NCBI GenBank assembly: GCA_045803545.1
Contig: JBJMOW010000005.1
Coordinates: 416,001-480,000, forward strand
Origin: Gemmatimonadaceae bacterium
GTDB lineage: Bacteria > Gemmatimonadota > Gemmatimonadetes > Gemmatimonadales > Gemmatimonadaceae
Direction of reading: 5' to 3'
DNA: 64,000 bases
Shown here: positions 1-64,000 of the stretch, one piece after another
Layout: each line of letters starts with the position of its first letter
Numbering within the stretch: position 1 is the first letter of the stretch
Program-made: the position numbers and the translations under genes
The notes under the pieces: model-generated
The model's input: the letters and a program-made list of their open reading frames with translations, nothing else
Database searches by the model: none
What the model was told of the DNA's origin: nothing

Positions 1-1036
1 CCCGAAGTGGTAAGGGGACCTCTCGACCGGTCCTGGCCGACTCGTAAATGCCCAGAATCAGCTCCAAAGACTTCCGACCCGCCCGCCCATCGGTGTCCGG
101 TTTTGCTTCGCCGCGCAGCACTGCCAGGACGTTTCGATAGTATCCCTGGTGGCCCAGCCCATAAACGTTGGGGGGATTGGTCTCCACTGCCTCGATCAGC
201 TTGTCGTCATCGTCGTACTCGGCGAACTGCCAGAAGTCCACTTTGTTGACGGCCGTTCCGCCAATCTTCACCGAGCCTTTCTCGCCAAGGATTGTGATCG
301 AGCCTTCCAGATTGCGCGGGTAGGCCAGCATCGTCACTTCAATCGATCCGAGAGCGCCAGACCGGAATTTGAGCAAGGCAACCCCGGTGTCCTCCGTCTC
401 GATCCGTCGCGCCAGGGTCGCCGTTTTCGCCATCACGGACTCAACCGGTCCCATCAGCCACTGAATCAAATCGACGTAGTGCGATGCCTGGTTCATGAAA
501 GCGCCGCCGTCGAACTCCCACGTCCCCCGCCACGGTGCCTGGTCGTAGTACTCTTGCGGCCTTGCCCAATGCACCGTGCAGCTCGCCATGTAAATCCGTC
601 CAAAGCGATTCTTGTCGATCGCGTGCTTGAGCAATTGGATCGGCGCGTTAAGCCTGTTCTGTTTCACGACGAATAGCTGCACACCGGCCTTGTCGCACGC
701 CTGGACTAGCGAATCGGCGCCCGTGAGCGAGATCGCCATCGGCTTCTCCATCACCACGTGCTTGCCGGCTTTTGCCGCCGCGATACCCTGATCGGTATGA
801 AGGCCCGACGGCGTCGCAATCGTGATCACGTCGGCGTTAGTGTCCTTCAGCATTTTCTCGTACGACGAGTAGCACGCGACGCCGCGCTCAGTGGCCGCCT
901 GCTCGGCCCGCGCCGGATCGACGTCACATACCGCGACCAGCTCGAGACCATCGATTTTCTCGATCGCGTCGAAGTGATTCTTGCTGATGCGACCGCAGCC
1001 GGCCAAGGCAATGCGAAAATTCTTTTCGGAAGACAC
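1..1036 (-). CDS. Gfo/Idh/MocA NAD-dependent oxidoreductase, WlbA/WbpB-like UDP-GlcNAcA 3-dehydrogenase; 3' end runs off the window
   Basis: Not in the ORF track. Manual translation from GTG 1036 (TAGTG overlap with the upstream stop) gives [21 protein letters not shown]...HVVMEKPMA...WRGTWEFDGGAFMNQASHYVD: Rossmann GxGxxS and EKP motifs. Adjacent to a WbpD-like acetyltransferase. Confidence 0.88.
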   Translation of the reverse strand, partial: MSSEKNFRIALAGCGRISKNHFDAIEKIDGLELVAVCDVDPARAEQAATERGVACYSSYEKMLKDTNADVITIATPSGLHTDQGIAAAKAGKHVVMEKPMAISLTGADSLVQACDKAGVQLFVVKQNRLNAPIQLLKHAIDKNRFGRIYMASCTVHWARPQEYYDQAPWRGTWEFDGGAFMNQASHYVDLIQWLMGPVESVMAKTATLARRIETEDTGVALLKFRSGALGSIEVTMLAYPRNLEGSITILGEKGSVKIGGTAVNKVDFWQFAEYDDDDKLIEAVETNPPNVYGLGHQGYYRNVLAVLRGEAKPDTDGRAGRKSLELILGIYESARTGREVPLPLR

Positions 1037-1605
1037 TATGACGCTCTCCGCAATCGATCTCCGTCCAGCTTATAGCGCGTGCCACAGACCTTGCACGCTT
1101 CCGGATTCTTGTCAGCCAATCGCTCGCCACACTGACACATCCAGCCGACTCTCCGCGCCGGCACCCCAAGCATCAGCGCGTAGGCAGCGACATCCTTTGT
1201 TACGACGCTTCCCGCTCCCACAAATGCGTACTCCTCGAGCGTCACGCCGCACACGATCGTTGCGTTCGCGCCGATCGTCGCACCGCGGCGAACCAGTGTC
1301 TGTTTGTACTCGTTCTTGCGCGAGACATGACTGCGCGGATTGACAACGTTGGTGAAGACCATGGATGGTCCGCAAAACACGTCGTCCTCCAGGATGACGC
1401 CTTCGTAGACCGAGACATTGTTCTGGATCTTCACGTTGTTGCCGATGCGCACGCCGTTCATCACTACCACGTTCTGACCGAGCGAACACCGCTCACCGAT
1501 CACCGCTCCACCGAGCACGTGACAGAAGTGCCAGACTTTTGTGTCGTTCCCGATCTGCGCGCCCTCGTCGACGAACGCAGATTCGTGAATGAACGCCTTG
1601 GCCAT
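1036..1605 (-). CDS. Hexapeptide-repeat N-acetyltransferase, WbpD/WlbB-like
   Basis: [41 protein letters not shown]-terminal WMCQCG...CKVCG. Start placed at ATG 1605 (TGATG overlap with carB stop). Confidence 0.9.
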
Positions 1606-4600
1606 CAGACGCTGGCTTCCCGGGGGATACGCGCGTGCCACTCTTGGAGAGACAGCACCGACGGCGCGCGCGAGCGCAACGCGAGGATGGCATCACACGC
1701 CGCGTTTGCCGCGGATAGCGTCGTCGTATACGCAACGCGATTCGCGATCGCCGCCTGTCGCATGGTGTAGTCGTCGCGCTGCGATTCCTTGCCAAGCGGG
1801 GTGTTGATCAGGAGTTTGATCTCTCCGTTCAGCATCAGGTCGACACCGTTGGGCCGACCCTCAAAAATCTTCAGCACGCTCTCGGCGGGAATGCCACGTG
1901 CCCGCAGGTATTTCGCCGTACCGGCGGTAGCGACGAGACGGAAGCCCATCTCGTAGAAGCGACGCGCGATTGGTGTGATACCGCGCTTGTCGGAATCGTT
2001 GACGGTGATGAAGATCGCGCCCTGGGTCGGAAGGATATTGTCCGCTGCCAACTGCGCCTTGAAGAAAGCTGCGCCGAACGAGTCGGAAATCCCCATTACT
2101 TCACCGGTCGAACGCATCTCCGGACCGAGAATCGGATCGAACTCCCGGAACTTGTTGAACGGGAAGACCGCTTCTTTCACCGAGATGTAGGCGGGCGCCA
2201 CTTCTTCTGTGAAACCGATTTCCTCGAGCGATTCGCCGAGCATTACCCGGGCGGCGTATGCGGCGAGCGGAACACCAATCGCCTTCGACACAAAAGGCAC
2301 CGTGCGGCTACCGCGCGGGTTCACTTCCAGCACGTAGACCTGTCCGTCTTTGACCGCGTACTGGACGTTGATGAGTCCGACAACGTTGAGCGCCTTCGCC
2401 AAGGCGACCGTGTGCTCGCGCATCTCCTGAATGTCTTCTTCGTCGATCAGGTACGGGGGCAGCACGCACGCGGAATCGCCGGAATGAATACCGGCATCCT
2501 CGATGTGCTGCATCACACCTCCGATGACGACGCGCTCGCCATCGCAGATCGCATCGACGTCGGCTTCGAACGCATCTTCCAGAAAACGGTCGATCAGTAC
2601 TGGCTTATCTTCCGAAACCCGCGCTGCGCGCTCGAAATAATCCTCGAGCGAGGCTTCGTCGTAAACAATTTCCATGGCGCGTCCGCCGAGCACATAAGAC
2701 GGTCGGACGAGCACCGGATAGCCAATCCTTCGAGCGGCCTTTACGGCTTCGTCGAGATTCGTCGCCGTTCCGTTCTCCGGTTGGCGAATGTCGAGGCTCC
2801 GCGCGATGGCGTCGAATCGTCGGCGATCTTCGGCAATGTCGATTGAATCCGGCTGGGTGCCGAGGATGTTCACACCCGCTTCGGCGAGGCCATTGGTCAG
2901 CTTTAGCGGAGTCTGGCCTCCGAGCTGGACGATGACACCGAGCGGCTGCTCGCGATCGACAATGTCCAGCACGTGCTCCAGAGTGAGCGGCTCGAAGTAA
3001 AGCTTGTCGGAAATGTCGAAGTCAGTGGAGACGGTCTCGGGATTCGAGTTGATCATGATCGTCTCGTATCCCTGCTCGCGCAGCGCGAGGGCAGCGCGTA
3101 CGCAGCAGTAATCGAACTCGACTCCCTGGCCAATTCGATTGGGCCCGCTGCCGAGGATGACGACTGATTTCTTGCCGGTCCTGGGTGCTTCGCTCTCTTC
3201 GTCGTAGCTGCTATACAGGTATGGAGTCGCCGACGGGAACTCGCCAGCGCAAGTGTCCACCATCTTGTACGCAGGCGTAACTCCGAACCCGATCCGGCGT
3301 GCGCGTGCGGCTTTTTCTGTTTCGCCACGCAAATCACCGAGCTGTTTGTCCGAGAAGCCCATGCGCTTCATCCGCCACAGCGCATCCTTGTCGATGGTCT
3401 TGAGCTCGGCGAACGCGCGCTCCGCGTCCAGCAATTCTTGCAGCTGGGAGAGGAACCACTTATCGATCCAGGTCAGCTCATACACCTCGTCGATCGACAT
3501 CCCTGCCTGCAACGCGCGCTTGATCTGGAAGATTCTTTCCGGAGTTGCCTGTCGTAGCGCAGCGCGCAGAATCTCGAGCGATTCATCGACGAGCCGGTCG
3601 TCGGCGGGCGATGCCGTCGTCCAGCCGGGCCGACCGATTTCCAGCGCGCGGAGCGCCTTCTGGAATGCTTCCTTGAAGGTGCGGCCGATCGCCATCGACT
3701 CGCCGACGGATTTCATCTGCGTCGTAAGTCGAGGATCGGCGGCGCGGAACTTCTCGAACGCGAAGCGGGGACATTTCACCACCACGTAGTCGAGAACCGG
3801 CTCGAAGGACGCGGGGGTGGTACCCGTAATGTCGTTCGGGATCTCGTCGAGACGGTAACCGACAGCGAGCTTGGTGCCGATGCGTGCGATTGGGAATCCT
3901 GTCGCCTTCGACGCCAGTGCCGAGGAGCGCGAGACGCGAGGGTTCATTTCGATCACCAGCATCTCACCGTCTTCCGGATTGATCGCGAACTGGATGTTGC
4001 AGCCGCCCGCCTCGACGCCGATCTCGCGAATGACGGCGACGGCTGCATCGCGCATGAGCTGATACTCGCGGTCGGTAAGCGTCATCGCCGGCGCGACGGT
4101 TATCGAATCGCCGGTGTGAATTCCCATCGGATCGATGTTCTCGATCGAGCAGACAATGACGACGTTGTCAGCCCCGTCGCGCATCACCTCGAGCTCGAAC
4201 TCCTTCCAGCCGATCACGCTTCGCTCGACGAGAACCTGGGTCACCGGCGAGAGGTCGAGCCCGCGGCGAGCGATGTCCTCGAATTCCTGACGATTATAGG
4301 CGATGCCGCCGCCACTGCCGCCGAGGGTGAACGCTGGACGGATGATCGCGGGAAATCCGGTGAGCTCGAGAATCTCACAGGCCTGCTGCAGCGTCGTCGC
4401 AATCCCGCCCTCGGCGCACACCAGGCCGATTCGCTTCATCGCATCGGCGAATTGTTTGCGATCCTCAGCCATTGCGATCGCGCGCGCATCGGCGCCGATG
4501 AGCTCGACGCCGTAATTATCCAGCACGCCGCGCTCATCGAGCTTCATCGCCACGTTGAGCGCGGTTTGCCCACCCATCGTCGGCAGCAGTGCGTCGGGCC

Positions 4601-4844
4601 GCTCCTTGGCGATCACCAGCTCGACGTACTCGGCCGTCACTGGCTCGATGTAGGTACGATCCGCGAACTCGGGATCCGTCATGATGGTGGCCGGATTGGA
4701 ATTCACCAGCACTACTTCAAACCCTTCTTCGCGCAATGCCTTGGCCGCCTGGGTTCCCGAATAATCGAACTCAGCCCCCTGCCCGATCACGATTGGGCCG
4801 GACCCGATGACGAGGATTTTGCGGAGGTCGGTACGCTTAGGCAT
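1605..4844 (-). CDS. carB: Carbamoyl-phosphate synthase large subunit
   Basis: 1079 aa; [30 protein letters not shown], duplicated ATP-grasp halves, C-terminal MGS domain. Confidence 0.98.
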
Positions 4845-4873
4845 TCAAATTCGAGATTCGATCACAATCAAAA

Positions 4874-6169
4874 CTAACGTCGTCTGCTGCAATCGTCGGG
4901 GCGAACCTCGCATCCCCACGGCGCGGGGTCAGACTTGCGTGCCGGTCGATTCGCTGTCGTGACATAGGCGCTGTCCTCGGTCATGAGAAAGCTCCGCACG
5001 TATGGTTTTCCGTAGACCACAGGTCGCATGGAAAGGGAAAAGGTCCGCACAGGCTTCCGTTGGGAACTGCGCGGTGAGGCGTAAATCAGTCGATACGGTG
5101 TCCCATCACGAAGGTGCACAACGCTCGTATCACCATGCAAACGACACCCAACGTCCTTGGGAAGATGCAGTGGATACTCGGTCCACTCGCTGACTGTTTC
5201 GCTACTGATGCAACCGCGAATGTACGCGAGGTCGAGGAAAACACTGTCGACCAGCAAAGCTGGCATTGCCGAGGACGGGGTCACCGTCCTGAGTGGGATA
5301 TCGTCGATTTCCCGAAGCAAGATCCCCGTCTCATCGGTCATATACTTTGTCGGTGCGTACTCGCCAGCCGTAGCGACGGCGAAAAAGCCACCCTCCTTAT
5401 TCGGCAGAATTTCCAGAATGACGTTCTGATTCTTGAGGGCCGTCACCAGCGAGTCGACGCAGTTCGTGTGAACGCAGATGTGCAGACTGGTACGCGCCGC
5501 TTCAAGCGCAATTGCAGTTCGTTTATCGACCTCGACGCTCTCGGCCTTCGCTCTCGTTTCATTCTCGACCATCGATTTCTGAATATCTCGTTGTTCAGTG
5601 GCAGCCAGGCCCGAGTTGATGTGCACGAAAATGAACACCGGCAGCAACAGCGTTGCATACCCGAACCCACCAGCCATTCTCGCGTCACGCGCACCGTCGG
5701 GAGCCAAAGCTCGCCGTGCGCAATACCTCAACGCGAACTGGACGACGAAGAGCGCGAGTAGCGCCGACAACCCCGCGCCCTGGAGCTGGCCGGCGATGTC
5801 ACCCATGACCATCCCGACGTACCCCAGCGGGCTGGGGGTCATCATCAGGAGCAACAACAACCCCAGTCCACTTGCGATGGTAACGAACAGGATTCCGACG
5901 ATCGACGCGCGCGAAAGTGCTTTGGCGAATTCGAAAAGGAGTTGAGGCGGGTTGGGCAGCAAGGAGAGCACTACTATCAAGGCGTAGGGAGCGGCAAGGA
6001 CCGCCGTGTACAAGACCGCGGCCAGACTGTCGGGCCTTCCGCGCTCCACACTCTGCGGATCCCCGTGTGCGACATAGATGGCGCACATCACAACGAGCAG
6101 GAGCACCGACACCATCGACCAGAGTGCGACCTGGGTTTTGCTGGAAAGCACTGGCGGTGGCGCGGTCAT
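4874..6169 (-). CDS. Hypothetical membrane protein (about 5 TM helices plus a soluble C-terminal region)
   Basis: 431-aa ORF fills the carB-rpmB gap; hydrophobic N-terminal half. Start is uncertain because the ATG abuts a terminator. Confidence 0.7.
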   Translation of the reverse strand: MTAPPPVLSSKTQVALWSMVSVLLLVVMCAIYVAHGDPQSVERGRPDSLAAVLYTAVLAAPYALIVVLSLLPNPPQLLFEFAKALSRASIVGILFVTIASGLGLLLLLMMTPSPLGYVGMVMGDIAGQLQGAGLSALLALFVVQFALRYCARRALAPDGARDARMAGGFGYATLLLPVFIFVHINSGLAATEQRDIQKSMVENETRAKAESVEVDKRTAIALEAARTSLHICVHTNCVDSLVTALKNQNVILEILPNKEGGFFAVATAGEYAPTKYMTDETGILLREIDDIPLRTVTPSSAMPALLVDSVFLDLAYIRGCISSETVSEWTEYPLHLPKDVGCRLHGDTSVVHLRDGTPYRLIYASPRSSQRKPVRTFSLSMRPVVYGKPYVRSFLMTEDSAYVTTANRPARKSDPAPWGCEVRPDDCSRRR

Positions 6170-6170
6170 A

Positions 6171-6198
6171 AGAAAAAGGGCGCCTCTAGGGCGCCCTT
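6171..6198 (-). terminator. Intrinsic terminator after rpmB
   Basis: AAGGGCGCC-5nt-GGCGCCCTT stem followed by a T-tract on the minus strand. Confidence 0.75.
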
Positions 6199-6229
6199 CT
6201 CGGCGAGTTTATAGAAACCCACGCTACCC

Positions 6230-6451
6230 CTACGCAGCGCTCTTTCCTCTCGGCGCGCGCTGAATCTTTCCAGCGTGGAGGCAGCGAGTGCAAACCTTCA
6301 CTTTGGTAATTTTCCCATCTATGACGATGCGCGCGACCTGAAGATTCGGCTTCCAGGTGCGACGCGTCTTATTGTTCGCGTGCGAGACGTTGTTGCCGTA
6401 AGCGACACCTTTGTCACAGACGTAGCAGCGATTTCTCTTGATCTGCGCCAT
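6230..6451 (-). CDS. rpmB: 50S ribosomal protein L28
   Basis: [30 protein letters not shown]...VCTRCL. Confidence 0.96.
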
Positions 6452-6454
6452 GGT

Positions 6455-6817
6455 TTAGCCCTCCGCCGCGATGAGCTCGATGCGCGCCATTTCCGCGCCA
6501 TCGCCCTTGCGATGACCGGTCTTGAGAATGCGCGTGTACCCGCCCTTTCTCGTAGCGAATCGCGGCGCGACATCCTTGAACAATTTGTCGGCAGTCTCGC
6601 GATGCGGGACGTGACGACCGGTGAGACGGCGGCTGTGCAGCGTTCCCGTCTTTGCCTTCGTGATCAGCTTCTCGACGAACGGACGAAGCTCCTTCGCTTT
6701 CGCCTCCGTCGTCTCGATCGCGCCACGCTCGATGAGCGCCTTCGCCAGGCCTCTCATCAGCGCGAGCTTTTGCTCGCTGGTGCGACGAAGCTGCTTGCCT
6801 TTCTTGCGGTGACGCAT
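6455..6817 (-). CDS. rplQ: 50S ribosomal protein L17
   Basis: MRHRKKGKQLRRT...IETTEAKAKELR...GGYTRILK. Confidence 0.97.
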   Translation of the reverse strand: MRHRKKGKQLRRTSEQKLALMRGLAKALIERGAIETTEAKAKELRPFVEKLITKAKTGTLHSRRLTGRHVPHRETADKLFKDVAPRFATRKGGYTRILKTGHRKGDGAEMARIELIAAEG

Positions 6818-6819
6818 TC

Positions 6820-7896
6820 TTAGCCTTCCTCTTCCTCGTCGGCACCGACGGTGGCGACGTTGCGATTCGGCGGCGTGCCCTGATCGGTGATGCGGACTCC
6901 GTCAGGCGTGTCCTCGTACTTCATGCCGAAGTTGAGGTTCTCGCGCTCGAGCAAATCAGCGATTTCGTTCAGCGACTTCTTGCCGAAGTTCTTGACCTGA
7001 AGGATCTGGCTCTCACTCTGACGGACCAGATCACCAAGTGTGCGAATGTTGGAGTTCTTGAGCGAATTCACCGAGCGAACGGAGAGCTCGAAATCTTCGA
7101 TCGGGGTGCGAAGCAGCTCGCCAAGACGATGCGCGTCACCACCCGACATCTCGGTGCCCGGGGTGAGCGGCGCCGAAGCGTGCGACCCGAAGCCCGCGAA
7201 ATACTGGAAGTGAGTCTGCGCCAGCGCGGCAGCGTAGCTCACTGCCTCTTCCGGCGTGATGGTGCCGTTGGTCTCGACAGTCAGGGTCAACCGATCGTAG
7301 TCGGTGCGCTGGCCAACGCGTGTCTCGGCGACAGCGAAGTTGGCGCGCCGAACCGGGTTGTAGATCGAATCGATTCTCACGACATCGACCGGCAAAGTCT
7401 TGTCGACGACGTGCTGATCGGACTCGACGTAGCCGCGTCCGCGACCGACGTAGAGCTCGACGTTGATCTCGCGATCACCTTGCAGCGTGAACAGCTGGTG
7501 ATTGCGATCGACGATCGTGACACCGCTCTGATTCTCGATGTCCTGCGCGGTGACAGGGCCAGCCGAGCTGCGTGAGATGCGAAGCACGGTGTTCTCGACG
7601 CCTTCATCGAGCGAGAGCGTCAGCGACTTGAGATTGCCGATGATCTGATGGACATCCTCGACCACGCCCGGAATGGTCTGGTGCTCGTGGAGCACGCCGT
7701 CGATGCGGAATCCCCACACTGCCGACCCGCGGAGCGAAGACAGAAGGAGACGCCGCATGGCGTTTCCGAGGGTGTGTCCGAAGCCGCGCTCCAGCGGCTG
7801 AAGTCTGAATTCTGCGACGTTGGGATTGTCTTCGCGCTTGGTGGCTTCGACCAGCTGCGGACGGACAAGCCCTCTGAGATCAATTGCGGTTGCCAT
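6820..7896 (-). CDS. rpoA: RNA polymerase alpha subunit
   Basis: PLERGFGHTLGNAMRRLLLSS, ELSVRSVNSLK, NFGKKSLNEI. Start placed at ATG 7896 after AAGGA. Confidence 0.97.
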   Translation of the reverse strand: MATAIDLRGLVRPQLVEATKREDNPNVAEFRLQPLERGFGHTLGNAMRRLLLSSLRGSAVWGFRIDGVLHEHQTIPGVVEDVHQIIGNLKSLTLSLDEGVENTVLRISRSSAGPVTAQDIENQSGVTIVDRNHQLFTLQGDREINVELYVGRGRGYVESDQHVVDKTLPVDVVRIDSIYNPVRRANFAVAETRVGQRTDYDRLTLTVETNGTITPEEAVSYAAALAQTHFQYFAGFGSHASAPLTPGTEMSGGDAHRLGELLRTPIEDFELSVRSVNSLKNSNIRTLGDLVRQSESQILQVKNFGKKSLNEIADLLERENLNFGMKYEDTPDGVRITDQGTPPNRNVATVGADEEEEG

Positions 7897-7974
7897 TTTC
7901 TGTTTTTTCCTTAAACAAGCCACCCCGCCCCTAACGCGCGGTGAGCCCGTAACGGGAGTTAGGGTCCCGATGAA

Positions 7975-8050
7975 CTTCTGCGAACTGCGAGCTAACTAAT
8001 CATTGCGAGCTGCGAACTAACTGCGAGCTAGGCGCTTCCCGCTTCCCGCT
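7975..8050. repeat. Short 7-bp repeat cluster in the rpsD-rpoA spacer (TGCGAAC/TGCGAGC units, then GCTTCCC x2)
   Basis: Read directly: tgcgaac tgcgagc ... tgcgagc tgcgaac taac tgcgagc taggc gcttccc gcttccc gct. Confidence 0.7.
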
Positions 8051-8681
8051 ACTTCGAATACAACTCCACCACCAATTGCTCCTGAGCAGCAATTGGAATA
8101 TTCGGTCTGGTCGGACGCTCCAGCATCTTGCCGCTGAAGGTGTCGCGATCGACTGCGATCCATGATAGCGGAGCGCCGCGGCTCGACTGATCCATCGCTG
8201 CCATCACGCTCGCCTGCTCGCGTGACTTCATGCGGACGCGGATCTCCTGACCCGGCTCCACCAAATAGCTCGGGATGTCGACGGATTTCTGGTTTATCTC
8301 GACGTGACGGTGACGAACGAGCTGGCGCGCTGCCTTGCGGCTGCCCGCGAATCCCATGCGATACACGACGTTGTCGAGACGCGACTCCAGCGCCGCAAGA
8401 AGATTGTGTCCTGTAATCCCCGGCAGCGGCGCGACGCGCTCGAAGGTGTTCCGGAACTGTCTCTCGCTGACGCCGTAAATGCGCTTGATCTTCTGCTTCT
8501 CGCGCAGCTGCTTCGAGTACTCCGACATCTTGCGACGACGTGCGGTCGACGTTCCGTGCTGACCGGGAGGCGTCGGACGACGCTCGACCGGGCACTTCTC
8601 GGTGAAGCATTTGGTCGCCTTCAGGAACAGCTTCGTTCCTTCGCGACGGCACTGTCTGCAGCTCGCATCCGTATAGCGCAT
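8049..8681 (-). CDS. rpsD: 30S ribosomal protein S4
   Basis: CRQCRREGTKLFLK, QLREKQKIKRIYG, LESRLDNVVYRMGF. Confidence 0.97.
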   Translation of the reverse strand: MRYTDASCRQCRREGTKLFLKATKCFTEKCPVERRPTPPGQHGTSTARRRKMSEYSKQLREKQKIKRIYGVSERQFRNTFERVAPLPGITGHNLLAALESRLDNVVYRMGFAGSRKAARQLVRHRHVEINQKSVDIPSYLVEPGQEIRVRMKSREQASVMAAMDQSSRGAPLSWIAVDRDTFSGKMLERPTRPNIPIAAQEQLVVELYSK

Positions 8682-8684
8682 CGG

Positions 8685-9062
8685 TTAGACCCTCCGACGC
8701 TTGGGCGGGCGGCAGCCGTTGTGCGGAATCGGCGTGACGTCCTTGATCGACTTGACCTGCAAGCCAGCAGCGACGAGCGCCTGGATCGCCGACTCGCGAC
8801 CCGAGCCCGGTCCCTGCACTCTCACGTGCACGCGACGAACGCCAAGCGTGAATGCCTCGCGTCCAGCCTGCTCACCAGCGACCGTAGCAGCAAATGGGGT
8901 CGACTTCTTCGATCCCTTGAAGCCGGCCTTGCCGGACGAGCCCCACGAGATCGTGTTGCCCTTGCTGTCGGTGATGGTGATGGTGGTGTTGTTGAAAGTC
9001 GCGCTGACGTGAGCGACACCTTCAGCTTCAATTATGCGTTTGGTCTTTTTGCCAACTGCCAT
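8685..9062 (-). CDS. rpsK: 30S ribosomal protein S11
   Basis: [43 protein letters not shown]. Confidence 0.98.
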
Positions 9063-9123
9063 CGTTATCTAGTTAACCGTTACTTGGTATATAAACCCGA
9101 CGATTGTTATCCGAAGAGCCGGG

Positions 9124-9501
9124 TTACTTGGTGACTTTCTTCTTGCCCGCGATCGCGCGGCGTGGACCCTTCTTGGTACGTGCATTGGTGTGCGTGCGCT
9201 GACCACGAACGGGCAAGCCACGGCGATGACGAATACCGCGGTAGCTCCCGATGTCCATAAGTCGCTTGATGTTCATCGCGACCTCGGTTCTCAGGGCGCC
9301 TTCGACCCGATAGTCCTTCTCGATCGCCTGACGCAGCCGATTGGTATCGGCGTCGTTCAGATCACGCACTCTCTGGTCAGCGTTGACGCCAGTGGTCTCC
9401 AGAATCTCACGCGCGGTCGCGCGGCCGATGCCGAAGATGTAGGTCAGGCCGATCTCGAGTTTCTTCTCACGCGGAAGATCGACGCCAGCAATACGCGCCA
9501 T
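9124..9501 (-). CDS. rpsM: 30S ribosomal protein S13
   Basis: [29 protein letters not shown]. Confidence 0.98.
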
Positions 9502-9505
9502 TTGA

Positions 9506-9622
9506 TCAGCCCTGCTTCTGTTTGTGTTTTGGATTGCGCTTGCAGATGATGCGAGTCACGCCCTGTCTTTTGATGACCTTGCAGTGCTCACAGATCGGCT
9601 TGACGCTGCTGCGAACTTTCAC
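9506..9622 (-). CDS. rpmJ: 50S ribosomal protein L36 (Zn-ribbon form)
   Basis: Too short for the ORF track. Manual translation from [41 protein letters not shown]. Confidence 0.95.
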
Positions 9623-9688
9623 GACGAACTCCCGCTCGATAGCCGAAGGAGGGCAAAAGCCCTCCAAAAATTTCCGAGGTTAGCCTTG

Positions 9689-9717
9689 GAAAATACATTG
9701 GCTGGACAACCAATGCA
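9689..9717 (-). promoter_or_regulatory. Candidate sigma70 promoter of the rpmJ-rpmB operon
   Basis: TTGCAT-N17-TATTTC on the minus strand, about 65 nt upstream of rpmJ. Confidence 0.4.
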
Positions 9718-9746
9718 ACCCGCGGAGCGGTATCACTTTAGGGGAG

Positions 9747-10499
9747 CTAGATGGTCTTCATTACAGACCTGAGCTCCGAGGACGGGTCCTTGGCCTCGGT
9801 GATCATTCGGCCGAGCACGATGTAGTGGGCGCCGGCTCGGGCCGCCTCAGCAGCAGTGACCGTCCGCTTCTGGTCGTCAGTCTTCCCGCCAGCCGGACGG
9901 ATGCCCGGAACCAGCAGCTTCAGTTTTTCACCGTACTTGGCGCTGATTTTCTGCGCCTCCTGACCGCTGCAGACCACCCCGTGCGCACCCACCGACGCAC
10001 ACTCCCCCGCCAGGCGCAGCACTTCGCCGTAGACCTCCAGCGATTTGCGGCCCCACGCCTCGCGTAGCATCGCCGCGTCGAGAGAGGTCAGGATTGTGAC
10101 TCCCAGCACCCCGCACTTGTCGCCGGCACCCTCGACGGCCGCTGCGAGCATTTCTCGCCCGCCCGTAGCGTGTACAGTCAGCAGCTTGGCGCCAATGGTC
10201 GCCGCGCTCCTCGCCGCGCCCCGCACCGTGTTGGGGATGTCGTAGAGTTTGAGGTCCAGGAATACGTCTTTCCCGAGCGCACGCAACGTCTGGACGATCT
10301 GCGGCCCCGTCGCGGTAAATAGCTCACCTCCGACTTTGTAGAACCTGCAGGCGTCACCCAGACGCTCGACCATCGCCAGAGCGAGGTCGGCACGTGGAAA
10401 ATCGAGGGCGACTATTGGAATCGGCTTGCGCGAGGACGCTGGCGCTTCGCGCGCAGCCACCTTGGCCCTCGTTCCACCCGGTCGTTGCGCCGGCGTCAA
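9747..10499 (-). CDS. pyrF: Orotidine-5'-phosphate decarboxylase
   Basis: IVALD, VFLDLKLYDIPNT, VPGIRP, DDQKR. Confidence 0.95.
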   Translation of the reverse strand: MTPAQRPGGTRAKVAAREAPASSRKPIPIVALDFPRADLALAMVERLGDACRFYKVGGELFTATGPQIVQTLRALGKDVFLDLKLYDIPNTVRGAARSAATIGAKLLTVHATGGREMLAAAVEGAGDKCGVLGVTILTSLDAAMLREAWGRKSLEVYGEVLRLAGECASVGAHGVVCSGQEAQKISAKYGEKLKLLVPGIRPAGGKTDDQKRTVTAAEAARAGAHYIVLGRMITEAKDPSSELRSVMKTI

Positions 10500-10500
10500 C

Positions 10501-11430
10501 TCAGGCCTGCCATTGTAGCGTGCCTCTCAGCTCGGCGAGTGAATCAACACCGTGTTGACTACACCATTTTTCGAGATCACGAACAACCTTGCCTGCGAGT
10601 CGGGGCTCCTGCATTGCTGCCGTCCCCATCGCCACCAAAGATGCACCGGCGATTATGTACTGCACGACGTCAGTCGCTTTGCTGATTCCGCCCACTCCAA
10701 TAACTGGAAGCTCGACCGCGCGCGCAACTTTGTACGTTGCCAGCACGCCGACTGGCAGTAATCCGGGACCGCTCACCCCTCCAGTGCCAAACCCGAGCGC
10801 AGGCTTGCGGCTCTCGACATCGATCGCGAGCCCGGGAAGCGTGTTCACCACCGTGATTCCATCAGCACCGGCCCCCGCCGCGATCTCCGCCGACTTACCG
10901 ATATTGGGCAAGGTTGGCGACAGCTTGACGAAGATCGGCTTGCGCGTCGCCGCTCGCGCGCCACTCACCACGGCGGTCAGCGAAGCATCGTCGGCACCGA
11001 ACTCCATTCCACCTGCCTTCACGTTCGGACAGCTGACGTTGAGCTCGAAGCCGGAAATACCGGGCGAATCATCGAGGGTCTCGACAACACCCGCGAAGTC
11101 TGCGACCTGATTTCCCACCACGTTCACCAGCACCTTCGCGCGCTGGAGATGCTGAGCAAGCCACGGCAGATGCTCTTTGCGGACTTCCTCGACCCCTGGG
11201 TTCGCGAGCCCAACGGCGTTGATCATTCCGCCATCGAACTCCGCGACTCTCGGTGCCGGGGCTCCGTGTCGGGGTTCGAGACTAACTGCTTTGGTGACGA
11301 GCCCGCCCAGCGCGTCGAGATCGATCACGCTCGCAAGCTCCCGCCCGTAGGCGGCCGTACCAGCGGCAAGTAAAACCGGATTTTGAAATTGAATCCCCGC
11401 GACTTTGACGGCGAGCGAGGAATCGGTCAC
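10501..11430 (-). CDS. pyrD: Dihydroorotate dehydrogenase, family 1B catalytic subunit
   Basis: MINAVGLANPG, ELNVSCPNV, VKLSP, GGVSG. Confidence 0.94.
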   Translation of the reverse strand: MTDSSLAVKVAGIQFQNPVLLAAGTAAYGRELASVIDLDALGGLVTKAVSLEPRHGAPAPRVAEFDGGMINAVGLANPGVEEVRKEHLPWLAQHLQRAKVLVNVVGNQVADFAGVVETLDDSPGISGFELNVSCPNVKAGGMEFGADDASLTAVVSGARAATRKPIFVKLSPTLPNIGKSAEIAAGAGADGITVVNTLPGLAIDVESRKPALGFGTGGVSGPGLLPVGVLATYKVARAVELPVIGVGGISKATDVVQYIIAGASLVAMGTAAMQEPRLAGKVVRDLEKWCSQHGVDSLAELRGTLQWQA

Positions 11431-11432
11431 CG

Positions 11433-12713
11433 CTACCGCTGGCCTCCGACTCGAGACTCGTAATGGCCGAGATACGCGATGATTGAATCCGCAATGTTCC
11501 TGGCCAGTGCGCGCTGGTTGGCCTGATCGGTGAGATAGGTCGCTTCGGATTGATTGCTGCCGAAGCCAACCTCCACCAGCACCGCCGGCATATAAGAGCC
11601 CCTCAACACCGCGAAGTTCGCTTGCTGTACGCCGCGATTGGGCCCGGGGTGCACTTCGATCAAACCGTCCTGGATCGTCTGCGCCAAGTCGCTCGACTCG
11701 CGCAAGTGCTCGTTCTGGGCCATGTCGGTAATGATGAAGCTGAGTGGATCGCCTTTTCCCGCGTTGGCCCCTGTCTCGAACTTTACTGATTCGTTTTCCA
11801 TGTCCTGCACACGGCGTTCGTCCTCGGTTTTCGCCTCGGCAAGGAAATATGTCTCAAAGCCCCGTTCCCGCGCGCCGGCGGCGTTGTTGTAACCCGGCGC
11901 GTTGCAGTGGATGGAGACGAAGAGATCCCCGTGATTGGCGTTGGCGATTCTACCGCGGTCGTACAACGCGATCAGAGTGTCGGTCGTCCTCGTCATCAGC
12001 ACGTCGTAGCCGCGCGCACGCATCACCGCCTCGAGCTTCTTCGCGACAGAGAGTGTTACATCCTTCTCGACAAACCACGGCGGATTGTTTCCGATCGGAC
12101 CCGTCATGCCACGGTCTGGTCCGCCATGGCCTGCGTCGATCACAACCAGCTGCCGCACGCGCGGCTTCGACGAAGTGATGATCCGCGGTGGAGTCGAGCT
12201 CGCCGTCGAGACGGGCGCCACAGGAACTGGCGCTGGTCTCGGCATAGAACTCGTTACCGCAGTCGAGTTCGCCGACGACCTGGTCGGAGCAGCTGCCACG
12301 CGTGTGTCCGCTTTCACAGTGAACGTCCTGAGCTCAGCCTGGGCGGCGTCGTAGAAGTAACCGCCGGCGTAACGGGGGATCACTTCGCTCACGAACTGGA
12401 AAGGAAGGTAAAGCTGGCCGCCACGCACCTGCGGCGCGCGCGTGAGGGGCACTGTCAGCGTATCCAGTTTGGCAAACGGGATTCCGTCGATCAGATCCAG
12501 TCGTGCATGCGGCAGTGCAAGCGTGTAATGGAGATTGGTGCCGGTAATCAGGATGCCCTTGAGCGCCCTCATCAGGGCATCGGCACGCACGCTCGCCTCG
12601 CCGCCATTGATCGTAACCGGCACTGAGCTCGTCGACGCGCCATCGCGCACGACGACGAAGGTCGGAATCGGCGAAGCAGCTGCAATTTGCAGGGCAAGGA
12701 GCACCGCGATCAT
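11433..12713 (-). CDS. N-acetylmuramoyl-L-alanine amidase (Amidase_3), secreted
   Basis: VVIDAGHGGPD, EKDVTL, LFVSIHCN, MPAVLVEVGF; signal peptide. Confidence 0.93.
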   Translation of the reverse strand: MIAVLLALQIAAASPIPTFVVVRDGASTSSVPVTINGGEASVRADALMRALKGILITGTNLHYTLALPHARLDLIDGIPFAKLDTLTVPLTRAPQVRGGQLYLPFQFVSEVIPRYAGGYFYDAAQAELRTFTVKADTRVAAAPTRSSANSTAVTSSMPRPAPVPVAPVSTASSTPPRIITSSKPRVRQLVVIDAGHGGPDRGMTGPIGNNPPWFVEKDVTLSVAKKLEAVMRARGYDVLMTRTTDTLIALYDRGRIANANHGDLFVSIHCNAPGYNNAAGARERGFETYFLAEAKTEDERRVQDMENESVKFETGANAGKGDPLSFIITDMAQNEHLRESSDLAQTIQDGLIEVHPGPNRGVQQANFAVLRGSYMPAVLVEVGFGSNQSEATYLTDQANQRALARNIADSIIAYLGHYESRVGGQR

Positions 12714-13180
12714 CGGGTGCGCACCGCGCGCTGCATGTCGCGCTCATCATCGCGCCGTTTTTCGTCCGCGCGCTTGTCGAACAGCTTCTTTCCTTTGCCA
12801 AGCGCAAGCGCGACTTTCGCCTTGCCGCGCTTGAAGTACAACTCGAGCGGGATCAGCGTGAGACCCTGTCGCTCCACCGCACCGATCATCTTCCTGATCT
12901 CTTTGCGGTGCAGGAGGAGCTTTCGCGTCCGCGTCGGCTCATGATTGAAGTAGCTCGCCTGCTCGTACGGCGCTATGTGCAGGTTCAACAGAAAAACCTC
13001 TCCATCCTTAACGATCGCGTAAGAATCAGCGATGTTGGCCTTGCCGTTGCGCAGCGATTTCACTTCGCTGCCGGTCAAAACCACACCCGCTTCCCAGGTG
13101 TCGAGGATGTGGTAGTCGTGTCGCGCGCGTTTGTTCCGCGCGATCGACTCCTTCTCATCTTTCTCGACCTTCTCTGCCAT
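12710..13180 (-). CDS. smpB: SsrA-binding protein
   Basis: ARNKRARHDY, EAGVVLTGSEVKSLR, RTRKLLLHRKEI, GKGKKLFDKR. Confidence 0.97.
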   Translation of the reverse strand: MAEKVEKDEKESIARNKRARHDYHILDTWEAGVVLTGSEVKSLRNGKANIADSYAIVKDGEVFLLNLHIAPYEQASYFNHEPTRTRKLLLHRKEIRKMIGAVERQGLTLIPLELYFKRGKAKVALALGKGKKLFDKRADEKRRDDERDMQRAVRTR

Positions 13181-13343
13181 TTGACTGTGTCTTCAAGTGG
13201 TACGCAACGTTTCGCTGAATCTTAAGTGCCTCTTCAAATCCCGGCGAAGGCTCATACGCCTGCCAGTGTCGCCTGCCAAACACCCTTCCGAGGCAGGACT
13301 TTGCTGAATCGGTCGCAGGTTACTAAGTTCATTTCTCGATCTC

Positions 13344-13427
13344 GCCGAAGTGGTGGAACTGGTAGACGCGCTGCGTTCAGGGCGCAGTGGGTGCAAGCCC
13401 GTGGGGGTTCGAGTCCCCCCTTCGGCA
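13344..13427 (+). tRNA. tRNA-Leu (anticodon CAG); CCA not encoded
   Basis: GCCGAAG/CTTCGGC acceptor stem, TGGTAGAC D-loop, CTGCG-TTCAGGG-CGCAG anticodon arm, long variable arm, GGTTCGAGTCCC T-arm. Confidence 0.96.
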
Positions 13428-13430
13428 CAT

Positions 13431-13469
13431 AAGAAAACGGCGCGTCATTTCGACGCGCCGTTTTTATTT
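13431..13469. terminator. Bidirectional intrinsic terminator between the tRNA and the Rrf2 gene
   Basis: AAAACGGCGCGTC-ATTTC-GACGCGCCGTTTT. Confidence 0.85.
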
Positions 13470-13481
13470 CGTAGACTTTCG

Positions 13482-13976
13482 TCAGGCGGTTTCGAGAATT
13501 GGCAGTCGCGCCTTATCCGACGCCGGCGCCGCGGTCGGCAATCCCACCCGCTCTCTGACCGTCGGTTCGTCGTGAAGCAGGTCGGCTAGACTCACACCCT
13601 GCAACACACCGTCGATCTTCTGTTGGAGCATCACCCAAACCGGGCGAATGCTGCAGCTGTGCGAGGCGGAGCAACGCTCTTCCTCAACCGGATGGCTCAC
13701 GCAGTGGAGATCGAAAGTCTCGAGCTCTGAAGCGTGGATGACATCCCGAATCGAGATTTCGGATGCCGGCTTAGCCAGGACGTACCCGCCGCGCGCGCCT
13801 CTAGTGCTGGCGATAACGCCGGCGCGACGCAAGCGAAGCAGGATCTGCTCGACATAATCCGCCGGTAGTCGCTCCTGTCGCGCTATCTCGCGACCATTGA
13901 CCGGCCCCAAATCGGTTCGCTTGGCCAGGTTAAGCGCGCAAATGACGCCGTACTCTGCCCACGTTGTGATCCTCAT
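13482..13976 (-). CDS. Rrf2-family (IscR-like) transcriptional regulator
   Basis: MRITTWAEYG, YVEQILLRLRRAGVIASTRGARGGYVLA; three C-terminal Cys. Confidence 0.92.
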   Translation of the reverse strand: MRITTWAEYGVICALNLAKRTDLGPVNGREIARQERLPADYVEQILLRLRRAGVIASTRGARGGYVLAKPASEISIRDVIHASELETFDLHCVSHPVEEERCSASHSCSIRPVWVMLQQKIDGVLQGVSLADLLHDEPTVRERVGLPTAAPASDKARLPILETA

Positions 13977-14025
13977 GCTCTCACGATAGGCATGCCTTCC
14001 GCTTCAAACAAGGGTTCGACTGCTG

Positions 14026-15450
14026 TCATCCGGCTGAAACTCCGCCGTGCTTCCCGCCTGGTACTCCGATTTCCGTCATCTTCCGAAGATCGAGTACCTC
14101 ATCGATCTCCGCGTCAGGCAGCACTTTCTCCCGCTTTACCAGGTCACGGATGAGGACGTTTTCCTTCACTGACTGCTTGCTGAGCTCCGCGGCGCGAGCG
14201 TAGCCAATCTGTGGAGCGAGCGCGGTGGCGAGCGCGGCCGAGCGCTCGAGCCAATACTTCGCCTGCTCCTCATTCGCTTCCATACCCTGCACCGTCTTCT
14301 CGGCCAGCACGCGCGATGCGTTGCGCAGGATCGTCATCGGCAGCAGAACGTTATAGGCGATGACCGGCATCATCACGTTGAGCTCGAGCTGCCCGTGCTC
14401 GGCGGCAACACTGACGCACGTGTCGTTGCCAATCACCTGGAAGCAGACCTGATTCACCATCTCCGGAATCGAGGGATTCACCTTGCCCGGCATGATCGAC
14501 GAACCGGGTTGTACTGCCGGCAGGCGAATCTCATCGAGTCCGGTGCGCGGTCCGCTGGCGAGGAGCCGCAGATCACTCGCGATCTTGCTTAGATCGAGCG
14601 CGAGCACTCTCAGCTGGGCGCTGAACCCGGCAACATCTCCCATGCTCTGCATCAGCTGTACGCGGTCCTTGCCCTCACGTACATCGACCCTCGCGGATTC
14701 GCGCAGATACTTCACCATCAGGCGGGGGTATTCCGGCTCGACGTTAACGCCGGTTCCAACCGCGCTCCCTCCGATACCGAGGTCACGCAAGTAATCAGCA
14801 GATTCGACGACGCGCTTGATACCTCGACGCAGCGAACCCGCATACGCGTTGAGCTCCTGTCCGAGCCGGATCGGCATCGCATCCTGAAGATGAGTGCGAC
14901 CGGATTTCAGCACATCGTCGAACTCGGCTCCTTTGCGCTCGAACTCTTTTGCGAGCCCGTCGACCGCATCCTGGAGCGATGGCAGCTCGGTCAGACACGC
15001 CAGTCTGATGGCCGTCGGGATCACATCATTGGTCGACTGCGCCATGTTGACGTGATCGTTGGGATGTACCGGCGAGTAACCCCCGCGCGCCGCGCCGAGG
15101 AATTCATTGGCGCGATTCGCCAGGACTTCATTGACGTTCATGTTGTGAGAAGTGCCCGCTCCAGCCTGATAGACATCGACGACAAACTGATCGCGATGCT
15201 TCCCCGCCAGGACTTCGTCGGCTGCTTTCACAATCGCGTCGGCGAGCTTCGCTTCGAGGCGGCCGGTGTCCTTGTGCGTGAGCGCGGCCGCGCGTTTGAT
15301 CCGTACCGTGGCGTCGACAAACGCCGGCAACGGCCTCAGGCCACTGATGGGAAAATTCTGTACGGCGCGCACCGTCTGCACGCCATAGAGCGCTTCGTTG
15401 GGTACTTCGAGCGTGCCGAGAGGATCCTTCTCGGTGCGTGTGTTGCTCAT
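14026..15450 (-). CDS. aspA: Aspartate ammonia-lyase / class II fumarase family
   Basis: QAGAGTSHNMNVNEV, GRTHLQDA, GSSIMPGKVNP. The family is certain; aspA versus fumC is less so. Confidence 0.8.
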   Translation of the reverse strand: MSNTRTEKDPLGTLEVPNEALYGVQTVRAVQNFPISGLRPLPAFVDATVRIKRAAALTHKDTGRLEAKLADAIVKAADEVLAGKHRDQFVVDVYQAGAGTSHNMNVNEVLANRANEFLGAARGGYSPVHPNDHVNMAQSTNDVIPTAIRLACLTELPSLQDAVDGLAKEFERKGAEFDDVLKSGRTHLQDAMPIRLGQELNAYAGSLRRGIKRVVESADYLRDLGIGGSAVGTGVNVEPEYPRLMVKYLRESARVDVREGKDRVQLMQSMGDVAGFSAQLRVLALDLSKIASDLRLLASGPRTGLDEIRLPAVQPGSSIMPGKVNPSIPEMVNQVCFQVIGNDTCVSVAAEHGQLELNVMMPVIAYNVLLPMTILRNASRVLAEKTVQGMEANEEQAKYWLERSAALATALAPQIGYARAAELSKQSVKENVLIRDLVKREKVLPDAEIDEVLDLRKMTEIGVPGGKHGGVSAG

Positions 15451-15465
15451 GCTTAATGATGGCGG

Positions 15466-16107
15466 TTATCGGCCGACGATGCGTGCCGTTCCGTTCAGAA
15501 ATGGATTTGAGACTCTTTCTTCGCCAATCGTCGTATCCGGACCGTGTCCGGGATAGACGACGGTCTCAGGCGGCAGCGAAGCAATCTTCTTTAGCGACTC
15601 GGACAATTGTTGTGGGTTGGACATCGGAAGATCGGTCCGTCCGATCGACCCTGCGAACAGACAATCGCCGACGAGTGCGATGCCATTTCCATGAATGACG
15701 ACGTGTCCGGGCGAATGACCGGGCGCATGCATTACGGTCATTTCCGCATTCCCGAGTTTTAGCTTTTGGCCGTCGACCAGGTCTTCATCGGGCGCCGGCG
15801 GCTCCTCGAACGGCACGCCGTACACTTCGGCCTGTCGTCCTGCCGCTTCGTATAGCCGCCGGTCGGCTGGATGCAGGTAGACCGGCACATTCCACCGGTC
15901 CTTGATCGATGCGATGGCCCCGACATGATCGACGTGGGCGTGGGTGATCCAAATCGCCTCCAATGTCACTCGGGACCGTTCTATTTCTTTAAGCAGCGTC
16001 TCGCCTTCACCTCCAGGATCCACAATTGCCCCTTTTTGAGAACTCTCCTCAATCAGCAGGTAGCAATTCTCCTGAAAGGCGCCGACGGTGAGCGTCTTGA
16101 CCTGCAC
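15466..16107 (-). CDS. Metallo-beta-lactamase-fold hydrolase (glyoxalase II-like)
   Basis: THAHVDHVG, PGHSPG, GDCLFAGSIGRTD, PGHG. Confidence 0.92.
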   Translation of the reverse strand: MQVKTLTVGAFQENCYLLIEESSQKGAIVDPGGEGETLLKEIERSRVTLEAIWITHAHVDHVGAIASIKDRWNVPVYLHPADRRLYEAAGRQAEVYGVPFEEPPAPDEDLVDGQKLKLGNAEMTVMHAPGHSPGHVVIHGNGIALVGDCLFAGSIGRTDLPMSNPQQLSESLKKIASLPPETVVYPGHGPDTTIGEERVSNPFLNGTARIVGR

Positions 16108-16109
16108 CG

Positions 16110-17495
16110 TTATTTGCTCGCTTTGCCTCTAAACTGCGTCCAAATGACGATGGCAATGCAGCCCGCACCAGACCTTCTGAACTGATTGGGAACGTCCTCC
16201 GACCGGTACACCTCCATACCCATTACGTCGTCGGGATTCACGAACATGTCGAGGTCTCCGGGACCCATGTCGCGCCATAGAAAGCCGTCGATGAAAACCT
16301 CCGTGCAGTTCCCACGTTGCTGCGCGTAGATGCTGGTAATGCCGCTTCTCCCCCTGATCAGAGAACCGCCCCGCTGCGCACTCACTGTCACAATGGGCAG
16401 GTTCTTCAACATGTCGGTGATGTTGTTTGGCCGCCGGTGATCGATGTCCTCTCGCGTAAAGAAAAAACCAGCGCCCGCACGCTTACGAGAGGTGAAGCCG
16501 TTCTTATCAAGAGCGTATTCGCGACGCGCGGTGATAAGCACGGGATCGAGGATGTTTACCTTGTCAGGCAGCGTGACTATCACGTCGAGTGGTTCGCGCG
16601 AGCTGACATTGACTGCTTCAGCAGCAGTCGAGTAGCTCAAGCTTCTTGCGACAACTATTACTGTCCCCGTCTTGACCGCAGGAAAAAAGAACGCCCCGTC
16701 TTCGCGTGACGTCGCCGCGACGCCCGCAACCGGAATCTCTATTCGAGCACCGGCGACAGGCTTCCCACTCGTTGAGATGACATGGCCGGTGACGACGCCC
16801 TTCGCACCGCTTCCCGAGGGCGGAATCGACAGGCTTTCGAACTCTAGGAGAGCGCCGTTCATTGCTACTGGGACTTCCGGCGTCTCGCCGCCTGCATTGG
16901 TCGCCTGCAAGGTGCCGATCAGATCCGATGGAAGTGTGCAGAATTTGAAGAATCCGTTCGGTGCCGATTCGGCGTTCACGAGGTGCGGAACCCGGACCAC
17001 ACCGTTCGCCTTTGTCACGGAGATGTCGTTCCACTCCAATGTGATTTTCGCGGCCGAAACTGGCATATCAGTGTCAGGGTCCAGCACTCTGCCGACAAGC
17101 GCGGCAGGAGTCGCTGCGACTCCATCGCCGCAGTAGCGGCGTACAAGTGACGGAATGGATGGAACCGCGAGATTTACGACCGCCGCACTGTCCGCACCGA
17201 GTGTGAACGATTGGGTTGCGAGCGTGATCCCCAGACTCTCCAACAGCGGATGAAATACGCCGATCTGGTAGGTTCCTGGCGGCAAGCTATCGATTGTGAA
17301 TCTTCCACTGGAATCGGTTCGCACGGAGCGCGTAACACCTGTGGCAATCACTTCGGCATCACGCAGGGCCGAACCGTTTACGCTATCCACTACAACGCCT
17401 ACGATTCGACCTGTTCGCGCGCCGCCATTCTGTGGTTGCGTTGGTGCGAATGGGAACAGACACGCAAGTGCTGCGAGACACGAAGCGCGAATCAT
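16110..17495 (-). CDS. Secreted protein with carboxypeptidase-regulatory-like repeats and a C-terminal TonB-plug-like domain
   Basis: Signal peptide; repeated GxVxD...Px.gA.I units; TREDIDHRRPNNITDML...VFIDG...PDDVMGMEVY...GCIAIVIWT. Confidence 0.75.
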   Translation of the reverse strand: MIRASCLAALACLFPFAPTQPQNGGARTGRIVGVVVDSVNGSALRDAEVIATGVTRSVRTDSSGRFTIDSLPPGTYQIGVFHPLLESLGITLATQSFTLGADSAAVVNLAVPSIPSLVRRYCGDGVAATPAALVGRVLDPDTDMPVSAAKITLEWNDISVTKANGVVRVPHLVNAESAPNGFFKFCTLPSDLIGTLQATNAGGETPEVPVAMNGALLEFESLSIPPSGSGAKGVVTGHVISTSGKPVAGARIEIPVAGVAATSREDGAFFFPAVKTGTVIVVARSLSYSTAAEAVNVSSREPLDVIVTLPDKVNILDPVLITARREYALDKNGFTSRKRAGAGFFFTREDIDHRRPNNITDMLKNLPIVTVSAQRGGSLIRGRSGITSIYAQQRGNCTEVFIDGFLWRDMGPGDLDMFVNPDDVMGMEVYRSEDVPNQFRRSGAGCIAIVIWTQFRGKASK

Positions 17496-18520
17496 GTGTA
17501 GCCTCCAGCATTCGCGTGCGAGCTTTGCAGCGCCTCGCGCGTCGCCGGTCCAGAGCCTTCGCGTTCCATCTCCTTGAACCGCGTGATGTACTTGTCTGCT
17601 GCAATCGCGGCCGTCGTCGCATCACCCGATGCGGTCGTTACCTGCCTGGTCAGCTGCGAGCGCAAATCACCTGCGGCAAAGAGTCCGGGAATCGAAGTCA
17701 TCATCGCATTGTCCGTCAGGACGTAGCCGAGCGGATCGTGATCGACGTGACCGGCAATGACACCGGTGTTTGGCCGAAACCCAATGAATACGAATAGGCC
17801 GTTTGCCGGCAGCGGCTTCTTGTCGCCGGTCAGCACGTTCCGCAGATGTAATCCGGTCATACCGGTATCCGGGTTGCCGTCGACTTTGTCGGCGACCGTA
17901 TCCCAGATCACCTCGATCTTCGGGTTGTCGAAGACGTGCTTCTGGAGAATCTTCGACGCACGAAACTCGTTGCGGCGATGGATTAGATAAACCTTGCTCG
18001 CATATCGAGTCAGGAAGTCCGCTTCCTCGCACGCCGCGTCGCCGCCACCGACAACCGCTACGACCTGGTCGCGGAAAAAGGCGGCGTCGCAAATCGCGCA
18101 ATACGACACGCCGCGACCTGCGTACTCGAGCTCGCCCGGGATACCGAGCTTGATCGGTGTTCCGCCGGCCGTCACGATCACCGCAGGCGAGCGATACGTA
18201 TCACCGCCGTCGGTCGACGTCCTGAAGTAGCCGTCATCCATCTTGGTGACGGAAGTGACGGACGTCGTCTCAACGAACTCCGCGCCAAACTGCTTTGCAT
18301 GCGACGCGAACTTCTCCGCCAAATCGACGCCGAGGATCCTCGGAAACCCCGGCACGTCGTCTAAAAACTCGGTGTTGAGAAGCTCGCCGCCTGGGAAGCC
18401 GCGCTCGATAACAGCGGTTTTGAGCATAGCCCGCCCCGTATAGAGCGCCGCTGTCATGCCCGCGGGGCCTGCGCCGACGATTACAACATCATAGTCACGC
18501 GCTGTTGCCAATGAACTCAC
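17492..18520 (-). CDS. trxB: Thioredoxin reductase
   Basis: GAGPAG, GRGVSYCAICD, VGGGDAA, GLFAAGD. Confidence 0.95.
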   Translation of the reverse strand: MSSLATARDYDVVIVGAGPAGMTAALYTGRAMLKTAVIERGFPGGELLNTEFLDDVPGFPRILGVDLAEKFASHAKQFGAEFVETTSVTSVTKMDDGYFRTSTDGGDTYRSPAVIVTAGGTPIKLGIPGELEYAGRGVSYCAICDAAFFRDQVVAVVGGGDAACEEADFLTRYASKVYLIHRRNEFRASKILQKHVFDNPKIEVIWDTVADKVDGNPDTGMTGLHLRNVLTGDKKPLPANGLFVFIGFRPNTGVIAGHVDHDPLGYVLTDNAMMTSIPGLFAAGDLRSQLTRQVTTASGDATTAAIAADKYITRFKEMEREGSGPATREALQSSHANAGGYT

Positions 18521-18588
18521 CTCAAATGCTTTCGATACAACAGAGTGGCTGCGTGAAATATAACTGACGCGTCGAGGGCTTTATTCGC

Positions 18589-19320
18589 TCAGACGCGCAC
18601 GTTACGCCCACCGTCGACGATGATGGTCTCGCCGGTCACGAAATCGGCGCTAATGAGGTAGATCACTGCCTGCGCGACGTCGTCAGGCGAGCCGATTCTG
18701 CCAAGCGGAGTGGTTGAAACGAGTTTGTCCCGCTCTGCCGGTCCGTACCCTTCCGGCAACAGCACCGCGCCCGGTGCGATTGCGTTCACTCGAATCTTTG
18801 GTGCCAACGCATGCGCCAGCCCGCGCGTCATCTGCACAATCCCGGCTTTCGTAATCGCGTGCGGCACGTAGTTGCGCCACGACTCAAAGGCTGCGAGATC
18901 GGCGATGTTGATGATCACGCCGCCGCGATCTTTCATGACGCGAGCGGCCGACTGCGACAGAAAGAACGGCGCGCGCAAGTTGAGCGCGAACATCGCGTCC
19001 CAGTCTTCCACGAGGACTTCGCCAATCGGCGTTCTCAGCATCACCGCCGCCGAATTCACCAGCACGTCGAGCGACCCGAACACCTTCGAGATGTGCTCGA
19101 TGACGCGTGGCCCGGTGGCGGGATCAGTGAGATCTCCGGGAAGTGTACGCGCCTCGCCACCGGCCGCATTGATTTCATCCGCCGTCTGCCGCGCGCCTTT
19201 CTCGGAACCGTAGTAATGCACGCCCACGCGCATCCCGGCCTTGCCGAGTGCGACAGCGATCGCGCGTCCAACGCGCGTCCCTGCTCCAGTGACGAGTACT
19301 ACCTTGCCGTCAAGTTCCAC
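18589..19320 (-). CDS. SDR oxidoreductase, pteridine-reductase/FolM-like
   Basis: VTGAGTRVG, VHYYGS, IRVNAIAPG; catalytic YxxxK appears as HAITK. Confidence 0.85.
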   Translation of the reverse strand: MELDGKVVLVTGAGTRVGRAIAVALGKAGMRVGVHYYGSEKGARQTADEINAAGGEARTLPGDLTDPATGPRVIEHISKVFGSLDVLVNSAAVMLRTPIGEVLVEDWDAMFALNLRAPFFLSQSAARVMKDRGGVIINIADLAAFESWRNYVPHAITKAGIVQMTRGLAHALAPKIRVNAIAPGAVLLPEGYGPAERDKLVSTTPLGRIGSPDDVAQAVIYLISADFVTGETIIVDGGRNVRV

Positions 19321-19329
19321 GAGCGCTCC

Positions 19330-20190
19330 TCAACGCCGATCAGATGCGGATGCAGACGACTCGAGTCTGGCATCCTGCTTCTCCAGCCAGCTCGCCGGCA
19401 CATTCATGTTGCCCAACTTGCGCGGCCCATCGGATGCGCCATGCCAGTCCGATCCACCGCTCACCACCAATCCAAAAAACTCCGCCAACGCTTCCAACCT
19501 TTTTATGTCCTCGGCAGAGTGACTTGGATGCTTGACTTCGACTCCGTCAAGACCTGCATTGACCAGCAGCTCGAGTCTCTCCCTTCGACCGCCTTCGCCC
19601 GGATGCGCCCACACTGCCAATCCGCCGGCTTCATGTGCGATTTCGATCGCATCCTCGACAGAAAGCCTCGCCTTGGGCACAAACGCGGCACCACCGTTTC
19701 CAAGGTAGCGAACGAAGGCGTCCTTGAAATCCTGCACCGCACCGCGCCCGATCAGCGCGCGAGCAACGTGCGGACGGCCGACCGCGCCACCCTTGGCCTG
19801 CTGCAAAACTTCGTCGAACGTTATTTGTACGCCAAGAGCGTTCAGCTTCTCGACAATTGTCCGCGCGCGCTCGTACCGCAGCGCACGGAGCTCCGCCAAC
19901 CTCTGCTCGAGCGCCTCGATCCGGGTGAGGTGAAGCGCGAGAAGGTGGACCTCGTGATCATCCTCAAACGCGCTCAGCTCGCAGCCCGCCACAACCCGGA
20001 TGCCGAGTCGATCACCGGTCTCACGCGCGGCGGCAACGCCCGCAATGCTGTCGTGATCCGTGAGCGCCAGAGCGGCGAGATTGCAGCGCTTGGCCGCTTC
20101 GACGACACGCTCAGGCGGGAGTGTTCCGTCGGACGCGGTTGAATGTGTATGCAGGTCGACGAACGTCGGCCGGCCCGCATCCGCGCTCAC
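19330..20190 (-). CDS. PHP-domain phosphoesterase (TrpH/YciV-like)
   Basis: DLHTHSTASDG, LTDHD, GRPHVA, AHP, GGSDWHG. Confidence 0.92.
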   Translation of the reverse strand: MSADAGRPTFVDLHTHSTASDGTLPPERVVEAAKRCNLAALALTDHDSIAGVAAARETGDRLGIRVVAGCELSAFEDDHEVHLLALHLTRIEALEQRLAELRALRYERARTIVEKLNALGVQITFDEVLQQAKGGAVGRPHVARALIGRGAVQDFKDAFVRYLGNGGAAFVPKARLSVEDAIEIAHEAGGLAVWAHPGEGGRRERLELLVNAGLDGVEVKHPSHSAEDIKRLEALAEFFGLVVSGGSDWHGASDGPRKLGNMNVPASWLEKQDARLESSASASDRR

Positions 20191-20453
20191 TGCTCGTAAC
20201 CGGCCTCAGGCGATGTGAAGCTTGGCTGCGACTGCCCGAAAAGTTCTTTCAGCTGCGCGTCCGATAGCTCCGCGAACGCCTGCTCGCGCGAGCGACTTCC
20301 CTGCGGTGAGTAGCGAGTAACTCGCACTTCGCGATCCTTTCCCTCACCGCGCGTGAACATCAGCCCGTATTCGTCCTGGGTATACACCGTGATGTAGCCG
20401 GATGGATAGACACTCCAGCTCTGACCGTTTACCTCGATCGGACGCGCCGGCAT
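20187..20453 (-). CDS. Hypothetical protein, 88 aa
   Basis: Overlaps both neighbours by 1-4 nt; protein-like composition. Confidence 0.75.
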   Translation of the reverse strand: MPARPIEVNGQSWSVYPSGYITVYTQDEYGLMFTRGEGKDREVRVTRYSPQGSRSREQAFAELSDAQLKELFGQSQPSFTSPEAGYEQ

Positions 20454-20710
20454 TACAGATCGACCTCCTGATAAACGCGCGACGGATCCAGCGTTTTGAA
20501 CGGCGCGTTAGCGTGAGCGACTGTTAATGTCTGCTCGTCGTCCGCTTCCGTGAATTCGATGAAAGCGCCCGGGAGCGACGATTCCTCGAATACCCAGAAC
20601 CGACAGTTCGCCGCCGCGTAGTGCGACCGCAGCGCCTTCAACCGCTTCGTATAGTTGGCACGGTCGGCGGATGGAACCGTCGACCGCTGGATTGTCAAAG
20701 ACTTGGGCAT
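20453..20710 (-). CDS. Hypothetical protein, 85 aa
   Basis: Start MPKSLTIQ lies 1 nt after the E2 stop; TAATG coupling to the next gene. Confidence 0.72.
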   Translation of the reverse strand: MPKSLTIQRSTVPSADRANYTKRLKALRSHYAAANCRFWVFEESSLPGAFIEFTEADDEQTLTVAHANAPFKTLDPSRVYQEVDL

Positions 20711-20711
20711 T

Positions 20712-22082
20712 CTAGAGTCCCGTTTCGGGGAATGATTCGATCGTTTTCTTGAGGAACGCCATGAACTGGTCGGCGACCGCGCCGTCAATCACGCGGTGAT
20801 CGAACGAAAGTGAAAAGTACGCGCAGGTTCGAATCGCAATCACGTCTTCGCCCTCTGTTCCGGTGAGGACTTTGGGGCGCTTCTCGATCGCACCGACGCC
20901 GAGGATGGCGACTTGTGGCTGATTGATGATTGGCGTTCCCATCAACGAACCGAACACGCCTGGATTGGTGATGGTGAAAGTCCCTTCCTGTACTTCCTCG
21001 GGCGACAGCTTCTTGGCGCGCGCACGTGCCGCGAGATCGTTGAGCGCGCGAGTGATGCCGGAGATAGAGAGATCATCGGCGTGCTTGATCACAGGAACGA
21101 TTAGTCCCCAATCGAGCGCAACCGCGATGCCGATGTTCATCTGCTTCCGATAGATGACGTTATTGCCGGCGACAGACGAGTTCATTATCGGAAACGCTTT
21201 CAAGCCGTCGGTGACAGCTTTGATGATGAACGGCATGTAGGTCAGCTTCTGACCGTTGGCCGCCTCGAACTCCGCCCGCTTCTTGGCGCGAATGCGCGCG
21301 ACGCGTGTGAAATCGATCTCGATAAACGAAGTGACGTGCGCGGAAGTGTGTCGCGAGGCGACCATGTGCTCGCTGATGAGCGCGCGCATTTTGGTCATCG
21401 GCTCGACGACATCACCCGGCCACGGAGCGGGAAGCGGGAAGCGGGAAGCGGAAGGCGCTGCAGTTGCTGGCGCTCCGGATTCGATGAAGCCAAGGATGTC
21501 CCGCTTCGTCACGCGACCAGCCACGCCAGTTCCCTGGAGCGACGAGATATTCACGCCATGTTCCGCCGCGATCTTGCGCACCAGCGGCGACGATTTCGTA
21601 CGAACACGATCCTCGAACGAGTTACCGTTGCCGGAGTGCGAAGCCGCGATCGCCGGGGCACTGGGCTGCTGGCGCGCCGCTGTCGGAACAGGAGTGACTG
21701 ACGCCGAGGAACTGGCACTTGCAGGCATCACCGGCCCCGCCGGGCCGCCGTCTTCCGCGCCGCCTGCGCTTCCCGCTTCCCGCGTCCCGCTTCCCGCTGC
21801 GCCTCCCGCTTCCCGCTTCCCGCTTCCCGCTAACGCACCCTTCTCGGTCTCCAGGCGGGCGACGACAGTCTGGACCTCCACCGTCTCGCCTTCCTTGACA
21901 AGAATCTCCGCGATGACTCCAGCAGCCGGGGCCGGGATCTCGGCGTCGACCTTGTCGGTCGAGATCTCAAAGATCGGCTCGTCGCGCTTCACTTCGTCGC
22001 CCACCTTCTTCAGCCACTTCGAAAGTGTGCCCTCAGCGATCGACTCGCCCATTTGCGGCATGATGATGTCTACACGTGCCAC
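20712..22082 (-). CDS. 2-oxoacid dehydrogenase E2 (dihydrolipoamide acyltransferase)
   Basis: Lipoyl domain EISTDKVDAE, subunit-binding domain SSPLVRKIAAEHG, catalytic SFDHRVIDG. Start GTG 22082 after GAGGTG. Confidence 0.94.
   Translation of the reverse strand: MARVDIIMPQMGESIAEGTLSKWLKKVGDEVKRDEPIFEISTDKVDAEIPAPAAGVIAEILVKEGETVEVQTVVARLETEKGALAGSGKREAGGAAGSGTREAGSAGGAEDGGPAGPVMPASASSSASVTPVPTAARQQPSAPAIAASHSGNGNSFEDRVRTKSSPLVRKIAAEHGVNISSLQGTGVAGRVTKRDILGFIESGAPATAAPSASRFPLPAPWPGDVVEPMTKMRALISEHMVASRHTSAHVTSFIEIDFTRVARIRAKKRAEFEAANGQKLTYMPFIIKAVTDGLKAFPIMNSSVAGNNVIYRKQMNIGIAVALDWGLIVPVIKHADDLSISGITRALNDLAARARAKKLSPEEVQEGTFTITNPGVFGSLMGTPIINQPQVAILGVGAIEKRPKVLTGTEGEDVIAIRTCAYFSLSFDHRVIDGAVADQFMAFLKKTIESFPETGL
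21426..21454. repeat. (AGCGGGA)x3+ heptamer array in the second E2 linker
   Basis: agcggga agcggga agcggga agcggaag. Confidence 0.8.
21768..21831. repeat. (GCTTCCC) x about 8 heptamer array in the first E2 linker, inverted relative to the 21426 array
   Basis: gcttccc gcttccc gcgtccc gcttccc gctgc gcctccc gcttccc gcttccc gcttccc gct. Confidence 0.85.
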
Positions 22083-22086
22083 CGCT

Positions 22087-22371
22087 TCACCTCTTCCGGT
22101 TGTCCTGTTTGACAGGCCGATTGAGCCGTCGCAATGCAAGGAAAGGTAGCGACAAGGCTCCAATTACGGCGCCGATTCCAGCATATACCCACCAGTTGCA
22201 TGCCGGAAGCCCTTCCGGCGGCTGACATCCCTGAGCGCCGCCGACGAATTTCGCAACGAATACGGCGAGCATTCCACCGCTGAAAAACCCGACCATCGCG
22301 GTGAGACAGCCCACTCCAACGTTGCGCGCTGCCACTTCGGAGCGCGTGAATGGCGGCGGCGGTGCCGCCAT
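22087..22371 (-). CDS. Small 2-TM membrane protein between E1-beta and E2
   Basis: MAAPPPPF...; two hydrophobic segments flanking a CQPPEGLPAC loop; TGATG overlap with the E1-beta stop. Confidence 0.75.
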   Translation of the reverse strand: MAAPPPPFTRSEVAARNVGVGCLTAMVGFFSGGMLAVFVAKFVGGAQGCQPPEGLPACNWWVYAGIGAVIGALSLPFLALRRLNRPVKQDNRKR

Positions 22372-23348
22372 CAGTACGCTGCCAGCTTCCGCAGCGCGAG
22401 CGCGATGTCGGACGTCTGCGGCAGCACGTAATCCTCGAGCGGCGGCGAATACGGCAGCGGTACATCGGCCGCCGTGACGCGCAGGATCGGCGCATCGAGC
22501 CATTCGAACGCGCTCTCGTTAATCCGCGCTGTGATCTCGCCTGCGACGCCACCAGTTCGAGTATCCTCGTGCACGATCAGCACCCTATTGGTTTTCTTGA
22601 CAGTGGCGATGATCGCCTCGTCGTCCATCGGGAGCAACGACCGCAAGTCGAGAACCTCCACCGACAACCCGTCTTCCTTCTCGACCCGCTCAGCCGCTTC
22701 GAGCGCCTTCCAGACCGTAGCAGCGTAGGTGATGATCGAGACGTCGGTGCCCTCTCTCGCCAGGCGCGCTTTGCCGATCGGTACAACGTGATCGCCGCTG
22801 GGCATTTCTTCCTTGATCCGCCGATAGAGATACTTGTGCTCGAAGAAGAGCACACAGTCGTCGTCGCGAATTGCCGATTTGAGCAATCCTTTGGCGTCGC
22901 TCGCCGTCGCCGGATAAACCATCTTCAGGCCGGGGGTGTGCAGAAATGCAGCTTCCGGGTTCTGCGAATGGAACGGCCCACCGCGCACGTAGCCGCCGCT
23001 GGGGCCGCGCACCACCATCGGACACGGCAGCATCGCGCGATATCTCGCCGTGGCGACGTAGTTGGTGAGCATGTCGTATCCGGTCGAGATGAAGTCGATG
23101 AACTGCATCTCGGCGACAGGGCGCAATCCCATGTGCGCCGCGCCGGCCGCAGCGCCGACGATCGCCGCCTCCGAGATGGGAGTGTCGATTACGCGCTGCT
23201 CGCCGAATTTGGCCATCAAGCCTTCTGTAACCTTGAACGCGCCGCCGTAGGCACCGATGTCTTCGCCGAGGCAGAAGACGTTTTTGTCGCGCTCCATCTC
23301 CTCGAACAGAGCTTCGCGAATCGCCTCGAGATAGGTGATCTCAGGCAT
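22371..23348 (-). CDS. 2-oxoacid dehydrogenase E1 beta subunit
   Basis: MPEITYLEAIREAL, GEDIG, DTPISE, EMQFIDF, HSQ. Confidence 0.95.
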   Translation of the reverse strand: MPEITYLEAIREALFEEMERDKNVFCLGEDIGAYGGAFKVTEGLMAKFGEQRVIDTPISEAAIVGAAAGAAHMGLRPVAEMQFIDFISTGYDMLTNYVATARYRAMLPCPMVVRGPSGGYVRGGPFHSQNPEAAFLHTPGLKMVYPATASDAKGLLKSAIRDDDCVLFFEHKYLYRRIKEEMPSGDHVVPIGKARLAREGTDVSIITYAATVWKALEAAERVEKEDGLSVEVLDLRSLLPMDDEAIIATVKKTNRVLIVHEDTRTGGVAGEITARINESAFEWLDAPILRVTAADVPLPYSPPLEDYVLPQTSDIALALRKLAAY

Positions 23349-24471
23349 CGTGCGTCCCCCAGCTCGACGGTCGCTCGTGCTTTTCCACCGCGGACTTGAT
23401 TCCCTGCCTGAACCAAAGTGGAGAGAGCTCGGGGGGCTCCGCGTAAATCCCGACGAGGCAATCCGTCGGATCCGGCATCGGTGATGCTTCCGCTTCATCG
23501 GTCGCGACGTCGATCTCGCTCTTGACTCGCGCGTCGATCGTATCGAGCTCGCTCTGCAGAATTCCTTCGTCGAGCAATCGTTTTACATAACGATCGACCG
23601 GATCGTTCTCGCTCGCCCAGCGATCGATTTCGCCCGCCGGCACGTACGACTGATTGTCGTGTTCAGCGTGCCCTTTGCGGCGATACGTCATCAGCTCTAT
23701 CAGCGTGACGCCCTCGCCCGCGCGGGCGCGGTCCACCGCCCGCTTGGTGACTTCGTAGGTCGCGATCACGTCGTTGCCGTCCGCTTGCTCACCGACGATG
23801 CCGTATCCGCTCGCCTTGTCCACCAACTGGCGCGCCGCCGTTTGCTTCTTCAACGGCGTGGAGTACGCATATCCGTTGTTCTCGACTATCACGACCAGTG
23901 GACAGCGTTGCACGGCGGCGAAATTGATTCCTTCGTGGAAGGCGCCGGTCGATGTCGCGCCATCGCCGACATACACCAGTCCAACTCGATCCTCTTTTCG
24001 CATCTTGAACGACAGTGTGACGCCCGCCATCACGGGCACCATGTCGCCCAAGTGCGAGATCTGGCCGATGAACCCGCGCACGAGATCGCCGTAGTGGATG
24101 TTCAGCTCGCGACCGCGCGTCGGCGAATCTCCTTTCGCCATGTATTGCTTGATAATCTCGGCCGGCTTCGCGCGCTGAACGAGCATCGATCCGAGGTTTC
24201 GGATCAGCGGCGACAGGATGTCCCCCTTCGACCGGTCGAGCGCGTACGCGCTGCCCACGGAGTCCGCCTCCTGGCCGAGCGAGCGAAAAAGTCCGCCGAT
24301 TACTTTGGTCTGGCGATAAAGATTGACCAGCCGCTCTTCGAGCGACCGCGTCAGGCGCATGTAGTAATAGAGCTCGATCCGCTGCTCTGGCGTCAGCGTC
24401 ACCGGCGCGCCGTCAGCGCGCTCCTTGTTCAAACTTGCGGGACGCGACGCGGTTGTGCCGGACCGCGCCAT
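23341..24471 (-). CDS. 2-oxoacid dehydrogenase E1 alpha subunit
   Basis: TPP motif GDGATSTGAFHEGINFA...ENN; TYRRKGHAEHD. Confidence 0.95.
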   Translation of the reverse strand: MARSGTTASRPASLNKERADGAPVTLTPEQRIELYYYMRLTRSLEERLVNLYRQTKVIGGLFRSLGQEADSVGSAYALDRSKGDILSPLIRNLGSMLVQRAKPAEIIKQYMAKGDSPTRGRELNIHYGDLVRGFIGQISHLGDMVPVMAGVTLSFKMRKEDRVGLVYVGDGATSTGAFHEGINFAAVQRCPLVVIVENNGYAYSTPLKKQTAARQLVDKASGYGIVGEQADGNDVIATYEVTKRAVDRARAGEGVTLIELMTYRRKGHAEHDNQSYVPAGEIDRWASENDPVDRYVKRLLDEGILQSELDTIDARVKSEIDVATDEAEASPMPDPTDCLVGIYAEPPELSPLWFRQGIKSAVEKHERPSSWGTHDA

Positions 24472-24472
24472 G

Positions 24473-24766
24473 TTAGTACGCCGCTTCGATGCGGTGTCGA
24501 GGATCGCCCGTCTTGTGCAGGGCGACGAAAAACTTCTTGGCGTTGCGATCCAGCCTGCTTTCACCCGTCTGATCGGTATCGATCTCGACGAAGGTGTAAT
24601 GGCCGCCTTCCTTGCGCACACTCAGTGACAGATTCCCCAAATCACCAGCAAATGTACGGGAACGTGCAGTGTGCCCGGATCGCTCCATGCCGATTTCCGG
24701 GAAGAATTCATCAGCGATGCGCAGCACTTCGACCGGCACCAGCTGTGTCCGAAAAAAATGTCTCAT
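24473..24766 (-). CDS. Hypothetical protein, 97 aa
   Basis: MRHFFRT... fills the operon gap; stop is 1 nt from the E1-alpha start. Confidence 0.7.
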   Translation of the reverse strand: MRHFFRTQLVPVEVLRIADEFFPEIGMERSGHTARSRTFAGDLGNLSLSVRKEGGHYTFVEIDTDQTGESRLDRNAKKFFVALHKTGDPRHRIEAAY

Positions 24767-24774
24767 CTCGAGTG

Positions 24775-25230
24775 TCAGGTTCCTGGCTCTGCCGACGCCG
24801 GATGAACAGTTTGAATCCAGTCGACGCGCTCGAGCGGAAGGCTGGGATCGCGACGGAATTGAATCGCTGCGGCCCAATCGCCAACGGTCGGGAAAAACAA
24901 GCGCGCGGAGTAGGTGCCCAACTCCTTCTCTTTCGCGAAACCGTCGTTGGTATTGGCGCGGTCGGGGCTGGTGGCGAAAATGCGCCCCTCACCATTCTCG
25001 ATGGGCTGCCGCGTCTTTTTATCCTGAACGACGACGCGATATACGACCTGCTCCAGCGCGCGCGGCGGCATCGGATCCTCAGTCACAGTAAACGCGTAAG
25101 AATCCGACCACAGTCTCAGTTGGAGTGCCTTCGGGTTCGGGCTGCAGGTGGCTGGGACGAGTGCGAGGCTGCAGACGAGAAGAAGTCGCTTCCATCTTCT
25201 CGCATCCCGCCTCCCGCTTCCCGCCCTCAT
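24775..25230 (-). CDS. Putative lipoprotein (Ig-like, YtkA/FixH-like)
   Basis: Basic N-terminus, hydrophobic stretch, PATC; GTYSARLFFPTVGDWAAAIQF; ATGA overlap with ino1. Confidence 0.65.
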   Translation of the reverse strand: MRAGSGRRDARRWKRLLLVCSLALVPATCSPNPKALQLRLWSDSYAFTVTEDPMPPRALEQVVYRVVVQDKKTRQPIENGEGRIFATSPDRANTNDGFAKEKELGTYSARLFFPTVGDWAAAIQFRRDPSLPLERVDWIQTVHPASAEPGT

Positions 25231-26561
25231 GACGCGTAGTACTCCAGCCCAAGGTGGGTGATCTGATCCTCACCCATCAAATGCCGGAGCGTGTTCTTCA
25301 GTTTGGTCTGCTGAATGAACAGATCGTGTTCCGGCTGCAGTCCGGGCGCAGCCATCGGACTCTTGTAATAGAAGGACAGCCACTCCTGGATGCCCTTCAT
25401 CCCCGCGCGCTGGGCGAAATCGCTGAACAGAGCGAGATCGAGCACAATCGGCGCGGCGAGAATCGAGTCACGACAAAGGAAGTTGATCTTGATCTGCATC
25501 GGATAGTTCATCCACCCGACGATGTCGATGTTGTCCCAGCCTTCCTTGTTGTCGCCGCGCGGTGGGTAGTAGTTGATGCGCACCACGTGCGAGAAATCCT
25601 TGTACAGGTCAGGATAGAGCTCGGGCTGCAGAATCGTGTGTAGCACGCTCAGTTTCGACTCTTCCTTCGTCTTGAACGACTGTGGATCGTCGAGCACTTC
25701 GCCGTCGCGATTGCCGAGGATGTTGGTGGAATACCAGCCGGTGAGTCCGAGCATGCGCGCCTTGAGTCCCGGCGCAACGACCGTCTTCATCCACGTCTGG
25801 CCGGTCTTGAAATCCTTGCCAGAAATCGGCACGCCACGATCGATGGCGAGCTTTTGCAGCGCCGGTGTGTCGACGCAGAGATTCGGGGCGCCGTTGGCGA
25901 AGGGCACTCCCTCCATGATCGCCGCGTAGGCATACAGCATCGATGGTGCGATGGCGTCGTCGTTTTTCTCCATCGCCTTTTCGAATTGCTCGATCGTCGC
26001 GTGCTGCGGACCAGCCTTGATGAAAATCTCAGTCGACGCGCACCACACGATGACGATGCGATCACACTTGTTCCGCGTCTTGAAGTCCCTGATATCCTGA
26101 CGCAGCTGCTCAGCGAGATCGCGTTTGGTCTTTCCTTTCTTCACGTTGGTGCCGTGAATGCGGGTGACGTATTTGTTCTCGAACACCGCCGGCATCGGCT
26201 TGATGGCTTTCAGGAAATCGGCGATCGGCTCAATGTCCTTTTCCTCGAGCACGCCCGCTTTGCGCGCAGCGGTCAAGGCGTCATCGGGAATCGGATCCCA
26301 CGCGCCGAATACAATGTCGTTGAGGTCTGCGAGCGGAACGAACTCCTTGATCAGTGGCGCGCGCTTGTCGGTGCGCTTCCCGAGGCGGATCGTCGCCATC
26401 TGCGTCAGGGAACCGATCGGACGCGAGCGTCCGCGGCGTATGCTTTCGACCCCGGCCATGAAGGTGGTCGCTACTGCGCCAAGGCCCGGCGTGATAATGC
26501 CCAGTCGGCCCTTTGCGGGGGCGACCGATTTAGAAGAGTCACCAGAAGAGGATCTGGCCAA
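25227..26561 (-). CDS. ino1: myo-Inositol-1-phosphate synthase
   Basis: GLGAVATT, ANGAPN, GKDFKTGQT, STNILGNRDG, CRDSILAAP. Confidence 0.95.
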   Translation of the reverse strand: MARSSSGDSSKSVAPAKGRLGIITPGLGAVATTFMAGVESIRRGRSRPIGSLTQMATIRLGKRTDKRAPLIKEFVPLADLNDIVFGAWDPIPDDALTAARKAGVLEEKDIEPIADFLKAIKPMPAVFENKYVTRIHGTNVKKGKTKRDLAEQLRQDIRDFKTRNKCDRIVIVWCASTEIFIKAGPQHATIEQFEKAMEKNDDAIAPSMLYAYAAIMEGVPFANGAPNLCVDTPALQKLAIDRGVPISGKDFKTGQTWMKTVVAPGLKARMLGLTGWYSTNILGNRDGEVLDDPQSFKTKEESKLSVLHTILQPELYPDLYKDFSHVVRINYYPPRGDNKEGWDNIDIVGWMNYPMQIKINFLCRDSILAAPIVLDLALFSDFAQRAGMKGIQEWLSFYYKSPMAAPGLQPEHDLFIQQTKLKNTLRHLMGEDQITHLGLEYYAS

Positions 26562-26578
26562 AGTTTTCTCCGTGCTTG

Positions 26579-27313
26579 CTATGATTGAGCGCGGCGGGAC
26601 GCCGGCATTGCCGCCTTTGCGGCGGGAGCGGAAGGATTGGCGGCGCTTGATGGATCGCTGACCATCCGGATCGGTTTAGCATCGCGCGCTTTCGTCGCGC
26701 GGTAAACGTAGAGTATGCGCTGAACTGCAGTGATCCACGCCGTCACGGTCAGCAGGAGTATGATTCCCATCAGCACCCAGCCATTCCAGAACAGGCCAAA
26801 AAAAGACTGAGGCACCGAAAGCAGCACCATACGCTCCGGTCGCTGCATCAGTCCGACCTTCGCGTCGATGCCAAGCGTCTCGGCACGAGCGCGAGTATAC
26901 GAGATGAGAAAGGTGCCGATGATGCAGACAAGGCAGACCACCACCATCGCCAGGTTGTGATGGATCGCGTTGGTCGCGTAGAAGAACGCCAGGCCCGCCA
27001 TCAGGGCACCATCGGCGACGCGATCCAAGGTCGAGTCGTAGAACGCTCCGAACACGCTCGACCGGCCGGTGCGACGCGCGACCTCGCCGTCCGCGACATC
27101 GAAGAAGGCCGTGACATTCATGATCCAGCCGGCGGTCATGATGTGACCGGTCGCGTAAACGACGCTCGCCGCGATGGTTAACAGCGTGCCAACGGTGGTG
27201 ATGGTGTTGGGGCTGACGTTGTGCCGCGCCAGGAATGCAATCGCCGGCTCGATGGCACGCAGCGCTCCGTTTTTTACGTAGTCAGTCGGTTGCTTTACGT
27301 AACGTGGGGGCAT
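26579..27313 (-). CDS. CDP-alcohol phosphatidyltransferase, probably phosphatidylinositol(-phosphate) synthase
   Basis: DVADGEVARRTGRSSVFGAFYDSTLDR, SYTRARAE, GLMQRPER; directly upstream of ino1. Confidence 0.88.
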   Translation of the reverse strand: MPPRYVKQPTDYVKNGALRAIEPAIAFLARHNVSPNTITTVGTLLTIAASVVYATGHIMTAGWIMNVTAFFDVADGEVARRTGRSSVFGAFYDSTLDRVADGALMAGLAFFYATNAIHHNLAMVVVCLVCIIGTFLISYTRARAETLGIDAKVGLMQRPERMVLLSVPQSFFGLFWNGWVLMGIILLLTVTAWITAVQRILYVYRATKARDAKPIRMVSDPSSAANPSAPAAKAAMPASRRAQS

Positions 27314-27371
27314 TCAGCTCAGGCCGGCGGTAAGCGAAGCTAGCCGACTTGCCGGATCGCCGGCTGACGGC

Positions 27372-27405
27372 AAAAAAAGAGGCCGGCGCTGGATATGCGA
27401 CGGCC
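27372..27405 (-). terminator. Intrinsic terminator upstream of the PI synthase-ino1 operon
   Basis: GGCCGTCGC-ATATCCA-GCGCCGGCC followed by TCTTTTTTT on the minus strand. Confidence 0.7.
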
Positions 27406-27509
27406 GGGTAAACTTAAGCCCTTCAATGACCTATTTCCACCCAAGGGTCCCGGTCCCGACATCTCTCGGCACCGTAGCCGCAGGAATCGGACGACCGGAA
27501 CGCGATGCG

Positions 27510-27839
27510 TCAGGGTAGTCGCCAATCGTACATCGAGTTCAACGTCACGTTGCTCTTCGTATAGGTGCGAGTTCCGTCGACCGTCACCGCCTTGAGATTC
27601 ACTGTCGAGCCGGCCGCCACTCCCGAAACCGGAATGTGCTCGACGGTATTCGCCGCAACCTGCTTGAGGAAAATGTCGCTGGCCCCGCTCTGAACGTACA
27701 CGTTGACCGGCTGACTGAGATTATTGGTGACGTGGAGCGCGACGTCGGCGGCCGGCTCCGGTCCAGTCCGCACTTCGACTTGCCGTCCCGAGCACGCAGC
27801 AGCCGCGACCAGCGACAGCGAGAGCATCAATGCCCGCAT
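27510..27839 (-). CDS. Small lipoprotein
   Basis: GGAGG RBS; MRALMLSLSLVAAAAC lipobox; beta-rich mature part. Confidence 0.8.
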   Translation of the reverse strand: MRALMLSLSLVAAAACSGRQVEVRTGPEPAADVALHVTNNLSQPVNVYVQSGASDIFLKQVAANTVEHIPVSGVAAGSTVNLKAVTVDGTRTYTKSNVTLNSMYDWRLP

Positions 27840-27934
27840 TCGTTGCCTCCGAGATCTTTGTTTGTGATGGCGCAATTCGGTGCAAGCCCCAGGCCGCCGG
27901 CCCACAGCGACCGCGCTCGCGGCAACCGGTTTTC

Positions 27935-29230
27935 TTACTTGTAAATTAGATACTGCCGCGTCGATTCCCTGAAGGCGTATGCTGCCTTGTATTCTCGATC
28001 GATGATGATGTCCGGATCGTCACCACGCAACAATGCGATGCGATCCTGCGGCGAACCAAAGCGGAGATCGAACGCCCGCGCGTCGATCGTCAAACGACTC
28101 CCGGCGGTGCGGTTGATCGCCCACAAGAGTGAAGCACCGACGCGCGCCGCCTGCAGTGCGCTGCGGCTGATGACCTGAATTCGAATTCCCGGGATGCTCT
28201 GTCCGTTGTACTTCCCGTCCGTCGGATTCACCGGCGTGAAGTTCTCCGCGTAAAAGCGGACGCCGGGTATTTCGCGATCGCGAAGGATGGCAACCGTCGC
28301 CGCAGCGTTCAGCCATGGCGCGCCGACCCGCTGAAACGCGCCGTCTGTTCCCCGTCCGACCGAGAGATTCGTCGCCTCGAACGCGACGAGACCCGGGTAG
28401 AGCATCGCGCTCTGTAGCGAAGGCATGTTTGGCGACGGCTTCACCCACGGCAGACCAGTGAGATCGAACCACACGTCGCGGCGCCAACCCTGCGCCGGCA
28501 CCACGTGCAGGTCAGCGCGAATCTTCAGCACCTCGTTGAAGTACCGAGCTAGCTCGCCCATCGTCATCCCGTGCCGCAGCGGCATTGGCCATAATGCGTA
28601 AGCCTGACCTGCACGCTCCGGCGTCGGATCCTCGGGATTCGCGAGCGCGCTATCGAGCAGCGGACCTTCAATCAAGTAACCGGTTATCGGGTTCGGGCGA
28701 TCGAGCACAATGATGGGTTTCCCTGTCCTCTTCGCCGCACGCATCGAGTAAACCATCGCGCCGACATAAGTCCACGTCCGGGTCCCAATGTCCTGAAGGT
28801 CGAAGACGAGCGCGTCGAGCTTTGCCAGCATGGTGTCCGGCGGTGCGATGGTTTGCTGCCCGTAGAGAGAGAATACCGGCAATCCACTTTGCGTATCGAC
28901 TCCGCTGGCAATGTTCTGGCGATCCTCAGTCCCACGCAACCCATGCTCTGGAGAGAAAAGCTGGACCAGGTTCACACTCGCGTCTCGCGCTTTTTTCTCC
29001 CGTAACATGTCGATGTCGGATCTGCCGCGCTCATCGACCCCCGTCTGATTGGTCAACAAGCCAATCCGCTTGCCGCGAATCAGGTTGATGCTGTCGCCGA
29101 TCAAGACGGTGATGCCCGGCCTGACTTTGGCCTCGGCGAGGTCGCCGGTCGGGTCGATCTGCTTGGCAGTTACAACGCAGCCACTGCAGATTGCGGTCGC
29201 CACTGCGAGCGGCTGAAGGTATCGCCTCAT
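27935..29230 (-). CDS. DUF1343 / NamZ-like exo-beta-N-acetylmuramidase, probable lipoprotein
   Basis: GLLTNQTG, FSPEHGLRG, FDLQDIGTR, LDRPNP, RHGMTMGELA, WVKPSPNMP. Confidence 0.9.
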   Translation of the reverse strand: MRRYLQPLAVATAICSGCVVTAKQIDPTGDLAEAKVRPGITVLIGDSINLIRGKRIGLLTNQTGVDERGRSDIDMLREKKARDASVNLVQLFSPEHGLRGTEDRQNIASGVDTQSGLPVFSLYGQQTIAPPDTMLAKLDALVFDLQDIGTRTWTYVGAMVYSMRAAKRTGKPIIVLDRPNPITGYLIEGPLLDSALANPEDPTPERAGQAYALWPMPLRHGMTMGELARYFNEVLKIRADLHVVPAQGWRRDVWFDLTGLPWVKPSPNMPSLQSAMLYPGLVAFEATNLSVGRGTDGAFQRVGAPWLNAAATVAILRDREIPGVRFYAENFTPVNPTDGKYNGQSIPGIRIQVISRSALQAARVGASLLWAINRTAGSRLTIDARAFDLRFGSPQDRIALLRGDDPDIIIDREYKAAYAFRESTRQYLIYK

Positions 29231-29367
29231 TGATTTTTGTCCCGTAAGTTGATCTTGTTGGGTGGTACCAAATGATACTCTGTCGCGTCCTTTTACGTCG
29301 GGGCTGCGCGAGACGCAGCAATCGCAAACGTCTTGCCTAGCCAGTTTGCCACCTCAATCCATTTGAT

Positions 29368-31212
29368 ATGGCGCTAACAGCGATCGATTGGGCAATTGTC
29401 GCCGCGTATTTCATCCTCTCGACGGCGATCGGTTTTGCGTTCACGAAAAAAGGTGGTGAAAGCCTGAGCGAGTATTTCATCTCGGGACGCCAAGTGAGCT
29501 GGTGGTTGGCCGGTGCCTCCATGGTAGCGACAACTTTCGCGGCCGATACCCCCCTCGTCGTTACAGGATTCGTCTACAATCACGGTGTTGCCGGCAACTG
29601 GATCTGGTGGAACATGCTGATGAGCGGCATGCTCACCGTGTTCTTCTTCGCCCGGCTCTGGCGACGCGCCAACGTCCTGACCGACGTCGAGTTCGCCGAG
29701 ATTAGGTACAGCGGTAAACCCGCGGCAGCCCTTCGCGGTTTCCGCGCCCTGTACCTCGCGCTCCCCATCAACCTGATCATTCTCGGCTGGGTGACCCGGG
29801 CGATGATCAAGATCCTCACCATCTCCCTCGGTCTCCACGACGTACGATTCCTCGGGATGAACATCCCAGGTCAGGTCATCGCCGTCGGAATCTGCTTCGT
29901 CATCACGGTAGCGTACTCCGCCGGCGCAGGTATGTGGGCGGTGCTGTGGACCGATCTGGTCCAATTCGTCATCAAGATGACCGCCGTCATTATTCTCGCC
30001 GTTTACGCTGTGAGAGCCGTCGGCGGCATGAGCGCGCTGAAGGCAGGCCTCGGCACCCACTTCGGAGATGCCAACGCCGCACTCTCCGTGATGCCGATCA
30101 AGATCACCGATCACGGAATCGAGGCTTATGCATGGATGCCCCTACTAGCGCTATTCGTATTCCTCGGCGTTCAGTGGTGGGCAGCCTGGTATCCCGGCGC
30201 TGAGCCCGGCGGCGGCGGTTACGTGGCGCAGCGAATCTTCTCGGCGAAGACCGAGCGGGACGGAGTGCTCGCCACTCTTTTCTTCAACGTCGCACACTAC
30301 GCGCTGCGTCCGTGGCCGTGGATTATCACCGGCCTCTGCACAGTAATTCTCTACCCGGCTGGAATTGGTCCAACCCACGATCACGAAGCTGCCTACGTGC
30401 AGGCCTTCGTCGATCTCCTGCCTACTCCATGGCGCGGGTTCATGCTCGCCGGCTTCGCGGCCGCGTATATGTCAACCGTCGGCACACAGCTCAACTGGGG
30501 CGCCTCTTACCTGGTTAACGATTTCTACAAACGGTTCATCAATCGCACTGCGACGGAGAAGCACTACGTCGCAGTCTCCCGCGCTGCGACTGTGTTCCTG
30601 TTTCTCGCCGCGGCATTGGTGACGATGCAGCTGAGCACCATCGAAGGCGCCTGGAAATTTCTGCTCGCCCTTGGATCGGGCACCGGTCTGGTATTGATCC
30701 TTCGCTGGTACTGGTGGCGCATCAACGCCTGGAGCGAAATCAGCGCGATGACTGCGTCTTTCATCGTGTCGCTGATCGCGATCAGCGTCATCAAGCCCAG
30801 ATTCGCAGCCGATGATTTCAGGGGGGATGCCTGGGTAATGCTCGTTACCGTAGCTATTAGTACAGTCGTCTGGATAGTAGCGACGTTCGTTACAGCGCCT
30901 GAGCCGGAGTCAGTGCTGCAAAGCTTCTATCAGCGGGTGAGGCCTGGTGGGCCCGGCTGGGCGCGGGTTTCCGAGAGCCTGGGGTATGGACGGGAGCAGA
31001 TTCCCGGAGGCGCGCTTGCCTGGACTAACTGGATCGCTGGAATCGTCGCCGTGTATTCATCGTTGTTCGGAATCGGCAAGATCGTGCTGGGGGAAGTCGG
31101 GGTGGGGATAGCGATGCTGGTACTTGCTGTCATCGCCTTTGCGTGGATTGCGCGTTCGTTCCGTGCGGAGGAGCGTGCGAACACCCTACCCGCCCTCAGT
31201 GAAGTCGCCTAA
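29368..31212 (+). CDS. Sodium:solute symporter family protein
   Basis: SMVATTFAADTPL, GAEPGGGGYVAQR; about 14 TM helices. Confidence 0.92.
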   Translation: MALTAIDWAIVAAYFILSTAIGFAFTKKGGESLSEYFISGRQVSWWLAGASMVATTFAADTPLVVTGFVYNHGVAGNWIWWNMLMSGMLTVFFFARLWRRANVLTDVEFAEIRYSGKPAAALRGFRALYLALPINLIILGWVTRAMIKILTISLGLHDVRFLGMNIPGQVIAVGICFVITVAYSAGAGMWAVLWTDLVQFVIKMTAVIILAVYAVRAVGGMSALKAGLGTHFGDANAALSVMPIKITDHGIEAYAWMPLLALFVFLGVQWWAAWYPGAEPGGGGYVAQRIFSAKTERDGVLATLFFNVAHYALRPWPWIITGLCTVILYPAGIGPTHDHEAAYVQAFVDLLPTPWRGFMLAGFAAAYMSTVGTQLNWGASYLVNDFYKRFINRTATEKHYVAVSRAATVFLFLAAALVTMQLSTIEGAWKFLLALGSGTGLVLILRWYWWRINAWSEISAMTASFIVSLIAISVIKPRFAADDFRGDAWVMLVTVAISTVVWIVATFVTAPEPESVLQSFYQRVRPGGPGWARVSESLGYGREQIPGGALAWTNWIAGIVAVYSSLFGIGKIVLGEVGVGIAMLVLAVIAFAWIARSFRAEERANTLPALSEVA

Positions 31213-31235
31213 ATTTCAGTAGTACTGGAGGATAA

Positions 31236-31592
31236 ATGTCAGTTTCGTCACAACCGGAAATCGAGCTCATCGTCACGCCTGCAGCTGGCGTTGAGGTCAA
31301 GAAGTTTATGGACGCCGAGGGAGTCACTGTGGAGCAGGGCGGACTGCGCGTGAGCGTCCAGCCGGGCGGCTGCAGCGGCTTCAAGTACAGCCTCGTCATC
31401 GAGGATCAGGCTGCGGAGGATGACCTCGTTCTGCAGTCCGAAGGATTCAAGGTCTTCGTGGACCCGTTCTCGGCTCAGTACCTGAATGGCGTCACGATCG
31501 ACTACGTCACTTCCATGCAGGGTTCTGGATTCACCTTCAAGAACCCCAATTCGACTGGGGGCTGCGGCTGCGGAAGCTCCTTCTCGGCGTAG
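31236..31592 (+). CDS. A-type Fe-S carrier (HesB/IscA/ErpA)
   Basis: GGCSGFKY, NPNSTGGCGCGSSF. Confidence 0.95.
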   Translation: MSVSSQPEIELIVTPAAGVEVKKFMDAEGVTVEQGGLRVSVQPGGCSGFKYSLVIEDQAAEDDLVLQSEGFKVFVDPFSAQYLNGVTIDYVTSMQGSGFTFKNPNSTGGCGCGSSFSA

Positions 31593-31631
31593 AGCTTTCG
31601 TCGGTAAGTACTTTGAATCGAGGGCGGTGAA

Positions 31632-33161
31632 ATGAACGCGCATTTCACCGCCCTCGATTTTCTTGTACTCGTCGTTTACCTGATCGGCACGACCATTCTC
31701 GGCATCTGGCTCGGCCGAAATCAGCGCGACACCAAGGACTACTTCGTTGCCGGCCACGCGATTCCGTGGTGGGCGGTCCTGTTCTCCATCGTCGCGACTG
31801 AAACGAGCGCGTTGACGTTCATCAGCATTCCCGGGCTAGCCTACACCACCAACCTCGGCTTCCTGCAGATCGCCGCGGGGTATTTGCTCGGACGTATCGT
31901 CGTCGCTTATACGCTGTTGCCCCGTTACTACCAGGGCGACCTGGTGACGGCGTACGCGCTACTCGAGAAGCGATTCGGCGTCGGCACCCGCCGATTCGCT
32001 TCGATCGTTTTCATGGTGACGCGCGCCTTCGCCGATTCGGTGCGGGTGTTCGCCACTGCGATTCCAATCGCTCTGATACTTGGCCCCGCAGTGCCCCAGA
32101 AGTTCGTGATGCCCGTCGCGATTCTCACGCTCGGCGCGCTGACGCTTTTGTACACGTACCACGGCGGAATGCGCGCGGTGGTCTGGACCGACGTGCTGCA
32201 GACCAGCGTGTACCTCCTTGGCGGTCTCGTCGCGGTTTACTTGTTGGGGAAGGGCGTCGAAGGCGGTTGGAGCGCGATCATATCGCGCGCGAGCGGAGCA
32301 GGAAAACTCAAGATCATCGACGTGTACTTCGGCTTCGACAAACCGTACACGCTGTTCGCCGGTCTCATCGGCGGCGCATTTCTATCGATGGCATCTCATG
32401 GGGCGGATCAGGTCATCGTCCAGCGACTGCTAGCTGCGTCCAGTCTCAAGGAATCGCGAAAGGCGCTGATCGGGAGCGGCATCGCCGTCTGGTTCCAGTT
32501 CGCCTTGTTCCTGATGATTGGAATTGGGCTCTACGCGTTTTACCAGGCCCGAACATTTGCGGTACCCGACTCGATCTTTCCGACCTTCGTTGTCGACTCC
32601 ATGCCCGAGGGGCTGAAGGGGTTGATCGTAGCGGCGGTGCTCGCCGCAACGATGAGCGCACACTCCGGCGCGATGAATTCCCTGGCTGCTTCGACCACAC
32701 ACGACATCTATTTGCCAGTCACCGGCCGTCGCGCTGATGATCCGCGCACCCTTCGCATCGGAAAACTCTTTACACTGGGGTGGGGAGTAATCCTGCTCGT
32801 TGCCGCCCTCCTGTATCGTCAGCAAGGGACACCGGTGGTGGTTATCGCGCTTTCGATTGCGTCCTTCACGTACGGCGCGTTACTGGGCGGATTCTTCCTC
32901 GGCATGCTATGGCAGCGCGCCATTCAGCGAGATGCGATTACAGGCATGGCGGTCGGCATCGTCGCAATGAGCTTCGTCGTCTTCGCCAAGCAGATGATGC
33001 CGATTTTCCCGTCGCTGACTGGTCTGCTGACCACGCTGTCGCACATCTCCTTCCCCTGGTACGTTCTGATCGGAACTTCATTTACCGTGGGCGTTGGAAT
33101 CCTTTCGTCGTTCACCCACGGTCCGCGGGTCATTCAGACGGCAACAGACGTCAGACGATGA
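31632..33161 (+). CDS. Sodium:solute symporter (putative amino-sugar transporter)
   Basis: SIVATETSALTFISIPG, GGMRAVVWTDV, GADQVIVQRLL. Confidence 0.92.
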   Translation: MNAHFTALDFLVLVVYLIGTTILGIWLGRNQRDTKDYFVAGHAIPWWAVLFSIVATETSALTFISIPGLAYTTNLGFLQIAAGYLLGRIVVAYTLLPRYYQGDLVTAYALLEKRFGVGTRRFASIVFMVTRAFADSVRVFATAIPIALILGPAVPQKFVMPVAILTLGALTLLYTYHGGMRAVVWTDVLQTSVYLLGGLVAVYLLGKGVEGGWSAIISRASGAGKLKIIDVYFGFDKPYTLFAGLIGGAFLSMASHGADQVIVQRLLAASSLKESRKALIGSGIAVWFQFALFLMIGIGLYAFYQARTFAVPDSIFPTFVVDSMPEGLKGLIVAAVLAATMSAHSGAMNSLAASTTHDIYLPVTGRRADDPRTLRIGKLFTLGWGVILLVAALLYRQQGTPVVVIALSIASFTYGALLGGFFLGMLWQRAIQRDAITGMAVGIVAMSFVVFAKQMMPIFPSLTGLLTTLSHISFPWYVLIGTSFTVGVGILSSFTHGPRVIQTATDVRR

Positions 33162-34090
33162 GCGAGATCTTAATCGGGGTCGATGGCGGCGGGTCCAAAA
33201 CACGAGTGATGGTGGGAACGGCCGAGGGTGAAGTCCTCGCAGATGTGTCGGGCCCGAAATCGAACGTAGTGCCGGGTCAGGCGGAGAAATCGGCCGGCGT
33301 TATTGCAAGCCTCGTCACGCAAGCTCTTTCTGAGATTGCACAACCCGGCGCCGTCACTCCACGGGTGTTGTACTGCGGGGTTGCAGGTACTGGCCGCGAC
33401 GAGGAGCGCCGTGCCTTGCAGGCCGCACTCGACTCCATGGAGCTTGCCGAGGAAGTCGTGATCGACTCTGATGGAATGATCGCGATGTACGACGCGTTCG
33501 AGGATCGCGCGGGAATCTTGCTCGTCGTCGGCACCGGATCCATCGCTTACGGCCGCAGTCCCGCCGGAGAAATCGTTCGCTGCGGTGGCTGGGGGCCTTA
33601 CTTCGGCGACGAAGGCAGCGGAAGCTGGATCGGTCGTCGGGCGCTCAGCATCGTGGCTGCATCGAGCGACGGCCGCGAGCCACCGACTGCGCTCCTCTTT
33701 CCAATCCTCGCTGCGACAGAGTGTGAGGATGTGCAGGACCTTATTCCGTGGGCCGCAACCGCCGACTCGCGGGCGCTTGCTTCACTGGCGCCAGTTGTAT
33801 TCACTGCCGCCGCCAACGGCGATCCACGCGCCAATGCCCTGCTCACTCTGGCAGCCGAAGAACTGGTGCTGCACGTGCGGGCGCTGGCGCGTCAGCTATT
33901 CACCGACGAACGCGCGGCAGTTTCGGTTGCTTTGACCGGCGGACTCATGGATCGGAGTTCGGCGCTCAGGAAGCGACTGGAGCAGCGCCTGAAGTCGGCG
34001 GTGCCTGGTGCACAGCTTCGATCGGAAGAAGTCCTTCCTGCGCGAGGAGCACTTCGGGCTGCGGCGCGGCGAATTCACCTTCCCACTTAG
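33158..34090 (+). CDS. BadF/BadG/BcrA/BcrD-family N-acetylhexosamine (GlcNAc/MurNAc) kinase
   Basis: MSEILIGVDGGGSKT, VGTGSIAYG, GGWGPYFGDEGSGSWIG; ATGA overlap with the symporter. Confidence 0.9.
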   Translation: MSEILIGVDGGGSKTRVMVGTAEGEVLADVSGPKSNVVPGQAEKSAGVIASLVTQALSEIAQPGAVTPRVLYCGVAGTGRDEERRALQAALDSMELAEEVVIDSDGMIAMYDAFEDRAGILLVVGTGSIAYGRSPAGEIVRCGGWGPYFGDEGSGSWIGRRALSIVAASSDGREPPTALLFPILAATECEDVQDLIPWAATADSRALASLAPVVFTAAANGDPRANALLTLAAEELVLHVRALARQLFTDERAAVSVALTGGLMDRSSALRKRLEQRLKSAVPGAQLRSEEVLPARGALRAAARRIHLPT

Positions 34091-35324
34091 CCATCACGAC
34101 TGTCGCCAGACAGTTTCCAATCAGGTTAGTGCTGGTGCGGGCCATGTCCATCAACGTGTCGACGCCCAAAATGATGGCGACACCCTCGAGCGGCAGGCCG
34201 AAAGTTGCCAGAGTCCCTGAGAGAATCACCAGCGACGCGCGTGGCACCGCCGCTACTCCTTTGCTGGTAACCATCAGCGTGAACATCATCGCCAGCTGAT
34301 TCGCAAAACTGAGCGGGTGCCCAGCAGCCTGAGCGACGAAGATCGACGCCACGGCCAGGTACAACGTTGAGCCGTCGAGGTTGAACGAGTACCCGGTCGG
34401 CATCACGAAAGCGACAATCCGTCGAGGAACACCAATCGCTTCCATCGACTGCATTGCGAGTGGCAGGGCCGCCTCGGAGGAGGTTGTAGAGAAAGCGATC
34501 AGCGCCGGCGATCTCACCGCGCGAACGAATTGGCGCAGTGGCACTCGGAACAGCCACGCAATCGGAAGCAGAACGAAGAGGAAGAAAACAACCAGGGCGC
34601 CGTAAAGAGTCAGCACGAGTTTGCCGAGGCTGAATAACACTCCGAGACCATTTTGGGCGACGGCCACAGCGATCGCCGCTCCGATTCCGAAGGGAGCGAA
34701 TCTCATCACCATCATCGTAAACTTGAACATGATCTCAGAGAGCGCTTCGCAGACCGAGAGCATGACTTCCTTGGAGCGCCCCTGAACTTTCGAGAGTGCT
34801 ACCGCGAATAGCACCGCAAAGAACACAACCTGCAAGACTTCGTTGTTGGCTGCCGCCTCGACGATGCTCTGAGGGACGAGGTGCTCGAGGAAGCTCGTTC
34901 CCGTCTGTGTTTTATGAGATAGCTCCTGCCCAGTCGCGGCGGAGGCGCCCAGCACTACACCATCGCCGGGTCGCACCAGATTGACAGCGCCAAGGCCAAT
35001 GAAAAGCGCGAGGGTGGTGACAATTTCGAAGTAAATGATCGATTTGAGCGCGAGTCTTCCAACACGCTTCATGTCGTCGCCATGACCGGCGATTCCTACC
35101 ACCAGCGTTCCGAAAATCAACGGCGCAATGATCGACTTGATCATCCGCAGGAAAACCGTCGAGAGCGGCTTGAGCTGAACTGCGAGATCCGAAGGAGCCC
35201 TGATTCCCATCGCGTTCAAGGCGCGCGCGATCTGCTCGCCATACACACCGATCAAAACGCCGATCACCATCGAGATCAGAATCCAGCTGGTGAGCGAGAT
35301 GCGGCGAAGACGGCGATAAACCAT
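33966..35324 (-). CDS. Dicarboxylate/amino acid:cation symporter (GltP/DctA family)
   Basis: AFSTTSSEAALP, GYSFNLDGS, SKGVAAVP, DMARTSTN. Confidence 0.94.
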   Translation of the reverse strand: MVYRRLRRISLTSWILISMVIGVLIGVYGEQIARALNAMGIRAPSDLAVQLKPLSTVFLRMIKSIIAPLIFGTLVVGIAGHGDDMKRVGRLALKSIIYFEIVTTLALFIGLGAVNLVRPGDGVVLGASAATGQELSHKTQTGTSFLEHLVPQSIVEAAANNEVLQVVFFAVLFAVALSKVQGRSKEVMLSVCEALSEIMFKFTMMVMRFAPFGIGAAIAVAVAQNGLGVLFSLGKLVLTLYGALVVFFLFVLLPIAWLFRVPLRQFVRAVRSPALIAFSTTSSEAALPLAMQSMEAIGVPRRIVAFVMPTGYSFNLDGSTLYLAVASIFVAQAAGHPLSFANQLAMMFTLMVTSKGVAAVPRASLVILSGTLATFGLPLEGVAIILGVDTLMDMARTSTNLIGNCLATVVMAKWEGEFAAPQPEVLLAQEGLLPIEAVHQAPPTSGAAPVAS

Positions 35325-35349
35325 GACGAGTGGCTTTAGTTGGCGAGGA

Positions 35350-36879
35350 CTAGCGTTCGATCGGCGGCGGCGGCTCGATGGGCACCGGCGGCCTCCCGCG
35401 TCTCAAGGTCGAGTGCCCGAATCCATAGAACCAATAGAGGATGAGCCCAGCCAGCAGCCACCAACCGAACCGGACCCACGCCAGGTGCGGCAAGCCACGC
35501 ATTACGAAAATGCACAGGCCCGCACCTGCCACACCAACCACGTGCACGAACGGCACCCGGAACGGTCGCGGTCGTTCCGGATCGATGTGGCGCAGTACCA
35601 TTACACCAATACACACCAGCGCAAACGCGAACAGCGTTCCGATGTTGGTCAGGTCGTATGTCTCCCCGGCATCACCAATCAACGACCAGAGCGCGACGAA
35701 AAGTCCGGTCAGCATGGTGGTGATGTACGGCGTGCGATATTTGCCGTGAACTTTGCTCGCCCACTTCGGCAACAAACCGTCACGGGCCATCGCGAAGAAA
35801 ATGCGTGGCTGGCCATACTGGAACACCAGCAGCACCGCCGCCATGGAGAATACAGCACCGAGGGCCACGATCTTGGCGATGCTGGTCAGACCCGTCGCGT
35901 TCAGCGCAAACGCGAGTGGATCCGCAGCGGTTCCGAGTTGTTGGTAAGGAACCATGCCAGTGAGCACGTAGCCGATGATGATGTAGATCACCGTGCAGAT
36001 CGCGAGTCCGCCAAGGATCCCGATCGGGAGATTTCGCTGCGGGTTTTTTGTTTCCTCTGCCGCGGTAGATATGGCGTCGAAACCGATATAGGCGAAGAAG
36101 ACGATCGCCGCACCCTGATGGATGCCGGTAAATCCGTTGGGCGCGAAAGGATGGTAGTTCGCGGAGTTGATGTGCTGCGCACCCATGATGATGAATAGCG
36201 TGAGCACAATCAGCTTGACTGCGACCATGATGTTATTGGCGCGCGCGCTCTCTCTCACACCCAGCATCAACAGCCACGTAATCAACGCAACGATCGCAAA
36301 CGCCGGAACGTTGACGAGAATCGGAATCCCGCCAACGTGAGGAGCAGTGTCGAGCAGACCGTGCACCTCTGGATTGGAGCTGAGTAGCGCTGTCCGATAT
36401 CCGGTAGTGAGCCAAACCGGCATCTCGAGCCAACCGCCGAGAAGCGACTTGAAATAGTCGCCCCACGATATTGCGACTGCCACGTTGCCGACCGCATACT
36501 CGAGGATCAGGTCCCAACCGATGATCCACGCGACTAGCTCACCGAGTGTCGCATACGAATATGCGTAGGCGCTCCCGGCCTGCGGAATCATCGATGCCAG
36601 CTCGGCGTAGCACAAACCGGCGAGCGCGCAGCAAGCTCCGAGCAGCAGGAAAGAAATCACGAGCGCCGGGCCTGCGCCGACGCGGATGACTTCGCCGTTC
36701 GGACCGAGCTGCCCCGCTGCCGCCGAGCCAATCGAGCCGAAGATGCCGGCACCGATCACGGCGCCGATGGCGAGCATGATCAGATCGCCGGCGCCAAGCA
36801 CCCGCTTCAATCCCTGCGGATTTTCGCCCTCCGCCAATAGCTCGGCGATCGGCTTGCGCGCGAAGAGTGACCGAATCAT
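35350..36879 (-). CDS. APC-family amino acid permease (CAT-like)
   Basis: IGAVIGAGIF, GSAYAYSY, FAYIGFD, RPFRVP. Confidence 0.94.
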   Translation of the reverse strand: MIRSLFARKPIAELLAEGENPQGLKRVLGAGDLIMLAIGAVIGAGIFGSIGSAAAGQLGPNGEVIRVGAGPALVISFLLLGACCALAGLCYAELASMIPQAGSAYAYSYATLGELVAWIIGWDLILEYAVGNVAVAISWGDYFKSLLGGWLEMPVWLTTGYRTALLSSNPEVHGLLDTAPHVGGIPILVNVPAFAIVALITWLLMLGVRESARANNIMVAVKLIVLTLFIIMGAQHINSANYHPFAPNGFTGIHQGAAIVFFAYIGFDAISTAAEETKNPQRNLPIGILGGLAICTVIYIIIGYVLTGMVPYQQLGTAADPLAFALNATGLTSIAKIVALGAVFSMAAVLLVFQYGQPRIFFAMARDGLLPKWASKVHGKYRTPYITTMLTGLFVALWSLIGDAGETYDLTNIGTLFAFALVCIGVMVLRHIDPERPRPFRVPFVHVVGVAGAGLCIFVMRGLPHLAWVRFGWWLLAGLILYWFYGFGHSTLRRGRPPVPIEPPPPIER

Positions 36880-36945
36880 GTCAGCAGGCTTGAGGTGTGC
36901 CTCGGCGCATCGCTAAACACGCCGAGGCTTTTGAAACGCGGCTCG

Positions 36946-39453
36946 TTAAGCAGCCGCACTCTTGACGCGCATCCCGTAGAACGAGCGGATGACGAACGTG
37001 ACGGAGATCAGGAAGAACACCGCCGCAAGGATCCGGGTCAGCGTCGCTCCCCTATCATGCGTAAGGGAGACCGCCAGCTCCACCGCCAGCAGCCCGAACA
37101 GCGTGGTGAACTTGATGACTGGATTGAGGGCAACCGACGACGTGTCCTTGAACGGATCGCCGACGGTGTCGCCGACGACGGTCGCCGCGTGAAGCGGAGT
37201 TCCCTTCTGCTTCAATTCGACCTCTACGATCTTCTTCGCATTATCCCACGCGCCACCGGCGTTAGCCATGAAGATCGCCTGGAACAACCCGAACAGCGCA
37301 ATCGACACGAGATACCCGATGAAGAAGTACGGCTCGACGAACGCAAAGGCGAGCGTTGCGAAGAATACCGTGAGGAAGATGTTGAACATGCCTTCCTGCG
37401 CGTACTTGGTGCAGATCTCGACGACCTTCTTGGTGTCTTCCACCGACGCTTTCTTGTCGGAGCTCAGATCCATGTGACCCTTGATGAATTCAACCGCGCG
37501 GTACGCACCCGTCGTGACCGCCTGTGTCGAAGCGCCGGTGAACCAGTAGATCATCGCACCACCCGTGATCAGGCCGAGCAGAAATGGCGGATGCAGAATC
37601 GATAGATTGGCGATGAATTCCGGCTTGAGTCCCTGCGTCAACGCCACGATGATGGAGAAAATCATCGTCGTCGCACCAACGACCGCGGTTCCGATGAGCA
37701 CTGGCTTCGCCGTTGCCTTGAAGGTGTTGCCCGCACCGTCGTTCTCCTCGAGCAAGTGCTTGGCCCTGCTGAACTGCGGTGTGAAGCCGTATTGACTGTT
37801 GATCTGCTGCGAAATTCCCGGCTGCGTCTCGATCTGTGACAGCTCGAACACCGACTGCGCGTTATCCGTCACTGGACCGTAAGAGTCGACCGCAATGGTC
37901 ACCGGACCCATGCCAAGAAAGCCGAACGCAACCAGACCGAACGCGAACACTGCCGGCGCGATCATCAAAGCGCCGAAACCCGCAGTGCTGACGAGGAAAC
38001 CGATGGACATCAAAAGCATGATCGCCATTCCCAGCCAGTAAGCGCTGAAGTTTCCGGCGACGAACCCGGAAAGAATGTTGAGTGATGCTCCACCTTCAGC
38101 CGATGAAGTCACGATCTCCTTGACGTGCGCCGAGCTCGTTGATGTGAAGACTTTCACGAGCTCCGGGATGATTGCTCCCGCCAGCGTGCCGCACGTAATG
38201 ACGGTCGACAGCTTCCACCACAGACTGCCATCACCGAGATTCGGCAGCAGCAGGTAAGAAACGAGGTAGGTCAAGGCAACCGAGATGAGCGAGGTGAGCC
38301 ACACCAGAGATGTAAGCGGCGTCTCGTAGTTCATGTCGTCTGCGTCGACGTAGCGCGCGCGGGCGATGGCTTCATTGATCAGATAGGACAGGCCGCTCGC
38401 CACGACCATCATGATGCGCATCACGAAGATCCAGACGAGGAGCTGCACCTGCACCAGCGGATCCCGCACGGCAAGAACGATGAACGAGATGAGCGCGACG
38501 CCCGTCACCCCGTAGGTCTCGAAGCCGTCAGCGCTCGGGCCGACCGAGTCGCCGGCGTTGTCGCCGGTACAATCCGCGATCACGCCGGGATTGCGCGCGT
38601 CGTCTTCCTTGACGTTGAACACGATCTTCATCAGATCCGCGCCGATATCGGCAATCTTGGTGAAGATTCCGCCCGCAATACGCAGCGCCGCGGCGCCGAG
38701 CGACTCGCCGATCGCGAACCCGATAAAACAGGGGCCGGCGTAGTCACCCGGAATGAACAGCAGGATGAAGAGCATCATCACCAGTTCGACGCTGATGAGT
38801 AGCATGCCGATGCTCATCCCCGCGCGGAGGGGAATCGAGTAGCACGGATACGGCTTGCCTTTGAGACTTGCAAAGGCGGTCCGCGAGTTGGCGAAGGTGT
38901 TGATACGAATTCCAAACCACGCCACCCCGTAGCTGCCTGCAATGCCGACCAGGCTGAACAACAGGATGATCGCGACTTTGCTCGCCGGAAATCTGACCAG
39001 GAACCCGAAATAAAGAACGATCACGAGTCCGATGAAGATCTCTAGAATCAGAATGAACTTGCCCTGGCGAATCAGATACGTTTTGCAAGTTTCGTAGATC
39101 AGCTCCGAGATCTCACGCATCGACTCGTGAACCGCCAGTCGCTTCAGCTGGCTGTACATCACCAGTCCGAACAGCAATCCGAGCGCGCAGATCGCAAGTC
39201 CACCCATCAGCAGCGAGTGGCCACGGATTCCGCCGAGGAAGGTCACTTGCGACAGATCGGGGATGATCAGATTCGCTTCGCCCCCGGGCTGATGCTCCGG
39301 TACGGCGACCGACTGTGCGGTTCCGGTCGCGGCAGCGGCGACAGCGCTGTCGGTACGGTTCTCCGACACGCCCTGCGCCGACAGTCCGAGCGGTGCCAGC
39401 AAAGCCATGACAAATGTCAGCGTACGAATCAAATGCAAAAACTTCCGGTTCAT
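36946..39453 (-). CDS. hppA: Membrane-bound ion-translocating pyrophosphatase, long divergent type
   Basis: GGIFTKIADIGADL, EDDARNPGVIADCTGDNAGD, GNTFKA, GDTVGDPFKDT. Confidence 0.93.
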   Translation of the reverse strand: MNRKFLHLIRTLTFVMALLAPLGLSAQGVSENRTDSAVAAAATGTAQSVAVPEHQPGGEANLIIPDLSQVTFLGGIRGHSLLMGGLAICALGLLFGLVMYSQLKRLAVHESMREISELIYETCKTYLIRQGKFILILEIFIGLVIVLYFGFLVRFPASKVAIILLFSLVGIAGSYGVAWFGIRINTFANSRTAFASLKGKPYPCYSIPLRAGMSIGMLLISVELVMMLFILLFIPGDYAGPCFIGFAIGESLGAAALRIAGGIFTKIADIGADLMKIVFNVKEDDARNPGVIADCTGDNAGDSVGPSADGFETYGVTGVALISFIVLAVRDPLVQVQLLVWIFVMRIMMVVASGLSYLINEAIARARYVDADDMNYETPLTSLVWLTSLISVALTYLVSYLLLPNLGDGSLWWKLSTVITCGTLAGAIIPELVKVFTSTSSAHVKEIVTSSAEGGASLNILSGFVAGNFSAYWLGMAIMLLMSIGFLVSTAGFGALMIAPAVFAFGLVAFGFLGMGPVTIAVDSYGPVTDNAQSVFELSQIETQPGISQQINSQYGFTPQFSRAKHLLEENDGAGNTFKATAKPVLIGTAVVGATTMIFSIIVALTQGLKPEFIANLSILHPPFLLGLITGGAMIYWFTGASTQAVTTGAYRAVEFIKGHMDLSSDKKASVEDTKKVVEICTKYAQEGMFNIFLTVFFATLAFAFVEPYFFIGYLVSIALFGLFQAIFMANAGGAWDNAKKIVEVELKQKGTPLHAATVVGDTVGDPFKDTSSVALNPVIKFTTLFGLLAVELAVSLTHDRGATLTRILAAVFFLISVTFVIRSFYGMRVKSAAA

Positions 39454-39503
39454 TCTTTAATTTCTCCGAGGGGTGGAATGCGCCGGTATCAATCCGGCCC
39501 TGC

Positions 39504-40994
39504 TCAACGTGCGGGTCTGGACTCCACTTTTCGCCAGACGTAGTAAACCGGCACGCCGATCAGCACTATAACAAGGCCAGAGATAGCCTGAGCTCGCGTC
39601 TGGTCCGCGATCAAAAGAATTATCGCAATTGCGGATGCGAGAATGATGTACAGGGCTGGCAGAACTGGGTAGCCGACGGCTCGATATGGTCGCTCGGCAT
39701 CTGGCCGCGTCTGCCGCAGACGAAAGAGCCCGATAGTCGTAAGCGCATAAAACAACAGCGCGGCAAAGATGACGTAGTTCAGCAGCTGACCGTATGTGCC
39801 GGTCAAACACAGCAAGCTTGTCCAGATGGATTGCGCGATCAGTGCCGCCGCCGGGACGTTGTGTTTGTTGAGATCGCCTGTCTTGCGGAAGAAGACTTTG
39901 TCACGAGCCATGGCGTAATAAACTCGCGCGCCGGAAAGAATCAGCCCGTTGTTGCAACCGAACGTGGAAATGAGAATCGCGACAGCGATGATCGACGCAC
40001 CGGCAGCGCCGAAAATGGTTTCGGCAAACGCGCTGGCAACGCGATCCTGTGTCGCGTACTGAATCCCGCGCTCCATCACCGTCGACCCGTTCGCGGAACC
40101 GTGCAGTGGCAGCGCGTTCAGGTAGGCGACGTTTGCCAGGAGATACAGCAGACAAACGAGTCCGGTGCCATAGAGGAGTGCGCGCGGCAAATTGCGCTGA
40201 GGCGAATGCACTTCCGCCGCCGCGAACGTAACATTGTTCCACGCGTCGCTGGAGAACAGTGAGCCGACCAGCGCCGATCCAAATCCAACGATGAACACCG
40301 GCGTCAGCGCGACTGGGTTGAAGTTGCCGCCCGAGAAATTCGCGGTGATCGCCTCTGCGTGCCGCCCCACCGTCAAACCGAGAAGGATCAGCGCAATCAA
40401 CGAGACAGTCTTGATGACTGTCAGTGTCGTCTGCACCCACTTGCCTTCCTTGATCCCCCGCAGATTGATCCAGGTCAAAACCCAGATCGAGACGAGCGCG
40501 ACAAGGCGTTGCGGCGACAGGCCTAGTTCAATTGCGCCGCCTGCGGTCGTAAAGTCCATCTGCGGAAACCAGCCGTAGCGGACCGGACTGAACGCGGGCC
40601 ACAGTACACCGAGATACTTCCCAAAAGCCACCGCGACCGCGGCAATCGTACCCGTCTGAATTACGACGAAGAGGGTCCAACCATAAAGAAAGCCCATGAG
40701 GTGACCCATGGACTCTCTAAGAAAAACGTATTGCCCACCTGCTCGTGGATACATCGCCGCGAGCTCACCGTAGGTAAGAGCGCCGAGGATGGTCACCACA
40801 CCCGACACCACCCACGCCATGAGGAGCCAGAACGGCGAGTTTACGGTCCGCGAGATGTCCGCGGCCACGATGAAAATACCCGAGCCGATCATCGACCCCG
40901 CGACCAGCATGGTCGCGTCGGTCAGTGTCAGCGCTTTGACAAACTCGCGCGACGATGGGGCGGTCGATTCGGCCGTGGCTGTCGTGGATGTCAA
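39504..40994 (-). CDS. APC-family amino acid permease (LAT/SteT-like)
   Basis: GSMIGSGIF, PRAGGQYVFL, SGARVYYAMARD. Confidence 0.93.
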   Translation of the reverse strand: MTSTTATAESTAPSSREFVKALTLTDATMLVAGSMIGSGIFIVAADISRTVNSPFWLLMAWVVSGVVTILGALTYGELAAMYPRAGGQYVFLRESMGHLMGFLYGWTLFVVIQTGTIAAVAVAFGKYLGVLWPAFSPVRYGWFPQMDFTTAGGAIELGLSPQRLVALVSIWVLTWINLRGIKEGKWVQTTLTVIKTVSLIALILLGLTVGRHAEAITANFSGGNFNPVALTPVFIVGFGSALVGSLFSSDAWNNVTFAAAEVHSPQRNLPRALLYGTGLVCLLYLLANVAYLNALPLHGSANGSTVMERGIQYATQDRVASAFAETIFGAAGASIIAVAILISTFGCNNGLILSGARVYYAMARDKVFFRKTGDLNKHNVPAAALIAQSIWTSLLCLTGTYGQLLNYVIFAALLFYALTTIGLFRLRQTRPDAERPYRAVGYPVLPALYIILASAIAIILLIADQTRAQAISGLVIVLIGVPVYYVWRKVESRPAR

Positions 40995-41084
40995 AGCTTG
41001 TCCGGGGCCTCGTTAGGCGGGTAGGGTTCCTCCTCGCTCGCGGGCGAAAGCTACGGCCGCAGCCAGGGTTTTTCCAGTGAGCTT

Positions 41085-41149
41085 GACTGCGGACAACTGC
41101 AACGGAACGGGATGCGGGTTCCCGGTCGCTGGTTACCGGTTGTCGGTTC
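41085..41149 (+). repeat. Left arm of a 65-bp inverted repeat flanking the four-helix-bundle gene
   Basis: Outer 36 nt (gactgcggacaactgcaacggaacgggatgcgggtt) are the exact reverse complement of 41655-41690; 59/65 overall by manual alignment. Confidence 0.93.
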
Positions 41150-41238
41150 TAGACGCATTGGGTGGGCATGCCAACTATTGTACTGAGAGGCGATAGAGTA
41201 ATGGCGCGGAATACGCCACTCGTGTGTACGCTCGATAC

Positions 41239-41649
41239 GTGAGCGACTATAAGAAGCTTGATGTGTGGGAATACGCCCACGCCCTCGTACTCAATGTCCA
41301 CGGAGCAGCAAAGGAAATCCGCGGCGCTGAGGTTCTCTCGCTAAAGAGCCAAATGACTCGGGCCGCCATGTCGATTCCGACTAATCTCGTGGAAGGATGC
41401 GGGCAGCAGAGCGCGCGCGAATTCGGCCGGTTTATAAAAATTTCGCTCAACTCGGCATCAGAGCTAGAGTACCAACTACTCCTCGCGCGAGACCTCGACG
41501 CGTTGCGTGAAGAAGCCTACAGATCACTCACCGATCAGACAGTCCGGGTGAGGAAGATGTTGTACGGCCTGCTGAAGAGCCTCTCGCGGCAGCCGTCGAA
41601 GCCGCCAACCACAATCGACGGACCGGAACCGACAACCCGCAACCCGTAA
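41239..41649 (+). CDS. Four-helix-bundle protein (23S rRNA IVP / TIGR02436-like)
   Basis: DYKKLDVWEYAHAL, SQMTRAAMSIPTNLVEG, FIKISLNSASELEYQLLLARDL. Start GTG 41239 (alternative 41224). Confidence 0.92.
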   Translation: MSDYKKLDVWEYAHALVLNVHGAAKEIRGAEVLSLKSQMTRAAMSIPTNLVEGCGQQSAREFGRFIKISLNSASELEYQLLLARDLDALREEAYRSLTDQTVRVRKMLYGLLKSLSRQPSKPPTTIDGPEPTTRNP

Positions 41650-41690
41650 CCGGCAACCCGCATCCCGTTCCGTTGCAGTTGTCCGCAGTC
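41626..41690 (-). repeat. Right arm of the 65-bp inverted repeat
   Basis: gaaccgacaacccgcaacccgtaaccggcaacccgcatcccgttccgttgcagttgtccgcagtc; contains the gene's TAA and ends exactly at the neighbour's TAG. Confidence 0.93.
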
Positions 41691-42431
41691 CTAAAAGATT
41701 ATCTCGATTTCGGCGGTGTCACGTTTGGGTGTTCCGTCAAACCTCACTCCGGGTCTAAAACGCATCGATCTCAAAACCTCACCCACCCGCTTGTTGTAAT
41801 CTCCATCGCGGGTCTGATTGAAGCCGATCAACTTCGCGTTCCCTTTCTCGTCCACATCGAAGAACGCTTTCATGTGGAAGCCTTTCACGCTCGATGGAGC
41901 GGGCATCGGCGGAATGAAAAGATCTCGCACCGTCGGCGGATAATCCTTACCAGGCCCGCCACCGGTCCCTGGCCCGACTGAGCTACCGCGACCAGTTCCT
42001 TCACCCGACCCGACGCCGCCACCCGTGCCCGGGCCAGCGCCGGGAGTGTTGCTGTTGCCTGTTCCCTCGCCCGCTGCAGCAGCGTTGATCTGAGGTGCCG
42101 GAACGACTTGCTGCGCCGGTTGAACCGGTGTCTCGACCGGCGGCTTCGGGTCAGGCGGTTTCACGGGTGGTACCGTCTGCGGTGTGACCTTGGGCATCAC
42201 CGTCGGATCCCGCTTCACCTGTACGAACTCGATCCGCTCTTCCCGCGACGACATGCCGTTCACCCCGCCGCCACCGCCACCTGCGGGTCCGGGACCACCT
42301 CCACCGAGCACGTCAGATCGCGTGAAATCGGACGAGCCGACGATTGGGCCAATAATGAGAAAAAGGATCAATGCGTGCACCAGCAGCGACGCAATGATCC
42401 CTTTCCAATCCCTTTCCTTCCGCCGCGGCAT
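41691..42431 (-). CDS. TonB/TolA-like energy transducer with Gly/Pro-rich linker
   Basis: SLLVHAL TM motif, Pro- and Gly-rich spacer, C-terminal FDVDEKG...MRFRPG. Confidence 0.75.
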   Translation of the reverse strand: MPRRKERDWKGIIASLLVHALILFLIIGPIVGSSDFTRSDVLGGGGPGPAGGGGGGVNGMSSREERIEFVQVKRDPTVMPKVTPQTVPPVKPPDPKPPVETPVQPAQQVVPAPQINAAAAGEGTGNSNTPGAGPGTGGGVGSGEGTGRGSSVGPGTGGGPGKDYPPTVRDLFIPPMPAPSSVKGFHMKAFFDVDEKGNAKLIGFNQTRDGDYNKRVGEVLRSMRFRPGVRFDGTPKRDTAEIEIIF

Positions 42432-42454
42432 TTCCAGCCGCGGAAGACGAGTAG

Positions 42455-42868
42455 CTATTTCACTTCCTTCGGAGTGGCGCCAATGACCTTCACGCCCGCA
42501 CCGCGCGAGACGTCCATTGCGTAAATCACATCCGCGTACTTAACCGTCGGATCGCCCTTGATGAAAATGATCTTGTCCGGACGCGGATCGAAGATGTCCT
42601 TCAGGCGCTTCGGCAGATCATTCTTCGCAATTGGCTGCGAGTTGACCTTGAAGACGTTGCCCGGAAGAACTTCCAGCACGATCTGCGACGGCGGTGGTCC
42701 TTGCGGCGTGTTGTCCGGTGTCGGATCAGGCAGCTGCAGATCGATCGCCTTACGCGACATCGGAATGACCATCATGAAGATGATCAACAGCACCAGCAGC
42801 ACGTCGATCATCGGTGTGACGTTGATTTCGTTCTGGAGCCCTTCGCTCCCGCCTCCGCCCATTGCCAT
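42455..42868 (-). CDS. exbD: ExbD/TolR biopolymer transport protein
   Basis: EINVTPMIDVLLVLLIIFM. Confidence 0.92.
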   Translation of the reverse strand: MAMGGGGSEGLQNEINVTPMIDVLLVLLIIFMMVIPMSRKAIDLQLPDPTPDNTPQGPPPSQIVLEVLPGNVFKVNSQPIAKNDLPKRLKDIFDPRPDKIIFIKGDPTVKYADVIYAMDVSRGAGVKVIGATPKEVK

Positions 42869-43341
42869 TATTTCTTCCCTCCGGCCGCGGGCGCGTTGAA
42901 CAGGTTATCGGCCGAAACCGCGGACACCGTTCCTGGCCTCTGTTCAGTGATCATCCCGGTCACGCGTACATCGTTGTGCGCCGCGATGTCGATTGCATCG
43001 AGAACCTTGCCGTACGCCAAATTCTTATCGGCTTTGACGTAGAGGAGCTTGTCCTCGGTTCTGTTTTCGAAAATGCCCTTGAGCCGCTCGCCAAGCTCGG
43101 CGTTGGGAATGGGTTTTTTGTTCAGATAATACTGACCGTTTACGTCGATACCGAGAACCTGATCCTGATCCTCTTCCGGGTGCGGCTTCAGGTTTACGCC
43201 GTTTGGCGGTATCGCCTGAAATCCCGCGGTGATCGCCGGGATAACGAGCATGAAGATGATCAGCAGCACCAGCATTACGTCGATCATCGGCGTCACGTTC
43301 GGCGACGCCTTTACACCTGCACTTCCGGCAGACATTGCCAT
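42868..43341 (-). CDS. exbD: ExbD/TolR biopolymer transport protein (second copy)
   Basis: PNVTPMIDVMLVLLIIFM, KADKNLAYG. Confidence 0.92.
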   Translation of the reverse strand: MAMSAGSAGVKASPNVTPMIDVMLVLLIIFMLVIPAITAGFQAIPPNGVNLKPHPEEDQDQVLGIDVNGQYYLNKKPIPNAELGERLKGIFENRTEDKLLYVKADKNLAYGKVLDAIDIAAHNDVRVTGMITEQRPGTVSAVSADNLFNAPAAGGKK

Positions 43342-43358
43342 GAGTCAGCCCTCCCGCG

Positions 43359-44105
43359 CTACTGCGAGATTGGGTTATTTCCAGCCGTCGCCGTGGTGTT
43401 GAACTCGCGGGTGAAACGCGAACGACCAAACTCGCCGGTGCCCGAGACGTTCTTGATCATATAGTCGATCATTTCCTTCGACGTATACGTCATCTCGGCG
43501 GTGAGGTTGTCGATCTTGATCTGGAAGTAGTTGAAGAGCCACACCGCCGGAATCGCGACGACGAGACCGAACGCGGTTGTGATTAGCGCTTCGGACACAC
43601 CAGAGGAGATCGAGGCAAGACCACCGGAACCGGACGCTGCCATTGCGGCGAACGAGTTCACGATTCCCATCGTGGTGCCGAGCAGTCCGACGAACGGCGC
43701 CGTTGCGCCGACGGTCGCCAGAACGCCCAGGCCGCGCTTCAGATCGGTAATCGTCATCAGCATTTCGCGCTCGATTGCGCGCTCTGCCGAGTTGATGTCG
43801 GCGACTGTTACCGAGCCGTCCTGAATTAGCGGGCGGATCTCGGTGAGGGCGCCACCAAGAACGCGTGCGACGTGCGACTTCTTGTATTTGTCAGCGAGAG
43901 TGACCGCTTCGACGAGATTGTCTTCCTCGAGGAACTGGGAGAACTCGGGAGCGAACTTGCGGGTCTCGGCCTGCGCTTTACGCAAATCCCACCACTTTTT
44001 GATCGCTACTGAAAGCGACCAGATCGACATGATCGCAAGGACGTACACAATGCCCTTCGCGAAGTTGCCCATCTGGTTGTAAATGTCGAGCAATGACAGT
44101 TGCAT
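43359..44105 (-). CDS. exbB: ExbB/TolQ/MotA proton channel
   Basis: TAPFVGLLGT, SEALITTAFGLVVAIPA. Confidence 0.92.
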   Translation of the reverse strand: MQLSLLDIYNQMGNFAKGIVYVLAIMSIWSLSVAIKKWWDLRKAQAETRKFAPEFSQFLEEDNLVEAVTLADKYKKSHVARVLGGALTEIRPLIQDGSVTVADINSAERAIEREMLMTITDLKRGLGVLATVGATAPFVGLLGTTMGIVNSFAAMAASGSGGLASISSGVSEALITTAFGLVVAIPAVWLFNYFQIKIDNLTAEMTYTSKEMIDYMIKNVSGTGEFGRSRFTREFNTTATAGNNPISQ

Positions 44106-44130
44106 TGTTTACTCCGAAAAGGGGTTCGAA

Positions 44131-44838
44131 CTAGCGCGGAACTGCGAACTGGAAGGACTGCTGAACCAGCTGGTTGACCGGCTTGCCGCCGATCATTGCT
44201 GGGCTGAAGCGCATTCTGGGAAGCACGTTTTTGACCGCTTGGGTGAACAGCTCGTTGGTTGACTTCAACACCTTGAACGAGTCGTTGTCGGCCTTGCCGT
44301 CGCCCCTCACGACGAACTGCGCCTGAACCTCACCCGCAATGCCGGAGCTCTCGAGTACCGACGGATACTTGGGCTTCGGGCTGTCGGACAGCATTTCGGC
44401 AGGCTTCTCGACCTGGAACTCGAAGTACGTCTGATTGGTCACCGGACCAGTTCCGCCGACCACGCCGCTGCCGGTGCCGCCCTTCACACCTTTGCCACTA
44501 AAGTCGGCTTCGTTGGTAACGGCCTTGGAGAGATCGATCTCGGGGATCTTGATGTCGATCTTGACCGGAGCACGAAGCACCTGGAAGCCCTTCGGCGGCG
44601 GCGGCTTCACTACAACCTCTTTGGGCGGTGGCGGCTCGTCCACCTTCGGCTTGGGCGGCTCCTTTTTTACTTCGACGAACTGGATTTTCTCCGATTTCGC
44701 CTTTTCGTCCTTGATGCCCGCCTTCGCAGTGGCGTACACGGCACCGGAAATGAGCGCAGTGTGCAGAACCAGGCTGAAGATCGTACCACCAGCCATTTTC
44801 TGCTTGTTTGCTTTCGACTCGAGAAGTTGGTTAAACAT
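44131..44838 (-). CDS. tonB: Energy transducer TonB
   Basis: SLVLH TM, Lys/Pro-rich linker, PKYP...GEVQAQFVV...RFSPA. Confidence 0.9.
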   Translation of the reverse strand: MFNQLLESKANKQKMAGGTIFSLVLHTALISGAVYATAKAGIKDEKAKSEKIQFVEVKKEPPKPKVDEPPPPKEVVVKPPPPKGFQVLRAPVKIDIKIPEIDLSKAVTNEADFSGKGVKGGTGSGVVGGTGPVTNQTYFEFQVEKPAEMLSDSPKPKYPSVLESSGIAGEVQAQFVVRGDGKADNDSFKVLKSTNELFTQAVKNVLPRMRFSPAMIGGKPVNQLVQQSFQFAVPR

Positions 44839-45012
44839 TCCTCACCTTGGGGGGAAGTTCGTCTACTTAAGCTGCCCTTAACCGGAGTCCGGCGGAATAC
44901 CCACAAGATTAAGAATCAATGAAATAGTATTAACAAAACTCTAAAGTTTCTTCGCGCCTTGCGCGCGCGTATTGATAGAAAAACGACCTCTCGACTAGTT
45001 CCAACTCTGCGA

Positions 45013-45699
45013 TCAGCGACCCGTGATCGTGAAGACGAACGGCATCTGCACCAGCTGCCGCACCTTTCTCCCGCCAATCTCCGCCGGCACGAACCGCATT
45101 CGCTTTAGAACGTCTCGAACCGACGCTTCGAAGAGCGCATTGTCCGATTGCACGAATCGAACAGAGTCGGACTCGACCAATCCTCGCTCGTCCACGGTGA
45201 ACTGCGCAACGACTCTCCCTTCGACTCCGGCGACGCGCAGGGCTTCCGGGTATCTCGGCACTGCCGCGCCGGAGAGTAGAGTGACCTGTCGCTCAACCTG
45301 ATCGGCGTTGTATGTGCCGGTCAAGCTTCTTGCGGCGGCACTGTGATCAGATCCGCCAACGATCGTTTGCACGTTCGTGAAGTCGGTCGGTGAAGTTGGA
45401 GAGGGCGGTATGAAGTCGAGCGGTGGCAGCTTCGGATCGATGACGATGGGAACGTACCGATTCGCGGGCAGAGGCAGCGTGCTGTTGTGGGCAGGCTGTC
45501 GCTGTCTTGATTCACTCGGCGGCGCCTTCGGTACATACGGGACGATGACGAGTCTCTGCACCGGCATAGGCCGTGGTCGCGATTGCGCCGTCGCATGAAC
45601 GGCAATGACGATGATCGCGATATGAGCGGTGACACTCGTAACAACGCCAACCGGTGAGCGGCTCCGGCGGCCTTTGGATTCCAGCAATCGATCGAGCAT
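45013..45699 (-). CDS. tonB: Energy transducer TonB (paralog)
   Basis: SVTAH TM, PRYPEAL...GRVVAQFTVDERG...RFVPA. Confidence 0.88.
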   Translation of the reverse strand: MLDRLLESKGRRSRSPVGVVTSVTAHIAIIVIAVHATAQSRPRPMPVQRLVIVPYVPKAPPSESRQRQPAHNSTLPLPANRYVPIVIDPKLPPLDFIPPSPTSPTDFTNVQTIVGGSDHSAAARSLTGTYNADQVERQVTLLSGAAVPRYPEALRVAGVEGRVVAQFTVDERGLVESDSVRFVQSDNALFEASVRDVLKRMRFVPAEIGGRKVRQLVQMPFVFTITGR

Positions 45700-45842
45700 C
45701 TCTCCTCACTATGAGCTTTGCGCTAAGCTCGGAGAGAAGGCGCCCGCATCCAATAACGGTGCGATTAGCTGTACATGATTTTCAATTAACGCTTTCGTTA
45801 TCGGACGGTTAAGACGCTCTGCCTCCCGCCTCCCGCCTCCCG

Positions 45843-47300
45843 CTACGCTTTCTGTCCATCCCCCGAAAGCGGCAGCGTAACCGTGAACAAGCTGCCGCGA
45901 CCGAGTCGCGACGACGCGGTGAGTGTTCCGCCGTGCGCTTGCGCAATCCACTGGCTGATCGCGAGCCCCAGTCCGAAGCCGCCGCGCTCCGACATGCGCG
46001 AGCGCACGCGGTCTGCCCGCCAGAAGCGCTCGAAGATGTGTGGGAAATCCGCGGCCGAAATCCCGATGCCGGTGTCGCGCACCGCGAACGTGACGTTGTC
46101 TGGATGCCTTCCAAGTCCGATGTCGACCTTGCCGCCGGCGGGCGTGTACTTGATCGCATTGGTGACAAGGTTCAAAAAAAGCTGGCGCAGTCGGGTGCGG
46201 TCGCCCATCACCATCGCGTCGGCGGTAAATGGCAGATTGACCGCGACACCCTGCGCCTCGCCCAGAATGAGCGCCGTCTCGTAAACCTCCTGCACCAGCG
46301 GCTGTAGTTCGACCGGCTCACGGTGCAGATCGAACCGTCCTTCGTCCGCGCGCGCCAGCGTCAGCAGGCTTTCCACGAGATCGGTCATTCTGCGCACCTC
46401 CTGCAACGCTTCCTCGAGCGCCACCAGTCGCTCGTTCTGACTCGACGACTCGGTCATCGCACGCTCGACATCCGCCCGCAGCACTGCAAGAGGCGTCTTG
46501 AGCTCGTGACTCGCGTCGGCGGTGAAGCGCCGCAGTCCGGCAAATGAGGTCTCCAGACGCCCGATCATCGCGTTGAGTGTGGTCACCATGTCCGAGAAGT
46601 CGCTCGTCTCTTCACTCAGCGCGAGCCTTCGATGAAGACTGCGTCCGTCAGTGATCGCCGCAACCTCGGTGGTGATCTCCTGCAGCTGACGCTGATTCTT
46701 GCCGAGTACGAGGAAGGCGCCGACACCGGCCACCGCAATTATCAGCGGGACGATGAGAAGCGCGTCGAACATGTACTCCTGGGGAACGGTGCTGGCGCGA
46801 GTCGCGACTGCGCCCGATGCGAGACGGCTCAACCCACCGGGCACGCCCTCCAGCGACTTGGAGACAAAGAGCAGCTTTTCCTGTAGAGAGTCGAGGCCGA
46901 AGATCAGTGCTTCGCCCGACTTGGGCAGGTCGGCGAGCTGGGTCTGCAGGGTGTTCATGTCGCTTCCCTGCAGTCGCATGACATCGGCGGAGCGGTATAC
47001 CGCCCTGCCTGCCGTATCGACCACTACTATATAACCAGGTATCGACTGGAGCCGGTCGACGATCCTCGGCGACAGCAGTGGAATGATTGCCGTGTCGTTT
47101 GCCGCCATCACCTTCTCGCCGGACTGCGCGGCGTCGGCGATCACACGAGCCGCGAGATCGCCCTGCGCTGCCGCGTATTGCGCGATGTCGTGGTAGACCG
47201 CGTTGTTCCTCGCCGCAAGCAACGCCAGGAAGAGCGTCATCGTTACCGCAGCGAGCCCGACGATGAACGCCGCGGTGAGTTTGACGCGTGTCGAGATCAT
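45843..47300 (-). CDS. Sensor histidine kinase (2 TM, HAMP, HisKA, HATPase)
   Basis: FTADASHELKTPL, NLVTNAIKYT, DTGIGI, GGFGLGL. Confidence 0.95.
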   Translation of the reverse strand: MISTRVKLTAAFIVGLAAVTMTLFLALLAARNNAVYHDIAQYAAAQGDLAARVIADAAQSGEKVMAANDTAIIPLLSPRIVDRLQSIPGYIVVVDTAGRAVYRSADVMRLQGSDMNTLQTQLADLPKSGEALIFGLDSLQEKLLFVSKSLEGVPGGLSRLASGAVATRASTVPQEYMFDALLIVPLIIAVAGVGAFLVLGKNQRQLQEITTEVAAITDGRSLHRRLALSEETSDFSDMVTTLNAMIGRLETSFAGLRRFTADASHELKTPLAVLRADVERAMTESSSQNERLVALEEALQEVRRMTDLVESLLTLARADEGRFDLHREPVELQPLVQEVYETALILGEAQGVAVNLPFTADAMVMGDRTRLRQLFLNLVTNAIKYTPAGGKVDIGLGRHPDNVTFAVRDTGIGISAADFPHIFERFWRADRVRSRMSERGGFGLGLAISQWIAQAHGGTLTASSRLGRGSLFTVTLPLSGDGQKA

Positions 47301-47303
47301 CGG

Positions 47304-47996
47304 CTATCCCGCCTTCGGAGCCGCGCTCTCCTCGCGGATAACGTAGCCGACGCCGCGAATAGTATGAATGAGCTTTCGATTGCTGTTAGCGTCGATCTTC
47401 TTGCGCAAATGGTTGATCACCACGTCCACGATATTGGTGCCTGGATCGAAGTGATACCCCCAGGCGTACTCGGTGATCAGCGTGCGGCTCATGACTCGGC
47501 CGGCATGCCTGATCAGATATTCAAGCACGGTGTATTCCTTCGGCGTGAGTTCGATCGGAATGCCACCTCGCGTGACTTCACGGGTATCGAGGTTCACAGA
47601 GAGGTCGGCGATCTTGAGCACCGGTGTCATCCGCGCGCGTGGCCGGCGCGAAAGGGCTTCGACGCGCGCCAACAGCTCTTCGAACGCAAATGGCTTGGTG
47701 ACGTAATCGTCGGCACCGGCGCGCAACGTCTCGACCTTTGAGTCGACCGCGTCTTGCGCGGTGAGGATGAGAACGGGGCGATCGAATCCGCGCGCGCGCA
47801 GATCATGCAGCACCTGAGCGCCGGATTTTCCGGGCAATCGCATGTCGAGCACGATCACGTCATACTCTTCGGCGATCGCGCGTGCTTCTCCATCGTCGCC
47901 GTTGGCGACGAGGTCGACACCCCATCGCTGCTCCTCAAAACCGCGCTTGACGAACTGACCGACGGTCGGATCGTCCTCGATCACAAGAATTCTCAT
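47304..47996 (-). CDS. OmpR-family response regulator
   Basis: LVIEDD, GADDYVTKPF, ELTPKE, IHTIRGVGY. Confidence 0.95.
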   Translation of the reverse strand: MRILVIEDDPTVGQFVKRGFEEQRWGVDLVANGDDGEARAIAEEYDVIVLDMRLPGKSGAQVLHDLRARGFDRPVLILTAQDAVDSKVETLRAGADDYVTKPFAFEELLARVEALSRRPRARMTPVLKIADLSVNLDTREVTRGGIPIELTPKEYTVLEYLIRHAGRVMSRTLITEYAWGYHFDPGTNIVDVVINHLRKKIDANSNRKLIHTIRGVGYVIREESAAPKAG

Positions 47997-48019
47997 GCAG
48001 CCCGGAAAGTTTATCGCAG

Positions 48020-48048
48020 AAAAAAGGCGGAAGTGCGCTACCGCCTTT
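48020..48048 (-). terminator. Intrinsic terminator after minor-pilin cluster B
   Basis: AAAGGCGG-10nt-CCGCCTTT followed by a T-tract on the minus strand. Confidence 0.65.
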
Positions 48049-48089
48049 CCGCCAAGATATACACCGGCTACCGACCCTTCAACGCGGCA

Positions 48090-49271
48090 TCAGCTTCCGG
48101 GAAGCTGTGCCCACCCTCCGCGCTGTGCGACAATTCTCTGGGATGGCTGTCGCAGAAGCGCCTGGTCGTAATGGAATTTGCCGCCGCCGCTGGAGTAGTA
48201 GTACTGCGCGACGATTGCCCCGTAGTAATCCCCGCCGCCGAGCTCGTATACAACGTGGTTTGGCGCATAGACGGTGTAGTAGCCCGCGAACGCACCCGAG
48301 GCGAGGGACCAATACGCCGGAGTAGCGGAAGTCCCGCACGACGAGAACGAAAGGTTGGCCGGCTTCTGCGAGGTGTTGATGACGGACCCACCACCCGCGT
48401 TGATCGAATCGCCAAGAAACACTGTCGCCTTCGGCGAGCCCGGGAACGAAAGCCTCGCGTTATTGGTCAGTACGATGACACGGAAATAATAGAGCGTATC
48501 GGTCAACGTCAGCGTCGTGTTTCCGTTGACGCTGAGCACTCCCGAAATAGCGTTGTAGCTGATCCCGCCGCCCGTAGGGACTTTGGCCGCCGGTGTGTAA
48601 CCGCCCGCGGGACATTGCGGAATGTCCATCGCCTGGCTCGGCGGCACACCAGAAGTGATCCCGCCCGTGGTGACGCCGGCTACTCCGACGTTCGGCGCTC
48701 CGCTCACGATCGCTTCGCCTTTCAGAGTTGTGTGATCGATGTTGAAGTCGCCGTTCGTACGCACGTTGGCGGCGCTGTCGATCGCGGTTGCGATGTACGC
48801 GCCCTTATCCGAATCGTAGGCGTCCAGCACGCCGCCGTTTGTCAGATACGTGGCTATTTCGCTGCGAATCGCGTATTTGAATTTCGCAACACCACCCACT
48901 GTGCCAACGATGGTCATCACGCCAGCCGTCGGATCCGTCCGCCTGCCCTGAACGACGACGTTGTATTCCTGAAGCGCGCCGGGGTCTACACGATAAATGA
49001 CAGCGCGATATGCGGCTCGGTTCGGCAGATTCGCCCAGCCAAGATCGAGACTGTCGCCCGGGTTGAGAGTCTGTACTGCCGCACTCGGCCATGCGCCATA
49101 CGTCTGTCGCAACCCCGCTTCTGCGGCATACATCGCGAGGGTGGCCTCGCGTGACGCGCGCGAAGCGCGACGCTCGTCAGAGGCGGTGGTCAACGCCGCA
49201 ACGACAACCACGCTCATGATCGTGATCGCAAAGATCACGGTAGGCAGAACGAACCCCCGGCGATTTTTCAT
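48090..49271 (-). CDS. PilX-like minor pilin with large beta-rich C-terminal domain (cluster B)
   Basis: RRG/FVLPTVIF (no Glu5), AMYAAEAGL. Confidence 0.82.
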   Translation of the reverse strand: MKNRRGFVLPTVIFAITIMSVVVVAALTTASDERRASRASREATLAMYAAEAGLRQTYGAWPSAAVQTLNPGDSLDLGWANLPNRAAYRAVIYRVDPGALQEYNVVVQGRRTDPTAGVMTIVGTVGGVAKFKYAIRSEIATYLTNGGVLDAYDSDKGAYIATAIDSAANVRTNGDFNIDHTTLKGEAIVSGAPNVGVAGVTTGGITSGVPPSQAMDIPQCPAGGYTPAAKVPTGGGISYNAISGVLSVNGNTTLTLTDTLYYFRVIVLTNNARLSFPGSPKATVFLGDSINAGGGSVINTSQKPANLSFSSCGTSATPAYWSLASGAFAGYYTVYAPNHVVYELGGGDYYGAIVAQYYYSSGGGKFHYDQALLRQPSQRIVAQRGGWAQLPGS

Positions 49272-49273
49272 TG

Positions 49274-50113
49274 TCAGCGCAGAGCGATTTTGGTGGTTAA
49301 CGAATCCCGTTGATACGTGTAACCGGTCCCGACATAGGTGGTCTTGTAGCTTTCCGTGCGAAGCGTAAAGGCGACCGCCTTTACTTTCAGCGGATCGACG
49401 GTGACCGCGCCCAGCGAATCGTAGTAGGCGAAAGCCAACCCGTTCGATGCCGGCGCGAGTAACGGCCCAGTCAACTGCTCATAGGTTGCTGCCGCCCCGA
49501 CTTTGCGACCAAGCCACCAGCGCGAATTCAACTGGTACTCGCCGTATTGCACCTTACGGAATCCGCGATAAGCGGCACCCACCACGATCCCCGATGTGTC
49601 CTTCTTGGATGTGACGGCAACTTCGATGACGACATCAGGCGGGCGGGCGCCTGGCCATGCGCAGGCAGTCACACCCATTGCCGCCGGCGTACCAACGGCA
49701 GTGACTTTCAGCGCTGTCCACTTGTCGCGACCCATTTGGAATATCAGCGCGCTGTCGTCAGCAGTCGCGAGAATGTTGCCCCCTGTCTTCCAGAGCCCGT
49801 AACGCGCGAGAGTGGGATGCTTTGCGCAAATCACGCCGAGTCCACGGGGCGAGCGCAGGGTAAGCGTGTTTGCTCCGATGACAGCGGGCGAGCTCTCCCC
49901 AAGGGCTGCCTGGCGCAGATCCCAGGAAAGGAGAGCCGCGGCCTCACGAGCGGTCTCGCGAACATCAATGATTTCCCGTTGCTTGCGATAGCCTCGACTC
50001 TGCACCGTCAACAGCTGGACGATGCTCCCCAGTACGATGAGGCCGATGACTGATGCTACCAGCAGCTCGATGAGTGTGAAGCCGCGCCGAGTCGTAAACT
50101 GTGACCGGCTCAT
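49274..50113 (-). CDS. PilW-like minor pilin (cluster B)
   Basis: RRG/FTLIELLV; start ATG 50113 by ATGA overlap. Confidence 0.85.
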   Translation of the reverse strand: MSRSQFTTRRGFTLIELLVASVIGLIVLGSIVQLLTVQSRGYRKQREIIDVRETAREAAALLSWDLRQAALGESSPAVIGANTLTLRSPRGLGVICAKHPTLARYGLWKTGGNILATADDSALIFQMGRDKWTALKVTAVGTPAAMGVTACAWPGARPPDVVIEVAVTSKKDTSGIVVGAAYRGFRKVQYGEYQLNSRWWLGRKVGAAATYEQLTGPLLAPASNGLAFAYYDSLGAVTVDPLKVKAVAFTLRTESYKTTYVGTGYTYQRDSLTTKIALR

Positions 50114-50514
50114 TGAACGCGAGCGTTGGCCAGGAAAAGACTGACCGTGTCCGGATACAGCACCGTAGTCTGCGCCTGTCCGCGTCGCGTAACCACCACG
50201 TTCACTTTTTGAGAATTGGCGTTCATCGTGGTGACGGTCCACGTCACCGCGCGACCACGTATAGTGGTCGACCCGTTTGATACGTTATTCCACCCTTTCG
50301 CCACGAGGCTGTCCACGACCTGCTGGACATCCGCTGAATATTGGAGATCCTGTCGCGCCTTCCCCATTTGGTTAAGGCCGAGCGATGCGGCACCGGCGAG
50401 GCTCATCATGGCGACCGCGAGCAGCGTTACCGAGACGATGATCTCCACAAGGGAGAAGCCGCGGCGAAGGTTTTTGGAATTTGATTCGGTTGCCACCATG
50501 CTCGCCGCGCTCAT
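50110..50514 (-). CDS. PilV-like minor pilin (cluster B)
   Basis: RRG/FSLVEIIV; start 50514 by ATGA overlap. Confidence 0.85.
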   Translation of the reverse strand: MSAASMVATESNSKNLRRGFSLVEIIVSVTLLAVAMMSLAGAASLGLNQMGKARQDLQYSADVQQVVDSLVAKGWNNVSNGSTTIRGRAVTWTVTTMNANSQKVNVVVTRRGQAQTTVLYPDTVSLFLANARVQ

Positions 50515-50978
50515 CGTAGCATCTTGCCGAGCGCAGTCGTCACGATCGTATCGGCCGTCAGGCCGTCGGCAAAAATCAACTGGGCATCCCCGGGCTGGCA
50601 GCTGCCAAGGGTTGACGGGATGCCGCGAGCATCGAAGCAAAGGAGGGCGCGAGAGCTGGTCATCGTCACCCCGTTGTCGCTGACGTCGCGAACATTGGCG
50701 ATGGTGGCTCGTTGATTGGATCCGTTCGCGCTTGTATCGACATCGACCCAAAAGCGCTTGTTCGGGGCGTCAATATGAAGCTGAGCGATGCGGCCGTATC
50801 TGAGCGCCGTTGCTCGCGTGAGGTTGTGAACGAGGACGAACTGATCTGCGGCGGACGACGACTGTCTGCTTTGGAGAGCGGCCGTGACATGCGGCCCGCT
50901 GATAGCGGCAAGGATGCCGAGTACCGCGATGGAGATTATTCCCTCGATCAGCGTGAAGCCCGCTCTCTGCGTCGTCAT
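50511..50978 (-). CDS. FimT/FimU/GspH-like minor pilin (cluster B)
   Basis: RAG/FTLIEGII, LCFDARGIP, TALGKM. Confidence 0.85.
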   Translation of the reverse strand: MTTQRAGFTLIEGIISIAVLGILAAISGPHVTAALQSRQSSSAADQFVLVHNLTRATALRYGRIAQLHIDAPNKRFWVDVDTSANGSNQRATIANVRDVSDNGVTMTSSRALLCFDARGIPSTLGSCQPGDAQLIFADGLTADTIVTTALGKMLR

Positions 50979-51062
50979 CCGACTGCTCGCCTCGCCTGCG
51001 TCATTCGGTATCAGGGCTCGCTACCATAGCAAACGGGCGTACTACGGCTGAGCTATATCTAC

Positions 51063-51091
51063 CGACTCTCCCTTAAGGCGAAACCGTCACA
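51063..51091 (-). promoter_or_regulatory. ECF-type promoter motif copy D, upstream of pilin cluster B
   Basis: TGTGAC-GGTTTCGCCTTAAGGGAG-AGTCG; same 18-nt spacing as the three other copies. Confidence 0.68.
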
Positions 51092-51203
51092 TGCCCGTTT
51101 ATATCTTCTAGCGGGGGCGATTGGCGATCCTACTTAAGTGCTTGTCACGTCCACAGTTCGGCCGCTGGCGAAACAGGAACCCGTGTTAAACAGACGTCAC
51201 AAC

Positions 51204-51232
51204 GAAGCCCGGGGACCGCCACCCCGGGCTTC
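51204..51232 (-). terminator. Hairpin/terminator after the DUF4382 gene
   Basis: GAAGCCCGGGG-7nt-CCCCGGGCTTC; weak U-tract. Confidence 0.6.
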
Positions 51233-51248
51233 TCCGGCCAAGGTGGCG

Positions 51249-52133
51249 TTAGGGCGCCACTACGATGACTTGGCTGTCGGTCTCAGTCCCAGTAGTAATG
51301 GTCAGGCCACCCGCGAGTAAAGCGGGCTTGAACCCCGACGCGGCGGGGGGCGTGGCTCTTAACACGTACGCACCCGGAAGTAGGAACGCGATACGAAAAT
51401 CGCCGTTGGCGTCGGTCGTAGTGCTGCGAACAATGTGCGTTGGGTCGGTATCGTTGAGCGACGCGCCGGCGGTTAGAACTTCGACCGTTGTCGCCGGTAC
51501 TACAGCGCCAGTCGGGCTGTTCGCCCGTACGGAGCCGCTCACGCTCCCGGTGATATCCTGTGCAACCGCGTGAATTACTGGCCTGAAGTTGAACCCGTTC
51601 TTCGCATTGTTTCCCCGCATCACGAAGCTTCGGCCGATATCGAAGTCGAGCGTCGTCACCGAGCCATTCTCGGTGAGATTAATCGGCTCATCGAGAATCA
51701 CTTTGATTCCGCTATGCCCTGCGCTCGGGAAGAAGACCTGCGGCTTCGTCCCATCCTTCAGTGTGAGACTCGATTTGTCTGTGTCGAGAATGAGCCGAAA
51801 GCTTTGGTAAGTTCCCGTCGGCAATGTGGCCGCGCCGAGGTTCACCGTTTTGCCGCTTCCCAGGTCGAGGAGGTCGATCAGTGCATTCGGCGTGGCGACC
51901 GTTGTCCATCCCTGACTTGATTCGTCGGTCGCGTCCTCGTCGGTCGAAGGAGCGCGCTTCGCATCAACGCGGACAACGTAGACATCTACGTTTGCGACGT
52001 CAGAGAATGGGAAAGGAGCGTCGGTGAGACGGACAGTCAAAAGACCTGTCCCTGTCCCAGCGGAGTCTGAGCAGCCTGCTGCGCCAAGCGCGCCAAGCGC
52101 GCAAGCTCCGAGAAGCCGGAAAGTTTTATTCAT
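51249..52133 (-). CDS. DUF4382-domain lipoprotein with a C-terminal carboxypeptidase-regulatory-like domain
   Basis: AAGC lipobox, LTVRLTDAP, LPTGTYQSFRL, LDFDIGRSF, FRPVI. Confidence 0.85.
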   Translation of the reverse strand: MNKTFRLLGACALGALGAAGCSDSAGTGTGLLTVRLTDAPFPFSDVANVDVYVVRVDAKRAPSTDEDATDESSQGWTTVATPNALIDLLDLGSGKTVNLGAATLPTGTYQSFRLILDTDKSSLTLKDGTKPQVFFPSAGHSGIKVILDEPINLTENGSVTTLDFDIGRSFVMRGNNAKNGFNFRPVIHAVAQDITGSVSGSVRANSPTGAVVPATTVEVLTAGASLNDTDPTHIVRSTTTDANGDFRIAFLLPGAYVLRATPPAASGFKPALLAGGLTITTGTETDSQVIVVAP

Positions 52134-52203
52134 CGTTCATGCCCCTGCATTCGTTTTGTCGGAAATGATTTCGGTTCCGCGCTTCGCGCGACCTTTATTC
52201 GCA

Positions 52204-52232
52204 TGACTCGACGAGTAGCGCGGAGAGTCACA
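52204..52232 (-). promoter_or_regulatory. ECF-type promoter motif copy B, upstream of the DUF4382 lipoprotein
   Basis: TGTGAC-TCTCCGCGCTACTCGTCG-AGTCA. Confidence 0.75.
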
Positions 52233-52260
52233 GCTCGTCCACAAAACGGTTGCTCTGGTG

Positions 52261-52292
52261 GAAAAGAAAAAGGGACAGCCTGCGCTGTCCCT
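52261..52292 (-). terminator. Intrinsic terminator
   Basis: AGGGACAGC-4nt-GCTGTCCCT followed by TTTTCTTTTC on the minus strand. Confidence 0.8.
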
Positions 52293-52297
52293 CTATC

Positions 52298-53023
52298 TCA
52301 CTTGTCAGTCTTCGGTGGTCGGTGACCCTGCCCGGGATTCGTCTTCTTTCCACCGTTCCCGGGCACGCCAGCTGGCGGCCCCGCCGTTGCAGGGCGACCG
52401 CTAACTCCCCTTCCCTGGTTACCCCGACCATTGCCATTCCCGTGATCGCGCCCGGCCGCAGCCTGCGCTGGCAGATCACTAGGCAACGTTTCCAGATCGG
52501 CGTCCGACGCCCTTTGCTGGAGCCTCGACATCACTCTCTGGAATGCTTCGCTTGCCGACACGCCGCGATCGGTGAGACTGCCAATCACGAACAAAGGCAC
52601 CGCGAGTGAGCGTCCGCTCGGAGCCGAGCGAGCGAGCGAGGAAACGGCCGCACCGTCAACTCCTTTGCGCATGACTTCAGCGGCTGCTTCGATCTCGTCA
52701 GCTTCTGGCGTCGAGCCTCTACCTGCAACCAGTGCAGTACGCGCCACCTCCATTCTCTCTACCTGATCGCTCACCGAACGCTCGATGTCCGCGGGTGCAA
52801 CGCCCTTGGCGGCGAACTTGAGAGCACGGTTCTCGAGCGCTTCCGCTGGGAGCTGGCGCGCACGCGCGTCGGCTATTCGCGCGAGTATGCGCGCGGCGAC
52901 GTCCGAGGGCAACACTTCGCGCAGGCGCGTCGAAGGATCCTTCGACGGGGTCTGCGCTTGCGCCACTGACGCAGCGAAAAGCCAGCTGAGAATGAAGAGC
53001 GCCGTAAGGCGCGATGTGGACAT
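52298..53023 (-). CDS. Secreted alpha-helical hypothetical protein with a Gly/Pro/Asn-rich tail
   Basis: GGGAG 9 nt before ATG 53023; signal peptide ending AQA; tail GNGNGRGNQGRG...GPPAGVPGNGG. Confidence 0.78.
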   Translation of the reverse strand: MSTSRLTALFILSWLFAASVAQAQTPSKDPSTRLREVLPSDVAARILARIADARARQLPAEALENRALKFAAKGVAPADIERSVSDQVERMEVARTALVAGRGSTPEADEIEAAAEVMRKGVDGAAVSSLARSAPSGRSLAVPLFVIGSLTDRGVSASEAFQRVMSRLQQRASDADLETLPSDLPAQAAAGRDHGNGNGRGNQGRGVSGRPATAGPPAGVPGNGGKKTNPGQGHRPPKTDK

Positions 53024-53102
53024 TGAGTACATCTCCCGAAGGAGAGATTTGCCGTTCATTATTTGCATTCTACGGTCTAATTCGTACCAGTTACGCCAAT
53101 AT

Positions 53103-53131
53103 TGACTCGTCAAGCGCCCGGCTGAGTCACA
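53103..53131 (-). promoter_or_regulatory. ECF-type promoter motif copy A
   Basis: TGTGAC-TCAGCCGGGCGCTTGACG-AGTCA. Confidence 0.75.
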
Positions 53132-53138
53132 TTCTGAC

Positions 53139-54272
53139 TCATTCGACCACCAGTAGACCCACTGAGCCCCCGAACTCGTCAAGCATTGAGAGCAGTCCGG
53201 GAGGAGCAGTCCACTTCCCACCGTTCATCCTCAGATCGATCTGGTACTTGCCCGGACGGAGAGCGCGACTCGCTATCCACCAACCGTTACCCGCAGGTGC
53301 CATTTGCAGTGGATCCCAATCAGTGAAATCACCCGCGACTTCAACGTTCTTTGCCAGGGGTGCCAGTACTTTGAACGTCACCACACCGCTGCGATTCTCG
53401 GTTTCGAAGGCGACAACTTTTGCCTCGAGGACCTCTGCGCTGTCGCTATTCGCTTGCCTGGTAAGCCTCGGCGGATGTGCCAGCCGAACGCCGAGTGAAA
53501 TAAAACGCCCGCCTGGAAATCCCTGCGTCGGATCGATCGGGTAGGTCCCTCCGCTCAGCACCACCGCCGCTCTCGAGGTCAACCACGAGGTAATGCTTGC
53601 ATTCCCCCAGATTCGAGTTGTGCCACCGAGCGCAGTCAACTGGTCGCCGACGCGCCCGCCAACAAGAGCGCTGAAATCAACCTTCTTGCGTTCCCCGGAG
53701 AGAAGAAGCTGCGCGTCAGCGTATCGCACTGAGTCGCCCATCGCTACGGGCGTAATGGTAAGAGTGGCAGTTGCCCGCTGAATGTTGCGCGACACTCCGG
53801 CCTCGCCCAACAGCACGTCTCTCGCCTGGCTGCCAAAAGTTGTTCGTCCGATGCCCGCGCCGATGAACCATTCAACCAGTCGATGCTCGGCGTGGAGTCT
53901 GGCGTTCAACAGCAATTCACCGGTACGTGAGCCATCGCGATGCGTGCTACCGCCGGCAAAACCGGCGAGCTCGCCGCCGAAGCGACTGACGGGCACGAAC
54001 ACTGACCCGCTAGCATGTCCCTGCAGGCTCCAGTCGCTTCCAAATTGAGAATAGGTAGTGCCTGCCTCCGCGATCTTGTTGCCCCAATCCGCGAATAACT
54101 GCGGACTAACGCTCGCGGCGACGCCGTTCAATGTATCGGCGTATTGGATTGCTACGCCTCCCAGATCGATGCTGCTCTCGATCCGCTGCGCGCCAGCCAC
54201 CTGCGCGCAAACGCAGACTCCGGAAAGGGCCGGCAGGAGTATTCGTAGCGAACCAGGCCGTAGGATTTTCAA
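53139..54272 (-). CDS. Secreted/outer-membrane beta-rich protein with a C-terminal glycogen-binding (CBM48/AMPK-beta-like) domain
   Basis: Signal peptide; amphipathic beta strands; VEVAGDFTDW...GWW...LRPGKYQ...NGGKW...DEFGG. Confidence 0.82.
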   Translation of the reverse strand: MKILRPGSLRILLPALSGVCVCAQVAGAQRIESSIDLGGVAIQYADTLNGVAASVSPQLFADWGNKIAEAGTTYSQFGSDWSLQGHASGSVFVPVSRFGGELAGFAGGSTHRDGSRTGELLLNARLHAEHRLVEWFIGAGIGRTTFGSQARDVLLGEAGVSRNIQRATATLTITPVAMGDSVRYADAQLLLSGERKKVDFSALVGGRVGDQLTALGGTTRIWGNASITSWLTSRAAVVLSGGTYPIDPTQGFPGGRFISLGVRLAHPPRLTRQANSDSAEVLEAKVVAFETENRSGVVTFKVLAPLAKNVEVAGDFTDWDPLQMAPAGNGWWIASRALRPGKYQIDLRMNGGKWTAPPGLLSMLDEFGGSVGLLVVE

Positions 54273-54309
54273 GGAACATAAATATCAGTTCCCTGAGAGT
54301 GCGTAGCTA

Positions 54310-54927
54310 CTAAGTCGTTGATTTTGCGTCAGACCCGACGCGAATTACCGAGCTCTCGGTGCCAAAGTCGTCGGAGCTCTTTACCGCGAGTGGGTCGATT
54401 ACCCAGCGCTTGCCGTCGACGATAAAAGCGTACTCATGACGACCCGGCGTAAGCGCGACCGAAACAGCCCAAACTCCCGGGGCACCAGACGGAGCAAGGT
54501 GCGTAGCACCCTTGGTCCACTCGTTGAAGTCCCCAACGAGCTGAACGCTCGATGCCTGACGGTCGACCAGAACGAAGCGAACCAGCTGCACGGTGTCGGT
54601 GGCCGGAACGGCGGCCGTACGCTCGGCGGGAGCTCGATTGCTTGACAGTCGCGCGCCGACTGCGATACCCGAAGCGGCCACGACGATCAATGCACTGGCG
54701 GCAATCGCGACTGCCGTGAGCGGTGTGATGTTGAATGCACGGCCTGTACGCCACCACGAGGCGTGCGTCAGCGCTGGATACAATGCAGGCCCTTCGACGT
54801 GCACGTTCTCCATGACGCGACGCTCGAACGACGGGTGCGCGCGCTCGACCGCGCGCAACGACACTGCTACGCGCTCGAGAAAAGCAGTGTCATCCATTTC
54901 GCTTCGACTGTCGTGGCGCTCAACCAT
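54310..54927 (-). CDS. Single-TM putative anti-sigma factor with a C-terminal CBM48/AMPK-beta-like domain
   Basis: 8-nt overlap with the ECF gene; short N-domain, TM AVAIAASALIVVAASGIAVG, then VQLVGDFNEW...GVW...LTPGRHEYAFIVDGKRWVIDP...DDFG. Confidence 0.82.
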   Translation of the reverse strand: MVERHDSRSEMDDTAFLERVAVSLRAVERAHPSFERRVMENVHVEGPALYPALTHASWWRTGRAFNITPLTAVAIAASALIVVAASGIAVGARLSSNRAPAERTAAVPATDTVQLVRFVLVDRQASSVQLVGDFNEWTKGATHLAPSGAPGVWAVSVALTPGRHEYAFIVDGKRWVIDPLAVKSSDDFGTESSVIRVGSDAKSTT

Positions 54928-55471
54928 TGTAGACTCCTTCCAACAAATCTCTCAGCGAATCTGCCGCACGCTTTACTCTCATCTTCAGGGCAGAAACGCT
55001 CGCTCCGGTCATCTCCGCAATTTCTTCGTACGTCAGCTCTTCGACGTGCTTGAGCAAGAAAGCTTCTCGCTGATCCATCGGCAGCATGCCAAGCGCGCGC
55101 TCTATGTGTCCGCCAAAATCACGATCGGCGGATTCGTCGGAGCCTGGTGCGATGGCCCGCTCGATCTCGAGCGTTGCCGAGACGAATCGCTGTTCACGAC
55201 GGTTTCGTCGAGAGGCGAATGTCCTGCACTCATTGACAACAATTTGATAGAGCCATCCACCAAAACGATCGCGATCACGGCAACTCCGCAGGTTACGAAA
55301 CGCGCGCATGAACGCCGACTGAAGGACGTCGTCCGCATCCACGCGTGAACCCAGCATGCGGACGGCGTACCGGACGCAGGTATCCTGATGGCGACGCACC
55401 AATAGCGAGAACGAATCGATGTTGCCCGCTATGACGGCTGCGATCAGGTCAGCGTCCGATGCCCCTGTCAC
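54920..55471 (-). CDS. ECF RNA polymerase sigma factor (probable leaderless GTG start at 55471; the ORF track extends to 55582)
   Basis: DADDVLQSAFMRAF, FGGWLYQIVVN, LPMDQREAFLLKHVEELTYEEIA, ALKMRVKRA. Confidence 0.93.
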   Translation of the reverse strand: MTGASDADLIAAVIAGNIDSFSLLVRRHQDTCVRYAVRMLGSRVDADDVLQSAFMRAFRNLRSCRDRDRFGGWLYQIVVNECRTFASRRNRREQRFVSATLEIERAIAPGSDESADRDFGGHIERALGMLPMDQREAFLLKHVEELTYEEIAEMTGASVSALKMRVKRAADSLRDLLEGVYNG

Positions 55472-55478
55472 GAGTGAA

Positions 55479-55507
55479 TGACTGCCGATTGGGCGCAAAT
55501 CGTCACA
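55479..55507 (-). promoter_or_regulatory. ECF-type promoter motif copy C (putative autoregulatory)
   Basis: TGTGAC-GATTTGCGCCCAATCGGC-AGTCA, ending 7 nt before the in-frame GTG of the sigma gene. Confidence 0.72.
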
Positions 55508-55598
55508 CAGCGGGATATCGAGCTGGCTAGACGCCTCGGAATCTTCCGACCCCAGGGGCCGGACGCGGGAAGGCTGCAACATCGCGGACGTATTCGAC

Positions 55599-56018
55599 TT
55601 AGCGAATGAAGCCGCGATCGGTTCTGACCTTGGCTGCCTGCTCTTTCTGCTTTTTGGCCAGCAGCGCCATTGCCGCTGAATCCGTGCGTGGCTTGACCAC
55701 TACTCCGCCAGAGGTGTCTTCGTTGCTGACGACGGTGTCTTTGCATTTGCGCTGGTCGAACACCGAGCGGGTCTCACAACCCGAGCGAAGCAGCTTCGAC
55801 GATTCAACGCCCGTCGTTTTCGCAGGCACGCATTTGCCGCGCGCTGCGTCAGCCGCAACGCACACGGTCTCCGCGCGCCCTTCCGGACGACGGGAGACCG
55901 AGTACATCAACGCGGCAAGCGATGACACTGCTACCGCGAGGAGCAGTAGCGCCAGCAGCAGCTCGCCAAACACGAAGCCAGGACGGCTCCGTGTGGCGAG
56001 TGCGCTTTCTGATTTCAT
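55599..56018 (-). CDS. Small atypical prepilin-like protein (cluster A)
   Basis: RPG/FVFGELLLALLLLAV; four Cys; TAATG coupling to the PilX-like gene. Confidence 0.6.
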   Translation of the reverse strand: MKSESALATRSRPGFVFGELLLALLLLAVAVSSLAALMYSVSRRPEGRAETVCVAADAARGKCVPAKTTGVESSKLLRSGCETRSVFDQRKCKDTVVSNEDTSGGVVVKPRTDSAAMALLAKKQKEQAAKVRTDRGFIR

Positions 56019-57103
56019 TAGTACTCCACCCAGTTGTCGACCCAGGTATTGCGCAGGGTGACAAGGGCACCAGCAGGCTTGTTAGCCTTCGCAACTTCGC
56101 ATGAATTGAAGTTGTAGCTCTTCGTACCGTTGGCAGTTGCCGGCGGTACAACCATACCGAGCTTGACGTTCAAGCCGCTGACCGTCGCGCCCGTGATACC
56201 GTTATTACCGTTCGACGTGATGTTACCGCCGACTAGCAGTACCCCTTTCCAGCCCACGCTTCCGTTCAGCGTCAGACTGCCTGTCACGATGAGCATTCCC
56301 TGACCGGAGACGGGGAGCGCAAAGTCTCCGTTCACACGAATGATCGGGTAGTACGAGGTGTCTGCAAACATTGCGGCGGTCGGGAAAGACCCACCCGGTA
56401 TCGTGATCGATGGGGTGATCGAGTTCTGATTCACGATTGAATTCCAATCGATGTGTACAGAATCGGATGTAACGGTATCGATCGGCGGATCTCCGACCGC
56501 GACACCCGTCTTGCCCGTGTATCCAGGATTGACAGGAACTACGACACCCGCAACCGTGTCCTCCTGACCGCAGAGATCGATTCCGCCAATGGTGCCGGCC
56601 GCGCCATTCTTCTGAATTCCAGAGAGCGCTGTCCAGCCGGCGAGCACCTGCATCGGGATTGGCTCCCAAAGCACGTACTGCGCAACCGTTCGCACCGCCT
56701 GGGGAGAACCGTTATAGGCATTGGTCGTTTCTAAACCTTTCGAACGCACCACGTACAGACCAGACTGGTTGTTAATCGGCGGACGAATCATCGTCAAAGA
56801 AACGTTTGCGATCCCACCGGGCACACTGATGGAAGCGCTGTCCTTGGCGGCTGGGACGTGCCCGCACGGCGTAGGATTGCACCGCAGGGTGCCCGCTGTG
56901 ATCAGCGAGTCTCTGGCAATGAGGTAAAGCTCGAGCCCCTGCTCGGCGATGCGGAAGGCGGAGACCTGGGATTTCTGGTCATCCACCGATCGACGCTCCG
57001 CGCTCACGATCGAGAAGCCACCAGCAACCATGATTGTCAGAACCATGATCACCAGTACGGCGGTCGGAATCGCAAATCCGCGGCGATTGTTGTTGGTCAG
57101 CAT
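56018..57103 (-). CDS. PilX-like minor pilin with a beta-rich C-terminal domain (cluster A)
   Basis: RRG/FAIPTAVLV (no Glu5), AFRIAEQGL, GQGMLIVTGSLTLNG. Confidence 0.82.
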   Translation of the reverse strand: MLTNNNRRGFAIPTAVLVIMVLTIMVAGGFSIVSAERRSVDDQKSQVSAFRIAEQGLELYLIARDSLITAGTLRCNPTPCGHVPAAKDSASISVPGGIANVSLTMIRPPINNQSGLYVVRSKGLETTNAYNGSPQAVRTVAQYVLWEPIPMQVLAGWTALSGIQKNGAAGTIGGIDLCGQEDTVAGVVVPVNPGYTGKTGVAVGDPPIDTVTSDSVHIDWNSIVNQNSITPSITIPGGSFPTAAMFADTSYYPIIRVNGDFALPVSGQGMLIVTGSLTLNGSVGWKGVLLVGGNITSNGNNGITGATVSGLNVKLGMVVPPATANGTKSYNFNSCEVAKANKPAGALVTLRNTWVDNWVEY

Positions 57104-57121
57104 ATCGATGAAGCCTCTCGG

Positions 57122-57985
57122 CTAGTTAGTGCGGTTCTTGAAGAACACCGCGGTTGTGAATGGAGCACTTTCAGAAGCGGACTGTCCCGGAGCAGCGTAT
57201 TCGCTCAGCCCATCGAGATGCAGCTCGAGCCCGCGAGTGTCCGCCAGATTTGCGGGCGGATTATCCTGCGCAGTCGCGCCACCTTGCAGGGTGAAGAAGC
57301 GCCACTTCGCCGTATTGGCGAAGGGGGCAACAAGCTCCTCGGTCGAATTTCCGTTCGGTCGAACGACGGTTCGCCACAAGCCGATCTTGCCTGGCACTGC
57401 AACTGATGCCTTCAGCTCATACTTGACTCTCTCATAGAGAAAAACCGGCGTCCCGAGACCCGCGTTGACTGGAAGTGTCGGCTGAACTCCGACGACCTTT
57501 CCGCCTGGTACGGATGTGATGCGGACGCCCGCGCATATGGCTGGATCGCCATTCTGTTGCTGAGTGCCACCGGCTTCGACGTAGGTGTATGCGCCAGTGG
57601 TGGCGCTGCGCCAGGCGTAGCCGTAGAACGACGAATTCGCATAGGTCGTCGAATCGACCGGCAACAGCGTTATATGCGTCAGCCCGCTGTTGTCAGCGCA
57701 TTCGACACCAATCGCGTAAGGAATACGAAGGTCGAGTGTTGTCGACGTCGCGGCGATGATCGCACCGGTAGCTTCGATCATTCGGAAATCGGATACGACG
57801 CGGTTTAGCGACGCGCGAGAAACGTTGCGCGCTGCGTTTGCCATACCCTGCCGGTCGAAGAAGCGACCCTGGACCGTCAACAATTTCGTTAGAGCTGCAC
57901 CGACGATCGCAAACAGAACGACGCCGACCAGCAGCTCGATCAGAGTGAAGCCGCGACGTGCGCGGCGAGCGATGTCTTTTCTCAT
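57122..57985 (-). CDS. PilW-like minor pilin (cluster A)
   Basis: RRG/FTLIELLV; start 57985 by ATGA overlap. Confidence 0.85.
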   Translation of the reverse strand: MRKDIARRARRGFTLIELLVGVVLFAIVGAALTKLLTVQGRFFDRQGMANAARNVSRASLNRVVSDFRMIEATGAIIAATSTTLDLRIPYAIGVECADNSGLTHITLLPVDSTTYANSSFYGYAWRSATTGAYTYVEAGGTQQQNGDPAICAGVRITSVPGGKVVGVQPTLPVNAGLGTPVFLYERVKYELKASVAVPGKIGLWRTVVRPNGNSTEELVAPFANTAKWRFFTLQGGATAQDNPPANLADTRGLELHLDGLSEYAAPGQSASESAPFTTAVFFKNRTN

Positions 57986-58434
57986 TGGCATACGGTGCAA
58001 AGCACCTTTGAAGTCCTGGCCTTGGTACGGGTGAAGCTCACCGTATCAGGCTTGAACCTGGCGTTGCTCGGAGTCAGAACGACCACGATCGTTTTCACTC
58101 TTTGCGCGATCGGCTCGCCGACGATGATCTTGCGAGTGTGCGCGTAGCTGCCGCCGGTCACGGTATATGTCGAAGTCCCGACCGCAATCGAGTCATAAGG
58201 AAGGCCCTCGAGTCGGTTCACCTCGAACATCAGCATGCCGTTCCTATAGGCGTTACCAGTGTTCTTGAGACCGCTCTGGGAGATCGAATACACGAGTCCC
58301 GCGAGCGAGGAAACCGCAACGCCGAGCAGCACCATTGCGACGATGACCTCGACGAGCGCGATACCCTTTCGATTGCCGTTATGCTTCACGGCCTTCTCGG
58401 GTATCCGATGAAACCTGCGGAGAGAGATTCGCAT
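57982..58434 (-). CDS. PilV-like minor pilin (cluster A)
   Basis: RKG/IALVEVIVAMVLL. Confidence 0.83.
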   Translation of the reverse strand: MRISLRRFHRIPEKAVKHNGNRKGIALVEVIVAMVLLGVAVSSLAGLVYSISQSGLKNTGNAYRNGMLMFEVNRLEGLPYDSIAVGTSTYTVTGGSYAHTRKIIVGEPIAQRVKTIVVVLTPSNARFKPDTVSFTRTKARTSKVLCTVCQ

Positions 58435-58898
58435 TAGTGTGACACCCTGATAAAGCCAGCAGTGCTGGCAGTGATTTGCTTCGAATAATCACCGTTGGCG
58501 AGACTGATCGTGATAGGCGCGGACGAAATGCCGCTCGGAAATACGTCGAGCGTCGTCGGGTTAAAAACCAGGCTCGACAAACGATATTCCGATGTGTCGC
58601 CATAGAACGTACGGATTCTGAGTACCGATCCTGTCTTGCGGTCGATGAACTGATAGCTGCGAGTATTTGCGTCGGCCTGAATGCGAACTGGCTCACGCTG
58701 ACGCGCCGCGACAGCGAAAGCGTTCTGCAGATCGGCCGTGATCACCATCGCGGCACGGTTAACTCGCTGATGTCGGACAATGCGCGAAACCGCGGGTCCC
58801 GCCATGCCAGCCAGAATGCCGAGAATGACGATGACGACGAGCAGTTCCATTACGGTAAAGCCGACGACAATAGCTTTGTGATTTTTGGCCATGATCAC
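58434..58898 (-). CDS. FimT/FimU-like minor pilin (cluster A)
   Basis: G/FTVMELLVVIVILGILAGMAGP, DVFPSG, STAGFIR. Confidence 0.85.
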   Translation of the reverse strand: MIMAKNHKAIVVGFTVMELLVVIVILGILAGMAGPAVSRIVRHQRVNRAAMVITADLQNAFAVAARQREPVRIQADANTRSYQFIDRKTGSVLRIRTFYGDTSEYRLSSLVFNPTTLDVFPSGISSAPITISLANGDYSKQITASTAGFIRVSH

Positions 58899-59064
58899 AC
58901 GCCTTTTTGACCAACGAGGATTAGGAGCGGAAGCAGGGATGCTTCAGCTCTTTTAGTGAAGACGAAATTCATTTAGGGATGGACGAGTACCACATATGCC
59001 AGCAACCCGAATGACTGGCGAATTTGGAGTTAAGCGCGCTTAAGCGCATTTAACCCACCTGTTT

Positions 59065-59544
59065 CTAGCTCAGCAGTTCCATTGCGGTGAAGATCTCTTC
59101 GTTCTCGCGCCGCTGACTGTTATTGGACTCTACGTGCGACCATCTAAGGCGGCCGTCACGGTCGATCAGGAAGTACGCCCGGTTGGAATAAAAACGGTCC
59201 TCGTTGAGAACCCCGTAGGCCCGCGAAATGTCCCGTTTGAAGTCACTGAGCAACTCGGTTTTCATCTGCAGTTTGTTCTTGAACTCGCGCAGGGATGGAA
59301 CCGCGTCGACCGATACTGGCAGTATCTCCACTCCCCGCCCGGTGAATCGATCGAAGTCCTCCGTAAAACAAGCGAGCTCCTTGGTACAGGTGCCGGTGAA
59401 CGCGAGAGGAAAGAATGCGAGGAGAACATTGCTCTTACCGCGAAAATCTGAAAGCGAGATGTCTTTTCCTGACGTTGAGGCAGCGGTGAACTCGGGAGCG
59501 AGGTCTCCGACCTGCGGCGAATTTTGCAGTTGAGCAACGGTCAT
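59065..59544 (-). CDS. Peroxiredoxin (AhpE/BCP-like)
   Basis: [21 protein letters not shown]. Confidence 0.9.
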
Positions 59545-59573
59545 GACAGAACGAGGAATTGCAGAGGGTGGAA

Positions 59574-60050
59574 ATGGAATCTGAGTTGACGGCTGACGCT
59601 AACGCAGCCATTCAGAAGCTCACGGTGCGCTGCTTGTTTTGCAATACTTGGAATCGCATCGACGCGGGCAAGGTGATCGATGGTCCAAAGTGCGGAAAGT
59701 GCGCGAAGCCGATTCTACTAGAGCGGCCCCTACAGCTGAATGACGAAACATTCTCACGCACCATTGCTGAAAGTGATATCCCGGTTGCGGTCGACTTTTA
59801 CGCCGATTGGTGCGGCCCGTGTCGAATGATGGCGCCTGCGGTCGACGCGCTAGCGGCGCATCTCCAGGGAAAGGCGCTGATCACCAAGCTCAATACCGAC
59901 CATTCCGCGCGCACCGCGGGAAGCTTCAATATCCGCGGCATCCCGACCACTATAGTATTCCGGGCCGGCAAGGAAGTGGCGCGACAATCGGGCGCCATGC
60001 CACTCGAGGGATTAAAACAGCTTATGGCGCGAGCCGGGGTCGCCGTTTAG
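59574..60050 (+). CDS. trxC: Thioredoxin 2 with N-terminal Zn finger
   Basis: CLFC...[20 protein letters not shown]. Confidence 0.9.
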
Positions 60051-60442
60051 GAAACCGTGGGGCCTTTGAGCACCGCTTCGACAGCGGCTGCGAGCTCCTG
60101 CGCCGAAAACGGCTTATTCAAAAAGTTTGCGCCAGCAGGAACGCCGGTCCGCGCATCCTGATCCGCGTATCCGGACATGAAAAGCGCGCGCAATCCCGGA
60201 CGCTGGACTGCGAGACGCTGAACGACTTCCGGGCCCCTCAGACCTGGCATAAACATGTCGGTGATTACCAGATCCAGCGGGCCGTCGTGTTTGTCCGCGA
60301 TGATAAGAGCCGCCTCGCCACTTTCCGCCTCCAACACCGCATAATTAGCCCGTTTGAGGATTCTCAGAACGATGCTCCGCACTGCTGGCTCGTCATCGAC
60401 GAGCAGGATGGTTCGCTTGTTGTTGGCCTCGGCGCCGTCCAT
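60047..60442 (-). CDS. Stand-alone receiver-domain response regulator
   Basis: ILLVDDE, LVITDMFMP, FMSGY, FLNKPF. Confidence 0.9.
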   Translation of the reverse strand: MDGAEANNKRTILLVDDEPAVRSIVLRILKRANYAVLEAESGEAALIIADKHDGPLDLVITDMFMPGLRGPEVVQRLAVQRPGLRALFMSGYADQDARTGVPAGANFLNKPFSAQELAAAVEAVLKGPTVS

Positions 60443-60614
60443 TGGTCATGACCGCAGTTAGACGTTGAGCAAGCTATGGCGCCGTGCACACGTTGTGTAG
60501 AGGAAAGCCATGCACCAGGTGGCCTCAAGCGCTCAAAGATGGCGCGGCTGTCCGACGAACTGTATTGCCCGCCCCCTTGTTTCGCGATCGTTTCGCCAGT
60601 TCATGGCAGGTTGT

Positions 60615-60632
60615 TGTTGCACAACTGCAACA
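60615..60632. promoter_or_regulatory. Palindromic site TGTTGCA-N4-TGCAACA
   Basis: Perfect 7-bp arms; a related site lies at 62450-62465. Confidence 0.55.
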
Positions 60633-60850
60633 GTGCTCGGCGCCAGATTCTTCCGCTAGCTGCGTCGCCTCGGCACGTAAAAACACTTAAGCCCCACTAG
60701 GTCCCGTTAACTCGGGCGACAGGACGTTTTTTTGTATGTCTCCGCGCGAAAAACTCGCTATTGCCGGATATAGGGGTTTCGCTACGTTGTGGCCTCCATC
60801 ACGAAGTTTCGCGCCGCAAGCTTGTCCACATTGCACCACACGGTGAACCA

Positions 60851-62413
60851 ATGACCACGTCGCTGGCACGGAAAGATTACCGAATTCTTCCCGACCCTGC
60901 CCCGTCGTACCGCTCAACTCCCGACAAGATGCGCGCACTGATCGTCGACGACGATCGAACACTTCGCGAAGGCTGTGCGAGCGTTCTACGGAGTGAGGGG
61001 TTCCTCGTCGAGGTTACCGCCCGCGGTGACGAAGCTATCGAGATGGTACGGCGCCAGCGCTTTGACATCATGTTCGTCGATGTTTACATGACTCCGGTCA
61101 CGGGCATCGATGTCCTCAAAGCGGTGATGGCAGCGGACCCGAACACGCTTGTCGTTTTGATGACCGGGAACCCGAGTGTGGACTCGAATATTGAGGCCAT
61201 TAAAATCGGCGCTTGGGAGTATCTCGCCAAACCCTACTCCGGTTCACAACTGCAGCTGCTTCTTGGGCGCGCGGCACACACCCTTTCGGAGCGCCGCCAG
61301 AACGAGGCAAGTCAGGGCGATCCTGCGGACGGTTTTAGTGCAGGCCCCATGGTGGGCACCTCGTCTGCTTTCCGTCGCGCCGTGGACCTGGCGACGCGCG
61401 CAGCACCGACGAATGCCGCCGTCATGATTGTTGGCGAGACTGGTACAGGGAAAGAAGTCCTGGCTCGGCACATTCACCTGAATAGTCGTCGCTCGCGGCG
61501 CCGTCTCGTTCCCATCAACTGCGCGGCGATCCCGGAGCAGTTGCTTGAATCAGAAATGTTTGGGCATCGGAAAGGCGCGTTCACAGGTGCCGACCGGGAA
61601 AAAATGGGATTGCTCGAGCTCGCCGATGGCGGGACGCTTTTCCTGGACGAGCTCAGCGAGATGTCGATGCCGCTGCAAGCAAAAATGCTTCGGGTTCTCC
61701 AGGATGGTATCGTCCGGCGCGTTGGCAGCGAACACGAGGATGCAGTGGTAGACGTCCGATTCGTCTCAGCGACCAACAAGGATCCTCGCTTATCGATCAG
61801 GAATAAACAGCTCAGGGAAGATCTGTATTATCGCCTGAACGTGGTCCAGGTGGTGATTCCGCCATTGCGTGATCGCGTGGAAGACATCCCGTTGCTCGCG
61901 ACGCATTTCCTGCGTTCGTTCTGGGCGCGGCACCGCTCCGCGAAAGACCCAATCCCGGAGTTCAGCGAAGACACTCTCGACTTCCTTGTTTCGAGACCGT
62001 GGCGCGGAAACGTCCGGGAGCTGCAGAATTTCGTGGAACACGTCACGATTCTCGCGCAGCCCGGTTCCAAGATCCAAATCCACCAGCTTCCGCTTGACCA
62101 GGAAGTCGACCTGGGCTCTGCTCTCACAGGAGTGCCTTCTCTTCCTTCGAACGATGCGTATCACGTCGCGAAGGAACAGGTGTTGACCAGCTTCGAAAAG
62201 ACTTACGTCACGCGACTGGTCGCACGGGCCTCGGGCAACATGTCCCGCGCAGCACGTCTTGCGAGCGTCGACCGCACGACACTCTACAGACTCCTTGAGC
62301 GCCATGGGTTCCGCAAGGATTCAGGGGATCGCGCGCTAGTCGATGCCTCCGACCTCACGGGCCCTGCCGACGACGATCTTGCTGACGCGTTTCCTGAAAT
62401 GCCGGCGGAGTAA
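60851..62413 (+). CDS. Sigma-54-dependent response regulator (NtrC family: REC-AAA+-Fis)
   Basis: GETGTGKE, ESEMFGHRKGAFTGA, LFLDE, WRGNVREL, GNMSRAARLASVDRTTLYR. Confidence 0.95.
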   Translation: MTTSLARKDYRILPDPAPSYRSTPDKMRALIVDDDRTLREGCASVLRSEGFLVEVTARGDEAIEMVRRQRFDIMFVDVYMTPVTGIDVLKAVMAADPNTLVVLMTGNPSVDSNIEAIKIGAWEYLAKPYSGSQLQLLLGRAAHTLSERRQNEASQGDPADGFSAGPMVGTSSAFRRAVDLATRAAPTNAAVMIVGETGTGKEVLARHIHLNSRRSRRRLVPINCAAIPEQLLESEMFGHRKGAFTGADREKMGLLELADGGTLFLDELSEMSMPLQAKMLRVLQDGIVRRVGSEHEDAVVDVRFVSATNKDPRLSIRNKQLREDLYYRLNVVQVVIPPLRDRVEDIPLLATHFLRSFWARHRSAKDPIPEFSEDTLDFLVSRPWRGNVRELQNFVEHVTILAQPGSKIQIHQLPLDQEVDLGSALTGVPSLPSNDAYHVAKEQVLTSFEKTYVTRLVARASGNMSRAARLASVDRTTLYRLLERHGFRKDSGDRALVDASDLTGPADDDLADAFPEMPAE

Positions 62414-62449
62414 GCGCGATATCGATGCGCGAGCAGACCCAACTACCAC

Positions 62450-62532
62450 GTTGCGCTCGCGCAACAGTTTGAAGCAGTCGTCGCCCCTAAGTTCCGGTCA
62501 GTCATAGTGTTGAGCGTGGGCGGGTAATTGCT
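62450..62532 (+). promoter_or_regulatory. Palindrome GTTGCG-N4-CGCAAC plus a candidate sigma-54 -24/-12 site upstream of the Wzc-like gene
   Basis: Palindrome at 62450-62465; TGG-GCGGGTAATT-GCT at 62517-62532 has GG-N10-GC spacing but an imperfect -24 box. Confidence 0.45.
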
Positions 62533-62593
62533 GTAGTGCGCGGTGACTCTTCGCTGGATTCTTACATTGCCTCGCCCAGACTAAAAAAATCAA

Positions 62594-64000
62594 ATGTCAG
62601 TACGGATCGCTCCGTCGCAGCCGGAGTATTATGCCGGTGTCCCAGCCTATGGCCTTGGCCAACCTGCGGGCAGTCTGCCCCCAGCGTGGGAACCCGAGTC
62701 AATTCCGTGGTCGAGGTACATCGAGGCGCTGCGACGGCATGTCTGGCTGATGCTCGCCATCGTATTTCTCGGGTCCATCGGCGGCTTGGTATACTCGAAA
62801 CGCGTGAAGCCGGAATACGACGTTCAGGCGACCCTTTGGATAAATCCGGGTTCGACGCCTGAAAGTGGTCCGATCAGGGGTCAACAGTTGTTGTCACCGA
62901 CTTCATGGGTCGAACTACTGCGCAGTTTCGCCATCATCGAGCCGGTTGTGCGCAAACTCCGCCTGAACGTCTCGTACGCACAAGCGGCGGACTCTGTCTT
63001 TTTCACGGATTTTGAGTCGCACAACGGAATTCGTCCGGGAGCCTTCGTTCTCCGTGCAGACAACACGGGCCATTTTGAATTGACAACTGTCAAAGGCGAA
63101 CCGATTGAGCGCGGTTCGCTCGGCGATTCGATTGGGCGAGCCCTGGGCTTTGGATGGGCACCTCCAGCTACGCTGTTCGCACGGAAACGGGTTCTCGAGT
63201 TTGCGGTGAGCACCCCGCGCGCCAAATCTCTGGCCCTCGTGTCAAAGCTTCATTCGATGCTGCCAGAAGATGGCCAGTTTCTCACGCTGACACTTACTGG
63301 AGCGGATGCGCCGCGCACGGCAGCGACGCTGAATGACTGGGTCAACCAGTTTGTGGAGGCGGCGGGCCAACTAAAAAAACGGCATCTACTCGAGTTCAAA
63401 CACATCCTCGCCGGTCAGCTCGACGTCGCCGAGCGCGAGCTTCGCAATTCCGAAATCCAGTTGGAGCAATTTCGCGTCAATACTATCACTCTTCCCTCGG
63501 ACGCGACGCCCCTGGCCGGTGGCGTTCAGGCCACGCGCGACCCTGTAATCTCGAATTTCTTTCAGCAGAAACAGGCGCTCGCTGAAGTCCAAAACGAGCG
63601 CGCGGCACTGCAAGAATTGATTGATGGCGCCAAGACCGGCGAGCTGAAACCGGAGGCATTCATAATAATGCTGCCATCGGTGTTGAACAGCTCACCACGG
63701 TTGAGAGCGGCGATCGAGGAGCTGTCTGCGCGCGAGGCCTCACTTCATAGCGAACAACAATACCTCACGGACGCCAACCCCCGCATAAGCCAGCTCAAAG
63801 AGACCGTTCACACCCTTCAATTCGAGACCATACCGCAAATCGCACAGAGCGTTCTGCAATCCCTCACCGCGCGAGAGAGAGATATGAGCGCGCGGGTAGA
63901 CAACGAATCGCATGAATTGCGCGCGATTCCCGTGCGAACCATCGAAGAAATGCGGCTGGTGCGTCAGGTCGCCGCAACCGAGAACCTCTATAAGGTGCTC
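62594..64000 (+). CDS. Polysaccharide co-polymerase / tyrosine autokinase (Wzc/GumC-like); runs off the window
   Basis: Not in the ORF track (no stop in the window). Manual translation MSVRIAPSQP...WSRYIEALRRHVWLMLAIVFLGSIGGLVYS...PEYDVQATLWI; coiled-coil region, YLTDANPRI. Confidence 0.88.
   Translation, partial: MSVRIAPSQPEYYAGVPAYGLGQPAGSLPPAWEPESIPWSRYIEALRRHVWLMLAIVFLGSIGGLVYSKRVKPEYDVQATLWINPGSTPESGPIRGQQLLSPTSWVELLRSFAIIEPVVRKLRLNVSYAQAADSVFFTDFESHNGIRPGAFVLRADNTGHFELTTVKGEPIERGSLGDSIGRALGFGWAPPATLFARKRVLEFAVSTPRAKSLALVSKLHSMLPEDGQFLTLTLTGADAPRTAATLNDWVNQFVEAAGQLKKRHLLEFKHILAGQLDVAERELRNSEIQLEQFRVNTITLPSDATPLAGGVQATRDPVISNFFQQKQALAEVQNERAALQELIDGAKTGELKPEAFIIMLPSVLNSSPRLRAAIEELSAREASLHSEQQYLTDANPRISQLKETVHTLQFETIPQIAQSVLQSLTARERDMSARVDNESHELRAIPVRTIEEMRLVRQVAATENLYKVL

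Follow-up and report, generated by a model that had tools for sequence, protein, structure and literature searches.

The closest known system, judged by its published description, is the ECF278 group of sigma factors. For subgroup ECF278s1, from Desulfovibrio and Syntrophobacter, the group text of Casas-Pastor et al. 2021 (PMC7826278) describes an anti-sigma factor, encoded at +1, that has a single membrane helix and an AMPK glycogen recognition site, and gives predicted promoters with a -35 GTGAC and a -10 GTATA. Glycogen sensing is put forward there, as yet as a proposal only, and neither a conserved context or regulon nor a barrel or pilins are mentioned for the group (PMC7826278). Local autoregulated ECF regulons, found by phylogenetic footprinting, comprise few promoters, mostly beside the sigma gene, are patchy within a genus and have a pyrimidine-purine start (Todor et al. 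2020, PMC7776599; bioRxiv 2020.06.23.168245). The main text of that study does not mention Gemmatimonadota (PMC7776599). Our literature searches, which had most subscription journals outside their reach, found no paper on ECF278, anti-sigma glycogen or Gemmatimonas sigma factors, none that joined CBM48, periplasm, anti-sigma and outer membrane, and a single archaeal paper on DUF4382.

In the FecI/FecR/FecA system (ECF243), a sigma factor, a membrane anti-sigma factor and an outer-membrane protein share one operon. The receptor is 22-stranded and TonB-dependent, with a plug and an N-terminal signalling domain, and the anti-sigma factor has a FecR domain. Pilus-tip choice is regulated in Myxococcus xanthus, which has several minor-pilin/PilY1 clusters per genome, as outlined in PMC7541494 and PMC9109919.

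Here we describe a Gemmatimonadota locus in which sites composed of a -35 (T)GTGAC, 18 nt and a -10 AGTC very likely serve the adjacent ECF sigma factor as promoters, judging by their sequence and conservation. The features lie in a 64-kb stretch of DNA (the window; Table 1).

Table 1 Features of the locus, with positions in the window
Feature	Position	Strand	Basis
Minor-pilin cluster A (context)	55599..58898	-	no upstream motif (0/4)
P1, predicted autoregulatory promoter of sigma	55479..55507	-	pattern match and relatives
ECF sigma factor, 183 aa, GTG start	54920..55471	-	PF04542, PF08281, PF04545; start conserved
Predicted anti-sigma factor, 205 aa	54310..54927	-	PF16561 (E 2.9e-10), PF02922
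Predicted 14-stranded outer-membrane beta-barrel with C-terminal CBM48, 377 aa	53139..54272	-	structure model; no site of its own
P2, predicted promoter of secreted-protein gene	53103..53131	-	pattern match and 56/59 relatives
Secreted protein, 241 aa, no known family, Gly/Pro-rich tail; alternative ATG at 53059	52298..53023	-	helical model
Intrinsic-terminator-like hairpin with U tail	52269..52294	-	terminator scan; z -5.98
P3, predicted promoter of DUF4382 gene	52204..52232	-	pattern match and 33/37 relatives
DUF4382 + CarboxypepD_reg protein, 294 aa, likely lipoprotein (Cys21)	51249..52133	-	Pfam
GC-rich hairpin past DUF4382, weak U tail	51204..51232	-	z -2.16
P4, predicted promoter of minor-pilin cluster B	51063..51091	-	pattern match and 26/27 relatives
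pilB1, GspH/FimT-like minor pilin	50511..50978	-	N_methyl, GspH
Minor pilin, provisionally PilV-like from its size and place in the cluster	50110..50511	-	N_methyl
Minor pilin, provisionally PilW-like from its size and place in the cluster	49274..50110	-	N_methyl
PilX-like minor pilin, C-terminal DUF7305	48090..49271	-	PilX_N, DUF7305

Promoter-like sites in the window and genome

A pattern scan of the window for TGTGAC-N18-AGTCR gave exactly four matches, all on the minus strand, where 0.04 were expected by chance and 0 of 100 shuffles reached four. An earlier sequence-only reading of the window had reported the same exactly spaced copies, and had noted that two of them lengthen to TGTGACTC-N14-CGAGTCA; both observations were borne out, the two longer copies being P2 and P3. 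Across the 3.70-Mb genome the pattern occurs eight times with a spacer of 18 and 0-3 times with each of 16 other spacers (10 to 26), against a chance expectation of ~1.5 matches per genome for any spacer. P4 ends in AGTCGG and is the weakest copy relative to the family consensus (18.6; the other three score 21.1-24.5).

The highest-scoring site in a PWM scan of the genome (27.2) falls within a coding gene, and some other genome matches also lie inside coding genes. Apart from the site at C4:636246, the PWM scan and relaxed patterns revealed no additional site shown to be conserved; among 20 extra sites read in nine relatives, 6 were the PAS site described below, 1 was the pilin-B site and 13 were each in a different location. 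A sigma-70 scan yielded 4 sites compared with 3.8 in shuffles, none of them at the motif copies, and an Rfam search of positions 44000-60500 gave no match. In eight soil metatranscriptome runs, 5-12% of the sequence words were present, the four runs compared being assembled contigs without starts or strand.

Conservation and predicted regulon membership in relatives

The main count covered 69 loci (L051-L119) and scored a sense-strand motif at most 300 nt upstream of a gene. Loci without an adjacent sigma gene (L124-L130) were left out, as were, for the sigma count, L070 and L119 (contig without sigma) and L087 (too close to the end). The motif was found before the sigma gene in 63/64 loci, the secreted-protein gene in 56/59, the DUF4382 gene in 33/37 and pilB1 in 11/11. 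Across the genus, 26 of 27 pilB1 genes have it; four or more gene orders are represented, and some of the genes are on contigs that lack sigma. It was absent upstream of the anti-sigma gene (0/64), the barrel gene (0/66) and pilA1 of pilin cluster A (0/4); cluster A is apparently outside the regulon. These counts are not independent, because the relatives are kin.

The motif recurs upstream of orthologous sigma genes, with GTGAC-N17/18-AGTC in 65/66 loci and AGTT in the remaining one. The co-orientation with the downstream gene also extends to relatives: copies lie on the sense strand throughout, stand back to back at divergent genes and travel with their target genes where these are rearranged or unlinked. 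Among 161 distinct sites from relatives, AGTC is followed by A in 41%, T in 45% and G in 4%, and the leading T is conserved in 77%; the pattern TGTGAC-N18-AGTC(A/G) is therefore more accurately given as (T)GTGAC-N18-AGTCWW.

A fifth, distal site outside the window precedes a PAS gene in 9/9 orthologs, 51-58 nt upstream, and occurs at 0/19 PAS-gene paralogs. The predicted regulon also includes one distal PAS/DinB pair, as well as the anti-sigma and barrel genes, which lie inside the sigma operon without a site of their own. Genomes in which the anti-sigma factor was found carry 5.9 motifs on average (n=26) versus 3.0 where it was not found (n=32), a contrast that ignores kinship and is overstated; the reversed-pattern control gave 2.9 and 3.2, respectively.

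The sigma factor and its start

The sigma factor has sigma2 and sigma4 domains and no sigma3 (only PF04542, PF08281 and PF04545 matched), as expected of ECF (group 4) sigmas. Its start is the GTG at 55471 and not the upstream ATG at 55582 of the open reading frame list. In P1, AGTC ends 8 nt ahead of this GTG. The start codon lies exactly 8 nt past AGTC in 55/60 loci, with a pyrimidine at -1 in 55/55, and pyrimidine-purine is the start-site signature described for ECF promoters. An SD-like core precedes the sigma gene in 12/65 cases, versus 44/56 for the secreted-protein gene and 31/33 for the DUF4382 gene. Given the fixed spacing and the preceding pyrimidine, we consider the sigma mRNA probably leaderless and autoregulated, with L043 and L045, where an ATG lies just 2 nt past the -10 box, at odds with such a start. 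The P1 transcript likely covers the sigma, anti-sigma and barrel genes.

Across paralogs, natural variants of the boxes follow residues of the sigma factor. GTTAC sites go with H or Y replacing K167, GGTC sites go with R replacing E81, and TGAAAC loci have a different recognition helix. Relative to the sister f3 clade, the spacer has one additional base. In another phylum, four sigma factors that share the K-M-R helix combine GTGAC with a -10 of GTA. A tree, from which L050 and L234 were left out (broken or misplaced read-out), places four sigmas with GTGAC..GTA promoters (L218, L219, L225 and L227), used as putative stand-ins for ECF278, apart from the Gemmatimonadota clade, a placement that is tentative at the deep nodes. 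The assignment of the motif to the neighbouring sigma factor is supported by box conservation, orientation, co-movement, start geometry, the anti-sigma-linked excess and these residue-linked variants, and RNA polymerase carrying this sigma very probably starts at the sites.

Predicted anti-sigma factor and outer-membrane barrel

The anti-sigma gene overlaps the sigma stop. Its product comprises a predicted N-terminal sigma-binding part, a hydrophobic helix at ~72-90 (a 19-mer, for which only the best window was computed) and a C-terminal AMPK-type CBM48 whose best PDB matches are AMPK beta. A complex model of the sigma factor with anti-sigma residues 1-62 scored 0.80, where the best of three controls scored 0.00, with contact agreement of at least 92% and partner pLDDT of at least 74; the mark for this score is reached by 116/157 solved complexes and 2/215 mismatched pairs. 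The pass may stem from likeness to solved sigma/anti-sigma pairs.

The glycogen-site residues of AMPK are W100, K126, W133, L146 and T148, and mutation of K126 lowered glycogen binding. The corresponding positions in the anti-sigma factor are W, A, W, F and T. Among anti-sigma factors, both stacking tryptophans are kept in 52/52 and T148 in 47/52, and the K126 position is Ala in 52/52, so by sequence the site appears only partly kept.

The barrel model (pLDDT 85.6) has 14 strands, no plug and the C-terminal CBM48. CymA (Z 18.2, rmsd 3.8, 236 aligned) and OmpG (Z 17.7, rmsd 4.2, 224 aligned) are tied as its nearest folds, at 3-7% identity; a common fold shows no function. CymA is described as a cyclodextrin channel in PMC5768706. 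The barrel CBM48 retains both tryptophans in 75/75 sequences and has F for L, and G for T148 in 74/75. Matches to this barrel-CBM48 partner occur in 81/151 Gemmatimonadota genomes. Both CBM48 domains would face the periplasm, the anti-sigma domain judging by topology.

Other members of the predicted regulon

The secreted protein matched no Pfam family and has a confident all-helical model, for which Foldseek gave no match at E<=0.001; its ESM Atlas look-alikes are only unnamed Gemmatimonadota clusters, and its fold may yet be a known one. The terminator that the sequence-only reading had seen just ahead of the DUF4382 site is a strong hairpin. The second hairpin, before the pilin site, is present as claimed, although it is weaker and absent from the terminator scan. 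DUF4382 homologs have a lipobox-like Cys in 29/33, and no solved structural relative of this protein was found. Cluster B encodes four pilins with class III signals in the order FimT/PilV/PilW/PilX (three N_methyl, GspH and PilX_N matches), the make-up of a type IVa minor-pilin priming cluster. The Pfam search of the window showed no PilY1-like gene adjoining it. The constant neighbours of the locus include no enzyme or transporter for alpha-glucans, and the single GH13 match in the genome lies away from it.

Proposed mechanism and alternatives

We propose that the CBM48 membrane anti-sigma factor holds the ECF sigma inactive until a periplasmic cue, possibly an alpha-glucan, frees it, perhaps by proteolysis or a conformational change. 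The freed sigma would then transcribe its own operon and the genes for the secreted protein, the DUF4382 lipoprotein, minor-pilin cluster B and the distal PAS/DinB pair. We put this overall explanation (sigma-read promoters, CBM48 anti-sigma control, a possible alpha-glucan cue and a five-site regulon) at nearly nine in ten. Its parts differ in strength. An output consisting of an altered pilus tip and surface layer is an even bet, and an alpha-glucan that enters or is held at the barrel as the ligand falls somewhat short of that.

Nearly balanced odds apply to a different cue behind the same promoters, in which the CBM48-like domains are protein-contact modules and the anti-sigma factor responds to the barrel, to the secreted protein, or to stress in the envelope or in pilus assembly, with no sugar involved. 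Two similar domains on two membranes invite direct contact, the regulon includes envelope proteins and pilins but neither a glycosidase nor a sugar transporter, and the substitutions at K126 in the anti-sigma factor and at T148 in the barrel domain point the same way. However, neither protein varies at its stacking tryptophans, most anti-sigma factors keep T148, and the nearest folds of the barrel include a cyclodextrin channel.

The promoters could instead be read mainly by a core paralog ECF (G000:C2:101485-102210), which is sister to the sigma clade (100/98) and carries the identical K-M-R triplet in its recognition helix. We regard this as quite improbable: the paralog has H at the position of K167, it is present in 48/60 genomes of the genus, including most of those without the anti-sigma factor found, where the motif is at background, and GTGAC-N17/18-AGTC is absent upstream of it in 12/12 loci, which have another conserved motif instead.

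The sequence-only reading had named a repressor operator as its fallback, since TGACTC...GAGTCA is an inverted repeat, and a dyad (TGAC...GTCA) bound by a dimeric repressor or activator would suit the two window copies with TGACTC-N14-GAGTCA. The GAC/GTC core is self-complementary at every site, and TGAC..GTCA occurs in 67/161. Yet complementarity between the arms ends with this 3-bp core (0.05-0.42 per pair further out), the complete form is found in 1/161 sites, every site faces its gene, and among the conserved neighbours (16 checked against Pfam) only the sigma factor stood out as a DNA-binding regulator. As the palindrome is not conserved, an operator is very improbable and this fallback is not supported. 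Chance matches, which do arise at the genome-wide rate given above and within genes, have a negligible probability as the origin of the four window sites, which is refuted by the conservation counts, the boxes being kept in dozens of relatives while the spacers diverged.

With the sites read as promoters of the adjacent sigma factor, a defined promoter and a five-site regulon become available for an ECF clade whose phylum is common and hardly cultured. One switch would link three uncharacterised families (barrel-CBM48, secreted helical protein and DUF4382) and one of three minor-pilin clusters. The idea of a glycogen-sensing anti-sigma factor in ECF278 becomes directly testable, and the natural variants (GTGAC/GTTAC and AGTC/GGTC/GTA) paired with sigma residues offer ready material for testing the ECF recognition code. 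In its regulatory logic the system is ordinary for an ECF. A further, rather unlikely extension is a TonB-independent trans-envelope module, in which a CymA-like 14-stranded outer-membrane channel with a periplasmic CBM48 would pass an alpha-glucan to the CBM48 anti-sigma factor or touch it directly. The leaderless, autoregulated sigma set free in this way would bring in surface proteins and exchange the type IV pilus tip complex for a dedicated one, and a polysaccharide cue would then reprogramme adhesion or motility.

Comparison with known systems

Like ECF278s1 as its group text describes it, the locus has a one-helix anti-sigma factor at +1, an AMPK-type domain and a -35 GTGAC; it differs in its -10, AGTC(W) in 65/66 loci in place of GTATA, and in its Gemmatimonadota hosts. 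The few, mostly sigma-adjacent promoters, the patchy distribution within the genus and the pyrimidine-purine start resemble the regulons of Todor et al. CymA and OmpG (PDB 4d5b and 2f1c) are 14-stranded monomeric outer-membrane barrels, like the fold predicted here, but the present barrel has a fused C-terminal CBM48. With M. xanthus, as far as the cited sources outline it, the genome shares multiple minor-pilin clusters. The regulator there is the phosphorelay HsfBA, named in a title, and an ECF sigma factor here; unlike the PilY1 sets, cluster B has no PilY1-like gene beside it, and its PilX-like subunit carries a large DUF7305.

The joint operon of sigma factor, membrane anti-sigma factor and outer-membrane protein recalls FecI/FecR/FecA and suggests a trans-envelope relay. 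Cell-surface signalling of the FecIRA type itself does not fit, as the modelled barrel has 14 strands and no plug. Unlike FecA, the predicted barrel ends in a CBM48; unlike FecR, the anti-sigma factor has a CBM48 and no FecR domain; and unlike FecI, the sigma factor has a conserved autoregulatory promoter.

Probable promoter motif in the window and genome

A pattern scan of the window confirmed the four exactly spaced copies of TGTGAC-N18-AGTCR first noticed from the sequence alone, all on the minus strand (P1-P4). Against 0.04 expected, four were observed, and none of 100 shuffles reached four. In the genome scan that the sequence-only reading had proposed, across 3.70 Mb in 6 contigs, spacer 18 stood out with eight matches (four being the window copies), compared to 0-3 at each of 16 other spacers between 10 and 26. 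A ninth match, on contig C4, appeared when the last base was left free. Outside the window there are five matches: two within long ORFs, two intergenic and one at the edge of an ORF. Five intergenic sites listed for this genome (G000), GTGAC-N17-AGTC except for one with N18, may be promoters of the window's ECF sigma or of another ECF.

Table. Features of the locus in minus-strand order, followed by sites elsewhere in G000
Feature	Position	Strand	Description
Minor-pilin cluster A		-	
P1	55479-55507	-	Predicted promoter before sigma
Sigma	54920..55471	-	ECF sigma (sigma2 + sigma4)
Anti-sigma	54310..54927	-	Predicted; 205 aa; hydrophobic helix + AMPK-type CBM48
Barrel protein	53139..54272	-	377 aa; C-terminal CBM48
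P2	53103-53131	-	Predicted promoter before secreted-protein gene
Secreted protein		-	241 aa
Terminator			
P3	52204-52232	-	Predicted promoter before DUF4382 gene
DUF4382 protein		-	Lipoprotein-like
Hairpin			
P4	51063-51091	-	Predicted promoter before pilB1
AGC(A/T)(C/G)AGC element	51045-51055		
pilB1 (cluster B)	50511..50978	-	GspH/FimT-like
Other cluster B genes		-	Two further N-methyl pilins; PilX-like with DUF7305
Two-component pair	45843-47996		Directly downstream of cluster B, adjoining TonB/ExbB/ExbD cluster
TonB/ExbB/ExbD cluster	41691-45699		Three TonB-like genes
Fifth motif	C4:636246-636273		Intergenic, before PAS gene + DinB-family gene; region to 637075 (L151)
Core paralog	C2:101485-102210		Sister ECF of sigma
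Intergenic N17 sites and one N18 site	C4:1289780, C5:195702, C5:129925, C6:301810, C2:122219	-	

The terminator just before P3 and the hairpin before P4 are both present. G000 has three minor-pilin clusters, and roughly eleven major-pilin-like genes, almost identical at their N-termini, are scattered through it.

The motif travels with its target genes

We profiled relatives using the best 80 of 88 loci. Seventy had an adjacent sigma and enough upstream sequence: 66 Gemmatimonadota-type loci (one titled unidentified) and four from Acetothermia/Thermotogae. The motif is conserved upstream of orthologous sigmas, a point that had been put forward for checking: GTGAC-N17/18-AGTC was found in 65/66 Gemmatimonadota-type loci (N18 in 60, N17 in five; the last has AGTT). 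It was absent in 4/4 Acetothermia/Thermotogae loci, which have TGAAAC in its place. Those loci (L120-L123) carry another ECF, a CBM48 anti-sigma and a conserved upstream TGAAAC..GTGTATA.

Counts per gene were made with the same pattern in loci L051-L119 (from the best 80 of 88), for genes preceded by 300 nt or more of sequence. Sense-strand copies preceded sigma (63/64), the secreted gene (56/59), DUF4382 (33/37) and pilB1 (11/11), and none preceded anti-sigma (0/64), the barrel gene (0/66) or the first gene of cluster A, pilA1 (0/4). The proposed co-orientation with the downstream gene holds for all four target types. Antisense matches (sigma 14/64, DUF4382 7/37, pilB1 7/11, secreted gene 0/59) are back-to-back partners in divergent gene arrangements.

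The least obvious claim was that P4 serves pilin cluster B. A separate search found pilB1 in 31/109 genus genomes and returned 30 loci, overlapping with L051-L119; one is the window and two lack upstream sequence. P4 is well supported because the motif precedes pilB1 in 26 of the remaining 27 (the last has GGTC) across different arrangements: the gene may follow DUF4382 or the secreted gene, diverge from sigma, or sit behind cluster A on a sigma-less contig. Several pilB1 loci (L276, L277, L279, L281-L285, L288) share a conserved leader of ~140 nt; a CCTCC stretch within it has the potential to base-pair with the GAGGA ribosome site, making translational control possible. The short AGC(A/T)(C/G)AGC element sits where many pilB leaders are predicted to begin.

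A possible leaderless sigma transcript

In 55 of the 60 N18 loci (from the best 80 of 88), AGTC is followed after exactly 8 nt by an in-frame ATG or GTG, with T before the start codon in 50 and C in five. According to Todor et al. (PMC7776599 / bioRxiv), the ECF start signature is a pyrimidine-purine pair at -1 or +1 from the flipped -10 base, and the eighth base after the C of AGTC is the first of these two positions. An in-frame stop occurs at most 111 nt upstream of the sigma start in 33/55 loci, so a longer sigma ORF is not the conserved gene. SD-like cores precede sigma in 12/65 cases, versus 44/56 for the secreted gene and 31/33 for the DUF4382 gene. From these features we infer that the sigma mRNA is probably leaderless. 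Predicted transcription starts in the window are 55471, the G of sigma's GTG, and about 53095, 52196 and 51055. Counter to this reading, in two loci of another family (L043:3080-3125 and L045:2963-3005) just 2 nt separate the -10 box from an ATG, an interval too short for leaderless initiation.

Which regulator reads the motif

Anti-sigma was found in 27/60 genus genomes. Genomes with it carry 5.9 motifs each (n=26) versus 3.0 without it (n=32), and the reversed pattern gives 2.9 versus 3.2; kin in this comparison are not independent, and G070 and G055, two genomes flagged unpublished, were left out. Both do count in other tallies, and one of the 80 profiled loci may be from G070; none of the claims rests on them. 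The excess is about three motifs per anti-sigma genome, and the regulon is therefore small and mostly local.

Todor et al. tie certain sigma positions to -35 and -10 bases (bioRxiv 2020.06.23.168245). Here, changes in the promoter go along with changes in sigma. K167 is replaced by H or Y in paralogous loci carrying GTTAC-N17-NNTC, and five loci of f3, a sister clade with a 1-nt shorter spacer, pair GTGAC-N17-GGTC with R for E81. Four loci of another phylum (that of G216) combine the K-M-R recognition helix with GTGAC at -35 and GTA at -10. In RpoE numbering, the covarying residues fall at or beside Todor's -35 and -10 positions. We read the motifs as promoters of the adjacent ECF sigma, with a probability of roughly 0.88. 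CBM48-anti-sigma paralog loci L047-L050 have back-to-back GTTAC-N17-NNTC sites, not GTGAC, and changed sigma4 residues.

In G000 roughly 28 matches to sigma4 pass the cut-off, one of which is the core paralog. That this ECF is the main reader is very improbable: it is sister to sigma in the tree and shares the K-M-R helix, but it occurs in 48/60 genus genomes and so does not track the motif, which is absent upstream of it in 12/12 loci. The core paralog (L246-L258) shows 87-97% identity within the genus; its small partner gene lacks CBM48, and a different conserved motif, similar to GTTGC-N17-CGTC, lies upstream of it. The repressor operator once suggested by the inverted repeat fails: among 161 distinct sites complementarity is limited to the GAC/GTC core (flanking pairs 0.05-0.42), and a single site has the full dyad.

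At the distal site, the motif lies 51-58 nt upstream of the PAS gene in 9/9 orthologs with enough sequence, G000 among them (G070, G055 and one further ortholog, whose sequence ends too soon, were left out), and upstream of 0/19 PAS paralogs. The PAS protein has a weak HisKA match, with the HisKA part degenerate. Anti-sigma searches gave no match in two of the nine PAS-site genomes, which are 69% and 72% complete.

Anti-sigma and barrel as a putative sensor

Residues 1-62 of anti-sigma were modelled in complex with sigma; the score was 0.80 versus 0.00 for the best control, with contact agreement of at least 92% and partner pLDDT of at least 74. The score mark is reached by 116/157 solved pairs and 2/215 mismatched pairs; the modelled score may owe to likeness to solved sigma/anti-sigma pairs. 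The best solved relatives of the anti-sigma C-terminal domain are AMPK beta carbohydrate modules. Five AMPK residues are named for glycogen binding in PMC2642990. At these positions anti-sigma has both tryptophans (52/52) and T (47/52), while L is replaced by F and K126, without exception, by Ala.

The model of the barrel protein, which is matched in 81/151 genomes of the phylum, has pLDDT 85.6 and consists of a signal helix followed by 14 barrel strands, then a linker and the CBM48. Its nearest folds are tied, CymA (Z 18.2, rmsd 3.8, 236 aligned) and OmpG (Z 17.7, rmsd 4.2, 224 aligned); the fold is similar, with 3-7% identity. By established barrel topology, an even strand count should put both ends, and with them the CBM48, in the periplasm.

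No alpha-glucan enzyme was consistently present among the neighbours at 79 loci; a MalK-type ATPase cluster occurred in five and GH1 in four. A chaperone-usher-like cluster (PapD_N chaperone, small secreted protein, 951-aa protein) lies upstream of sigma in 10-18 loci (L057, L062, L074, L079, L086 and others), without the motif.

Proposed mechanism

Most likely, anti-sigma would hold sigma at the inner membrane until a periplasmic cue acts on its CBM48, with the barrel as channel or partner, and sigma is released. Released sigma would amplify itself via leaderless P1 and also drive P2-P4 and the distal site. Production of the secreted helical protein, the lipoprotein and a single minor-pilin set out of three would follow, changing the pilus tip. 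A protein or stress cue is put at a little under even odds, a sugar slightly lower.

Comparison with known systems

The nearest described subgroup is ECF278s1, which, as described in PMC7826278, has a one-helix anti-sigma with the AMPK glycogen site and GTGAC at -35. Our system shares these features, but the GTATA at -10 and the host range given there are not matched. Stand-in sequences with ECF278s1-like promoters do not group with the sigma clade, in a tree whose deep nodes are poorly settled. On the description and these stand-ins, we therefore leave sigma outside ECF278. The stand-ins are four sigma/CBM48 anti-sigma pairs (L218, L219, L225, L227) with GTGAC-N17/18-GTA sites that fit the ECF278s1 description; in three of them, sigma is preceded by a second small CBM48 gene. 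In the literature searched, we found no description of the promoter, regulon or barrel. The system is real and well supported; its logic is ordinary and its parts are new.
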